Positions 1 through 64,000 of a DNA stretch of 64,000 nucleotides are shown in pieces; the stretch's first letter is position 1; each line of letters opens with the position of its first letter. The stretch is from Raja brachyura (Eukaryota), in assembly GCA_963514005.1 (NCBI GenBank), contig OY740807.1, positions 14,136,001 through 14,200,000 of the forward strand, in the 5' to 3' direction. The notes below the pieces were generated by a model, which made no database searches, had not been told where the DNA came from, and saw nothing but the letters and a program-made list of their open reading frames with translations. The position numbers and the translations under genes were made by a program.

Positions 1-324
1 ATGATTGGCTTTTTGTATTTTCGAAAGAATTCCCTTGTTCACTCGGCGCTAGTGAAACGTGGGATTGTTTTATATTAAAAAAAATAAAACTAATCTCCTT
101 GCCCCACCTTGTTCTTTGATGTTTTAATGCCATTCTTGGTTCATTGTGTATTAGATGTACAACCGGGCAAACTTTTCAACGTTACTGAGAGAACATTGTT
201 TCCCTCCCCATGTCCTTCAGACCACTCCTATGTTAACAATATAATTCTTGATTATGTTTTTATTTACTATTCTCGTTCTTATTTTCCCATTACTTTGTTC
301 TGAATTGACAGGTAAGAGTTTGTT

Positions 325-390
325 TCGACATAATGTTCAGCACAGACATTGTGGGCTGAAGGCCCTATTCCTGTGCTACACTGTTCTATT
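325..390 (+). mobile_element. CR1/HER1-type LINE 3' tail fragment
   Basis: cacagacattgtgggctgaaggccctattcctgtgctacactgttcta matches the LINE tails at 12150-12200 and 18575-18635. Confidence 0.6.
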
Positions 391-1054
391 TTTGAATTGA
401 ACCACCTCAGTTTGCATCTCCAGGGTTATTTTGTTGCCTTTGGATGCTTTCATTGAACAAGTGCTGATTTGCACCCCAGGTTCTTCCATTGTCACCCTGG
501 CTCTGGCTAGTTTCTGGCATTAATTACGTAACCACTATTTATGGTTCTGTAATAGTGAGAAATGGCAATGTTTAACTTGTAGCTACTGGTTGTAGGATAT
601 GGGCTAAAATCAATTCCTGTACCTGAGTAGGAGGTATTGGTGAGAACAATCATGAAAAATTGCTTCCATTTTTTGCCATTTTGGGTTTCTGAGAGTCACT
701 CAGCAGATTCCCAGATTGGGCCCTTGTGTGGGGAATCAAGAGCACAGATCCAAGTTCCACTAGGGCATTACATATTAATACACCAAAGAACTATCTGCTC
801 ACTTTAATATCAATTCCCTACCATTTATTATCTCTGCTGCCAATTTTAAAATAGGTTAATTGGAACCAAAGTCGTCCATACAATGGAAATTTGACAACTA
901 CCGCAGGAGCTCCATGATATTCCTTCGTTCACTTCTCTTGAGGCTGGTGATTATGAATAAATGTTGTTACCGGTTGGGAGATATCATGAGAATAGAACAG
1001 CTAGTCTGAACTGCCATCAGTCTACCCCTTTACTATTCGTTGTTCAGATGTAGG

Positions 1055-1330
1055 CAATGGCATCAGAGCCACGTTTATTGCCAAGATCTAGCTTCTCAGA
1101 CAAGGTGATAATGGGTCTTCTGCGGGAATCATGTCGCTTCTCGTGGTGTTGCTGCTCCCACTACGCAATTTGGCGACAGTTACAGCAAAACGACTCAGTG
1201 AAGATTCATTTCATTAGGTGTTTGAAATTCAGGATGCTATATAACTCAAGGGTTCCTGTGCTGCTTTAGTTAATATTGGCAACTGATTTTGCAGAAGAGG
1301 GAGGAGGTCCTTATCTTGGTGAGTGCATCT
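1055..1330 (-). mobile_element. Highly decayed non-LTR retrotransposon 3' end
   Basis: Reverse complement resembles the 3' end of the LINE at 11500-11645 (caccttctcaagg...gggcaataaa). Confidence 0.4.
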
Positions 1331-1754
1331 TTAGATTATACATCCACAGTGAGTTAGGGTGCAAGTTCAAGCTAACAGCTTTGATCAAGCTTCATGAGTC
1401 CCAAGTGAATTAAGAGATTTGCAATCACATCTGACAGTGGCTCAGACTGGCTTCTTAACCCTTAACCCAGCATTTAAGATTTCAATCAGAACAATGGATG
1501 TTGGAAGTAGCACAACTATATTTTTTGTTTTATGGGAAAGCAAATACCTGCACCAAAAGCATCCCGATATTGAAGGGTGCTCTGTGTCTGAGTCAAGGGA
1601 CAAAGGGATATTGAGAAATTAAGTGAATGGATAAAACTATATTCAATTTATGTTGGGCAGGCTGGATTTTTGGATCCAGCAAATCAAATAAAATTTTGGA
1701 TCTAAGACTTAAAAAAGGAGTATAAGTGGTGAGAACAAGGAACTGTAAGTGAAT

Positions 1755-2100
1755 AAGGATGTTTGGTATACATGTACATAAATCATCTAAAATTAGCAGA
1801 CATGTACAAAGAGCATTCAAACAGCCCAAAGGAATTGTGAGTGGACCAGCTACAAAGGAAGGATGTGGTGTTTCAGATGTACAGAGCCTTGGCCAGACTA
1901 CAGCAGTAATGCCCATGGCACCTAAGGAAGGATATATTGGCCTCAAAAGACTATCAGCCTTGATTCAACAGAATAATACTGGACCTTAGAGGATAATTTA
2001 CTGAAGCCAAGTTGCTTAAACTTGACATATTCATTGAGGGAGACTGAGTGATGATTTGATTGAGGTGTTCAAAATGTTGAAAGGTTTTAGAGGGTAAAAT
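1755..2100 (+). mobile_element. Decayed CR1 LINE, RT C-terminal region
   Basis: ORF 1759 GIHVHKSSKISRHVQRAFKQPKGIV resembles CR1 [22 protein letters not shown]; followed by gatttgattgaggtgttcaaaatg (DLIEVFKM). Confidence 0.65.
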
Positions 2101-2189
2101 CAGACCCATACATGATCTGCATGTGAGTACTTACCGAAGTCTTCCTGTGCATTTTCTACTTATTTGTATCAGCATGTATGCACATGTGC

Positions 2190-2635
2190 ATAGACCATAA
2201 GACATAGGAGCAGAATTCAGTCCATTCAGTCCATCAAGTCTGCTCCACCATTTGACCATGATTGATCTATTTTTATCCGCTCATCCCCATTCTCCTGCTT
2301 TCTCCCTGTAACCTTTGACACCCTTACTAATTAAGAACCTATCAATCTCCGTTTTAAAAATACCCAATGTCTTGGCCTCGACAGCCCCTGGTGGTAATGA
2401 ATTCCACAGATTCACTACCCTCTGGCCAAAGAAATTCCTCCTCATCTCCATTCTGTAGGTGTACATCATTTTATTCTGAGGTTGTGTCCTCTAGTTTTAG
2501 ACTCTCCCACAACTAGGTAGTTAGGTTTAGCTCTTAGGGCTAAAGGAATCAGGGGATATGGGGAAAAAGCAGGAACAAGGTCTATGTTTCTATGTTTCTA
2601 CTGGAAACATTCTCTCCACATCTATTCTATCTAGA
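2190..2635 (-). mobile_element. CR1 LINE 3' end, split by a + strand insert at 2520-2600
   Basis: ORF 2281-2469 EMRRNFFGQRVVNLWNSLP...IFKTEIDRFL is the CR1 ORF2 C-terminus; homology resumes at 2601 (ctggaaacattctctccaca). Confidence 0.85.
2520..2600 (+). mobile_element. Short CR1 3' fragment with (TTTCTATG)n tail, nested in the opposite-strand LINE
   Basis: ggctaaaggaatcaggggatatgggg...tctatgtttctatgtttcta; same family as 25123-25428. Confidence 0.75.
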
Positions 2636-2689
2636 CCTGTGGGGTGAGTCAGACCTGCTTCTTAAGCTGGGTCGGGGCACCAACACTTC

Positions 2690-3960
2690 TTTCAATCTTG
2701 CTCACTGCACTGCTGACTTCTGCACCTCACAAATGAGAGGCAATTCAGCCTGCCACAGTTCCACTTCAGACTCCAGTCACCCAGCTTCAAGCACTGAGCA
2801 CCAGGCTGCACACGATGCTTACGCCAGTGGGAATTGATCTCCAAATCATCTTTGAATTCTTCACTGAAGATATAAGAGATTGAACCTTATAGTAAATGTT
2901 TGCAAAACACAGTTATTCTCCCTCCGTTCATGCCCCCCCTCCCCCATTCTACAACCTGGATCTCTGGCAATAATGGTCCATGATTAGTATAGCCTTTGGC
3001 CATCTGAGGAAAAGATAATTGAAGTTCGAGACCTCAAATCTGGCCAAAAGCCCTTGTGCCCCCTTCCCTCCTGTGTGCCTCTGTGACATGGGCTAATACA
3101 GCAAGTACCTCAGAGTATAGGAGGGGTACCATCAGTGCTGTCTCCGCAAAAATCCTCCAACTCCTAAATCAGAATCCTTACCCAGGCAAACACCTCAGTG
3201 GGGGAGCTGGTAGAGCTGCTGCCGGACAGTGCTAGGGACCCAGGTTTGTTACTGACCTCAGGTGCTGACAATGTGGAATTTTCACGTTCTCTCTGTGACT
3301 GTGGGTTTCCTCCAAATGCTCCAGTTTCCTCCCACCTCCCAAAGATATGCAGGTTTATAGGTTAATTGGCCTCTGTAAATTGCCCTCAGTGTGTAGGGTG
3401 TGGATGAGAAAGTGGGATGACATGGTACTAGTGTGAATGGGTGATCGATGATTGGCATGGACTCGGTGGGACAAAGGGCCTGTTTCCATGTTGCATCTTT
3501 CAATCAAAATCTCCAGCACCAAAGTTTCAATAACACATGTCAGCTCCATCGGGCAGGCCATATCATCGCATGGCCCGGTTCCAGACCCCTGAATCAGGCA
3601 TTACTCCGAGAAGCATACTGTCTAAAGATTGCCAGTCCAGGAACATGAAGGAAAAGATTCATAGATGTTCTGAACGCCTTCTTGAAAAGAATGCGACATT
3701 TCCACTAACTCCTTGTAATCCCTGACATATGACCACTCAACCCGGAAAAGGAAGATGCCTGGGACGAGAATGTGCATCTTGAGTCTATTCATCAGGAACA
3801 CACAAAACCCAGTGAGAATGGTGGAAGACGTGCACTGCCTCCCTGTGACAGTGGGGGATCCAACAAGATATTAAGAAAATTGATGTGTTAGTGATCGAGC
3901 ACTTGTGAGTTCATGGTGCATTTTGCAGGATTGCTTCATGCTTGGTGCAATTCCACTCCT
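2690..3960 (+). mobile_element. Decayed RTE-clade LINE ORF2, interrupted by a SINE
   Basis: Remnant translations QLHRAGHIIAWPGSRPLNQAL (compare RTE QLRWAGHI.RMPD.RLPKQ) and taccatcagtgctgtctccgcaaaaatcctc (compare YHQRCLRKIL). Confidence 0.7.
3195..3507 (+). mobile_element. HE1-type tRNA-derived V-SINE
   Basis: tRNA-like head, V-core (gtgggtttcctcc...gctccagtttcctcccac..cccaaaga) and LINE-like tail gggcctgtttccatg. Confidence 0.9.
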
Positions 3961-4029
3961 AGTGAATTGCTGGCACTTACCCAACATATGACAGGGGTGG
4001 CGCGGTGGAGCATCTCAAAGATGTCCGGA

Positions 4030-4265
4030 TTTATAGGTTAATTGGCCTCTGTAATTTAGCTGGTTTCCTCCGGTGCTCTGGTTTCCTTCCACATCCCAAA
4101 GATGTGGGTTTGTAGGTTAATTGTCCTCTGTAAAAAAGTGCCTCTAACGTGTAGGGAGTGGATGTGAAGGTGGGATAACATAAAACTAATGTGAATGGGT
4201 GATTGATGGTTAGAGTGGACCCTGTAGGCTGGAGGGCCTGTTTCCATGCTGTATCTCTAAACTCA
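4030..4265 (+). mobile_element. 5'-truncated, internally rearranged HE1-type SINE
   Basis: taggttaattg(g/t)cctctgtaa occurs twice (about 4033 and 4112); tail gggcctgtttccatgctgtatctctaaact. Confidence 0.85.
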
Positions 4266-4460
4266 ATTTCGAAGCAATTTCCTCCAGTGAGGAAGAGAAC
4301 AAGAACAAGGAGAAATAAAGTTGACCCCAGCCTTCTGGGAGCGGGATGTGGGAAGAATTTCTCCATTCAAAAGTGTTATGCAAATCTAATCTCTCTAATC
4401 AAAACACTTTCTCTGGAGAAAAGGAATAGGTGACCTTTCTTCAAACTTTCCCCTGACTCT

Positions 4461-4550
4461 CAGTCTGAAGAAGGGGCTCGACCCGAGACGTCACCTATTC
4501 CTTTTCTCCAGAGATGCTGTCTGACCTGCTGAGTTACTCCAGCTTTTTGT
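4461..4550 (+). mobile_element. Penelope-like pLTR fragment with mutated hammerhead motif
   Basis: cagtctgaagaaggggctcgacccgagacgtcacc; core GAAA changed to GAGA. Confidence 0.8.
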
Positions 4551-4644
4551 GAATTACTTTTGTTCGGTCTGGATGGGAAAGGAAGTGAATTTACTCCATG
4601 TGAATGAAGGCAAGGTACAGGGAACCTGATCTGAATTAATGGCA

Positions 4645-4830
4645 GACACATGGAACTACAGATGCTGGAACATGAGCAAAACACAAAGTGCTGGAGGAAC
4701 TCAGCGGGTCAGGCAATATCTATGGAGTAATCAGTCTGAAGAAGTGTCCAGACACAAAAAGTAATCCACCTATTCCCTCCACACTTGCTGCCCGACCCCT
4801 AAATTCCTCCAGGCTTTGTATTTAGATCCA
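4645..4830. mobile_element. Inverted pair of Penelope-like pLTR fragments
   Basis: Minus arm 4645-4727 (acacaaagtgctggaggaactcagcgggtcaggca) followed by plus arm from 4731 (tcagtctgaagaag...). Confidence 0.75.
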
Positions 4831-5840
4831 TGGTAAAATGGGCTCAAGAGGTCCCGGTGTAGCTGTGCTGGTTCAGGCCAGCCTACGATGGCGTACACTG
4901 TCTGGACCACTGCACTTAGAATCCAACAGAATTAGCTTTGGCAATGAAACAGTGACAACTTTTTTTGTTTTTGTGTCAGAATTTAATCTGGCCTTTGGCT
5001 TTTGAAGATTGTGATCTCAATTCTAATGAAGCAACCACTGTGCAACAAAGTTTGTATCATTTCTATCACGATCTTATAATGGTGATTGCTTGCTCTTCAG
5101 TCCACAATGCTAACATTATTAATCCCGTTGAATTTTTACACACATGTCTGGTCCTTCCGCTGTTTTGTTAACTGACGAGGGAACAATCTAATTTTCTCGA
5201 TTTTCTTTCAGTTTGTTCATCTAACCCGCCTTTTATCCTTCTGAAGGTTTGCCCTGATCCTCATTCATCTCCTGGACACTTTAACAGTGAACAGTAAATC
5301 TTATTAACAAACTGTGAAGGGGCAGACATGTCTGCTGTTATCAGTGAGCGGTGTTTATTTGTCTTATGTATCATTGAAAATGTAGCACTGATTCCTCTTC
5401 ATGATGAACACTGAGACTTTTTAAGTTATCTATTTCATGGTTTTTAATGGTTACGTGATAACTTGAGAGACAAATGTGTTTTCTGTCCTTTGAGGATGAA
5501 TTTTCCACTGAGGTAAACAAATCTAATTAAATCAGCAAGCCTTTCGCACTTACATTTTTCATACTCTGTACCTTGTTTATATAATTCAACCAAGTATTAT
5601 TGTGGAATGGAATGGGATTTGTCCATGTATCACTGATATTTCTGCAAAACTGACTTATTGGAGAGATGTCATAAAGTAATCAAAAAGTTGTTTGACAGGA
5701 CTGCTTCATGCAATCCAGGAAACAGGAAACAGGAAATAGATTTGTGAAGAGGATTGGATGAAGGCTGAAATTGTCCAAAAGAAAAGTAGGGTTTTTTTAA
5801 CGTAGAAAATTAATCATTTCCAGCCTTCGCTTTGTTTAAG

Positions 5841-5935
5841 AGAAGACACAAAGTGCTGGACTAACTCAGCGGGTCAGGCAGCATTTCTTGAGAAGATGGA
5901 TAGATGACGTCTCAGGTCGAGACTCTACTTCAGAC
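5841..5935 (-). mobile_element. Penelope-like pLTR fragment, degenerate hammerhead
   Basis: gacacaaagtgctggactaactcagcgggtcaggcagca...gacgtctcaggtcgagactctacttcagac. Confidence 0.8.
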
Positions 5936-6449
5936 ACTTCACATTATATATAGGTATTGGTATTAGTTTATTATTGTCACGTGTACCAAGTGTGGGTGAG
6001 TCATGCAAGCAGGTAAGCAGCGACTCCTGAATATTCACATTTTAGAGATTCATCTGTGCTCATCCTGCACTGTGATATACAGGTGGACTCTCTCTCTCTT
6101 CCGATACTGTGAATTGTTCTGTAGCTTTTAGCCTACAGCGTTTTGCAGAAATTCCCATTTTATTATAAAAATTCAAAGTTCTCAAAGTTCCTCATGTGAG
6201 TGTCATTGGAAAATAACTGACCTTGAGGGACATTTTAGGTGAAATAGGGATCATCATCATCGTCGTCGCCGCCCCCCCCTGCAACAATCATCCAAAATGC
6301 ATCCTTCTGTAAAAATATATTCATGCCTATTTATCTATGATTCACAATAATACTTGGCTGAATTACATAAACAATGTACAGAGTATGAAACAACTTGTTT
6401 AAATCAAACTTTTTGTACAGGCTTTAAGTTTGCAGTATAACTAACTGTT

Positions 6450-6625
6450 GATACATGCAGGGTGGTAGGTTTATTGACAGCTGTAAATTGCTCGGCTGTT
6501 TGAATGAATTATAGCATGTGGGGGAGTTCATGGGAATTGAGAAGAATAAAGTGGGATTGAGTGCGGGATTAGTTATAGGAATGTCCGGAAATGTTGGGCT
6601 GAAGGGCCTGTTTCCATGTTGTCTG
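6450..6625 (+). mobile_element. Decayed SINE 3' half
   Basis: gtaggtttattgacagctgtaaattgc...gggctgaagggcctgtttccatg tail. Confidence 0.55.
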
Positions 6626-7063
6626 CTGTCTGTCTGCATTACGATAAAAGGTGCATTTCCATAGTGCTGCTTTGCATAACCCCATTTACAATAGTTGTGG
6701 AATGACAATCAACTGCAGGGTAATCTGGTTCAATTGTGAAAGGAAGAACGATGAAATATTAATAGCTATTCTTTACCTTTTCACTGCATGGATCATAAAT
6801 AGTGAGCAAAATTGAGTGTGAGTAAAGGAAATGAGAGTGTACATTTGGTTTGTGTTAAGCTGGCAGGTTGTTTGCATCAAAATCATGTTCACATTTCAAT
6901 ATCAACCTAATAACAGCAACTGACACAAAATATTAATATCTCCATAATATTTTCAGCAATGTCTGGCCTGCCTTTGAATCCAGTTATAGTGGTGAGTTTT
7001 TTGAAAAGTTACAGAGTAAAATGCCAGTTGTTTATAAATGCCGGTGGAGCTCAAAGTTTCCAC

Positions 7064-7392
7064 TTAGTTTAGTTTAAAGATACAGCGTGGAAATAGGTCC
7101 TTCAGCCCATTGAGTCCATGTTGACCATCAATCACCTGTTCGCACTAGTTCTATGTTATCCCACTTTGGTATCCATTCCCTGCACCCTCGAGGCAATTTA
7201 CAGAGGCCAATTAATCTACAAACCCGCATGTCTTTGGGATGTGAGAGGAAATTGGAGCAACCAAAGGAAACACACACAGTCAAACAGGGAGAACGTGCAA
7301 ACTCCACAGAGACAGCACCAAAATTCAGGATCGAACCAGGATCTCTGGCGCTATGAAGCAGCAACTCTAACAGCTGTGTCTCTGTGCCGCCC
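7064..7392 (-). mobile_element. HE1-type V-SINE, near full length
   Basis: Reverse complement matches 3195-3507; B-box-like ggttcgatcc on the minus strand; (TAAAC)n tail. Confidence 0.9.
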
Positions 7393-8254
7393 TAACTTAA
7401 ACCTAGGGCATTTTACCCTAATTTTGGGTAAAATGCCCTTCAGTTTGATCGGTAAATGTACTTTAATGTATGAAGCTTTATGAAACTTATTAAGAGACAT
7501 GAAAATACATTATTCTTGGACTGCATATTTCTTATTATATCATTTTTAGGTTAACCAAGCTTAAGAACTTCCTTCTTTTTTGTGTGAGCTCTTGATTAGA
7601 GTTGAGAGAGTATGACTCAGAGAAAGATGTGTTATGTGACAGGAGATATTGGTCTTGAAGCATGTGGTATCCTGAAAACATGGAGAGGAACCACATAAAT
7701 ATATGTATTTCTTTCCCCTTATAACAGTTTATGTAACATATTTTTGACAGAACTCCACACATTTGATATCATACATGGAGATCTGAGGGAAATGACCATT
7801 GATTTTAATTTGTCTATACTAAAAAAATGTAAAATTATGGAACAACTCAGCAGGCCGACAGCATATGTGGAGTGGTGAATAGATAATGGTTTCAGATCAA
7901 TGGCCTTTCATTTTATGATAATTCAACATAATTATGCTACTTTAACACAGACAACTGATCTCCCAGAATCTGGAGACAACATAAATTACCTCCCAAATGC
8001 TAACACAAAGGGCCACTCCACTTGAATTGGTCAAAGGAGTCTACTGAAGGTTGTGAAAAAAACCCTTTTGTTTTACCTCTGAAGTGGCATAATTGAATTG
8101 AACATGCTACAAAACTTGCTGTGATTCAGGTAAATGGAAAATACACTACACTTCACACTGCCACCGGATAGCAACTAACATAATCACTGGCTTTTCCCAC
8201 CCAAGTCATTCTTTCTTCTCGCTTCTCCCATTGAAAACTATCACGATAGTAATG

Positions 8255-8420
8255 CTCGCCCTATCAGAGATATTCCTTTTGACCAATCTATATCTTCCCC
8301 ATCCTTTCTGCAACTTAAAAGTCATTTATTTAATTCTGATAAAGAGTTTTCAACCTCAAATGTTAACTCTGTTCCTCCCTCTGTAGATGTTGCCCAACTT
8401 GCTGAGTGTTTGCAGCAAAT
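8255..8420 (+). mobile_element. Older Penelope-like pLTR relic
   Basis: ttctgataaagagttttcaacctcaaatgttaactctgttcctccctctgtagatgttgcc...gctgagtgtttgcagca. Confidence 0.55.
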
Positions 8421-8489
8421 TAGAATATATTCCACGGTGACATCAATCAAATTTGGCCACACTCCATGAAGGATGTTTCGCATCTGAAG

Positions 8490-8725
8490 AATCTTGAACG
8501 AGGAGACACAGATTCATAACAAGGGAGACTTTGTAGCACTGAAATGAGAGGTTTCATCATTCAGAGAGTGGTGAACCTTTGGACTTCTCCGCAGAGACAG
8601 TCATTGATTGCATACAAAACAGTGAACAATAGATTTCTGATTGTTAAAGGAATCGAGAGACGTGGAGACTGCGCAGGAAAATAGGGTCCAGGATAGAAGA
8701 TCAGCCTGACCTTTTTGAACATGAA
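8490..8725 (+). mobile_element. Decayed CR1 LINE 3' end
   Basis: cagagagtggtgaacctttgg (QRVVNLW) and gatcagcc..ga 3' UTR motif. Confidence 0.7.
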
Positions 8726-8739
8726 ATAACCACAAGGGA

Positions 8740-9018
8740 CAGGAACCATGGTCACCACATTCAAGAATAGCCTCTTCCCAGCAAGTATCAGGCTCTTGAA
8801 AACAACGCAACATGAACCTCAACTATCAGCTTCGATGGACTGTGCCTTTGGTTGTACTATAGAGTTTGTTTTTGCACTAGTATGGCTATTGAGTATTCCA
8901 GTTTTTGCTTTATTGAATTTTATTGATCATGATTTTTTTTTATCTCTGGGTATTGCAGTTACGGTTCTGTTAAGCTTCTGCAAGTACGAATTTCACTGTT
9001 CCATTATCGGTACAAATG
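8740..9018 (+). mobile_element. Rex1/Babar-like LINE 3' end
   Basis: ORF 8748 begins TTFKNSLFPASIRLL (compare T.RFKNSFFP.AIRLLN), followed by a T-rich 3' UTR. Confidence 0.7.
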
Positions 9019-10270
9019 TAGTGGCCATTTGGCCTGTTTTGCGTGTCATTGTGAATGGCATGTGACTTTAAATTTTAGACTGCCCGTTACAATGCGGGTG
9101 GGATTTATGACGTGTTTTTGGGCGTGTTTGCAGCTTAACTGCTTGCGCAAAAGTTTAGTTTTTAGATTATTTTGGACGGATGATGGAGAAGGTCAATCCT
9201 TCGACCACGTCATTGTCACGGAGACACGAGGAGCTTTCTGATATCTAAAGTAATAAGCTGGAGTTCGAAGAAGATGGCCGTAACAAGTCGGGAAAACCTT
9301 GGATGTATCTTACTGTTTTCGACTGACAATAAAGTAAATATTCATCAAAAGACTGTGTGTTGGAGTTTTATCAATGAAGAAGCTCTGAAGGTCTCTGAGG
9401 CAGCTTGCATGTGTATTGAAGATATTCCCCTTATCAATTCTCATCCAATTAGCGGCTAGGGTGCTAATTACCAGAAAGATCTGAAAACTCTGCCGCTCCA
9501 GACAATTAAACATTCTTGACACATTAACTGAGAAAGTGCGCAGGGCAATGGGTGGAAGGAACTAAAGGAATATCAGTAATTCAATGAAATGATGGCCACC
9601 CATTGAATGGACAGTTAGCTCCTTTGTGCAATGTGTTGCTTGTATTGTGAAGTCTGGGTTATGTTGTACAGTCTGCTCCATAGGGATGTTCACAGCAGAC
9701 CACATTATACAAATGGAAGGAGGGGGGTATCCTTCAGCCTAATCCATATACCCACCACCCAGAGGTTTGGGTTACATAAATCTATCTCGCTGTGCTGGTG
9801 ATCTTGCATTCTAAACTAATCCATTGAATGAGAAAAGATAATATTTGTAAAGACTTATAGTTTCGAGATTGCAGAATTAAAGAATCACACAAGGGGACCT
9901 TTAAGCGATACCTGTGCCAGCTCCTTGAAAGAATTATCCATTTAATCCCACATGCCTGTTCTCTGCCTACAGTGCAGCTAACGTTCTCACTTTAGAATAT
10001 TTATCCATTTTCCTCATGAATATTAATTAAATCAACACCCATCACCCTCTCTAATGATGCATTCAGATACGAACTTCCCACATAAAACAACATATTCCTC
10101 AAGTCACCATTGGGTTTTATTCTTGGAGATTAATTTAAACAAACTAGCAGCAAAATTGTACATCTAACAGAATCCCAAAGCAGCAGAAAAATAATGCATG
10201 TTGTTCCATGAAACATTCTAAATCAATTTGTAGGGATTGTCTGGCTAATCCCACTTGCACAATAAACCTA

Positions 10271-10459
<189 letters not shown>

Positions 10460-10539
10460 TCAAGTAATAGAATGGCTGATAAAATCTCATTGGCAGTATC
10501 TTTGGATTAGTTGTTCACCGATGGTTGTACAATACTCAA

Positions 10540-11645
10540 TTGCTCCTCAGAAATACTCAGCAAGATCTGGACAATATTCAGACAAAGGCTGATAAGTGTC
10601 AAGGGACATTCATACCACATTCATGCCAAGCAATGCCATTGAGGATATGGCTCTTGCCATTGAGCAAAGAGCCAAACCGCTTATATATTCAATATTTAAT
10701 GGTATAACCACTCTATATTCCCCAATCTTGGGAGTCACCATTCACTAGATACTCAGTGAGATCTGCCATCGGAATACTGTGGCTGTAGATCAGCAGTTGG
10801 GTATCATGGGATAAATACAGTGGTGGCAGAGGGGATCAGCTGGTACGGTTGCTGCCTCACAGTGCCAGAGACCTTAATTTGATCTTGATCTCAGGTGCGG
10901 TCTGTGTAGAGTTTGCAGATTCTACCTCCGACTGCATGGGTTTTCACCCGGCGCTCTGATTTCCTCACACATCCCAAAGACGTGCAGGTTTGTAAATTAA
11001 TTGGCCTCTGTTAATTGCTTCTATTGTGTAAGTAGTAGATGCTAAAGTGGGAGAAGATAGAACTGGTGCAAACAGGTGATCGATGGTCGGCGAGGACTCA
11101 CTGGGCCAAAGGGCCTGTATCCATGCTGTATTTTTCAATCAATCAATCAAAACTAAATCACACCCTGGCACCACAAAGATTTTCTGATATCTTTGAAGCA
11201 CAAGTCAGGACGATGATGGGATACTTTCCAAGTGCCTGGTTGAGTGCAGTTTCAGAAACTCTCAAAAACTTAAGAATATTCAAGACAAAGTAGCAGACTT
11301 GATTGGCACCATCCATCATGACCACACTGTGGCTGCAATGCGGTGCCATCTACAAAATGCACTGGAATTCCTTCCTGATATTATTCCAACTGCACCTTCT
11401 TAACTCATGGCCACTGCCATCAAGTAGGACATGGGCAACAGGTGCATTGGAACCTCACCACCAGCAAGTTCTCCTCCAATTCACACTATGGTGATTTGGA
11501 GGTATAGCATTAGTCCTCCTTTGTTGCTGGGTCTAAATCATTGAACTCCTTCTCAATGGTTTTGTGGGAATGTCTTCGCCAGTTCAAACATTCAACAGAG
11601 GGACCACCACCTTCTCAAGGATCATTAGGGATGGGCAAATGATAG
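10540..11645 (+). mobile_element. Decayed non-LTR (CR1/L2-like) RT C-terminus and 3' end, interrupted by a SINE
   Basis: QQDLDNIQTKADKCQGTFIPHSCQAM and IFEAQVRTMMGYFPSAWLS remnants. Confidence 0.7.
10822..11150 (+). mobile_element. HE1-type V-SINE
   Basis: Head gttgctgcctcacagtgccagagacc, V-core and (TCAA)n tail. Confidence 0.9.
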
Positions 11646-11874
11646 CCACGGTGTGAATAATGATTACATTTTACAAAAATAGAAAGTAGATTTCTAATTG
11701 ATAAATTATAATTTATCAATAACAATAGAGGATTCCTGGGGAAATTAGATCAACTCCAGAGCAGAAAATTACGAATAAACGCCTTTTCTAGTTTGATGCC
11801 CAATGGACCAAAGACTTTCAAGACTTTGGCTCTTTGAAGAAGTTAATTTTACTCCTTGTTCTTGATACTTATTA

Positions 11875-12200
11875 AAGGATAGACAGTCAGAACCTATTTC
11901 CCAAGGTGGAAATGTCAAGGACTAGAGGTTATAGCTTTAAGGTGAGAGGGGCAAAGTTAAAGGAGATATGTGGGCCATGTGTGTTTTACACAGATAATGC
12001 TGGGTGCCTGAAACGTGCTACCAGGGGTGGTGGTGGTGGTAGATATGATAGGAGCATGTAAGCGGCTTTTAGATGGGCACATGGATATACAAGGAATGGG
12101 GTGTTTATGGATCTCATGCAGGCAGAGGAATCTTGTTGTCATGTTTGGCCCAGACATTTTGAGCTGAAGGACTTGTTCCTGTGCTGTACTTTTCTATGTT
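11875..12200 (+). mobile_element. CR1 LINE 3' end
   Basis: ggactagaggttatagctttaaggtgagagggg...gttcctgtgctgtactttctatgtt. Confidence 0.85.
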
Positions 12201-12299
12201 GGTTTTGGGAATGAAAAATTGTGGCAAAGATTTAACCTGAGACTGCAACAATAGACATATAAAGGGGAATTAAGGTACAGCACATCCACGGTCTAATTG

Positions 12300-13005
12300 A
12301 AGGAGGAAGGGGGGGAGGGGGGGGGGGAGGGGGAGAGTTGTAGTTAGTTATCTAAACTTGGAAAATTCAATGTTGATACAATTTTTGCCGAACAATCACA
12401 ATTAATCCGTCAAGGCCTGTTGGATCCCCCAGATGCCAACTATTTTAACTCCCAATTCCAATATCGTCCATTCTTTCTTGGGACTGCTCCATTGTAAGGG
12501 TTAGGTTACATACAAACTGAAGGCACAACACCTCATATTCAGCTTGGGTGGCTTACAACTTAGCAGTATGATATTGAATTCTCCAATTTGTGGTAACTGA
12601 GCTACGATTTCCCACTCCCCCCAATGCTCCCTCCACCCTCCGCACCCCCCCCCCCCCTCCTCCCCCCCGCTCTCTCTTCCCGGTGCTACACCAGGACTTG
12701 CACCCATTTATCTCCACCCATTTATATTTCTTCCTCTGGCTACACAATTTGTACATCTTCTATCCTTATCTCACACGTTTTATCTTTTCATCTGTGGCCT
12801 TTGTACAACCATCTGCCTGTCAACTCCTCACTTGTATCCACCTATCACTCACCAGGCTTTTCCTGCCTCCCCTCTCTTCCAGTTTTTTCCCCTTCCCACC
12901 ATTCCCCTACCCACCGTTCCAACCCAAAACATCACCTATTGATGTTCTCCAGAGATGCTGCCTGATTCTCCGAGTTACTCTAGAATGGTTGTGTCTTTTC
13001 TTGTG
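12300..13005 (+). mobile_element. Penelope-like element 3' end (decayed GIY-YIG C-terminus plus pLTR) with an inverted 5' segment
   Basis: Remnants of FAEH..IRQGL, HFNS, KLEEQHLIF.LG.LQP.G and IEFSNF; 12300-12380 is an inverted copy of the stop-codon and C-rich region. Confidence 0.75.
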
Positions 13006-13585
13006 GTGATTATATTTGTTCAATCACTAGGCCATTGGTATCAATCTTGATTTTAAATATATTTTGTATCTCTGCGATGTGATTTGGCGCAAAGTTGTTG
13101 AGAGGTTGACCTTTCACCTCCAGGACCAATGTGTAAACTCAGCTCTCTTTGGTGGCTGGAAAAATAAGTTGAGATCTTTCTCAAACACACTGTAGGGACT
13201 TTAAGTCACAATCACAACAAGTAGCCATTAACGTGGTGGATAGAAGTAACATGGTGAGTATGCAAGGGACTGAATAAGTGCATCATTTTAACATCAGATG
13301 AAAACATTTCAAATATATCATTGTGCAGAACTGATGCATGAAGTAGGAGAATGTCATCAACAAAGTAATGTAATTTCACAGTTAGCCATCTAGAGTAATT
13401 CCTACAAATCCTTTTTTTAATTGAATTATTTTATGTTATAATGAGCAAAGTCCAAAGGGACCAGGTTTTTAAAGCTTCTCACTCAGGTTAGAAATTTCCA
13501 GTCTGCCCAGTGCCAAGAGTATTTTAATAGGTTTTACCATGTATTTGAAATATTACCCCATGGTTTCCTAATATTTTAACAAAGC

Positions 13586-13835
13586 CAAAACACAAGGTGC
13601 AGGAGGTCTGGCAGCATATGTGGAGGGAATGGAAAAAAAAAGTTTTGGGTCGGGACCCTTCTTCAGACTGATTAAATCCTAGGCAAGGGGGTGGGATTAC
13701 AATCAGTCTGAAGAAGGATCCTGACCCGAAATGACGTCTGTTCTTTCCCTCCACAGATGCTGCCAAACCCCGCTGAGTTACTACAGCACTTTGTGTTTAG
13801 CTCAAGTTTCAGGCATCTGCTGTTTCTTGTGTCCT
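13586..13835. mobile_element. Fold-back Penelope-like element with two back-to-back hammerhead motifs
   Basis: cttcagactgatt (13661-13673) and aatcagtctgaag (13701-13713) are inverted; arms extend about 90-130 bp. Confidence 0.85.
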
Positions 13836-14544
13836 TTTGCGTTATTGATTCAAGTTCTATTTCAGCAAAGTTAACTGAATGTTAAATTCATAAAATAAAT
13901 ACCTATATATTCTCCCTCACTATAAATTGGGGTTGGCAGGGGCCATGGTATGCCATGGTGATGTAACCCTTAAGCAATAAATGTTTCTGTTGGTCATCAG
14001 TGATACCCCTGTGACCGGACCTTGAGCTAAACCTCTAAAACAGCATTTGGTTTATCATCATCGAGATCTTCAACACCTTAAAATATATAATAACCATATC
14101 CTAAATCAACTCTATTTTTCTACAAATTCGCCCAAGCCTTACCTTAACATAAATTGCTTTCTTGTTACAAAATTCAAAATGAATATTGTGAAAACATGAG
14201 CATGTCTCCCGGAGGTGTGTACTGGCCTCCTTTACCCTGATCGTAAAATATGTTTATGGGAGAAACCAGTGATGTTGAACCTGAAAGAACATCTCGTACA
14301 GTCTCACAGTTTGCAACATGCGTCGCCAGATACCTCAAGATGCTTGCCAGTTTAGGGCTGGATCCAAACAAATATAGGTGGGAAATTAAGGGAGGCGACT
14401 GCTAAAGAAGTTGATATTAAGGATGATTAATACGATGGTGAAGAATTAAATAACATTGAATAGTTTAGAGGAGAAGAGAAGTGTGGAAGATGAGATGACT
14501 CACAGTCCACCTGCCAAAGGTAGAGGCTACATTAGATTAATTGA

Positions 14545-14775
14545 GTGATACAGCATGGAAGCAGGTGCTTTGGCCCAATTTGACTGTGCCGACCAAGACC
14601 AAGGTAAGGACAATAGATTTCTATGTTAGCCCCACCAGCCCAGATTTGGCCCATATTCCTCTGAACCTTTCCTATCTATGTATCTGCCCAAATGTATTTT
14701 AAATTTTGTTACAGTATCTGCCTTAACTACCTTCTTGGGCAGCTCGTTCCATATACCACCATCCTCTGTGAGAAA
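14545..14775 (-). mobile_element. CR1 LINE 3' end
   Basis: ORF 14626-14955 ends GIWNELPKKVVKADTVTKFKIHLGRYIDRKG. Confidence 0.8.
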
Positions 14776-14841
14776 GACAGATGCAGAAGAGGCACCAAAA
14801 AGTGGTGAAGTTGCTTTTTGGATATGGAGAATTTTGTATCG

Positions 14842-14942
14842 GGGAGTAAAGCGCAAAATGCTGGAAACACTCACCTGGTCAGACAGCAGCTGTGGAAAGA
14901 AAAAAAAGAATGTTTCGGGTCCGAGACTCTCCATCAGAACTG
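14842..14942 (-). mobile_element. Penelope-like pLTR fragment
   Basis: Reverse complement reads ctgatggagagtctcggacccgaaacattc, a hammerhead-like core with a substitution. Confidence 0.7.
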
Positions 14943-15494
14943 TAGTCTCCCGCATTCATTTTGTTTTTGTTGCTTAATCATTGGGTCTGAGAATGCTTCA
15001 AGTTTAAAGTCCTCAAATCTGTTGCTAAATGTATCCTTCCATGGACTTGCCCCTCCTGACCTCTTGACTTCCTCCAGTTCTACAGCACTGACAGAATTCT
15101 GTTTTCTTTTGCACCCTTTGAATCCCTAGTCTTTGACAGAGTGAAGACCAGATTGCTGAAGTGATCTCATTGTTTACCGAGCAGTTTGGTTAATCGATTA
15201 ATGAGGGACTTGTGTAGAGCGAAACAAAGGGTTAATTCGGCTGCAAGGTAATCTATTAGTGATATTAACTCAGTTTTCCTCTTTCCACACACACCGCCTC
15301 ATGTTCTGGGCATTTCCAGCATTCTCCTTTTGTTTACATGAGGCTGCAGATACTGGGTTCTTGAGCTAGTAGGCAGACCATTGGTAACGTCAGGGGTGCA
15401 GGTTACAAAAGCAAGAGATTCTCACAACAGATAATAATAAGCAAGTGAGTTCCAAAGATAAAGGGGGTGGTTTTGGTGACTGATAGAATGAAGA

Positions 15495-15865
15495 TTTGAA
15501 ACTCAGATCGAAGTACGCCAATGCATTGTCCCATACCACCAGATTCAGGAAGAGCTACTTTCCTAAAATTATTAGGTTTTTGAATCTAGCTGCACAACCA
15601 TAACCTTACCTTGACAACCTAACACTATTGACCACCACTTGCACAACCATGGACTTGCTTTTCTTCTGATTGTGTTTTGCACTAATTTCTTTGCAGTCCT
15701 TTCTTTGTCTTTATGCTGTCTTGCAGGATTTTATAGGTAATTTATATATAATTAATATTTTGGTGTGTCTGAATCTGTGTGTCTGTGATGCCGCTGCTGC
15801 AAGCAAACTTTTCATTATTCCTGTACCTCTGTACTTGTGCATATGGTGATAAACTCATCTTGATG
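15495..15865 (+). mobile_element. Rex1/Babar-like LINE 3' end
   Basis: accaccagattcaggaagagctactttcct (TTRFRKSYFP) and 3' UTR gctgctgcaagcaa...tgataaactc shared with 40455-40900. Confidence 0.7.
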
Positions 15866-15998
15866 TGTTATGTCCACGGCATCCAGGAAGGAGAATGGAA
15901 TCGAGGCAGATTCATTACTGGGATGAACGGGGGTGGGTTGTCAATTCCAAATAAGCCTATGTTATTCTGCGTCACAGGGAAAGATGACACTTTCTTAC

Positions 15999-16157
15999 CT
16001 GGTCGGGGTCCTGTCCCTGTGGGCTGCCGGGAGACATGCTACTGGCTCCTGGAGCTCCGTGCCCTGGTGACTGCACATTGTGGTCCTGGTGTCCATCCAC
16101 CTGAGCTGCTGGATAGCTCTCTTCACTTTCTGCAGCACTCTTTTCTTGCAGCATCTC
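15999..16157 (-). other. Candidate internal exon (159 bp) of an unidentified transcript
   Basis: tgtttcattag acceptor and CAG|gtaaga donor; GC-richer than its flanks, open in two frames, not a recognised repeat; no homologue recognised. Confidence 0.35.
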
Positions 16158-16498
16158 CTAATGAAACAGTGCAGATATGCTCAACATAGGACATTATGAA
16201 TATGAACTTTGGCTGCAATGACCAAGTGAAACTCTAGGTTCCGCTCTCAAGTGGTAATTAGCCGGTTTTACCAATAACATGCATGACGAGGCAATAAATC
16301 CTATGTTTGTTTCTGTTATCATCACTTTCGATCGGCACACCGATTCACATGAGCTGGATGACACTTAATTTGGTTCCACACCCAGATGTTTATTTAATCA
16401 TCTATGAGTTTAGAGATGGAAGGTCCGCTACACTAGTGTGTCTGCACTTAGGTGGGTATCAGTTAGACTGTAAGGGGTTCAAGAGTATACCAAGCCTT

Positions 16499-16638
16499 CA
16501 TTCTGAAGAAAGGTCCCAACCCGAAACATCACCCATCCTTTTTATCCAGGGATGCTGCCTGACCCTCCGAGTTACTCCAGTACCCTGTGTCAACAGTAAC
16601 TTCGGTATATACCAGTATCTGCTGTTCCTTTCTACACA
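16499..16638 (+). mobile_element. Penelope-like pLTR fragment; hammerhead core retained but stem II weakened
   Basis: ctgaagaaaggtcccaacccgaaacatcacc. Confidence 0.8.
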
Positions 16639-17404
16639 GTATACCATGCCTGTCTGTTTAGAGTTCATACATCAACTGTCCCTGGTCTTATCAAGTAGAA
16701 TAGAGATCAATGTGGCAGAGGAGCAGATCCTTCGGCCCATGATGTCTACGCTGAAAGAATTTGATTTCCAGCTTTACATTGCTCAACCTTATTTCCCAGC
16801 AAAAATATAGTTCCATTTTAATTTGATGTTCAAGCTCAAGTGCACTTCCCTCTCATAAAATCTATTCCACATTCCTTGTCCTGAGGAAATACAACCTTTT
16901 CCATTACCTAAACTTGTTTGAAGCTTACAAATGTTTCACCTGACCGATTTACTCTTTGGCTTCTTGCTCGAGTTACACAGTGCATTTACTTCAAATCACT
17001 TTTGAGATTCTGAGCCAAATCTCTCCTCAGTCGCCATTCACGAGAGGTAGTACTAGAGTTGTTCAATCCAATTTTCAGTTGGCTGTCCTAATGTTGAAGT
17101 CACTCCCTCCAGATGTTCTGTAGATTCCTGTCAGCAGATAAACATACTGATGGGACCTAACACCTAATCTATGTTATGTTAGCTCATTGGTCCAGGAGAA
17201 GCAACCTACAGTTCCCATCTCAGCATTCCATGAGTGACTTACAAGCATCCACATTGGTGTTGTATCCAGCAGTTACTATCTCCGATAAAGTTAACGGACA
17301 AAATGAATACACTGTAAATCACGTTTTTTTAAATATAGTATTGGTACTTTAATGCATCAAATTTACACTTCCTGAAAAGGTCATGAAAACAGTCAACATT
17401 CTTC

Positions 17405-17710
17405 CTTGTAGGCAGTCTCTCGGGATTAAGGATGGCTTTCATCCAGTTCTGTGGTTTCTGAGGTGACTAGGAGCCTAATGCTGGAGCCACAGATTCTACC
17501 ACAGATGGGGTGAGAGCAGGTCCGCCAGAGAGGGTGAGTGGGTAGTTTGTGAAGTGGTGCATTCCCACACCAGGCTATACGGGTTAATTGATGTTCCTGG
17601 ATTCAAGTTATCAATACCACCAGAATGATCCTTCTCCATTTTGAGCTGTCAAGGATCTCTCAAGGGTCAGTGGGAATATTGCATTCATTCATCCTTGAAT
17701 CTTTTCTCCC
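17405..17710 (-). mobile_element. Decayed RTE LINE 3' end
   Basis: taggcagtctctcgggattaaggatg...gaggtgactaggagcctaatgc; reverse complement resembles the RTE C-terminal C..C....SRIGL.SH region. Confidence 0.55.
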
Positions 17711-17924
17711 ATCCTGAGTGCAGTCATTTGTAACATTCACAAAAGAGCTGGATAAATACTCGATAAGGAGGAAGTTGCAGGACTTTTGGAAAAGAACAGG
17801 AGAAGTGGCAATGATTGGAGAACTACATCGAAAGTGTGAAAGGCTAGGTCCAACCTAATACCACGGTGATAAATTAAAAACAAAATTCTGAAAAGCAGTA
17901 AGTTGTTCAGCAATGGTGTTCAGT

Positions 17925-18635
17925 GGGATCCTGGGGTCTAAGTCCATAGCTCACTGAAAGTAGTAGCACAAGTAGATATAGTAAAGAAGGCACATGGTAC
18001 ACTTGCTTCAAAGGTCAGCACTCTAAGTATACAGTAAGAGTCAAGTCATATTGCTGCTTTATAGAATGTTAATTAGGCTGCATTTTAATATTGGGTGCAA
18101 TTCTGGTCACCATTATAGGAAGAATCTGGAGGCTTTGGAGAGGGTGCAAACAAGGTTTATCAGAATACTGCCTGGATTAAAGGTATTGGCTACTGTATAA
18201 GGCAGGGCGGAAATCGCTATCAAAACATGGGGGACACACAATGTCTCTTGAACGTGAGAGGGGAGATAGAAGTATATAAAATTATGAGAGGCATAGATAA
18301 GATAGACAGAACCTTTTTCCTAGAATAGAAAAGTCAAAGACTCAAGTTTATAGTGTATAGCTTTAAGGTGATAGGAGCATAGTGAAAAGAAAATGTGCGG
18401 GCCACGTTTTTTTGGACAGGGAGCGGTGGGTGCCTGGAATGCATTGCCATGTGGTGGAGGCAGATACAATAGTGCCATTTGAGATGCTTTGAAATAGGCT
18501 CATGGATATGCAGGGAATCGAGGGATATGGATCACCTGCAGGTTGAGGAGTTTAGTTTAACTTGACATTGTGTTTGACACGGACATTGTTGGACGATGGG
18601 CATGTACCTGTGCTGTACTGTTCTATGTTCTATGA
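17925..18635 (+). mobile_element. CR1 LINE RT C-terminus and 3' tail
   Basis: gtgcaattctggtcacca (VQFWSP), gaggctttggagagggtgcaa (EALERVQ), tail ttctatgttctatg. Confidence 0.85.
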
Positions 18636-19299
18636 AAATGTATACCTCTCAATGCTTATCAACTAATAGTTTTAAAATTAGAATTTTTGAATTATTCTTG
18701 CCAATGATAGAACATTTAATCTTTGTATGACATCCATCAATAATTTGTTCAATTCTAATGTTTTTGAGATTTGTGCAGGATGATAGGGTAATTCGCTCCC
18801 TCGCTTGTCCTCATATGATCAAACTTTGAATCCCCCTGATTTCAGAATTATGCCTGGGGGTTCAGCATGTGGAAAACTTCAAGCACCAGTATGACTCGGC
18901 ACCAAGCCACCACCTGAAATCTAACTGATCAATCTACAAATGTAACTACAAAATAAAACGTGTTGACTGCTCCATGTGTGGACTGTCCATTGTCCCGGAG
19001 GTCTGAGCTGATAAATTGAGCTTGGCCTGAGATAACTGAAAGCAGATTCAATTATAACTTGCAAAATGAAATTAGATATGCATTCAAGAAGGATAAATTT
19101 GCGGGGTTATGAGAATTGGGCAGGTGGATTAAATGGAGAGCTGTCAACAACATTCTACTCTATCCCACTCCCACTCTAATGCCTCAATTTCTCATTCTAC
19201 TCCCACACTGACACCTTAATTCCCATTCCCACCCCCATTCTGACATTTTAATTCACCATCCCACTCCTACTCTTGCTACTTAATTCGGCATCCCAGAAG

Positions 19300-19400
19300 A
19301 AATCATATGTTCCTGACATCCTCACGCTGCTCTCTCCAATGAAGTTCTGCATACGTTGGAACAGTAGCATCTCATCTTCTCACAGGGTGCATTGCAGCCA
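19300..19400 (+). mobile_element. Very old Penelope endonuclease C-terminal relic
   Basis: ttggaacagtagcatctcatcttc...gggtgcattgcagcc (compare LEEQHLIF.LG.LQP). Confidence 0.4.
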
Positions 19401-20189
19401 TGCAGATGTAACCACTGAAACCGCTGGTGGATGGAAATTTCAAGAATGAATGCAAGGTAGAATGTGAGTTTAACTCTGATCTCTCAAAGTGTAGATTTGT
19501 GCAGCTGGACGTGTCGGAGATCATACGACAATGTTCTTCTCCAGGAATCGGACATGCCGGAGATCTGGGCATCCATTGGGACATTGGTTTTATAATATCA
19601 TATCTTTGAATATGATGGCCTCAAAATATAATGTAAAGCAGTATTTTTTCTTTACAAGTTTTTTCTCCCATGTAGTGTTAGAAATCAATTTTGAAGTGTT
19701 GACATACAGTCTCGTTTTGGTTGTAGGATCTGACCATTGGCTGGACTTTGCAGGGAGTTCCTGTTCATCATCTTTTTGGTACTCTGTCCATAAGAAAACT
19801 ATACTCGTAGAATCATATCATTGTTATTAACCTGAAGTAGGACATTTAGCCGTTTGAGTCTGCCACTTAGGGCGATTCCACAAGCAATTTATAAATGCCT
19901 CTATTCATTTTTTAAACGTGTGTGGTGGGCAAGATACAATGATTGCATTCCATCGTACGACTGAAACCTGCACGTGTTGGTGCCTGAAACGGATTTCATA
20001 AGCATTGTGTACTCAATCCCCGCTCTAAACATTTGAACACCTTATCTAACCTGGCACTCCTATTTACGGTAGTACGGACTGAATCTCTGGTGTTGGCCAT
20101 TATACTGAGACCCCCTTGGCTCTCTCAGCTATATGCAAAATGGGCAACAATATAACTTTGAAAACTGTGCCTTGGTTTCCTAGCCACAG

Positions 20190-20380
20190 TTATCCCCAAT
20201 TAGTACCAGTAAAAACAGATTACCTGGTCATTATTCTCACTATGAAACCTTGCATACTGGAAGTTGGACTTTGCTTGTATTTCCTTACAATAGTGCCTCC
20301 ACCTCAGATGCACCTTGAGTGTACAACAAATTGGGATACCCAAAGACAATGAAAGATACTTTAACTACATGTTATTTCAT
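20190..20380 (+). mobile_element. Decayed DeuSINE/SacSINE1-like 3' part
   Basis: aaaacagattacctggtcattattctcac...tgaaagatactttaac. Confidence 0.45.
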
Positions 20381-21238
20381 TTTTATGTTACTGATAATAT
20401 CAGTCGGAGATAACGAGTGAGATGGATTCACTCTCATCGGTATTGCTGTTTCCAACACACAGTGCAGGAAGGAGACAGACCATCGGCTAGCAAGCTACAT
20501 CTCTTCACATGGAGCTAATTCAAAGAACCAAAGCCTTTACAAAAACAGAGAAAAATCATATTCAAATCATCATCTATTTAACAAAATTTCAAAATTGAAT
20601 GTAGATGCCAAGATATCCTGAAGCATTTTCACTAGTTGCCAACATGCTTGAAGTAATTACACTCCTGTTAACAAAACCCATTGATTCTGTTCTTTTCTTT
20701 TAAGTGAGCAGTTTCCAGTTTTGCTCGCTTGGGAGTAAGGAATAACAACTTTGCTCTTTTTCGTGGTTTTTGCAGCCTGCACACTAATTAGAAGCCCATT
20801 TAAGTGCACTTCACAACTTTCCCAATTGCTGAAAGCATAATTGCACCTCTCATCCTAGTTGGCTTCCGATCTTTGTGCCATCTTTGTAATGTTTTACTTA
20901 AGTGTCACAATAAATAACATAGAGATGACAAGTAGGGAATAAAACTTTTAAATTAACTAACTCCAGGTATTTAACCTACATATTTCTGTATAGCTTAATG
21001 TTGAGTTCAGATTTACAATATTTACGAAATTATACAGCACAAAAGGTTGCCATTTGGCCCATTATTCTTATGATGGACTTTTAAAGAGCTCTCCAATTGG
21101 CCCCATTCCCTGCGACACATTTTACCCAGCTTCCTTTAAAATTGTCTTCCACTAACTTTTCAGGAAGATTATACTGGTACAACAGGTCCCCCGATTCTCC
21201 ACCAATCAAAAGTTCACCCAGCCTCCTCAACAATCAAT

Positions 21239-21416
21239 AGTGCTGGAGTAACTCATCGGATCAGGCACGTCAGACTCGAGAGTCTGAAGAAGGATCCCAA
21301 CCCAAAACGTCACATATCCTTTTTTTCCAGAGATGCTGCTTGGCCCCCTGAGTTATTCCAGCACTTTATGTCTATCTTTGGTATAAACCAGCATTTGCAA
21401 TACCTTGTTTCTACAT
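21239..21416. mobile_element. Fold-back Penelope-like pLTR element
   Basis: Short minus arm tgctggagtaactcatcggatcaggca, central hairpin tcagactc-ga-gagtctga, then plus arm ctgaagaaggatcccaacccaaaacgtc. Confidence 0.8.
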
Positions 21417-21424
21417 TTTGGTCA

Positions 21425-21800
21425 ACCATGGCTCAGCAGTTTCCTTCCATCTTAGCCTAATAAGCCCACTCCAGTAACGTGTACACAAGCACAAATATCT
21501 AGGTTGACAGCCCACTGCTGTACTGGCAAAATATTGTACTGTCCTTAAGACGACATTAGATCAAGGTCCTTTCAGTTTTCTCAGGAAAATGTTAAATGTT
21601 CCTTGGAATGACTTTGATGGGAAGCAGAATAGTTATCCAGAGACTTCTGGAAAATTATAACAAAGTGCAACAAAATTATCTAATGAGTATCATATTGCTG
21701 AGTGTGGAGTCTTGCTGTGCAGGTATTGGCTGCCATGTTCCCTTCATAACAACAGTGACTACACTTCGAAGAGCACTACATAGGTTGTAAAATGTGCTGT
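21425..21800 (+). mobile_element. DeuSINE (SacSINE1/AmnSINE-like) relic
   Basis: tctaggttgacag..ctgtactg; gtggagtcttgctgtgcaggtattggctgccatgtt...acaacagtgactacacttc. Confidence 0.65.
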
Positions 21801-21825
21801 AGTTATTTTTCTGGTGCTGTTGTCC

Positions 21826-22145
21826 ATTTAATTTAAAGATACAGCATGGAAATAGGCCATTGGGCCCACTGAGTCCACGCCAACCATCGATCAGCCATTC
21901 TCCCTAGTTCTGTTATCCTTATTTCACATCCACCGTCTACGCACTTGGGGCATTTTACAGAGGCAAATTACTATAACTTACAAACCCGCACATTTTTGAG
22001 ATGTGGGAGGAAACCGGAGCACCCGTTGAAACTCAGTCATAGGGAGAACATGCAAACTCCACACAGACAGCAACCGAGGTCAGGATCAAACCCAGGTCTC
22101 TGGTACTGTCAGGCAGCAGCTCTACCAGCTGTGCCACTGTGCTGC
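21826..22145 (-). mobile_element. HE1-type V-SINE
   Basis: Reverse complement matches the other copies (tgtgggaggaaaccggagcacccg; tgcaaactccacacagacagca). Confidence 0.9.
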
Positions 22146-22639
22146 AAACCCAAAGACCATTGAGAACTGTGATGTCTCTTCAAGCAAAAAGAGGTACCTG
22201 GCCAAAACTGCAGATACTGGAAATTTCAAACAACCATGCATAATTCAGCAAGTCTACAGGCATCCGAGCAGAAATAACCTTTCTTCAGAACTGATCTTAC
22301 CATCAATACTTGATCCACATTCCTGCTGGTTACAAGCTCTTCAAGTATTTGTCTGAAAACGATTTAAACGTAATGAGGTTTTCCGGCCCCAAGCATTATT
22401 TCCAGCATTGGGATCTAGACTTCTAATACCCTTCAGAAGTTTTTTTTTCTCATTTACCCTCAAATATTTCTATTAATTAGTTGAAAAATCCCAAATACTA
22501 GCTAATGTCTTTAGTTTTTCACGTCTGATGCAAATTGAAATGGGTCCTTCCTAGTTATAACATAACTCCCTTGCCCTTACATTCTATGATTGACAAACAG
22601 AGAAAACATTCAATATGTTTTATTATTCACCTTACTATG

Positions 22640-25600
22640 GACAATAGACAATAGGTGCAGGAGTAGGCCATTCGGCCCTTCGGCCCAGCACCGCCATTCA
22701 ATGTGATCATGGCTGATCATCCCCAATCAGTACCCTGTTCCTGCCTTCGCCCCATATCCCCTGACTTTGCTATCTTTCAGAGCCCTATCTAGCTCTCTCT
22801 TGAAAGTATCCAGAGAACCGGCCTCCACCGCCCTCTGAGGCAGAGAATTCTACAGACTCACAACTTTCTGTGAGAAAAAGTGTTTCCTCGTCTCCGTTCT
22901 AAATGGCTTACCCCTTATTCTTGAACTGTGGCCCCTGGTTCTGGACTCCCCAAACATCGGGAACATGTTTCCTGCCTCTAGCTTGTCCAAGCCCTTAATA
23001 ATCTTATATGTTTCAATAAGATTCCCTCTCATCCTTCTAAACTCCAGAGTATACAAGCCCAGCTGTTCCATTCTCTCAGCATATGACAGTCCCACCATCC
23101 CGGGAATTAACCTTGTAAACCTAAGCCGCACTCCCTCAATAGCAAGAATGTCCTTCCACAAATTAGGGGACCAAAACTGCACACAATACTCCAGGTGTGG
23201 TCTCACTGGGGTCCTAAACAACTGCAGAAGGACCACTTTGCGCCTATACTCAACTCCTCTTGTTATAAAGGCCAACATGCCATTTGCTTTCTTCACCGCC
23301 TGCTGTACCTGCATGCTTACCTTCGTTGACTGATGAACAAGGATCCCCCAGATCCCGTTGTACTTCCCCTTTTCCCAACTTGACACCATTTAGATAGTAA
23401 ATTGCCTTCTTGTTTTTGCTACCAAATTGGATAACCTCACATTTGTTCACATTAAACTGCATCTGCCATGCACCTGCCCACTCACACAACCTGTCCAAGT
23501 CACCCTGCATTCTCATAGCATCCTCCTCACAGTTCACACTGTCACACAGCTTTGTGTCCTCTGCAAACTTGCTAATGTTACTTTGAATCCCTTCATCTAA
23601 ATCATTGATGTATATTGTAAATAATAATACACCGAGCCTTGCTGTACCCCACTAGTCACTGTCTGCCATTCTGAAAGGGACCCGTTAATCCCTACTCTTT
23701 TTTTCCTGTCTGTCAACCAATTTTCTATCCGTCAGCACTCTACCCCTAATACCATGTGCCCTAATTTGGCCCGCTAATCTCCTATGCGGGACCTTATCAA
23801 ATGTTTTCTGAAAGTCCGGGTACACTACATCCACTGGCTCTCCCTTGTCCATTTTCCTAGTTACATCCTCAAAATATTTCAGAAGATTAGTCAAGCATGA
23901 TTTCCTCTTCGTAAATCCATGCTGACTCGGTCCGATCCTGTTACTGCTATCCAAATGTGCCGCTATTTCATCTTTTATAATTGACTCCAGCATCTTTCCC
24001 ACCACCGATGTCAGGCTAACTGGTCTGAATCCCTGTTTTCTCTCACCCGCCTTTCTTAAAAAGTGGGATAACATTCGCTACCCTCCAACAGGAGCTGATC
24101 CTGAATCTATAGAACATTGGAAAATGATCACCAATGCATCCACGATTTCTAGAGCCACTTCCTTAAGTACCCTGGGATGCAGACCATTAGGCCCTGGGCA
24201 CTTCAGTCCCATCAGTCTACCCAACACCTTTTCCTGCCTAATGTGGATTTTGTTCATTTCCTCTGTCACCCCGGATCCTCTGGCGTCTAGTACACCAGGA
24301 AGATTGTTTGTGTCCTCCTTAGTAAAGACGGATCCAAAGTACCTGTTCAACTCATCTGCCATTTCCTTGTTCCCCCATAATAAATAAACCTTTTTCTGTC
24401 TTCAAAGGTCCAACTTTAGTCTTAACTAATATTTTCCTCTTCACATTCCTATAGAAGCTTTTACTATCCTCCTTTATATTCTTGGCTAGCTTACCTTTGT
24501 ACCTCATCTTTTCTCCCCGTATTGCCTTTTTGGTTATCTTCTGTTGCTCTTTAAACATTACCCAATCCTTTGCTTCCCGCTCATCTTTGCTACATTGTAC
24601 TTCTCTTTTTTTTTCATACTGTCCCTGACGTCCCTTGTCAGCCAAGGTCGCCCCTTACTCCCCTTGGAATCTTTCTTCCTCTTTGGGATGAACTGATCCT
24701 GCACCTTCTGTATTATTCCCAGAAATACCTGCCATTGTTGTTCCGCTGTCATCCCTGCTAGGGTATCTTTCCAGTCAATTTATGCCAGCTCCTCCCTCAT
24801 GGCTCCATAGTCCCCCTTCTTCAACTGTAACACCGACACCTCCGATTTACCCTTCTCCCTCTCCAATTGTAGATTAAACTTGACCATATTATGGTCACTA
24901 CCTCCTCATGGTTCCTTAACCTCAAGTTCTTTTATCAAATCCGGTTCATTACACAACACTAAATCCAGAATTGCCTTCTCCCTGGTAGGCTCCAATACAA
25001 GCTGTTCTAAGAATCCATCACGGAGGCACTCCACAAACTCCATTTCTTGGGGTCTTGGGGTCCAGTATCAACCTGATTGTCCCAGTCCACCTCTATGATG
25101 AAATCTCCCATAATCTCCCATAAGGGGTCACAGCTTAAGGATAAGGGGGAAATCCTTTAGGACCGAGATAAGAAGGAATTTTTTCACACAGAGAGTGGTG
25201 GGTCTCTGGAACTCTCTGTCACAGAGGGTAGTTGAGGCCAGTTCATTGGCTATATTTAAGAGGGAGTTAGATGTGGCCCTTGTGGCTAAAGGAATCAGAG
25301 GGTATGGAGAGAAGGCAGGTACGGGATACTGAGTTGGATGATCAGCCATGATCATATTGAATGGCGGTGCAGGCTCGAAGGGCCGAATGGCCTACTCCAG
25401 CACCTAATTTCTATGTTTCTATGTTTCTAACAACCGTAGTATTACCTTTACTATATGCCAATTTTAACTCCTGATTCAGACTACTGTTTGGGGGCCTGTA
25501 GATAAGTCCCATTAGGGTTTGTTTACCCTTACAATTCCTTAGTTCTATCCATACTGACTCCACATCTCCTGTTTCAATGTCACCCCTTGCAAGGGATTGA

Positions 25601-26010
25601 ATTTCATTCCTCACCAACAGAGCTACCCCACCTCCTCTGCCCACCTGTCTGTCTTTTCAATAGAGGTATATCCTTGTATATTCAGTTCCCAGCCCTGGCC
25701 CTCTTGCAGCCATGTCTCTGTAATTCCCACAACATCATACTTGCCAATTTCTAACTGAGCCTCAAGCTTGTTCACTTTATTTCTTATACTTCGTACATTC
25801 ACATACAACACTTTGACCTCGGAATTACCTCCCCTCTTGCACCGCTCACTATTGCCCCTGACCTTATTCTCTTATTCCTTCTCGAACTTTCCTTCCCATT
25901 AATTCGAGTCTTTTGTAACTTTTCCTGTACTCACTTCCCCTTCAACTCCATCTTTATACTCCCAATTTGTCAATCCCTCTCCCCCACTATTTTGTTTAAT
26001 CCCACACGTT
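22640..26010 (-). mobile_element. CR1-clade LINE: end of ORF1 plus frameshifted ORF2 (APE endonuclease and RT) and 3' tail
   Basis: APE LYVNVRSIRNK..DVVGITETWL and GRGGGVALL; RT FRPVSLTSVVGKMLESII, QHGFTKRKSCLTNL, DFQKTFDKVPH, RPHLEYCVQFWSP; (ATTGTCT)n tail; many frameshifts. Confidence 0.95.
25123..25428 (+). mobile_element. Young CR1 3' fragment nested in the APE region of the larger LINE
   Basis: Near-identical to 27729-28030 and 38591-38860; (TTTCTATG)n tail; tandem atctcccata duplication at the 5' junction. Confidence 0.9.
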
Positions 26011-26044
26011 AAAGCCCATACTAATCTGTTCTGTTACCTTTAGC

Positions 26045-26890
26045 AGGGTTTGTGGACATAGATCCAGGGTCCCTTTGATCCTCCATGCCATTTCATTCAG
26101 TATACTTTTCCTTAACATCTGGTATCTTCCCAAATATTTTTTCTTACTCTTCCCTGGATTAAATTCCATTTGCTATTTTCCTTGCTAATTGAATGGAGCA
26201 TTCATATCCTTGCTGTAGGTAGTGTTCCTCAACCATATGATCTTTTTTTTTTTTGCATAATCTACTCACATCTTTCATTTGCCTCCTACTTTTAAGTTTG
26301 AATCGTTAATATTTTCCATAAAAGCAAAGAGCCAGGCATCGAGCCTTGTGGACACTTATCTTCGAGTTGCAAGAGCACCTGGTGACTGTGATCCATTCCT
26401 TCTTGCCAATGAGCCAGTTTTAAATCTAATTGGCGACTTTCTCTTGGTTCACTTGGTCTTTTATTTTGTTGACCAGCCTTCCATATAGGACTTTGTCAAA
26501 AACCTTTCTAAAGTCCATGTAGGTTTAATCAAACACAGACTCTCCCTTGATCATTCCTCAAAACATAAACAATTCCTTAACAAATCCATGCTGACTATAC
26601 CTTTTTAAAATGTGTAGGAAGAAACTGCAGATGCTGGTTTACACCGAAGACAGGCACAAAATGCTGGAGTAACTCAGCGGGACAGGCAGCATCCCTGGAT
26701 AAAAGGAATGGATGACGTTTCTGAGGGATGAAGGTCTCGACCCGAAATGTTTATACCATGCCTCAACAATGACTCCAACACTTTTACCATTGCCAAAGTT
26801 AAACTAACTAATCTGTTTACTTGGTTTATCCGTTCATCTCATTTTGAAAAGAAGGTATAATGCTTGCAGTCCTCCAAACTGCTGGCGCCA
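26045..26890 (-). mobile_element. Older decayed CR1 RT, interrupted by a Penelope-like fragment
   Basis: ggactttgtcaaaaacctttctaaagtccatgtag (reverse complement YMDFRKVFDKV), caaatccatgctgact (SQHGF). Confidence 0.7.
26608..26750. mobile_element. Penelope-like pLTR (minus) fused to a short plus-strand hammerhead piece
   Basis: actgcagatgctggtttacaccgaag...gatgacgtttc then ggtctcgacccgaaatg. Confidence 0.8.
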
Positions 26891-26919
26891 CTCCTTTGTT
26901 AAAACAATGGTAAGAAACA

Positions 26920-27015
26920 TGAGCAAAATACAAAGTGATGGAGGAACTCAATGGGTTAGGCAGCACCTGTGGAGGGAATGGACAGATGACATTTGGGTTG
27001 GGATCCTTCTTCAGA
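26920..27015 (-). mobile_element. Penelope-like pLTR fragment
   Basis: ggaggaactcaatgggttaggcagca...gacatttgggttgggatccttcttcaga. Confidence 0.75.
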
Positions 27016-27728
27016 ATCCTGCAATGTCATCCTTTAACATCTACTGAGTGATGAGATGTATCAACCTACAGTATTACTAGCTCTCAATCTGACATAGGTT
27101 TTGTTCGGAACATTGCTACAAATGGATCAGTTCTCCTTCATTAAGGAAAATAAATAAAATGGGCTTCTTTGCCCTTTTTTGTTGCCACCTGGCAATCCCT
27201 TGCTGGAAGCACAGGAGCATAGGGAGGGTCAGATGTAAATGTAAGCCTTATTTCTTTAACATCCACCATTAAAAGTGTACTTTTCCTCCCAGTATTGGCA
27301 GTGTGTCCTGTTACTGTCTCAGAACTTTCAGTAACTAACTTATTTCTATAACAGCGGCTTTGTGTTGAGTTCTGTAAGAGTGCCTCGAGTTTATATCACC
27401 ACTGAGAATTTGGACGCAAATCTGACTTGAACGAAACTTCTGGCTAAATTTTGATTGTTTATGAAAACTTTAATCAGCATTCACTGGTGTACTGGGTCCA
27501 TGATGTACAATTGAAGCACTGATTTAAATTTAAAGTGCCTCCATCTGACTGACCAGAAATAAGGCTGCTGCTTTAAGTTACATCGGAGAGGTGTCAAACA
27601 CCAACTTAAATCTGATTCCTTCAAAATTCCATTAAAAATTCAGTAGAATTTGACGTATACCATGATTATCCCACAAATGAATCCAAAAGGAAGACTTCCA
27701 TTTAAGCAGCTCCCTTAATGATATCAGG

Positions 27729-28398
27729 ATAGAAACATAGAAACATAGAAATTAGGTGCAGGAGTAGGCCATTCGGCCCTTCGAGCCTGCACCGCCATTC
27801 AATATGATCATGGCTGATCATCCAACTCAGTATCCCGTACCTGCCTTCTCTCCATACCCTCTGATCCCCTTAGCCACAAGGGCCACATCTAACTCCCTCA
27901 TAAATGTAGCCAATGAACTGGCCTCAACTACCCTCTGTGGCAGAGAGTTCCAGAGACCCACCACTCTCTGTGTGAAAAAAGTCCTTCTCATCTCGGTCCT
28001 AAAGGATTTCCCCCTTATCCTTAAGCTGTGACCCCTTGTCCTGGACCTCCCCAACATCGGGAACAATCTTCCTGCATCTAGCCTGTCCAACCCCTTAAGA
28101 ATTTTGTACGTTTCTATAAGATCCCCTCTCAATCTCCTAAATTCTAGAGCGTATAAACCGAGTCTATGCAGTCTTTGTTCATAAGACAGTCCTGACATCC
28201 CAGGAATCAGTCTGGTGAACATTCTCTGTACTCCCTCTATGGCAATAATGTCCTTCCTCAGATTTGGAGATCAGAACTGTATGCAATACTCCAGGTGTGG
28301 TCTCACCAAGACCCTATACAACTGAAGTAGAACCTCCCTGCTCCTATACTCAAATCCTTTTGCTATGAAAGCTAACATACCATTCGCTTTCTTCACCG
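27729..28398 (-). mobile_element. Young 5'-truncated CR1 LINE
   Basis: ORF 27827-28222 FTRLIPGMSGLSYEQRL..LEFRRLRGDLIETYKIL..FFTQRVVGLWNSLP; (TTTCTATG)n tail. Confidence 0.95.
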
Positions 28399-28437
28399 CT
28401 TTCTTCTTTAGGATGTCCTAAAACACATTACAATCAC

Positions 28438-29225
28438 ACAAGGTAGACAAAAATGCTGGGGAAACTCAACGGGGGAGGTAGCATCTATGGAGCGAAGGTA
28501 ATAGACAACGTTTCGGGTCGAGACCCTTCTTCAGACTGATGTGGGGCTGGGGGGGTGGGAAGAACAAAGGAAGAGGCGAGGACAGTGGGCTGTGGGAGAG
28601 CTGGGAAGGGAGGGGAAAGAAGGAGAAAGCAGGGACTACCTGAAATTGGAGAAGTCGTTCATACCGCTAGGGTGTAAACTACGCAAGCGAAATAGGAGGT
28701 GCTGCTCCTCCAATTTATGGTGGGCCTCACTCTGACCCAGGACAGAAAGGTCGGATTCGGAATGGGAGGGGGAGTTGAAGTGCTGAGCCACCGGGAGATC
28801 AGGTTGGTTATTGTGAACCGAGCGGAGGTGTTGGGCGAAGCGATCGCCAAGCCTACGCTTGCTCTCACTGATGTAGAGCAACTGACACCTAGAGCAGTGG
28901 ATGCAATAGATGAGGTTGGAGGAGGTGCAGGTGAACCCTGTGCCGCACCTGGAAAGACTGCTTGGGTCTTTGGATGGAGTCAGGGGGGGAGGTAAAGTGA
29001 CAAGTGCGGCATTTCCTGCGGTTGCAAAGGAAAGTGCCAGGAGAGGGGGTGGGAAGGGTGGGAAGGGACAAATTGGCCTGGGAGTTACGGAGGGAGGAAA
29101 GCCAAAAGGGGAGGAGATAGGAGATAGATGTGACCAGTGGTGGGATCCCGTTGGAGGTGGTGAAAATCTCGGAGGATTATTTGTTGTATGTGATGGCTGG
29201 TAGGGTGGAAGGTGAGGACAAGGGG
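28438..29225 (-). mobile_element. Penelope-like retroelement 3' end: frameshifted GIY-YIG endonuclease plus pLTR with intact hammerhead core
   Basis: PGTFLCNRRKCRTC zinc motif; LYISESKRRLGDRFAQHLRSV...VAQHFNSPSH...KLEEQHLLFRL; pLTR at 28438-28630. Confidence 0.9.
28504..28538 (-). ncRNA. Minimal type I hammerhead ribozyme motif
   Basis: Reverse complement cagt-CTGAAGA-A-GGGTC-TC-GACCC-GAAA-CG-TT-gtc: conserved core, 5-bp stem II, palindromic ACGT at stem III, weak stem I. Confidence 0.65.
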
Positions 29226-29719
29226 CAGTGTGGGATTGGTGAATTTATCCATTAAATGTATATTTTAACTCTAATCTCAACTCTCCCTGCTATATGTTTC
29301 CCAATGTTTCTCACTTTCTCTACTGAAGCTAATGATTCTCATTGGAATGGGGTTTCATTCATTCATGACTGGTTGTCGTTCAATCCAGTAGCCAGGTGTC
29401 TGCCAATTTCTGAACATTAAGTTTAAAAGCAAACAGCCTTGCTGAGCATTTCTAGAATCTTCTCTTTTTATTTCTGGACAGTGAGCATCGGTTGGTTACA
29501 CGAGAAGAGGTCATTGGAATCTATGTTGATCTGCTGAACATCGCATAGATATCCAAAGCAGCCACTTGAGCTATTTTTTGCCTCACTCAAGACCCTAGAG
29601 ACGTGCTTATTCTAACCCAGCCAAGGCTGAGGTTCACATTTTAAATCTGCCTCTTGTTGGTGTTCATTAACTCACCACAGACAAGTGCACAGGACATCAG
29701 CTCAGTTCTCGCACACTTG

Positions 29720-29955
29720 ACTGTATCAGAGGCATAGACCATCAACTCATGCACAAACATCTGAGCTGACACCTCAGCCCAGTATTGAGGGAGTGCTGCA
29801 CTGCTACTTGTGCAGTCTTTTAATGAATGTCCAACCAAGACTATAGCTGCCCTCTCAGAGAGATATTAACGATCCCACGGTGTATTTCAAAGAAGCGAAG
29901 GTAAGCTCCAGTCAACATTTATCTGTCATTCAAAGCCACTAAGTTAGATCACTAG
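29720..29955 (+). mobile_element. DeuSINE (SacSINE1-like) 5' part
   Basis: gctgacacctcagcccagtattgagggagtgctgcactg...ctgccctctcag...gatcccacgg..tatttcaaagaag. Confidence 0.7.
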
Positions 29956-29956
29956 T

Positions 29957-31187
29957 CAAAAAAACAAAGCGCTGGAGGAACTCAGTGGGTCGGGTAACAT
30001 CTGTGGAGGAATGGACTGTGGAGGAAATGGACAGTCCCTCCACAGTCGGGTCGGGATGCTTCACACTAATGCCTGGATAGAGTAGATTTGGAGAGGATGT
30101 TTCCACTAGTGGGAGATTCTAGGACAAGAGGCCATAGCCTGAGAATAAAAGAACGTTCCTTTAGGAATGAGATGAAGAGGAATTTTTTTAGTCAGAGGTG
30201 GTGAATCTGTGAAATCATTGGCACATAAGGCTGTGGAAGCCAAGTCAATGGATATATTTAAGACGGAGATAGATAGATTCTTGATCAGGGGCTATGAGGA
30301 TAAGGTGCGGGAGAATGGGGTTGAGAGGAAAAGATAGATCAGCCATGATTGAATAGCGGAGTAGTCTTGATGGGCTGAATGGCCTAAATCTGCTCCTCTC
30401 ACATGAACTTATAAACTAAATGGAGTAGGAAAGAAAGTTGCGGAAAAAAAAGGAGGGGCTGGGGCAAAGCCTAGCAAGTGATAGCTGGTTACTAGAGAGA
30501 GTATGACTGGCAGATGGATGGAATGAGTGACAAAGGCTAGAAGTGAAAAGGAGACAGAAGGAAAGAAGAGGAGGACTGAAATGTAAAATCAGTGTGTGGG
30601 ATATGGGTGAAAAGGTTCAGAGAGGAATAGAAGAGGAGGGTTTAAGTGCAATAGGGGACCCAGGGATGGAACGAGTGGGACATGAGTGTGCAGAAGAGAG
30701 GAAAGGGCCAGGGTAACTAGAGTAGTGGGAGATGGTGGGAGAAATGTATGTGCGAGGTCCGGTAAAGGCAAAGGGAAAGGAAATTGGAGAATTCAATGTT
30801 CATAGATCGGGTTGTAAACTACCGAAGAGGAATATGAGGTGCTGTTCTCCCAGTTTCCAGTGTAGCCGCTCTCTGGCAATGGGGTAGACCAAGATCGGAA
30901 AGGTCGGTATGAAAATGGGAAGGGGAGTTGAAAAGGTTTGCAACCGAGTGATCCAGCAGGCCTTGCCAGATGGAGTGCAGGTGTTCAGCAAAGCGGTCGC
31001 AAAATCTGCACTTCATTTCGCCAATGTAGAGGAGACCACATTGGGAGCACTAAATGCAGTTGATGGGGTTCGAAGAGATGCAATCATGCAAGTGAACCTC
31101 TGTCTGATGATCAGAGGCCAAGCTTTGTCCCACCACTAACTTTATTTTTCAGCTTTCTCCCACCTCCCCAACTCCATTAATCTGACA
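29957..31187 (-). mobile_element. Penelope-like element 3' end (GIY-YIG remnant plus pLTR), split by a CR1 insertion, with an inverted terminal segment
   Basis: DRFAEHLHSIWQGLLDHSVANLFNSPSH and KLGEQHLIFLFGSLQPD; 31115-31187 is an inverted copy of about 30415-30480. Confidence 0.8.
30068..30412 (+). mobile_element. CR1 LINE 3' fragment inserted in the Penelope pLTR
   Basis: ggatagagtagatttggagaggatgtttccactagtgg...gggctgaatggcctaaatctgctcct; flanked by actaatg / actaaatg. Confidence 0.85.
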
Positions 31188-31744
31188 CCTTGAATATGAT
31201 TCATGCAGCCTGCAATGCATGCCAACTAAAAATCTACTAGATCACCAAACCGCGACTCCTCAATAATCAAGGAACTGTAAATCAACGATGGGCATGGACC
31301 TCACATAATTACACAAAGAGTGACAGAAGTTCTGTAGTGCTGCATCACAACATGGTACAGTAATGTCAAATGGAATTCAGATATGTCTCATTTAAAATGC
31401 TGGCTAATTAAGCTATTGTCTAAAGCAATGCATTTCCTGTGCATTTTCTGCAGTACTTCAATGGCTGCTAAAGGAAATTCACAAGTGAATCAATTGCAGG
31501 TATAAATCACAGTGACAGTGGAATGTAGTGATGCCATTCACCAATGAGTAAGAAATAAATATGATCACATTTCAAAACTCAAACAGCAGATTCAGGACTG
31601 TGGCAAATATTTCAACATTCTGCAATCCCAACCTTGGCAGTGACCTAGTGTTACTCAATCATTTTTCCTTGGATTAAACATATGTATTCAGGAACTCTCT
31701 GAACACATTCCCATTTCTTGTTTAGAGATTACTGAAAATAGTCA

Positions 31745-32240
31745 AGCTACAAGAACACCAGAAACTGCAAAGCAAGTCTGAGGCTGGATATTCTGTGGTG
31801 AATGAGTCACTTTCTGACCCCATAAAACCGCACTAAATATTCTATCAAACTTGTGATATGCCTCGTAAGTGATGGAGATTAAGATTAATCTCCATCACTT
31901 ACGAGGCATATCACAAGTTTGACAGAATATTTAGTGCGATGCCACTGAAGAAGTGCATCAAAATGGACAAAATGGCTTGCTTGGTTGGCACCCACCTTCA
32001 ATATGGCTCATGCTTGCTGCAGTAAGGGCCATTTAAATATGTACCACAGCAACACATCATGGCTTCTTCTCTAGAGTATCTCCCAAACTCTACCACCTCA
32101 AAAGAGTAAAGGACATTGTTGGGGACACCACCATCTCTAGGTTCTCCACCAAACCATACATTATACTGACTTGGAAATAAAACACTATTCCTTAGTTGTC
32201 AGTGGGATTCAATACTGACACATTCTACCCAATAACATGG
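31745..32240 (+). mobile_element. Highly decayed non-LTR LINE, same family as 10540-11645
   Basis: gaggctggatattctgtggtgaatgagtcac...gcttggttggcacc...caccaccatctctaggttctcc...tgacttggaaa. Confidence 0.55.
31829..31938. repeat. Near-perfect inverted repeat: 54-bp arms, 2-nt spacer, 1 mismatch
   Basis: cgcactaaatattctatcaaac...gatggagattaa-ga-ttaatctccatc...gtttgacagaatatttagtgcg. Confidence 0.97.
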
Positions 32241-32589
32241 TCTTGCCAACAGCACCCACAATGCCAAAATTCATTTGCTAATAAACAAGCTTGTATAATG
32301 AGCAACCCTGCCATTGCCATGGTTTTACAGTGGCAGCTGAACATGAAACTTCCACCAATATAGCGAGATTTATTTTGAAAAAGGAGCATTTGTAAAGTGA
32401 TTTGCAGAACAGTCCAAATCTTTAAAATGTACCAGACTAAGTTGGACCCATTGGATCTCAGTCACACGGGGGCCTGGTCCCCAATGAGACCCATTCCCCA
32501 ACACAATATTCCACCACACCCATAGCCCCTAACTGCGCAGGCGTGGCTCATTTCCTCTCATCCCCAAGCACCCCCTCCCCCTCCTCATC

Positions 32590-32890
32590 ATGTGTGTGAG
32601 GGGAGGAGGGGAGATGGGAAGGGAAGTGGGGTGTGTGGCGGGGGGTTGTGGGGTGGGAGGGGAGGAGGAATGTGTGTGGACAGGGAGGTGTAGGAGGGGG
32701 GGGAGATGGTGGTGTGGGGGGAGGGGGTGTGGCGGGGATGTGTGTGGCGGAGAGGAGGTGTGTATGTGGCCGGGAGGGGCGTGGGCAGGGGCTGTGGGGG
32801 CGGGGTGGTGCAGGCGGGGGGGACGGGGGGGTGTGGGCGGGGGGTGGGGGAGGAGGATGTGGGCAGGGGGTGGGGGATTTGGGGGAGTGA
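32590..32890 (+). repeat. G-rich low-complexity tract with high G-quadruplex potential
   Basis: Dense GGG/GGGG runs separated by short T/A/C linkers. Confidence 0.85.
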
Positions 32891-33096
32891 AATCAGAGAA
32901 AAGAAGGGGAAGAGCCATGGGCGAGAGGGGGGTATCATTGCGGAGGGGAGGAGGAGCCAGCAAGGGGGACCAGAGGGATAGTGGCTGGAATTGGCGGTGC
33001 GATGGGGACGCACAGTGGGTGCTGGTCGCTGGTTGCTCTCCTCTGCCTGGATTAGAGTCCCCTTTCTGTTTGGTGACATCGGCGTCATCTCCGACT

Positions 33097-33228
33097 CTGG
33101 GCTGGGCTCGGTCTCCCATGCTGGGCTGGGCTAGGTCTCCCATGCTGGGCTGGGCTAGGTCTCCCATGCTGGGCTGGGCTAGGTCTCCCATGCTGGGCTG
33201 GGCAGGGTCTCTGAAACTGGGTTGGGTC
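33097..33228 (+). repeat. 24-bp minisatellite (ctgggctgggctaggtctcccatg), about 5.5 copies
   Basis: Units start at 33097, 33121, 33145 and 33169, with a diverged unit at 33193. Confidence 0.95.
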
Positions 33229-33700
33229 TTCGACGTTGGGCTGCTCGGCGCTAGGCTGCTTCGGGTCCCTCCGAAAATTGTGTCCGGTTGGAAACTTCCG
33301 CCAGCCAACCTCAGCTCCAGTAAAGACACGATGGCGAAGGAAGGGGCGGACCGTCCCGGTGAGTGACAGGGGAAGAATCTGGGCAGCACTGCACGGCAGG
33401 AGTAGAGATCGATCTGCGCACGAGTGGGTTTTAAGATTTTTAAAACCTCGCTAACTTTTACGACATTCAACCGATCAGAACGAAACTTGGTGCAATCACA
33501 GCAGAGGAGGACGGTGAATGAACTGGCGAAAAATCATAGCGCTATCGTGAACCGTTTTTGCGCAAATAGAGAGACCGCACAAACTGGAAGATAACAAGAT
33601 CCGAGTTTTAGTTACGTATAATAAAATAATAATAAATTAATACAAAATAATAAAATAACATAATATATAATAATAATAGATATATATATATTATATAATG

Positions 33701-33845
33701 NNNNNNNNNNNNNNNNNNNNNNNNNNNNNNNNNNNNNNNNNNNNNNNNNNNNNNNNNNNNNNNNNNNNNNNNNNNNNNNNNNNNNNNNNNNNNNNNNNNN
33801 NNNNNNNNNNNNNNNNNNNNNNNNNNNNNNNNNNNNNNNNNNNNN
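33701..33845. other. Assembly gap next to a TA-rich microsatellite
   Basis: Run of N. Confidence 1.
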
Positions 33846-34437
33846 TAGATAGATTTTTTATTTATGAATCAAACAATGTTTCAATATTATTTCATTCGAA
33901 TTATATGTTTGGTTTGGACCAGAGGAAAAATTATGCTTCAAGAAGTGTAGAAAGGATTTACATTCCTGTTGCACCTTTCGTAACTTCAGTGAATGTGGTG
34001 CATTTTGATTTACTGATTTGGCAAGTGTTTTACACAGAGAGTGGTGGGTGCATCTATATCGATTCAAATTGATTCCAGACTCAGAGAATGGGCTCATTTT
34101 GCAGTGGAAACTTGCAGACAACATTTGGGATTCAATGGAACAGAACCCTGTGCATGTACAGAACTGGCGCCTGAATAATTCCTAGCAGGCAAAAGCCAAG
34201 TAGGGTAATAGACCTCCAGTCTGGCTCACAGTTAAAATGCATTTTTTAACTACAGTTTGTTAGGTATAATGTTAATAGAATGCAAAAAAACAAAGATGCT
34301 AATGGTTTAGATGTAGCAATTATTTCTAATGTTAAAAATATTCGCAAAGAATGAAAAGTACCTGAAATCATACCACTAAAAGTTTGGTTTGATGAATAAC
34401 CAATGCATGCTTTATCTGAATGTTAATTCTTCCCAAT

Positions 34438-34565
34438 CGTTCTGAAGAAGGATCCCAACCCAAAGCATTGCCTGTCTATTCCCTCCTCTGATGCTGCCTG
34501 ACCGACTGAGTTCCTCCAGCACTTTGTTTTCTGCTCAAGATTCCAACATCTTCTGTTTCCATTGT
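34438..34565 (+). mobile_element. Penelope-like pLTR fragment, degenerate hammerhead
   Basis: ctgaagaaggatcccaacccaaagcattgcc...gatgctgcctgaccgactgagttcctccagcac. Confidence 0.8.
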
Positions 34566-35419
34566 CGCTAAAAAATACATTTTGTTGTGATTTTGATTCT
34601 GGGTATTGCTCCCTCTGTTCTAATTAAGAGTTATTTGGGTACAGTAGTATTTTGTAACCAACTGTTCAGACTCAGCAGTTTTTGTAAATTCTAAAGAGAA
34701 TAAGTTTGAAAGCGTTTGGGAAATATATTTGAAGATATATTGTTATTCTGATCCTACAGATATATTGTTAATCCTTTTAAATATCCTATATATAGAACAT
34801 TAGATTGATATCAATCCAGGAAAAATACTGAACTCTGTTATAATCAGATGGCACACAACATTTGGAAAGTAATAACTAGGCAGTAACAACAAAGATTTAT
34901 GAAAGGGAAAAAATGTTTGACAAAGCTAGATGTTTTTAAGTTTCTCACTGAGCCGTCACTTAGAGTGCAGGATGTATTCCTGGGAACCTGTATTCCTGGG
35001 AGTTCATGGAACTAGTGATAGAGCGTTATACACAGAGGGGTGTATCACCAACAGTACATTGCTGTGCCTTGCTGTGCCTTGCTGTGCCTGCAAGCTAGTG
35101 CTAGAAACCTGGCACGAACCCCTGCTCTCTCCGATGCTGCCCACTGCATTAGTCAACCCACAGCTTGCTGTGTAGATCTTTCTGGAAGAGCAGGGCAGCT
35201 GGGGGTGAGAGGTATGATCACTCAGTGCTTTGTTAATGGTTTCAGGAATACACCTTGCTGGCTAACGATGAACTAAATGACCTCTACTTCACAGTCTTTA
35301 GGAAAGAACTACAAATGCTGGAAAAATCGAAGGTAGACAAAAATGCCTGAGAAACTCTCCTTCACAGTAATAATCCAAGTTCTGAGGGTTATTAACATCC
35401 TATTGATTGTACTTGGAAC

Positions 35420-35750
35420 ATTGAACAGTACAACACAGGAACGGTCCTTCAGCCCACATGGTGTCAAGTTAAACTAATCTCATCTGCCTGCACGTGATTC
35501 ATATCCCTCCATTCCTTGCACATCCGTGTGCTTATCTAAAAGCTCCTGAAACACCATTATCATATCTGCCTCCACCACCTTCCCTGGCAGCCCGCTCCAG
35601 GCATTCACCACTCTCTATGTAAAAACTACCCCCCATAACTTTGCCCCTCTCACCTTAAAGCTATACCCTCTAGTCTTTGATGTTTCCATCCTGGGAAAAA
35701 GGTTCTAACTGTCCTATCTATGCCTCTCACAACTTTATATACTTTTATCA
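35420..35750 (-). mobile_element. CR1 LINE 3' end
   Basis: Reverse complement of the family at 11875-12200 (cctctcaccttaaagctataccctctagtc). Confidence 0.85.
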
Positions 35751-35809
35751 GATATTTCCACACTTCATTTCACACTTTTTATTAATGTATGATTTAAATT
35801 GGTAAAAAG

Positions 35810-35930
35810 AAAAGGAAAGACTTGGATTTCTATTATGTCTCTCATGATATCCCAAGGTTAATAAACAAATATTTTGAAGTATAATATTTGTTAAAATTTG
35901 AGAATCCCAGCAGCAAATCAGCACATATAT
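35810..35930 (-). mobile_element. DeuSINE-like 3' tail relic
   Basis: gaaagacttggatttctattatgtctctcatga..tcccaag (reverse complement of the gtgaaaggcgctatataaatgcaagtc-type tail). Confidence 0.45.
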
Positions 35931-36227
35931 TTTCTTTCAATAGAAGAAAATTTAATTTATAGCTGATGATTTCACCACAGCTGTTCTATCACTAGGCAGT
36001 CTCGTGAGTCAGAGGGAAAATACTATTTGTGGGTTTTCCTAGCAACGTTCTTCTCAGAGATTGAAAGCTGTTGGCACATTGTACTCCAATGTGAGGAGGC
36101 ATTTCAGCTGTAATGGTAATTTTCTGTGAATGGGATCATAGTCTGGGACTGAAAAGGGTGGTGTCTGCTTTAAAATAGTTTGTGTGTCATTAAAAAGCTG
36201 CTTAATTTTGGTGAAACCCTATTTACA

Positions 36228-36808
36228 AGTTCACATTATAGGAGTAGAATTAGGCCATTCGGCCCATCGAGTCTGCCATTCAATCATGGCTGTTGTCTGC
36301 CTCCTAATCCAATTTTCCTGCCTTCTCCCCATAACCCTTGGCACCCTCTCTAATCAAGGATTTGTCTATCTCTGCCTTAAAAATATCAACTGGCTTGGCC
36401 TCCACAGCTGTTTGTGGCAATGAGTTCCACAGATTAACTACCCTCTGAGTAAAGAAGTTCCTACTCACCTCCTTTCTAAAAGAGCACCCTTTAATTCTGA
36501 GGCTATGACCTCTGGTCTGAGACTCTCCCACCAGTGGAAACATCCTTTCCACATTCACTCTATCGATGCCTTTCATTATTCTGTAAGTTTCAATGAGATC
36601 CCCCCTCAACCTTCTAAACTCCAGCAAGTAGAGACCCAGTGCTGTCAAACACTCATCATATGCTAACCCACTCACTCCTGGAATCATTCTTGTAAACCTC
36701 CTCTGGGCCCTCTCCAGAGCAAGCACATCTTTCCTCAGATATGAGGCCCAAATCTGCTCACGGTACTCCAAAAGCGGCCAGATCGGCGCCTTAAAGAGCC
36801 TCAGCACT
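36228..36808 (-). mobile_element. 5'-truncated CR1 LINE
   Basis: ORF 36304-36807 YLRKDVLALERAQRRFTRMIPG...LEFRRLRGDLIETY...FFTQRVVNLWNSLP. Confidence 0.9.
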
Positions 36809-36812
36809 ACAG

Positions 36813-37110
36813 ATTAGAGATACAGCATTGAAACAAGCCATTTGTCCCACCAAGTCCACACCGAACATCGATCACCCATTCACACTAGTTCGATGTTAGC
36901 CACTCCCTACACATTAGGGGCAATTTTACAGCAGCCAATTAACCTACAAACCCACTCATCCAGGGGATGTGGGATAAAACTGGAGCATCCGGAAAAGCCT
37001 ATGTAGTCAGGGAAAACGTGCAAACTCCATACAGAGAACACCCGATGATAGGATCCAATCCGGGTCTCTGGCACTGTGAGGCAGCAGCTCCACCAGCTGT
37101 GCCACTGTGC
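36813..37110 (-). mobile_element. HE1-type V-SINE
   Basis: ttagagatacagc tail; ctctggcactgtgaggcagcagctccaccagctgtgccactgtgc head. Confidence 0.9.
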
Positions 37111-37424
37111 AGTCAGCACATTGAAATCTGTTGACACCCAAGCACAACGGGGAGGCTCATTCCCTTGACTTGAGTTATTTAATACATATCAAGGAGACAT
37201 AAAACTCAGAATGCTTCACGTGCAAAGGCACCTGTGTTATCATGGGGACTTTGAAGGTGTGTAACCTGGTAGTTAACAAGTTGATTTCTCTCACTTAACT
37301 CCAAATAGGTTTGGTTTTTAATGTTCTACTTTACTGCCATTAGATTCTTATAACTGTAGTAGAAAACTGAGACAGGTTATCTGCCGTCATCTTTTAACCA
37401 GGGTCTTAACACCAACCATCTTCA

Positions 37425-38050
37425 ACTACTTCATCAATGACCTTCCTTCAATCAGGGTAGGAAGTAGGTTGTCTGCTGATGATTGCACCATGTTCAATTG
37501 CATTTGCAACTCCTCAGCAATTGAACCAGTCCATACATGCACGAGGGTAGACCTAGAAAGTATCCAACTGTAGTGGCAAGTAAAATTCATACTGCAGAAA
37601 AAGCATGCATTAAATATTTCCAATAAGAGAGAGCCCAATCATTTATCCTTAACATTCTGCAGCATCAACAAGTCCCCCCACAGTCAACGTCCTGTGAGGA
37701 TTTGGAATGCAGTGAGAGTTGCCAAATTGAGTAACTGCAGCTCTTCTTATAGATGATCAGAAACTCGAGTGAACCATTGACATATATATCAACACTACAA
37801 GAGCTGGTCAGATGTTTGGTGTTCCGACTCACCTCTTGATACCACTCAGCCTTTCCACCATCAGGAAATGCAACAGAATTATGTCAACTTGCTGCATAAG
37901 TGGACCTCCAACTCTCAAGTAGCTCAATACCACCCAAGCTTGATTGATACAACTCCAATCGCCTTAAATAATAATTCCCTCGACTACTGCATACAGTGAC
38001 TACAGTGTGTACCATCTTGAAGAGACGACTCCAACAGGACTCCCAAACAT
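37425..38050 (+). mobile_element. Decayed non-LTR RT, family of 10540-11645
   Basis: ttcatcaatgaccttccttca...gctgatgattgcacc (FINDLPS...ADDCT). Confidence 0.65.
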
Positions 38051-38590
38051 TTGGAGAAGTGGACCTGTGTCATAAGCAGTTCTTCAGCTGAGTGCCTATC
38101 ATTAATGTCTTTGTAAAATAAATAACACATTATATCAAAGTGTTGTGGCCAACAATGGATTCAAAGAAAAACCAGGAGAAATATCTTTATCTGCAAAGTA
38201 GTAAAAATGAAAACATCTGTGGTTGAGTTGAATAGCATGGTGACAGTTAAGGGAATGAATTGAAGGAGATTCTGACAATATTGGTTAAGTTCAGGGGAAG
38301 CTTCCATGCTACTGTAGAACAGATGGGTTGAAGTTACTACTGTGCTGCAATTACAATTGTATTTAGTTTGTATAATCAACACATATCTCTGATACTTGAT
38401 AGAATATAGATTAATCTTTCATCTTTATGCTGCTCAACATTCCTGAATGTGGTTTTGTTCCAACTGAAGAATATCATTGTCAATCTCAGAGGCAGGAGAT
38501 GTTTAACATAAATACATTCTGAAAGAATTTGAAGCGAGTTTCACAAATATGATTAGGAAAAACTTAACATGGTTCTGAAATTGGCTAAGT

Positions 38591-38860
38591 TAGAAACATA
38601 GAAACATAGAAATTAGGTGCAGGAATAGGCCATTCGGCCCTTCGAGCCTGCACCGCCATTCAATATGATCATGGCTGATCATCCAACTCAGTATCCCGTA
38701 CCTGCCTTCTCTCCATACCCTCTAATCCCCTTATCCACAAGGGCCACATCTAACTCCCTCTTAAATATATCCAATGAACTGGCCTCAACTACCCTCTGTG
38801 GCAGAGAGTTCCAGAGAGCCACCACTCTCTGTGTGAAAAAATTCCTTCTCATCTCGGTTG
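38591..38860 (-). mobile_element. Young CR1 3' fragment
   Basis: Near-identical to 27729-28000. Confidence 0.9.
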
Positions 38861-39112
38861 TTAGATTCTAAACCTAAATTGTTGGAGTATATCCTTTTTC
38901 CTTTTTTCAAAATAGATTCTCTGTTTTGTATCTGGATCTGTTTCTCCAGCCTTTAATACTATAAGTAACTAGTTGCTGGGGTGCTGACATTAAAAATGTT
39001 TAAGTGATGGAAGGCAAACTTGGACATGACATCTCTTATGAAGATATGACTTTAAAAGCAATACTTCACATGGTTTGCAAGCTACCTCAACATACCTCTC
39101 TACTCATATGAA

Positions 39113-39395
39113 ATAGAACATGGAATCACATGAACAGGTCCTTCGGCCCATAATGTCTGTGAAGAACGTGTTGCCAAGTCAAAGTAATCTCATCTACCTA
39201 TACATAATTTGTATATCTTCCATACCCTTCTCTAAAAGGCTCTTAAAAGCCACTATTATATCTGCCTCCACCAGCATCCCAGGCAAATTCCAGGGACCCA
39301 CTACTCTTTGTGTAAAAAAAGTTGCCCATCTCATCTCCTTTAAACATTAGCCCTCTCACCTTAAAGCTATGCCTTCTAGTATTTGACATTTCCAT
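39113..39395 (-). mobile_element. CR1 LINE 3' end
   Basis: acaggtccttcggccca...ccctctcaccttaaagctatgccttctagt. Confidence 0.8.
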
Positions 39396-40454
39396 TCAAG
39401 GCCGAGGTCATTGCTTTAATCTGATTTATAAATCAAATGTTCTTTTTTATTTCACAGCAGCCCCTGACTTTTAACAATAATTTACAATTTGCTTTATATA
39501 ATTCGGTATATTTTTCCATGTCAACTAAAAATGAATGATACACTGGTGTATGGTGAGTGACTGAGTGAAATTCCATTTTGATTACATGGTACGCCTGGTT
39601 ATTTACCAGTGATTTGGGATTACTTTCTGGAATTCTCTCTTCTTTTTTTCTCCAAAACCCTCAAACCCTCAAACTTTGACATGTAATATCAATGCTACTT
39701 TTCAATTCCGTTTCTAAAAAGGGAAATTGATCAATTTCAGAATGGTGCTTATTAGCTCTGTCTCGGTTATTACTAGTGTTTAGAGTAGGATCCAAAGATT
39801 TAAGATAAGCAATTTCCAGCCATTTTCAAATTTCACGGGCCAATGCATCGCTTTCTAACAAAATCTCTGGTTTCTTTGATTTTTTTACATCAAAGAAATG
39901 TTTAAATTGCTCAAATATTCAGAGCAATATCCAAACCCACATCCCAGGATAATGGGCCTGTTGGCACTCACACACCCTGCAGCTGCACTGGAACCAAAGT
40001 ACAAGCAAATCTCATGCAGCAGTCCACCCTTCTTTATTAACTCAAGTAATGAAAATTGATACCACTCAAATGGTGACTAAGGATGCACAATGATTTCCAA
40101 GTTGCTCTTGAGCTGCCTTGTTCATCAGTCTAGAATGCAACGTATGGACTTACATTAGATTCCCTTATCAGCAGAGTTCCATGCTGATTAAGAAACAACC
40201 TGTGCAGTAAAGTAGTTGCAGTTCTGGTTGATTCATATTCTGTAGTATGCACAGCGTGTGCGATTCCCCAACCAAAATTAGACAGGTAATCGGATGTCCT
40301 TTTTAAGGAACCCCAAGAAACTGCAACTGCTAGAATCCTGAGCAAAACACAAACCGCCGGCTGGATGAACTCAGCAGGTCAGGCTTGAGGATTGGTCTGG
40401 TTTGAGAACACTGCGGTACAATTGAAAGCATTGCAAATTAAAACAAAGTTAAGT

Positions 40455-40902
40455 GCAGAAGCCTAAAGCCCCACACCACACGGTTCACGAACAGCCACGT
40501 TACTGCAACCATCAGTTCCTGAACCGATCTACACAATCCTAATTCCACCTCGGCAATGGAACCACCTCCTGCTCCACCTTGTTTTTCTCATTGTGTTTTG
40601 CGCTAATGGTTTGATTTTGCGGTAATTTTCTTTACCTGATGATCCCAATTAAGTCTTTACCCCTACCCCCACTCAAGATATTAAGAAGGTGCCGATTATA
40701 GTAGGGATTGTAATATCAAGCCCTATATAAGCTCAACTTTTCATTGTCTTGTGGAATGTATGCATAATTCTGTATGATGTCTGAGCCAAAATGCGAATAT
40801 GTTCAATAACACAATGATAGTAGGAAAGTGGCTGCTGCAAGCAAGATTTTCAATGTACCTGAACCTCGTCGCATGTGACAATAAACTCTACCTGACTTGA
40901 CT
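40455..40902 (+). mobile_element. Rex1/Babar-like LINE 3' end
   Basis: agaagcctaaagccccacaccacacggttcacgaacagc (RSLKPHTTRFTNS); tail gtgacaataaactctacctgacttgac. Confidence 0.65.
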
Positions 40903-41599
40903 TTAACAGTTGGATTGTATATCTCCTGAGCTATTGGGTCTTCTAAAATTGTCTTGTGAACAATGTGGTGTGCTGGACTCGCAAGAGTTATTTTTGTTCA
41001 CGTTAGTGAATGGCCGAATATCAAAATCGTTCTACCGTGATGTTCAAATTTAACAAGCAGATTCAATAGAATCCTTCAAACGGGTATTAGATGTTTAGAT
41101 GGGTTCAAAAGTCTTGTCGGGAATGTGGGGCGAAACCACCGGATTGGAACTAATTGGCGAACTCTTTACACCTACACAATGTGCCGAGACCATTCTTTTA
41201 ACGTACATTCGTCTTTCTATTTTATTTAAGAATTTTGTTGTAAGCTCATTCTTCTGAACATGTAACTCAGATATGTTGCTCCGTGTCGCCTCAAATAGGG
41301 CCACCGTTTACTATAATAAAGCTGCACGTCTGTCTTTTTATTTTGTTTCTAATCATTTGATAAGGATATAGATATATAAGCAGGTAGAGAGCACGATATG
41401 TTATTATTTAAAACAAAATAAGGAGCATTAAATAAAGATTAGAACATCCCCATACGATGAGGGGGAAAGCTTAATAATATATTCATTTGATAAACTTTTA
41501 AATTATTACGTTTTGAAATATTTCTGTGAAGGAATTTGAGGCTTTAACTTCAAGATTTTTGTGATAAAACTTATTGTGCGTGGAAATTTTTAAAGCTCC

Positions 41600-41876
41600 G
41601 GCACGGTAAACGGACGCAGCGGTAGAGATGCTGCCTTGCAGCGCCAGGGACCCGGGTTCGATCCTGACTGCGGGTGTTTGTCTGTCCGATGTTTGTACGT
41701 TATCCCCGTGACCTGTGTGGGTTTTCCACGGGGGCTCCGGTTTTCTCCCACACTCCAACGAATTGCAGTTTTGTAGGTTAATTGGCTCGGTATCATTGTA
41801 AATTGTCCCTAGTGTGTGTAGGATAGTGTTAATGTGCGAGGTCGGTGCGTACGCTGTATTTTTAAACTAAACTAAA
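41600..41876 (+). mobile_element. HE1-type V-SINE with 3' internal deletion
   Basis: B box ggttcgatcc at 41655-41664; V-core; (TAAAC)n tail; CpGs retained. Confidence 0.9.
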
Positions 41877-42054
41877 TTCCGAGCAATTGTGTCAAGGAAC
41901 GTCAATACACTAAACCTCAATAAACTGTGTCAAGCACCCATCATTGCCACTGAATAACCGAATCCTTGGCCATTGGTGACAATAGCCTCATAATTGTGAA
42001 GTGATGTATAGATTGGATTTATAGATATAGAGATTTATAGAAGTGTTGTATAGA

Positions 42055-42272
42055 TAGCGTCATACAGCACAGAAACAGGCCGTTCGGCCCAATTTACCCA
42101 TGCTGACCAAGCTGCCCCGTCTACGCTCGTTCCACTTGTCCTTGTTTGGCCCATCTCCCTCGAAGCATTTCCTGTCCATGTACCTGTCCAAATATATGTT
42201 AAGTATTGTTATAGTATCTGCTTCAACTTCCTCCTCTGGCAACTCATTCTATATATCCATTACCCTCTGTGT
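42055..42272 (-). mobile_element. CR1 LINE 3' end
   Basis: ORF 42060-42242 PEEEVEADTITILNIYLDRYMDRK. Confidence 0.8.
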
Positions 42273-44229
42273 TAAAAATAATTACAGAAAAAGCAAAGTT
42301 CTGCAAATGCTGCATATTTGGAACAAAATCAGAAAGTGTGCGCACGGCGGGCCACACGACAAAGAACGACGTAGGAACTGGCCCTTCCGCACAAAATGCT
42401 TGTGCGGAGCAAGATATCAAGTTATATTAACATCCCTCCATTCCCCGCATATCCATGTGCCTATGTAGAAGCCTCTTTAAACGCCACTATCCTATCTGTC
42501 TCCACCACAACCCCTGGCAGCGGGGTTCACGGCAACCACTGATCTTTGTGTTAAAAAACATATATACAAATATCGGAGAACTCCTGGCTTTAACTTTGTG
42601 AAACGTTGCAGCTAACTTGCCCCAAAACACATAGACGGAGGAAAGAAAGTTGCTGCGCGGGCCAGTGTGTGTTTCCAGCTGTTTCTTTCTATTGCTCCGG
42701 GTTCCCTGCACTTGCTTGTTTACTTGTGATTAAGACGATAAGCATATATCATCCTTTTTTGACACAACCTCCCTAAACCAAATGAAAGTTAAAGGTACAT
42801 TTGTTTTGCGTCTGTATCGCAACTTCAGCTCTTTTGTTTTTCCAGTTGGTTTTGCACTTGGCAGTGATGTCCAGTTGTTGGTATAAATCACCCTCACTCG
42901 GGACGAATGAGAAAACGATTGCTCTGGGAGGCACAGACCCTTGGTGTGGTACAAAGTGTAACTCCCATTTCGGACCATGCTAAATGCCCCACCCCTCACC
43001 CGCCCCACCCCCACCCTAAACCCCAACAACCTTCCTTCGGACCTCCCGGCAATTTTAATACTTACAGTTCACTGAAATGTTTGGACAGAACTGCCTGCAC
43101 ACTCTAAACATTTGGAAGATTTTATTACTGTGGAGAAACTCCTCTGATGTGTATCTGTGGCAGAACTGTGTCTCAGACGGAGCGTAGAAGGGTCTGCCTG
43201 GTTGGAAACCCCCAATAACGAGCCTAGATAGTAAAGGAGGTATAAACTGGTCTGGCAGTGGATAATAAATGGGTGGTCTTTGAAAGCCAGTTGGGAAAAT
43301 ACTGGAGACAATCTAAGCACTCGTCCGAAAAATACATGAAGAAGGCAAGTCTCTCCAGGAATTACTGGATGTACATATTAAAAAGAATACAGATAATGCC
43401 CACCGCACAATCAACTGTCCGCCCATTGTTAGATAGGAGATCGCATTATCATTGTAAACGTTAACACGATGCGATCGGCAACTATTGTGGTGTTGACTTT
43501 TAAATAACCATCTCCTTCTCCCCGGTTACACGTTCAAACAATGTAAAACGCTGACTGTGAATAGTGGCGACAATAGAAGGAGATCGGCACATAGGGAACA
43601 GCAGACGCTGGAATCCCGGGTAAAACACAACGTTCTAGAGTAAATGGAAATAGGGAATTATATTAAACTATATTATGTTAAATTGTTTCCTCTTATTTCG
43701 CTCAGGCCTTCTGAAGGAAAGGCGAGTGAGAAACACAGTATGTAAGACCCCTTTACCCGTAAAGAACTGGCTCAAGAAGATTACCAGCCATGGCCGCTGA
43801 AACTGAAGAAGCAGCGTTCAAGACAGTGTGTAGAACCTAGAATCGTGCATCAGGAGCACACAGAAGCCCCGTGGAAGCGAAACAGAGCATAAACTCACAG
43901 AATACCACGTCTGGGAACAGCCTATGGTCCCCACGTTAGCCTCAGGAGTCCCCACCAAACAGGAGTGATTCTCAGTCAGAAAAAAAGTTCTGAATTGTAG
44001 AAACAAAGAACTGCATATGGTAATTTATACCAAATATAGGTACAAAATACTGGAGTAATCCCAGCACTTTATGTCGATATTTGATCCGATTAGTTTGAAG
44101 ATCAGCGAAAATTAATATCAGACACGTTGGACCCCATATATTGCAAAGAACACTCATTAAAACGTAACTGCGTTGGTTAAAATTATCCTATGCTGGAAAT
44201 ATGTTCCGGAAAATATATAAACATTTTAA

Positions 44230-45425
44230 ATGTGTAAAATGGATCCTTAGAAATATCTGATAAGGAATAATATAAAAATAAACGAGACTGTTCGGCATAT
44301 GGTAGACGACCGGAATGGTCCGCATCGCGTAGTTTCCAGAAGTTCTCAAAGTTGGACAGGGGCATTATCCAGCACTGTTTCAAAAAGCGCTGGCCCAATA
44401 AATGTAGAGTAACTCCATCAATTGTTGTAAAATCTAATTTGGCCGCGTAACTTGGTATGGGAACAGAACGCGCTGATGGGATCGGAGCGAGCGAGTGGCG
44501 ACATTGATTAGTTAACATAGAGTGGGAATTAATTAGTCATGCAGATATGCCAAGGTGTAAGAAATGGCGAGTTGCAATGATGGGTTGCAGTTATTTTACT
44601 TAATATCAATTGCAAATGAGCAACGCTAACGGATTACACCAGCGACGACACAAAGCCAAGCGGGCGAGCGGATGTTGAGGAGGATGGAAATATGACATAA
44701 ATTGATAAGCGATCGTGTGTACCAATGTTGCATCGCGGGAACATGCAGAATTCACCAATTTGGTATAAAGAAGAGAACATTAGAATAGTTTAAAGATAGT
44801 TAGTTCAGTGGCATTTGTCTGCCCTTGTGCACAAATCATAGGAGGTTAAGGCGCAGGTAAAGCAAGGTATCAGACAGGTAATTGGATGGCTAATCATCAA
44901 TGTGTCAGGCATGCAACAGACCTACTGCAATTGGACATTATTTTGGTTTAGCCGGACATGGTCTGAAGCATTGCTTGGCCCTCTTCGCTGATGAAGTACC
45001 CCAAATGTGTGCAACAAACCTTCTGTAAACTATTACCTCCATGGAAAGGACTGCCCTGTGATGATGATACTCGTTTGAGTTTAGAAGAATAGATTATCTC
45101 GGTGAAATGTATAAACTTCAGAGAGCGTTACTTGGTGGGCGACGAGGGTCTCTGGCTGGAGATTGAAGAACCTGGCCCATACGCCGCCGGTGAGGCAGGG
45201 AACGCAAAGAAATCCTTCACGTAAATGTTTGAGAATTGCCTACGACTCAGTCGGGAATGAGATCCCGTATACTCAAGACTGAGATAGATGGATTTGCGTT
45301 CCGGACCGGAACGCTGAGATTGGCAATGGGGATGACAAAGTGCCGATGGCTTGAAGATTCAGCTAACAACATAATGGGTTGTGGGAATGTGGGAACTAAA
45401 TCGGCCTGATACTGTTTCCTAAATA
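44230..45425 (+). mobile_element. Heavily diverged CR1 RT and 3' end
   Basis: gcgacgacacaaagc (DDTK), cccttgtgcacaaatca, gagtttagaagaatagattatctcggtgaaatgtataaa remnants in collinear order. Confidence 0.55.
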
Positions 45426-45937
45426 GGGATTGTTCACTTCCTTGAGCAAGCTCGGCCATTTAATGAGTTCGTAGCTGATTTCATGTCAGCATTTTGGTTG
45501 CACAACCTTTACTTGTTTTGCCTAACGAAAACGTATCAACATTACAATTGAACGTCGATACATAATAAACTCACTGAACAGGATGTCCCAGACACCTGAA
45601 ATATTATCTGCCATGAACTTCGTGTGGCTGTAACTCCACGCGTTCATGTTTCGATTAAGCGAGAAATTGTTTCTGATGTATGATGTGCAATCTCACAACT
45701 ATGAAAATAAAACACCCTGTAACATATATTTTGAGAAGTAGTTTCGAAGACATATTTTGACACAGAACGTCCTCCAATGTCAAGGCCACACGCAAATCCT
45801 CCCATGAAATCAGCCGCCGATTTCCCAAACAATCGTGTCAGCAGCCTAATTTGAACTTCCTTCGGGAAATCCAACCAAACTCGGGCCAGAGTAAACACCG
45901 ATCATTAGGTATCTGGGGGGAACTATATAAAACATTA

Positions 45938-46069
45938 AAGATAGACACAAAATGCTGGAGTAACTCAGCGAGACAGCAGCATCTCTGGAAAGAAGAGTCC
46001 CGCTGAGCCACGCCAGCATCTTGTGTCTATCTTCGGTGTCAACCAGCATCTGTAGTTCCTTCCGACACA
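45938..46069. mobile_element. Fold-back Penelope-like pLTR element lacking the hammerhead core
   Basis: aagatagacacaaaatgctggagtaactcagcgagac ... gtcccgctgagccacgccagcatcttgtgtctatctt. Confidence 0.85.
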
Positions 46070-47114
46070 GAAAAAACCATTAGCCCCCATAGGATGGAAC
46101 TTTCTATTATGCACAATATTGAACATTTGTTTGCAACTTGCAGGCGTTTGCAGTCTCGATACTGGCTGGTTCTGTTCACGATATCTAGCATATAAATCAA
46201 TAATCGATTATAAATTACCTTGAATTAAGTATATTTCTGGGACCGTTACGTCACGCAAAGGCCTCCTTGTTCATTTCTCATCTCCCTGCCCCCTCGCTTT
46301 ATCAGCTTGTCAGTTTTAGCTTCTGTATAATGTGACCTATTTGTACCTGGATTCTATCATCGGAATGTCATATGACCATTTGCTGCAAAACATTGCCATC
46401 ACCTTTTCTGTCGCTTGTTTCTTTCCTCCTCTGCACCGATTATCGCCTTTTTATTTCGCCTTAATACTGCCCACGTGTTCAAGCCGAGACACTTAAGGGG
46501 CACAAAACCTGTGCCCAGAGTTTTCAGCAACCTCTAACACATTGAGTGAAGCTCAACACCATTAGAAATTTCACGACAGTGGGAGACGAAAGAGCTCCAC
46601 GCAATTTGTGCGAGGCGCTGCAATTATTCACTAGAGAGCATTCAATGGGAAGAAGTTGCTAACTTCAAGAATAAACCGAGAATTGAAAGAGACAACCCAA
46701 ACCTTCATGTACCCACACACAAAAAAAATAGGTTTGATGTATAGATATGTGGGTAAGCCGGAAAGAAACTGGAATCGAAAATCGCACGACCCTCTAGATT
46801 CGGTTAGGTCTTTTTTTTTGTCAAAACTCACTGATTTTATAGTCAACTTTTCATTAAAATACTTTGACCTTGTTATCACTGACAAGTGACACAACCATTT
46901 ACAGACAGGGACCTCGCTCCCATTTATCCGTGTGTAGATGGTTTTGGTTCTAAGACCCTCGTAAGCGAAAAAATATTTCTAACAGAAAAATACATGTGTA
47001 AATTAGAAGAAGGCTTAAATTAAGTTAAAATTATCAGAGGTAACTCTAAATGTATTTTGGGTTGATTTTCGAGCTTCAATACACAGGAAAACAAATTTGG
47101 CAGAATCGCAACAA

Positions 47115-47364
47115 NNNNNNNNNNNNNNNNNNNNNNNNNNNNNNNNNNNNNNNNNNNNNNNNNNNNNNNNNNNNNNNNNNNNNNNNNNNNNNNNNNNNNN
47201 NNNNNNNNNNNNNNNNNNNNNNNNNNNNNNNNNNNNNNNNNNNNNNNNNNNNNNNNNNNNNNNNNNNNNNNNNNNNNNNNNNNNNNNNNNNNNNNNNNNN
47301 NNNNNNNNNNNNNNNNNNNNNNNNNNNNNNNNNNNNNNNNNNNNNNNNNNNNNNNNNNNNNNNN
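47115..47364. other. Assembly gap
   Basis: Run of N. Confidence 1.
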
Positions 47365-49762
47365 AATTTTATTTCCTGCTTGGTTTGAAAGCGAAAGATT
47401 AAGATTAATTAAAAGTGTGTTATATTTGTTGTGTTTTATTTAGATTTATACATTAGGCCCGTTACCTGCAGTTGTGGCGGGTTCTCCTCACATCCCGCCC
47501 TCTCCATTCAATATTTCATTAATGCCAAAAAAAAAGTTCCTTGTGGTTTACTTTCGCACATCGATCACATTATCCTCGCGTCACATTAGATGCTTTTATG
47601 TTGGGTCCGTTGACCAATTTACCAATCGCACATGGAGCGATGGAACTGGGCATATCTCCACTTTAAAAAAAAATCAATTTTACTTAGTTTTGGCTGTTCC
47701 TCTTCGAATGGCTCTATAATTATAACGTTCCCCCCAAATAACGGTCTCGTTAAACTCTTAATGGCAATTATATGTCTCCGATTGTTTGTTGTAATCCTGT
47801 TTTGAACAATGGAATATGGTTAGAAAAATAATGGTTTTTAAAGTTACTATCGTCCGGAACATCCACGGTAATTCTCCTTCATAGTTGGTGGTGAGGGTGG
47901 GAGGGTGTGGGGGGGTTGTTGGGTGGGGGAGAAATCCTAGCAGAGTAAATGCAAACATCCCTAACAGCGTTGATGTAATTACTCAACACAGCTAAATATT
48001 CTGCTTGGTTATCCACATTTTGTTGAATAACCCAATTTAACGATATCACTATGGGTCTATCTTACCCACATATCTAAACGTTGAGGATCTATTCCTCGGC
48101 GGGATCCCAGAGTAAGGATTTGCAACCCCTGGATTCTCGCTCTGTCTGGGTTGCACATTACTTTGGTAAGGTACCAATATACACAACTCAATGTGTCAAA
48201 TGTATAGGGCGAGGAGTCAGCAATAATTTAAACTCGCAACCTTCAAATAACAACTTGGAATGTGCTTGATGGCGCAGGACATTGATTTATATCTCAAAGA
48301 ATAAATGTCCAGACTAAAGTGGCGAGATGTAGATCTCTTAGATTCGCTGTCAAGCACTTGCTGTTTTAGAACAACGGACATTAAATAGAACAAAAACACC
48401 TTTATTTTTGTTCTCTGCAGACACTCCGTGTTGCTTCTGCACACTCAGATAGACATTTACAAAATGTTTTGCAATAATTAAGTTTACTACTGGTCGTCAG
48501 GATGTCGTATACATTTCCAGACGGAGTCACAGATTCGAAACCTTCAAATCCTGCTGTATCTACCTTGACACATGGCGTGCATGCAGGAAGTCTTCTCTGA
48601 GCATGTCAGACTGAAACACCCCAACAACATTAACCAAGTACATAAACAATGCATTTAAAAATATACTCTTAAAATAAAACATTCAAACACTCTTGCGCCG
48701 AGTTAAATAGATTCCTTTCATAAACGTCCGGTGCCAGTTTTAGCGAATGCGGCTCAGCATTTTCTCTTACTTTTTTCCAATTATTGAGTTGTCTTTATTG
48801 ACCTCACCGTTGCATTCATATCTCACTAGATATATACATTGATGTCTCTGTGTGATTGTGCGCGCACAATCTACAATAGAAAGTATCAGGCGCCAAGCAA
48901 TTTATATCCATTACCAGGTGTGGATTCAAAGTCGAAGCTATCGAAGGCTTTAACTGTAACATCACATTACTTAACAACGTTAGGTAATGGTTAATGGCAG
49001 AGAGAATTCAGATTAATATTTGAGACCAATGAAATGGGATGGAACTAGTGTTCCGTGGTTTGCCAGAATATATAATGAAGATATTCTTGGTTTTTGACAA
49101 TTAACATTCACAAAGCGGGAATTAACATACCCTGAACAAATTAAAGCAGGAAATCAGGAGGTGAGTATTGATATAATAATTACCATTTGCCAATATAATG
49201 CAGATTAATAAATATGTGTGGAACGATCAACGTGGATTATCCATGCACTCGACTAAAATGAACAGAAGTCCGAATTATTTGATTAGATTAGGTAAAATCT
49301 GACTCTGAGATTTTCTGTAATCTGTCAAAATCATTTTTATTCACTGGTTGGCGAAAATAAACATTGCTGGAAAACGTACAAATCCAACGTTCAATTTGGA
49401 ACTTCGACGTTTTGGTTTAAATGGGAAAGTTGAACCAAAGGTTGAAAGGCAGACAAGGGGAGACAAGTTTTCTTGTAAAACACTTCCACTCCTAGGCCGA
49501 TGTGACCAGACAAGCAAGAGTGAGATAATCATAAAATATACAGAAAGGTTATAGTCCACAGTAGGGTCGCGCAGTGACCGAGAGACAGTTAATATTCTGG
49601 TCCGCCAGATCTAGCAAAAACTGTCTCCTCTAAGGTGTTGTACAATTAGGAATTAAACTCTGCACAACTTCAAACTCAAGGGCCTCCTCCTTTGGACAGA
49701 AGCGTTTCAATGCGAAAACTCATTTCCCTTTCTGCAATCGACATCTGACAGAACGAGGGAGA

Positions 49763-49769
<7 letters not shown>

Positions 49770-49806
<37 letters not shown>
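49770..49806 (+). repeat. (GA)n microsatellite
   Basis: Pure GA dinucleotide run. Confidence 0.97.
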
Positions 49807-49811
<5 letters not shown>

Positions 49812-50369
49812 ACGGGCCTTTTCAATTACGATGCAACAGCCCGGTTATAGATTCTAACGGATCTGTATTTTAATTTCATCATACTCCCTTTGCATTGCAT
49901 TTCTATTTAAACAACCGTCACGGATGGTCACTTACAACAAACTGAACCTCGACTTCTATCCGAATCGATCAGCGGTTCGCCATGCGAAGTTTTTCAATAT
50001 GCAGCAAATCCAAATTATTTTAAGGGGGGGCCCCAGTAGTTCCACTGGTGAAAGTACGACCCTGGACCAAAGTCTCGGAATGCACGGCCTCGGGCGAGCC
50101 CAGTAAAAGATATCCCAGGTCTTGCAACCAAGTTGATTTCTGCAGAATTCCCCCGATTGAGAGCGTTCCACTCCCCAACTGCTCCTGGAATAATTGGGGG
50201 GAGGGGGGGGGGGGGATGTCTGATGTATATCTTTATATTATCAATGTAGATAAAGCGAAGTTGAAGGTTATCGGATGATTCTCACGGTGAACCTGCTGGA
50301 TGCTGCAGAATCTCTCCGTTGCTCTGGTGCTCGTTAATGTTCTGAGTACAGGGCCTACTTGCCTTAGCG

Positions 50370-50402
50370 CTGACGTCGACCTGTCAATCAGAACCCGCCT
50401 CC
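50370..50402 (-). promoter_or_regulatory. Clustered CRE-like, PBX-MEIS/PREP and GC-box-like motifs; candidate promoter
   Basis: TGACGTC at 50371-50377, CTGTCAATCA (TGATTGACAG on minus) at 50381-50390, and cccgcctcc adjacent, in CpG-rich context. Confidence 0.4.
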
Positions 50403-51069
50403 TTGCACACGTACAGTCGACTCCAGCACTCTTTTGCATTCAAGTCTCATTGTAACAGACTACGCAAAAAAAAAATCTTTCAGCGAAGTTCAACAATAAT
50501 AAACGGCCCCAGACATCGATCATCGTCAGCTCCTTAACCCACAAGCTCCTACAAGAGGACCAAATAGCATTCTGAGCAGCCGACCAGTCCCTTTTCACTT
50601 CAAAGCAAACGACGTTCCAAAAAAAAAAAAAATCACCATGTGTCCATCTAACTAATTCCACAGAATATCCTGAAGCCCATCCATAACTTTCTAAGCGTGC
50701 CAGTTACTCTGTTCCACAGACTGCAACGTGAACACTGGATCTTAATAACCCTTTCTTGCAGAAGTCCCAAATAAAATGAAACCCAGCGAGTTTACTGAAG
50801 AACGGTCTGCATTGTATATTCATTCATACTTGAAGAATCGCAGACTTTTCAAATAAACTTTAAACAAATTTTACTTCATGTGTGTAAATTCCACAAAGCG
50901 ATTGTTACATTTTTGACTTCTCACCAACGTATAACGTTCGCCAATCTCGGGAAATGACTGGTTTTCCCAGTGCACTAGTGCCCAGATTTAATAGATAACC
51001 CAGTACAAACGCAATAAACGGTGTTTGTGCTTACTCCCTTCACCGATGTCAACTCCTCACTGCTACCAG

Positions 51070-51195
51070 ATAAAGGGTCCTGACCCGAAACGTTGCCTGC
51101 CCAATGCCCTCCACAGATGCTGCCTGACCCGCTGAGTTCCTCCGGTACTTTGTGTTTTGGTCAAGATTCCAACATCTGCAGTCTCTTGAGTCCCC
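51070..51195 (+). mobile_element. Penelope-like pLTR fragment (CUGA lost)
   Basis: aagggtcctgacccgaaacgttgcc...gatgctgcctgacccgctgagttcctcc. Confidence 0.8.
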
Positions 51196-54100
51196 ACATC
51201 TGCCCATCGTCACCCTACAAACCGCGCGCAACACATAATGCAGCACTCCAAACGCAATTGTCCCAGGAGCTTGCTGTCAGCCCCTGTATAAATCAACACT
51301 CACTTTCAGTGCAAATCTACAGCCTGAAGTAGCCTATTTATATAAAATCAGCAGCAATCTCCGACCACAATCACACTGGCCAACACAATCTCGTAGATGT
51401 AAATGTACAAAACAAACACAACATCACAGTTCCCTGGCTCTTACAAGTCATCCCAACAATCGACACGCGTGTATATTCATGCTGCTGTACCCCCGAAATA
51501 AATAACATTACAACAGGTATTCATCTCCCTCTTCGACTAAATCCACTTCGTGCTCGGACATTCCTCATGCAAAGAAGTCCAAGTCAAGCAACAATTAATA
51601 TCGATCACTTGCGTCAGCACATTGCCACTATGTGAAGCAGGCCTTAGATTAAACCTCCTTGCGAGCTGCAATGATTTCCATTGACTTTCAGCATTGAAGT
51701 GTGATAAACAGCATAGAACAACGATGTATGATTATGTCGGAGGTTATAATCGCAGTTTATGAAATTGCTGTTCTAAACAGTCCAGTGTTGCAATAGGTTC
51801 TGGAAATTCGGGAGACAGGCAATGCCCATGAAAACTGTTCACTTTAATTGTTGTTTCAATATAATAAAGGGTTCATTTTAGAATAGTCAACGAAAAGAAA
51901 ACACGTACATTCATGTCAAAGATTGAACGAAATGCATCGGAGTTGCTTTCCTAATATTTCGCAGTGTTTTGTAAGTTAGCCATCCAAAATGGAAACGTAT
52001 TTCTATTTTATTGGTCCTTTCTTTTCCTGTACCAATCTAGGGTCTGGTCTGGCTAGTTTGAATCTGACTTTTCCATGTGCTTTCAGTAACCTCGATAATG
52101 AGAAAGGCGGAAATCGTTTACCTGGGGAATCATGATGAGGAAATTAGAGCATTGCGGATTATTTGAGATGGTCGTAAAACGGCGGGACAAAGAAACAACA
52201 AGGAGCCACTGTCTGGGACCCATTAGGGTGTTTCAACGGGTTCCCCGGCGCACATTAGGCTGCCAACTGGACCCTACAGTACAGACAACCATCACCAAAA
52301 GCAATCACCACCGACCAACCACCCCACCCCCATCCGCCCCAAAAAAGTTGCGCGATTTTACCAGGATCTGCGTTTGGCCTGAGAGCTCCTGTCTATCCTG
52401 GCCCAACCTCGCTGCTAAACTACAGGGAGCATTCAGAGGGACAACCGAAAATTCCAGGGTGCCTCCGAAAGAGAAATATTGAAATGTACCGAAGGGGTTG
52501 GAGAACTGGAAAATTCGTCACCGCTGAACTCACTCCAGGCGGTTTTAAAGTTTATTCCAGTGAGTTTTTTTCTATTGTTATTTTCCCATGAAAGTCGTGT
52601 GTTGCTCCTGATAAAAAAATTTAAAGTTTTTATTTTTAACTGCTAGCGGGCATACACAAATATGCGTGTTTCCAATACAAACAGCTCAATTTAGTGTCAT
52701 CAGATAAAAGCAACATTTCCCACGCAAACCTCCAGTTTATATGAGAAGGGAGGAACGTGATGAACTCTCAACAATGAGAGATTGTATACAAATAGTCAAG
52801 TTTATAATCTCATTTCTCGCCATCATTCAGATGTCGGTTTAAGCAATGTAGTGGCTGCTTCATGAGTTGTGGGTGAAGACTGAGAGCTAATCTGATTTAG
52901 AATGGAACTGTGGATAGACAAGGTTAAATTCTCATTCGAGACACCGTCTTAATCCACCATGCCCAATATCCTGCTCAGCGGTTTAACACGAGCAATGCAT
53001 AAACTGTGGGCGCGGAGTTAATTCTCTACCCCGCGATTCTATAAATTTAAAGGCAGACAAGTTGGCGATTATTCTCAAGTAACTGTTCTCTACACCACTA
53101 CAATTGGTACTCTGTTCATTCTGTGTTGGGCCCTGGCTGCCTTTGTGGGATTGGACCGTTATTCAGCTTACATTTTTTTCTCTTTCCCAAACCAATTGAA
53201 CTAATGGCCTCAAAGTGTTTTCACTTTATCCAAATGTATATCTCCGCAAGCGTCCTCCCTGCCCGCCCTCTGGTAAAGAGGAGCAAATATTGAATATGAA
53301 AAAATTTAACTATAAATGTGAAATGTTTTTAAAGCCAAGTCATCAGCCGGCGGAATATGAAAACAGTAAGCCCAATACTAATTACCAATGGAGTTAACGT
53401 TTCCAAAAAACGTTTAACCAGTTACATCTAAGGCTGGGCGATTTGTATGAATTGCTTTAGTTTTCAATACAAGGACGATTTGAAATGATTTGCGCGTTGA
53501 TTATTAATAATGACATTTTAAGGTTTATTCTAATGAATCAAGATTCATAGCTAAATGTTTCCTATTCACCGACCACCTCAAAGTTCCAAAGACAAGAGTA
53601 GGTGGTTTTCATCTAGTCCAAAACTATGTTGCTAAAATATTATAGGTTTGAGAATTATTCAGTTCTGACCATTGTCGTACAGAGAAAACGTGCTGGTGAG
53701 CTTGCGTTTCCCACTCGGATATTAATGTTGCCACAGGAAAGGAGTGTACATTGATATAATAACTGCGAATTGTGTAGTCACAGCTTGTCCGTCCTTTGCT
53801 GTGACAACATTCAAAGGATAAAAAAAAATAGAATTAAAGGCATCAATTGAATCTACAATTAACGAATAAAAGATGCCCCGAAATTTCTCCTTTACTTCAT
53901 TCACTCGCTTCCATGAATTAGAAACATCATTCTAAGCTTGATGATATGACAGATTGTTAATGACGTTGAATTAGAATTAGAGACATAATAACGGGGCGGG
54001 GAAAATAATGCAAGCGTTATGACATTTTTTACTAAGTTTCTTTGAAACATCACGACGGTAACGGAAGAAAGTAACGATAATTCCTAGGCCGAAAATGTGT

Positions 54101-56189
54101 GCTTTTGGTGCCTAATTAAATGCCAGATAAAGACAACGGAGTTTTAGTTCAGAGAAATAAATTGGAGTTCAACCTACTCGTGAAGCATCTTAGCAAATAT
54201 CAGGAGTCAACTTCAGTCGACTGGACAATATTCCCATTTTTCGATCATTGCCTTTGTAACGTTGACTATTATCGTTCGAAATGAGCCTTCTGATATTGGC
54301 CAACAACTTAATTAATAATTAGAAATAGGCGAGCGAAGGATTAACCGAGAATGGACGGATTAGCCCGGAATACAACTCCGCTCACGGGCATTAGAGGTTT
54401 GTTGCCCTGTTTCTTAAGGGTCGGTTAACCTTCGGGTCCATTCTGGAGATACCGCTCCTTGTTCGCACCGACCGATACTGATATTTATCCAGGCCACAAT
54501 GCACAGATTTCACGTGTATATAAATTGTGAAGTTACACTAATTAATCCTCATCCCCTGAATTATTACTAAGGCATTCAGTACAGCGAATTTTAACTTTTA
54601 GAATGGTTAAATATCACTATAATAGCCGTCGTATCTCTCTGATTTCGATGAATGTATAAGAGCAGAGTTTAGCTTATTAGATCCCTTAATTGGTGAATTT
54701 TGGGGGGAAATAAAATGTAGGACGCAGAGAAGCTGTGCCGTTGTCCTCGGTTAAAGAACTGCGTTTGAGATATAGGCGGCTGGAATCCCCCAAAACTCAA
54801 AATACGTTTAAATTAAGGTCAATTATTCCAGCAAATGCGCACTTGAGTGTTGCGGGATGCACTTTAATTAGGCTCGGTTCCCAATATAACCACTAATTGC
54901 CTGTGATTATTTAAGTAAACTTCATTCAAAGGGGCGGCAATCGACGGGTAACGCGGTGTCACTGTTCAACAGCACACGGTCAGGGACACATTCCCTCTCC
55001 AAGGCCAGGACAACTTGCTGTTGTTTTGTCGCACCGTGGCCACGCGGCATGTAGATGCTGTGGAGCTGTGTGGGGACGTGCAGGAAAGTAGTGAGCAAAA
55101 GCGTCAGGAAAATTCATTTCAGCCAAGAATGATTGGGAGCGAGTTCGAATTAGGCCTGGTTGTTCATATTCTAAATCCTGCAATTCACATTTCTCCTAGA
55201 AAGACGAAATAATATCTACTTCTTTATGTGTAGCAGGCATGAAAATTCAAGATTCCCCAATCCACAGAATCCAGCTATGTTCGGGGGACAGTTTGCTAAC
55301 GGTCCGAGGTCTTGCTAAACTTAAATTGCTAAAGACTTTTATTTGAGTTTATTTTTATTTGACAATTCTTATTTTAAAGTTCTCTATTATTCTCTCAAAT
55401 TAACTAGCGTGTGACTAATGTGGAAGACGCGTTTTTTTTCTCTAAACTGTTCAATCCACACCCAAAGTTTATTTTTCAAAAATGTATCTCCCAGAACTAA
55501 ACATTAATAGATCCACACACGTCAGTCAACAGTCACCTCTGCTCCAATCATCACTCCTGACTTTCCCCCTACGCCCATTCGCCATCGCTAATGGAGGAAA
55601 TCGGAATAAACGTACCCTTCCTCGGCGTTGAATTTTTAAATTTGGACAAGAATCGTGTTTACAACCGGGGATTGTTTTTAGGCTGGTCTCGGCAGTCCTC
55701 CCGCCTCACCCCGCCCCCGCCAAATTTATAAAATGTCCTTTACATTCCTGTACCCATTGAAAGAAAATGATTTAATGATATTGCTGAAATCTATTATCGA
55801 CGACCCTCCCGGCATAAATCATCCAGATGTGAGAAAATTGAACGCCTGGCCCTGTATTGAAGCAAGTTTATTCCACGGTAACAGGTCAAGTGCATTTATA
55901 CATTTTTATATCACACTGGTTTTAGGTGTAATAAATAATCATGATAAACAAGTCTCCGTCTACGTACACTGAACCTTTAGGTGATTTACTATTTTAGTCG
56001 AGCAGGATAGTGGGAGGGGGGCGAAAGTATGTTTTGATTTTTAAACCATTCAACTTCAGTATGAAATGATCTGCAATAGAAAGTTTTGGGACAGATTGGA
56101 GTGGCGGCCTTATTGCAATTGTTACACGGTTGTCACATGGCAGCTTAGAGTCCAGTGAATGGGTTTTTAATCGAGATTTTCCAAAACGT

Positions 56190-56288
56190 CAAAAAAGACA
56201 CATAGTACTGGAGTAACACGGTGGGCCGGGCAGCATCTTTGGAGAACATGGATAGGTGACGTTGCGGATCAAGACCCTGCTACAGACA
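56190..56288 (-). mobile_element. Penelope-like pLTR fragment
   Basis: gacacatagtactggagtaac...ggataggtgacgttgcggatcaagaccctgctacagac. Confidence 0.7.
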
Positions 56289-59200
56289 GATTCCAACAAG
56301 CCGGTGGCGACTAGGATTCCGACTTAACGTAACGTAGAATCTGCCCGAATCAGGGAACCCGGGGACGGTGCCGAAAACCCCACGATTCAGGAACTCGGGA
56401 ACCTTTTTGCCATTCCTTCCGCTAAAAATATAATTCTAATGGGACATGACTGTTAATCGCCGCATCATTTACATTAACAAAAACAAATGATAAATTAACC
56501 AAAGTCCCATTTGCACACCAGCACACCAAAACATGTGGACATTTATGAAACCTACAGATTCTCCCCCAAATCGGTTCCATGGCATCTTATCTTATTTCAT
56601 AGGAGTATTTTGTTTCTTAGAAAATTGGGCACGTGATGGCTAGGATTCTTTCTGTACCTGAATGTAACTACTGAACAACAGAGGAGAAACTGTGATCAAG
56701 CCCAACACTAAACTCAAAATCCCACCATTCACTTTAGAAAATACCAATCGACGTCAGTGCACACAGAAAAAAAAACAATAGTGTTGCCCAACTCTTACCC
56801 ACTCTCTCTGAAAGGGCACATTCAGCTTGGATGCTGTGTTTGTTTGTATTGTTTCACTATAAAATTCTTACAGATACAGTAACAGTCATCCAATATAAAC
56901 ACTCCCACAACTTGAGTGTTTCACTTTTACCGCCCCCGCTCACGGTTCTCGCTTCCGAACTCATTGCCACTTCCCTTCTTTCTGCCTGTTAGTCGGTGTC
57001 CTGTGTGCTGCCACTTTCTTCCAGTGACATCCTGCACCCAACCCCCACCTCTCACTGGTCTCCCTCCTATTTATCATCCTCTGTCATCGCTGTCAGACTT
57101 CCAACCAACCAGACAATGATCCCAAAGTTAGTTGGATACTTCAGATGGAAAATCTCGTTCTTTGATCTCCTGTGTTCATTTTAAACGCCGCGTGCATTGA
57201 GAATTAGTTAGAACTTGTCAGCTTAACGCCGGAAAGTATCATTTCAATCCAGATATTAATATCGGGCCATTCGGGTTGTATTCAATTAAATTAAAGCTCG
57301 TTTGCTGGCTGCTGACATTCTCAGTGCGGCCTGTCGGTTAGACCAATAAACTGGAAAACAATTCTTCAAATTAAACCTGAATTAAAAAACTACTCTGCTT
57401 TCTACATTTACGCTTGCAAGTTTGATTTTTTTTTAAACCCCTCTAGTTTTTTGAGAAAGTTCTTACCTAACGCGTACTGTCTTTGCAAATAGATAATCCA
57501 GCGTTTCTTGGCTAGGTTGATGAGCAGTCCAATGCCGTGGTAAATGGTTCTTAAACAGAGGGCCTCGTTCCTTCAAAAGGAATATGCGTAGCAGCCAGGG
57601 GTTGGGAGCTTCGCTGAGTTTAACACTGAATTTTATCTGCGGAGACTCCCCTGTCACGTGACGCAAAAATCGACCTTACTGGAATTTAATGAAACGAGTA
57701 TTTGGAAAGGGGGGGCGGGGGGGGGGGGGGCTTTCAAAGAGAGTGTAGCGCGAAACCTTTCAGCAAAATCAACCCCTTTAATAAAATCTCTGAGAGCGGG
57801 AGATGGCTGAACAAATGTATTTCCAGCCCTTCTGTTTTTTTTTATTTTAGACTTCCAGCAGTTAAAAAAAAAACCGTTCATACTAACGATGACAATTCTA
57901 ATAAGTTTATTGGGAATTTTACAGAACTAAAAAAAGTTGTGACATTTATTTTCAATGACTGTTATATGAAATCCATTTAGACTATTTCTGGGAAGAGGGT
58001 CTAACAAATAAGCAGCGAACCAGGCAAAGATATTTGGGGGCAACAATTAAATGGAGGCAGAAGTTCGACCTGAGTATATTTTTAATTTCCTTCTTCTCCC
58101 TTTAATTAAGAGCGAGCCCTGGGTTGTGCAACCCACCGCTCGCATCACTGGGGTGCTTCACTGTACAAAAGCTGAATGACGTGGCTAAGTAGTCTCACAC
58201 CTACCGACCGACCCCACCTTTTCCAATCCCCTAAAAATGTGCCACGGCCAGAAACCTCACTCACCTGTCAAACCAAGGAAACTCCCGCTGTGTCCCCAAC
58301 AGAAATCCGTCCACTTAGTTTTGCTTTAAGTTTGAAAGAGATAATTAGTATCAGAAGGGATTTGAAACATCGCACCCAATTAGGAGCTGATAATACATAA
58401 TAAACAATTGGTCAATTCAAGAGCCATATTTATAATCGGAAAGAGATTTTATTAAACATGTGCAATCCGAAATTTGTGGTAAAATTATTAATTCAATTGA
58501 GTACAATAGAACATTTTACTATCAGGTGTTAATTAAAAGCATTATTTACTGAGTTTAAATGTGTATATGTGGACTCAAAGCTCAGGAGGAAAATTATACT
58601 TTAATCGTGTTATTCCAATGTCTCTCTGCTTCCTAATTCTGTGCTCAGGGGCAGATTTCGACTTTATTTTAATATCTCGGATGGATGATGGAGAGCGAGG
58701 ACTGTTCAATTTCACCGGTTATTCAGACATTTTCCAATATTATGGGTTTTTTTTAATTGATGTAAATGTCCTGAAAGAAACAACCCCCCCCCCCCCCGTC
58801 ATCGCGATGCCCCTTGCACGTTTTCTTCGGCTTTTTACTCAAACATTTCATTTCAATTCCGTACGAATACATTGTCACCATTCTCTTGCATTAATAAGTA
58901 TTTGCTTGTATAACAAAATTTTGTTTATGTGCAATTACAGTATTTTATAGTTTGTATTAAATAGGACTCCATAGCCAATTCATGATCTGATTTCACCGTG
59001 TCGTAAAACTAGTTACTTCTTAATTGCTTTCTATATTTATGTCCACGATAAGAAAGGCTTTCTTATTTACTGCTGGGCCCGATGCTGCCGGACCAGTGCC
59101 CTGTTCATTCCATGGACCCTGCTGAATAAGCTGAAACTATACTGAGACAGCTACTATATGAGTGCTTTAGAAAGTTGTTTTCTAATAGTGGTGCCTCACG

Positions 59201-59476
59201 TCCATTCAAGGGATCACTGGCCGGTTGACTCAGAATATTAAAAAAAATACGTATACGTGGAAGCATATTCCCGATAAATCAGATTGTATTCCTTGATGGT
59301 AAAATTATATAATGAAAACATTGTATTATCGAGTCGACTAATAGACCATTCAAATTCATTGGCTGTTATAATAACAGAATATATTTTTTTAAATTGTGAA
59401 TAAAATGTATTTGGATATTTTAGATTATTGCTGTGCTGTTTGCACGCTTTCTAGATGCAGGATCTGTGATGTTAAC

Positions 59477-59610
59477 AGCAAAACACAAAATGCTGAAGAA
59501 ACTCAGTGGGTCAGGCAGCTGAATTAAGATGCTGCCTGACATGATGAGTTCCTCCAGCACTTTGTGTTTTGGTCGAGATTCTGCGGCATCTGCAGTTCCT
59601 TGCTTCTCCG
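59477..59610. mobile_element. Fold-back Penelope-like pLTR element
   Basis: caaaacacaaaatgctg...tcaggcagc-tgaattaagat-gctgcctga...cagcactttgtgttttg. Confidence 0.8.
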
Positions 59611-60134
59611 TGCAAAGTTTGATGTGAAGGCTATAATGTGGCGATGTCAAAACATTCGCAATTGGATTAAAGTTGCTTAGTATTTGGAGTGGGAGCCCCA
59701 TTGAGAGAGTGAGCGAGCGAACCGTGTCGGTAACCACATCCCCGTGCTGCGGCACAAGACAAACCCGGGGATGAAGAAGCCACTGCGACAGGGCTGACAC
59801 CTCGGCCGCATATCGAGGGCAAGTTCACCGTGCAAGAGTTATTTTTCCCACTAGCAATCGATGAACGGAGGATTAAGCCGAAGGTGTTGTTTGTTTTAAA
59901 AATGTTCAAGCAAGCGTGGGGAATGAGGAATACGCAACTTTAGGGGATCGACTAAATTCTCACAAGTCAACCAGAGCACAAGAGGGGGAGCAGTCGGTCG
60001 GCCTGAGGTGGATCAGCAATGAGGTACAGTTGCGCGCTTGAACGAGTGCACGCCATTTATCATCAAACACTCCAGGTGACTGGGAATGGAGGCAAAGATA
60101 GACCATTCACATAGATTTTTGGACCAATGTTGAA

Positions 60135-60265
60135 AAAAAATGCTGGAGGAACTCAGGGGTCAGGCAGCATCCGTGGAGGGAATGTGCAAACGACGTTTGG
60201 GTCGGGACCCTTCTTCAGACAGATAGGAGTATGGGGGGAGGGGAAGCTGGTATAGGGGAGGGGGA
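60135..60265 (-). mobile_element. Penelope-like pLTR fragment, hammerhead missing G12
   Basis: Reverse complement gtctgaagaagggtcccgacccaaacgtcg. Confidence 0.8.
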
Positions 60266-60594
60266 GATGACCTTTAAGGTTCCATTTTAGGATTTGATTG
60301 GAAAACCTTATCATGAGGTTAATGCCAATTGTATGATAAAGTATTCCATTTGCTGCAATCGTCCAAAACAATATAGCAATGCTTTCTTCAATTGCCATTA
60401 GCTGAGGTTTTGGGACCGTTTTAAGATTCAAATTCAAAACTATTCGCCATTTGATTCTGGTGAAAATAGAACGTAGAATTTGTAAAATATGTTAAGGTAA
60501 ATATATATTTAAACTAGCAGCCGGAGAACAAGCGATGAATAAGCCTCTGGGACGCCAACATGTAAACTTACATTCTCCGATAAATCACACGGAG

Positions 60595-60905
60595 TTTTCA
60601 CTGGTGGAAGAGTCACTAAGAAGGGGGCACAGTTACACATGAAGCGTTGGTCATTTATAACTGATGTACCTAGATTTTTTTTCACCCTCTGGGTAATGAA
60701 TATCCGGGATTCTCAGCCCCAGAGGGTTGATCAGGCGCGTCATTAGATACACAAGACAGATATATACATCATATTTTTTAATCGTGGATTTAAATTCTGG
60801 GGAACCAGATGAGCAGAGGCCAGTGCAAATCAGTCATGGGCATATAAAATGGTGCGGCATGCTTGAGGGGTTTTCTAGCCCACTCCAGCTCCTATTTTCG
60901 TATGC
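60595..60905 (+). mobile_element. Decayed CR1 3' end
   Basis: actaagaagggggcacagtt...tttttcaccctctgggtaatgaatatccgggattctcagccccagag. Confidence 0.55.
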
Positions 60906-61334
60906 TCTTGTGATCTTGAGTGTCACATAGGATATCTCCATTGCGAATAAAAATGCAGGTACGTCAATTAAATCTGTAGATTACAGAGTGAAACATGTGT
61001 CTTGCAGCGAGAACATGCATCTGCAGAATGGAACCTCATTAAAAGCTCATTACTCTAGCTCATTATTAAACGTTCACTGCTAGGAACTTTCTCCGAACTA
61101 ATCGCGTAGCTGAGTTTAAACCTCCATAATGTGGCCCTTATAATAACAGCCCCAGGAGTTTGCACTAACCAGACCTAGGCCCACAATGAAATGCATACAC
61201 TATATCGTAAGATTCATTATTCAGATAATGGGTTCATTGGTAACGTTGATATTTTAGAGAGGGGCGTCTCAGTGGTGAATGAATGAAAACGAGCCCTGAT
61301 ACCACCGATATAAAACGCCGCAGCCAACTTGACA

Positions 61335-61545
61335 TAAAAACAGAAAAGGCTGAAAACACTCAGCTGGTCAGGCCGCATGTGTGGGAAGGAAAACGGCCGA
61401 CATTTCAGGTCGAAGAGTCTAATAAATTATGTTTGCATTTTTGATTTTCATGGAAGTTTGTACACCCGAAACGTTGATCGTTTCTCCCTCCACGGGTACT
61501 GCCTGACCTGCTAAGTAATTCCGGTATTTTCTGGTTTTGTTTCAG
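61335..61545. mobile_element. Older fold-back Penelope-like pLTR pair
   Basis: Minus arm 61335-61420; plus arm from cccgaaacgttga at about 61465. Confidence 0.6.
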
Positions 61546-62267
61546 AAGTAAATTCGCAGCATCAATTGAATGTAAACAAGGCTCATCCCGAGAATCTGGC
61601 CGTGGTCTCCTTACTTTGGATACGAGATTCCCAGTTTTCAGGGAAGCTCGCGGGCGCTTTCAATTTGCAAAAGCGATGACCCCTTAAAACCAGCCTCCAG
61701 TCAGCCTGCTTCGAGATAGACGGGACATACAGGTTACAATCCCAGCGTTTCTACGCCGCACCCCATGACAAATTGTCACCCGTATAAAAAACCGTATTGT
61801 AATTGAAATAAGTTAAAATCAAGGATGGTTCGCTGACGTAAAATATCTGCGGATGCTGGAAACCTAAATTAATTATCATCTCCTAATTTCGGTACCCCCT
61901 TCAGGACGGGCAATTTCTGAGGAAGTGGTTGAGCGGTGGGGGTGTTAAGGAGGCAAGATTTTCGACATTTGCAGTTTCTTCTGTCTCCAAGACTCGAGGC
62001 CAGTGTCTGGGAAAACGGCGTGGACCCGCCCCCCCCCCCCCCCCCCCCCCTGTTTCCATCGAATGATATAAAATAATGACAACACAGGAAAAGGTCATCG
62101 CCTCTATATCCAAGTTCACAGCTCTTGGCTCGCGGTTCTGTGATCACTCAAGTTTACTTTAAACAGTTTTACAATGCCGCAGAGTCCATCTTCCTATCAG
62201 GTAGCGAGGTCCAGAATCCCAACAACCTCCGGGTGAAAGGATTCTCATCTCTAATGGAGAAAAGGTA

Positions 62268-62590
62268 ATGTTTAATTGTCCTTTACACTGACGATTGAAC
62301 AATTACATTCTTACATTCTGCACCTTTACAGGCCCATTAGCGTAATAATACAACAAAATACATATACAATAAATCAATAATGCCATAAATCAATAATCAG
62401 TAATACTGGGTGCCCAGGGCGTAATAGAGCAAAATCCCGGTACGTATTGCAACCGAAGCAAATTTCATCGGAGCTCATTGTTGCAGAGGTAAGTTTGTGC
62501 TTGGTATTGTGTGGTGTTCAGGAGCTTGTTACTGGGAAGAAGCTGTTCTTTAACCCGGAGGTCATGGTTCTCAGGCTCCCGAACTTCTAT
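62268..62590 (-). mobile_element. Rex1/Babar-like LINE 3' end
   Basis: gggaagaagctgttctttaacccggaggtcatggttctcaggctcc (reverse complement SLRTMTSGLKNSFFP). Confidence 0.65.
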
Positions 62591-62773
62591 CGTTCTACCA
62601 ATAGCGTTAAGTCTGATAACATCGTGTTGTAGGAAAGCAGAAATATAATCGGAAAGGAGCAGGAATTACTCAGAGAATCAAGTTTCAGGTCAACATTCAT
62701 TCATCAAGGGCATGCCACTGGCCTGAAACATTCCCTGAGACACAATTTGCATTCTCTTTCATCAACTTTCATC

Positions 62774-62807
62774 GGTCTGAAGAAGGGTCTGGACCCGAAA
62801 CGTCACC
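62774..62807 (+). ncRNA. Minimal type I hammerhead ribozyme motif within a Penelope-like pLTR (62774-62858)
   Basis: GGT-CTGAAGA-A-GGGTC-TG-GACCC-GAAA-CG-TC|ACC: stem I GGT/ACC, stem II GGGTC/GACCC, GUC cleavage triplet. Confidence 0.7.
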
Positions 62808-63624
62808 CGTTCCTTCTCTCCGGAGATGCTGCCTGTCCCGCTGAGTTACTCCAGCATGTTTCATTCTCCACAAACGCTGCCGGATTCTGTGAGAATCTCT
62901 ACCATTTTATCCGCGCTGGGGACATTGCACGGCGCGCCCTTGTTTTTTTTTTTGCAATAATTTGAACACTTACTTCCACTAACAAATGTACATGAACTAT
63001 TTTTCTGCAATCGAATTATACAACGCTATGGGAGGCCATTCGGTCGTTAGTATTCCGTCTCTTTGAACGCGCTGACCAATTGATTCTCTGCTCTTGCCAA
63101 ATGTATACAAATCCCACCTCAAAGTTCCGGTTGAATCTGATTCTATCATCTCTTTAGGCAGACGCTTTCAAATCGCAGCAACACGCAGAGTATAATAAAA
63201 CCACACTTATCTCCCCCTTTGTCTGTTTTCCAGTAAACTCCGTCTGCTCCGGTTACCGACTCACCAGGCACATGGGACCGATTTAGTTATCCTACGCGAA
63301 CTTGGAATATTATTGTTAACCACACAAAGAGGGTAAAGTCCTATTTAGCTGGAGATAACGCCATTCACTACCTCTTGACCCATAATTGTGGCTCGATGTG
63401 CCATTCGAAGTATATTTTGTGGTTTGTTGCGGAGAAAAAAGAAACGATACAATCAATTAGCACAGAGCAAGATCCAATAATTAACAAAATGATAGGGGCC
63501 TGGCTGCTGGATCGACGTTAAACAGGACTCTGTGTACAATAGATTTTATATTTTCATTGAAGGGATGTGGGTTTTGCAGGCTGAGACAACATGTAATTAC
63601 CCACCACATAAAGGAACACAGCGT

Positions 63625-63736
63625 CGCATCTGTAGAGGGAATGGACAGGCGACGTTTTGTGTTCGGACCCTTCTTAAGCTCTTCCAGCACTTTGTGTATT
63701 TCTCAAAATTCCACCCTCGGCAGATTCTTGTGTCTT
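63625..63736. mobile_element. Fused inverted Penelope-like pLTR fragments
   Basis: gcatctgtagagggaatggacaggcgacgttt...gacccttctt then tccagcactttgtgt. Confidence 0.7.
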
Positions 63737-63744
63737 AATGTAAA

Positions 63745-64000
63745 CAACTACAGGACTGCTTGGAGTCTGTGAACTGGGCAATGTTCAAGGACTCGGCAAC
63801 GGACCTGAATGAATACGCCACAGTCGTTACAGACTTCATAAGAAAATGTGTGGAGGACTGTGTTCCAACAACAACATTCCGAATGTTTAGGAACCAGAAG
63901 CCTTGGATGAACCACGAGATCCGCATACTGCTGAAGACCAGATCTCGGGCATTCAGGTCTGGTTACGCAGAGGTCTGTAAGAGTCCAGATAGGACGTTGA
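63745..64000 (+). mobile_element. Rex1/Babar-clade LINE ORF2 (endonuclease-RT linker), open to the window end
   Basis: Own translation, no stop before the window end: QLQDCLESVNWAMFKDSATDLNEYATVVTDFIRKCVEDCVPTTTFRMFRNQKPWMNHEIRILLKTRSRAFRSG. Confidence 0.85.

Follow-up and report, generated by a model that had tools for sequence, protein, structure and literature searches.

Minimal hammerhead ribozymes (min-HHRs) occur in the pLTRs of metazoan Penelope-like elements (PLEs), as set out by Cervera and De la Pena (2014, PMC4209133); for this and the other reports cited here, statements refer to the portions of text available to us. These motifs have a full catalytic core, an extra base between A9 and G10.1, a G10.1-C11.1 pair and a palindromic segment at 15.2-16.2 without helix III, and they are found mostly as single truncated copies. 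Helix I ranges in print from 2 to 5 bp, and compensatory changes serve as a supporting feature of the described families (PMC4209133). As monomers, min-HHRs showed no cleavage in that report, and as dimers little. In D. virilis, Penelope carries an internal promoter (PMC2377424).

Three further systems are close to the one described here. The PAc Poseidon element of Anolis (Frangieh et al. 2024, PMC11167929) is an EN+ PLE with a pLTR hammerhead near the start of its ORF; in the portion of that paper available, the hammerhead cuts only with protein and is dispensable for insertion in vitro, and no RNA-seq ends are found at its cut site. The Neptune/Nematis EN+ PLEs (Craig et al. 2021, PMC8557442) combine an RT, a CX2-5CxxC linker and, at the C-terminus, a GIY-YIG domain, and occur as partial tandems and as inverted 5'-truncated copies. 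Non-LTR retrozymes (Li et al. 2026 preprint, 10.64898/2026.07.22.740005) are pLTR-related hammerhead repeats and have been reported in one chondrichthyan. A literature search that stopped short of Repbase, subscription papers and some supplements (file 1 of PMC4209133 and that of the 2026 preprint) found no paper on the present family in sharks or skates.

Here we analyse a hammerhead motif within a window of 64,000 nucleotides (the whole stretch of DNA studied) from Raja brachyura. We consider it very probable that the motif is a real but ordinary member of the class described above, and likely inert.

The motif and its parent element

The sequence at 62774-62807 contains every core base attributed to it by the initial annotation, together with the 3-bp stem I (GGU/ACC), the extra A between A9 and G10.1, the palindrome ACGU in place of stem III and the GUC triplet, with CG at 62801-62802, U16.1 at 62803 and C17 at 62804 (Table 1). 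The predicted cut after 62804 follows from hammerhead numbering. The sequence features reported for the min-HHRs of metazoan PLEs are present: core C3-A9, G12-A15.1, U16.1 and H17, the extra nucleotide at 9/10.1, the G10.1-C11.1 pair (G62785-C62796) and the palindromic 15.2-16.2 segment without helix III. The proposed 5-bp stem II is better read as one pair shorter. Its letters (GGGTC at 62785-62789, TG at 62790-62791, GACCC at 62792-62796) would form a fifth pair only across a 2-nt loop, and ViennaRNA predicts 4 bp with a 4-nt loop, giving the fifth pair a probability of 0.00. Helix II is 4 bp here, in contrast with 7-8 bp in the Schistosoma families, while helix I, short in this copy at 3 bp and 2 bp in the family, compares with 4-5 bp in Schistosoma and 2 bp in D. 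virilis (PMC4209133, available text).

Table 1. Features at and around the hammerhead motif (window coordinates)
Feature	Position	Strand	Basis or remark
Stem I, 5' strand, GGU (GGT in DNA)	62774..62776	+	G62774 is A in the family
Core C3-A9 (62777-62783), then extra A (62784)	62777..62784	+	Sequence read; feature list of PMC4209133 (available text)
Stem II, 4 bp, 4-nt loop	62785..62796	+	ViennaRNA; G62791 is C in the family
G12-A15.1 (62797-62800), palindrome ACGU (62800-62803) for helix III, C17 (62804)	62797..62804	+	Sequence read
Stem I, 3' strand, ACC	62805..62807	+	Sequence read
5'-truncated end piece (pLTR part), Neptune/Nematis-type Penelope-like element	62770..62860	+	Sister-copy homology
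Possible target-site duplication	62747..62756 with 62859-62868	+	9/10 alike; weak, among ~2000 position pairs tried
Decayed inverted copy of the same repeat	63625..63676	-	Predicted -71 kcal/mol duplex with the stub in read-through RNA
CpG-retaining domain holding the copy	41001..64000	.	CpG o/e 0.6-1.1 per kb; genome median 0.42

Matches to the bare core alone occur in the window about as often as chance predicts, 8 against an expected 6.1. A fuller 28-nt pattern has 3 matches and none in 100 shuffles, and the full descriptor has 40 matches in 980 kb of genome, compared with 0-1 in five shuffles. The motif is not a chance match, and the excess over shuffles is repeat descent. By covariance-model score it falls outside the Rfam hammerheads: no hammerhead match at E<=10 was obtained at this copy or at four related loci, the parent included.

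The repeat is a stub of 91 bp that starts 7 nt before C3, with homology running from 62770 to about 62860. It differs from the family majority at 7 of 91 nucleotides, 2 of them at subfamily-variable sites. It is a single copy with unique flanks, which sets it apart from the non-LTR retrozymes, in which tandem monomers each carry a hammerhead (10.64898/2026.07.22.740005, available text). Its sister loci continue upstream into a GIY-YIG-type frame (Pfam E 0.07-0.14). A search with this frame returned 150 scored matches among 88,520 candidates, and among the scored matches was a tandem array on C18, in which four GIY-YIG-end matches lie 3965 bp apart with open frames of 1033 aa. In this parent the RT, a CX4CxxC linker and the GIY-YIG domain share one frame, the Pfam matches (RVT_1, E=5e-4; GIY-YIG, E=1.4e-3) being both below the curated cut-offs. 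A hammerhead lies about 230 nt past each parent stop codon and is 84% alike to the 62774 copy over 82 nt; it has the pLTR position, since the parent is a tandem element and pLTRs are formed by this tandem arrangement. The Penelope origin given in the initial annotation is borne out by this continuity, and the motif is supported as a minimal type I hammerhead of the kind reported for Penelope pLTRs. Its remark that no ORF lies nearby is true of Penelope ORFs, with no GIY-YIG or RT match in those window frames past 40 kb that were scanned.

By the definitions in the available text of PMC8557442, and as judged from the domains read here (RT, linker and GIY-YIG), the parent belongs to the EN+ Penelope-like elements and is of Neptune/Nematis type, an assignment by domain definitions; the copy at 62770 is an end stub only. 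PAc belongs to another clade, and its ORF starts at stem II, whereas in the parent the first ATG follows the predicted cut by 22 nt (PMC11167929, available text, for PAc). In the array itself, a young tandem with a period of 3965 bp (L051/L052, G000:C18:46357001-46377000), this ATG opens a 37-codon exon up to a GT donor (L051:4302-4412), and a putative GT..AG intron (L051:4413-4534) would keep the exon in frame with a 273-aa open stretch from 4535; among the 15 listed of 135 contigs, none was spliced at the putative intron. Many 5'-truncated copies elsewhere in the genome score equal to the C18 array.

Sister copies, their ends and their decay

The abundance of the repeat was estimated from 98 evenly chosen 10-kb stretches (L064-L161), a total of 980 kb of the 2.7-Gb genome. 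These hold 385 repeat pieces, compared with 0 in a reversed control, which corresponds to about 1.06 million pieces genome-wide; 27 lie within the window. Among the 229 sampled pieces that reach the 5' core, 87 have kept the core, 51 also stem II, and 34 the palindrome as well. From these 34, about 94,000 copies with intact core, stem II and palindrome are expected in the genome, against the 4,000-9,000 given for coelacanth and Xenopus with different descriptors (PMC4209133, available text). Stem I is 2 bp in the parent and in 24 of the 34 intact copies, and at least 3 bp in one; the exact pattern with the GGU/ACC stem has 1,233 matches in the genome. With so many equals, the view of this copy as notable finds no support.

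Most of 29 close sisters, which were chosen by likeness to the 62774 copy, share G62774. A subfamily trait was nevertheless ruled out: in the same upstream context, none of the first 100 of 2,406 matches has G at -3 (96 A, 4 T), so that G62774 arose by a point change. On this comparison of sequences, the 62774 copy owes its third pair in stem I to a private A>G. Most of the 40 GGU loci that were read are truncation or fold-back junctions. An origin of GGU copies by cDNA snap-back through stem I, suggested by these 40 loci, is weak at most genome-wide (97/164 vs 63/156, OR 1.46, p=0.053), and a fifth pair is not enriched (6/25). Completion of stem I by splicing, the AG before U-1 being acceptor-like, was also rejected: copies that start at -1 have no upstream sequence in common, stem I is not convincingly extended from any donor of the parent unit, and no GT..AG joint was seen among the 15 listed of 135 contigs.

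The 5' ends of 364 copies gather just before the hammerhead, with 58 at -3..0 before C3 where 23 are expected (p=7e-10). In the random loci (L064-L161) this pile-up often consists of fold-back junctions, and it may mark an RNA start or a stop of the RT. The pile-up site has TCAGT, which we take to resemble an initiator. A footprint of cleavage in the insertion ends was looked for at +26..+28 and rejected, with 7 of 364 ends where 9.4 are expected, which excludes an excess above about 1.4% of copies. The templates were thus mostly uncut, as in PAc, where uncut RNA is the main template and ends at the cut site are likewise lacking (PMC11167929, available text). At one of the 40 loci (L179), the 51-bp inverted arm of a fold-back has as its first base the one that directly follows the predicted cut. 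Inverted pairs of the repeat, the usual PLE layout, are also present in the window at 13590-13824, 59469-59602, 61334-61534 and 4410-4835, and young-subfamily copies lie 5-11 kb past it (L057:5149-5308; L058:71-1217, minus strand), one with a GIY-YIG frame.

The expectation that the core might be no more conserved than its flanks holds in one respect and fails in another. The catalytic G12, which lies in a CpG, is A in 52 of 208 copies, the same rate as for flank CpGs (51/205, p=1.0). At non-CpG sites, on the other hand, the core differs less than the flanks (110/2101, 5.2%, vs 459/5877, 7.8%; p=6e-5), in part through ascertainment. The lower difference tells against strict neutrality; it is also what is expected from constraint on the master element combined with a profile seeded on intact cores, from which selection on the copies is not separated out. 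In the decay of the genomic copies we see no sign that the core is under selection. Covariation in stem II, whose absence the initial annotation had named as telling against its reading, was not detected, the score being 0.154 against 0.152 for shuffled data, with 182 of 500 shuffles as high (93 distinct rows, one family). The alignment comprised the 62774 copy and 95 random copies (of the 176 that were eligible, 100 were drawn and 5 then removed for large indels), and the comparison was made within the one family that the descriptor found; in this the copies differ from the families in PMC4209133 (available text), where compensatory changes are seen. In 70 of 91 rows the outer positions of stem I do not pair.

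The copy lies in a domain of high CpG retention (the genome median in Table 1 being taken from 980 one-kb bins), which continues more patchily for about 13 kb past the window, to about 77 kb. Copies inside the domain, young ones included, have kept 44 of 56 CpG sites compared with 229 of 432 outside (p=0.0003, counting sites and not independent copies). The 62774 copy has no C>T or G>A among its 7 differences, and three A>G changes create a CpG. Its core is intact likely because the stub sits in a domain of slow CpG decay. We presume the domain to be unmethylated. The whole CpG-rich domain of about 36 kb (window 41001-64000, L057 and L058:1-3000) has about 42% GC and is TAAT-rich by eye; to us it has the look of a methylation valley close to a developmental regulator.

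Three RNA or presumed-RNA contig runs, which are coded as coming from other organisms or a metagenome, leave the unique flank at 62606-62722 uncovered; one of them has a 171-nt trace at 63055-63225. In a contig from run X19, whose organism is related or identical, the insertion occupies the same position. No host Pfam domain was found in 58 frames of at least 95 aa, which yielded only RT pieces of retrotransposons and a single weak match to Cornifin, nor in 142/162 shorter/neighbouring frames, in a scan to which short exons and N stretches are invisible. No tRNA was found. The Cornifin match (E=0.007) falls in a low-complexity repeat with long open frames at 32532-33533. LINE-type retrotransposon pieces lie at 22644-24077, 27730-28399, 38589-38859 and 63738-64000, with RVT_1 matches at 23253-24077 and just beyond the window end; LINE-type copies of 270-310 bp are 97% alike.

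Predicted cleavage and competing explanations

That this solo copy is likely to cleave finds no support. Folded in contexts of 111-401 nt, stem II has a probability of 0.03-0.14 and stem I of 0.00, and helix III cannot form in the monomer; published monomers did not cleave (PMC4209133, available text). A trans double hammerhead is predicted at -10.7 kcal/mol. This is unfavourable, lying 3.8 kcal/mol above two monomer ensembles, and a non-catalytic duplex, at -27.8 kcal/mol, is better by 17 kcal/mol; these ViennaRNA values concern secondary structure alone, leaving aside tertiary contacts, Mg2+ and protein. There is no close same-strand partner: in the 94 kb examined, the nearest core-pattern copy lies about 68 kb upstream and its palindrome is broken.

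We regard it as very likely that the sequence is a 91-bp Penelope-like end fragment, in which the minimal hammerhead is inherited cargo and is probably non-cleaving. An element RT would have copied uncut RNA and halted 7 nt upstream of the core, which would then have outlasted decay inside the domain of slow CpG loss, and stem I would have gained its third pair from the A>G change. Cleavage, if it occurs in the family, would act on the element's own RNA, likely aided by an element protein or a tandem partner, and the stub has neither. Against this explanation stand the retention of all catalytic bases, a stem I one pair longer than that of the parent, a CpG-retaining domain that may be transcribed, and the lower non-CpG difference in the core (p=6e-5).

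A rival reading, which extends the idea of the initial annotation, has the stub transcribed in host RNA and occasionally cleaved at 62804, either in trans or with Penelope protein. The intact core, the palindrome and the 3-bp stem I could find some 94,000 possible partners, the family is young with open frames, the locus retains CpGs, and the anole element shows protein-assisted cleavage (PMC11167929, available text). We nevertheless hold this unlikely: the trans dimer is predicted to be unfavourable and out-competed, the nearest same-strand core-pattern copy is distant and its palindrome broken, and the stub would be drawn into pairing with the inverted copy at a distance of 0.8 kb. In addition, the minimal RNA of the anole element extends 172 nt into the ORF, whereas the stub stops 56 nt past the cut site. 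In a bolder form, the stub would be transcribed from an unmethylated regulatory domain and cut in trans at 62804, paired with RNA of one of its sister copies (~100,000) or with help from protein of the young family, leftovers of this kind being cleavage sites in host RNA genome-wide. This is highly improbable; should trans cleavage nonetheless occur, host RNA would be acted on by a very large class of repeats otherwise counted as dead.

A copy kept by the host through selection, for regulation or for RNA processing, would fit the absence of C>T and G>A changes and the insertion at the same place in the X19 contig. However, neighbouring copies in the same domain also retain their CpGs, and 34 of the 229 random core-reaching copies are equally intact; we give such a role only a very slight chance. 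A chance match, or a non-Penelope repeat such as a tandem retrozyme, could appeal to the missing Rfam match and to the chance-level count of the bare core. This reading is refuted by the sister copies that are continuous with the RT-GIY-YIG element, and it also conflicts with the descriptor count (40 vs 0-1 shuffled) and the single, non-tandem state of the copy; its probability is close to nil.

Through this locus a class reported in 2014 gains a family from cartilaginous fish; as it stands it is otherwise of little import. Two by-products are of use. The ends of the sister copies gather just before the hammerhead and not at the cut site, which constrains how the elements are copied. The young, apparently intact tandem parent (G000:C18) is a clean substrate for asking what the hammerheads of Penelope-like elements do.
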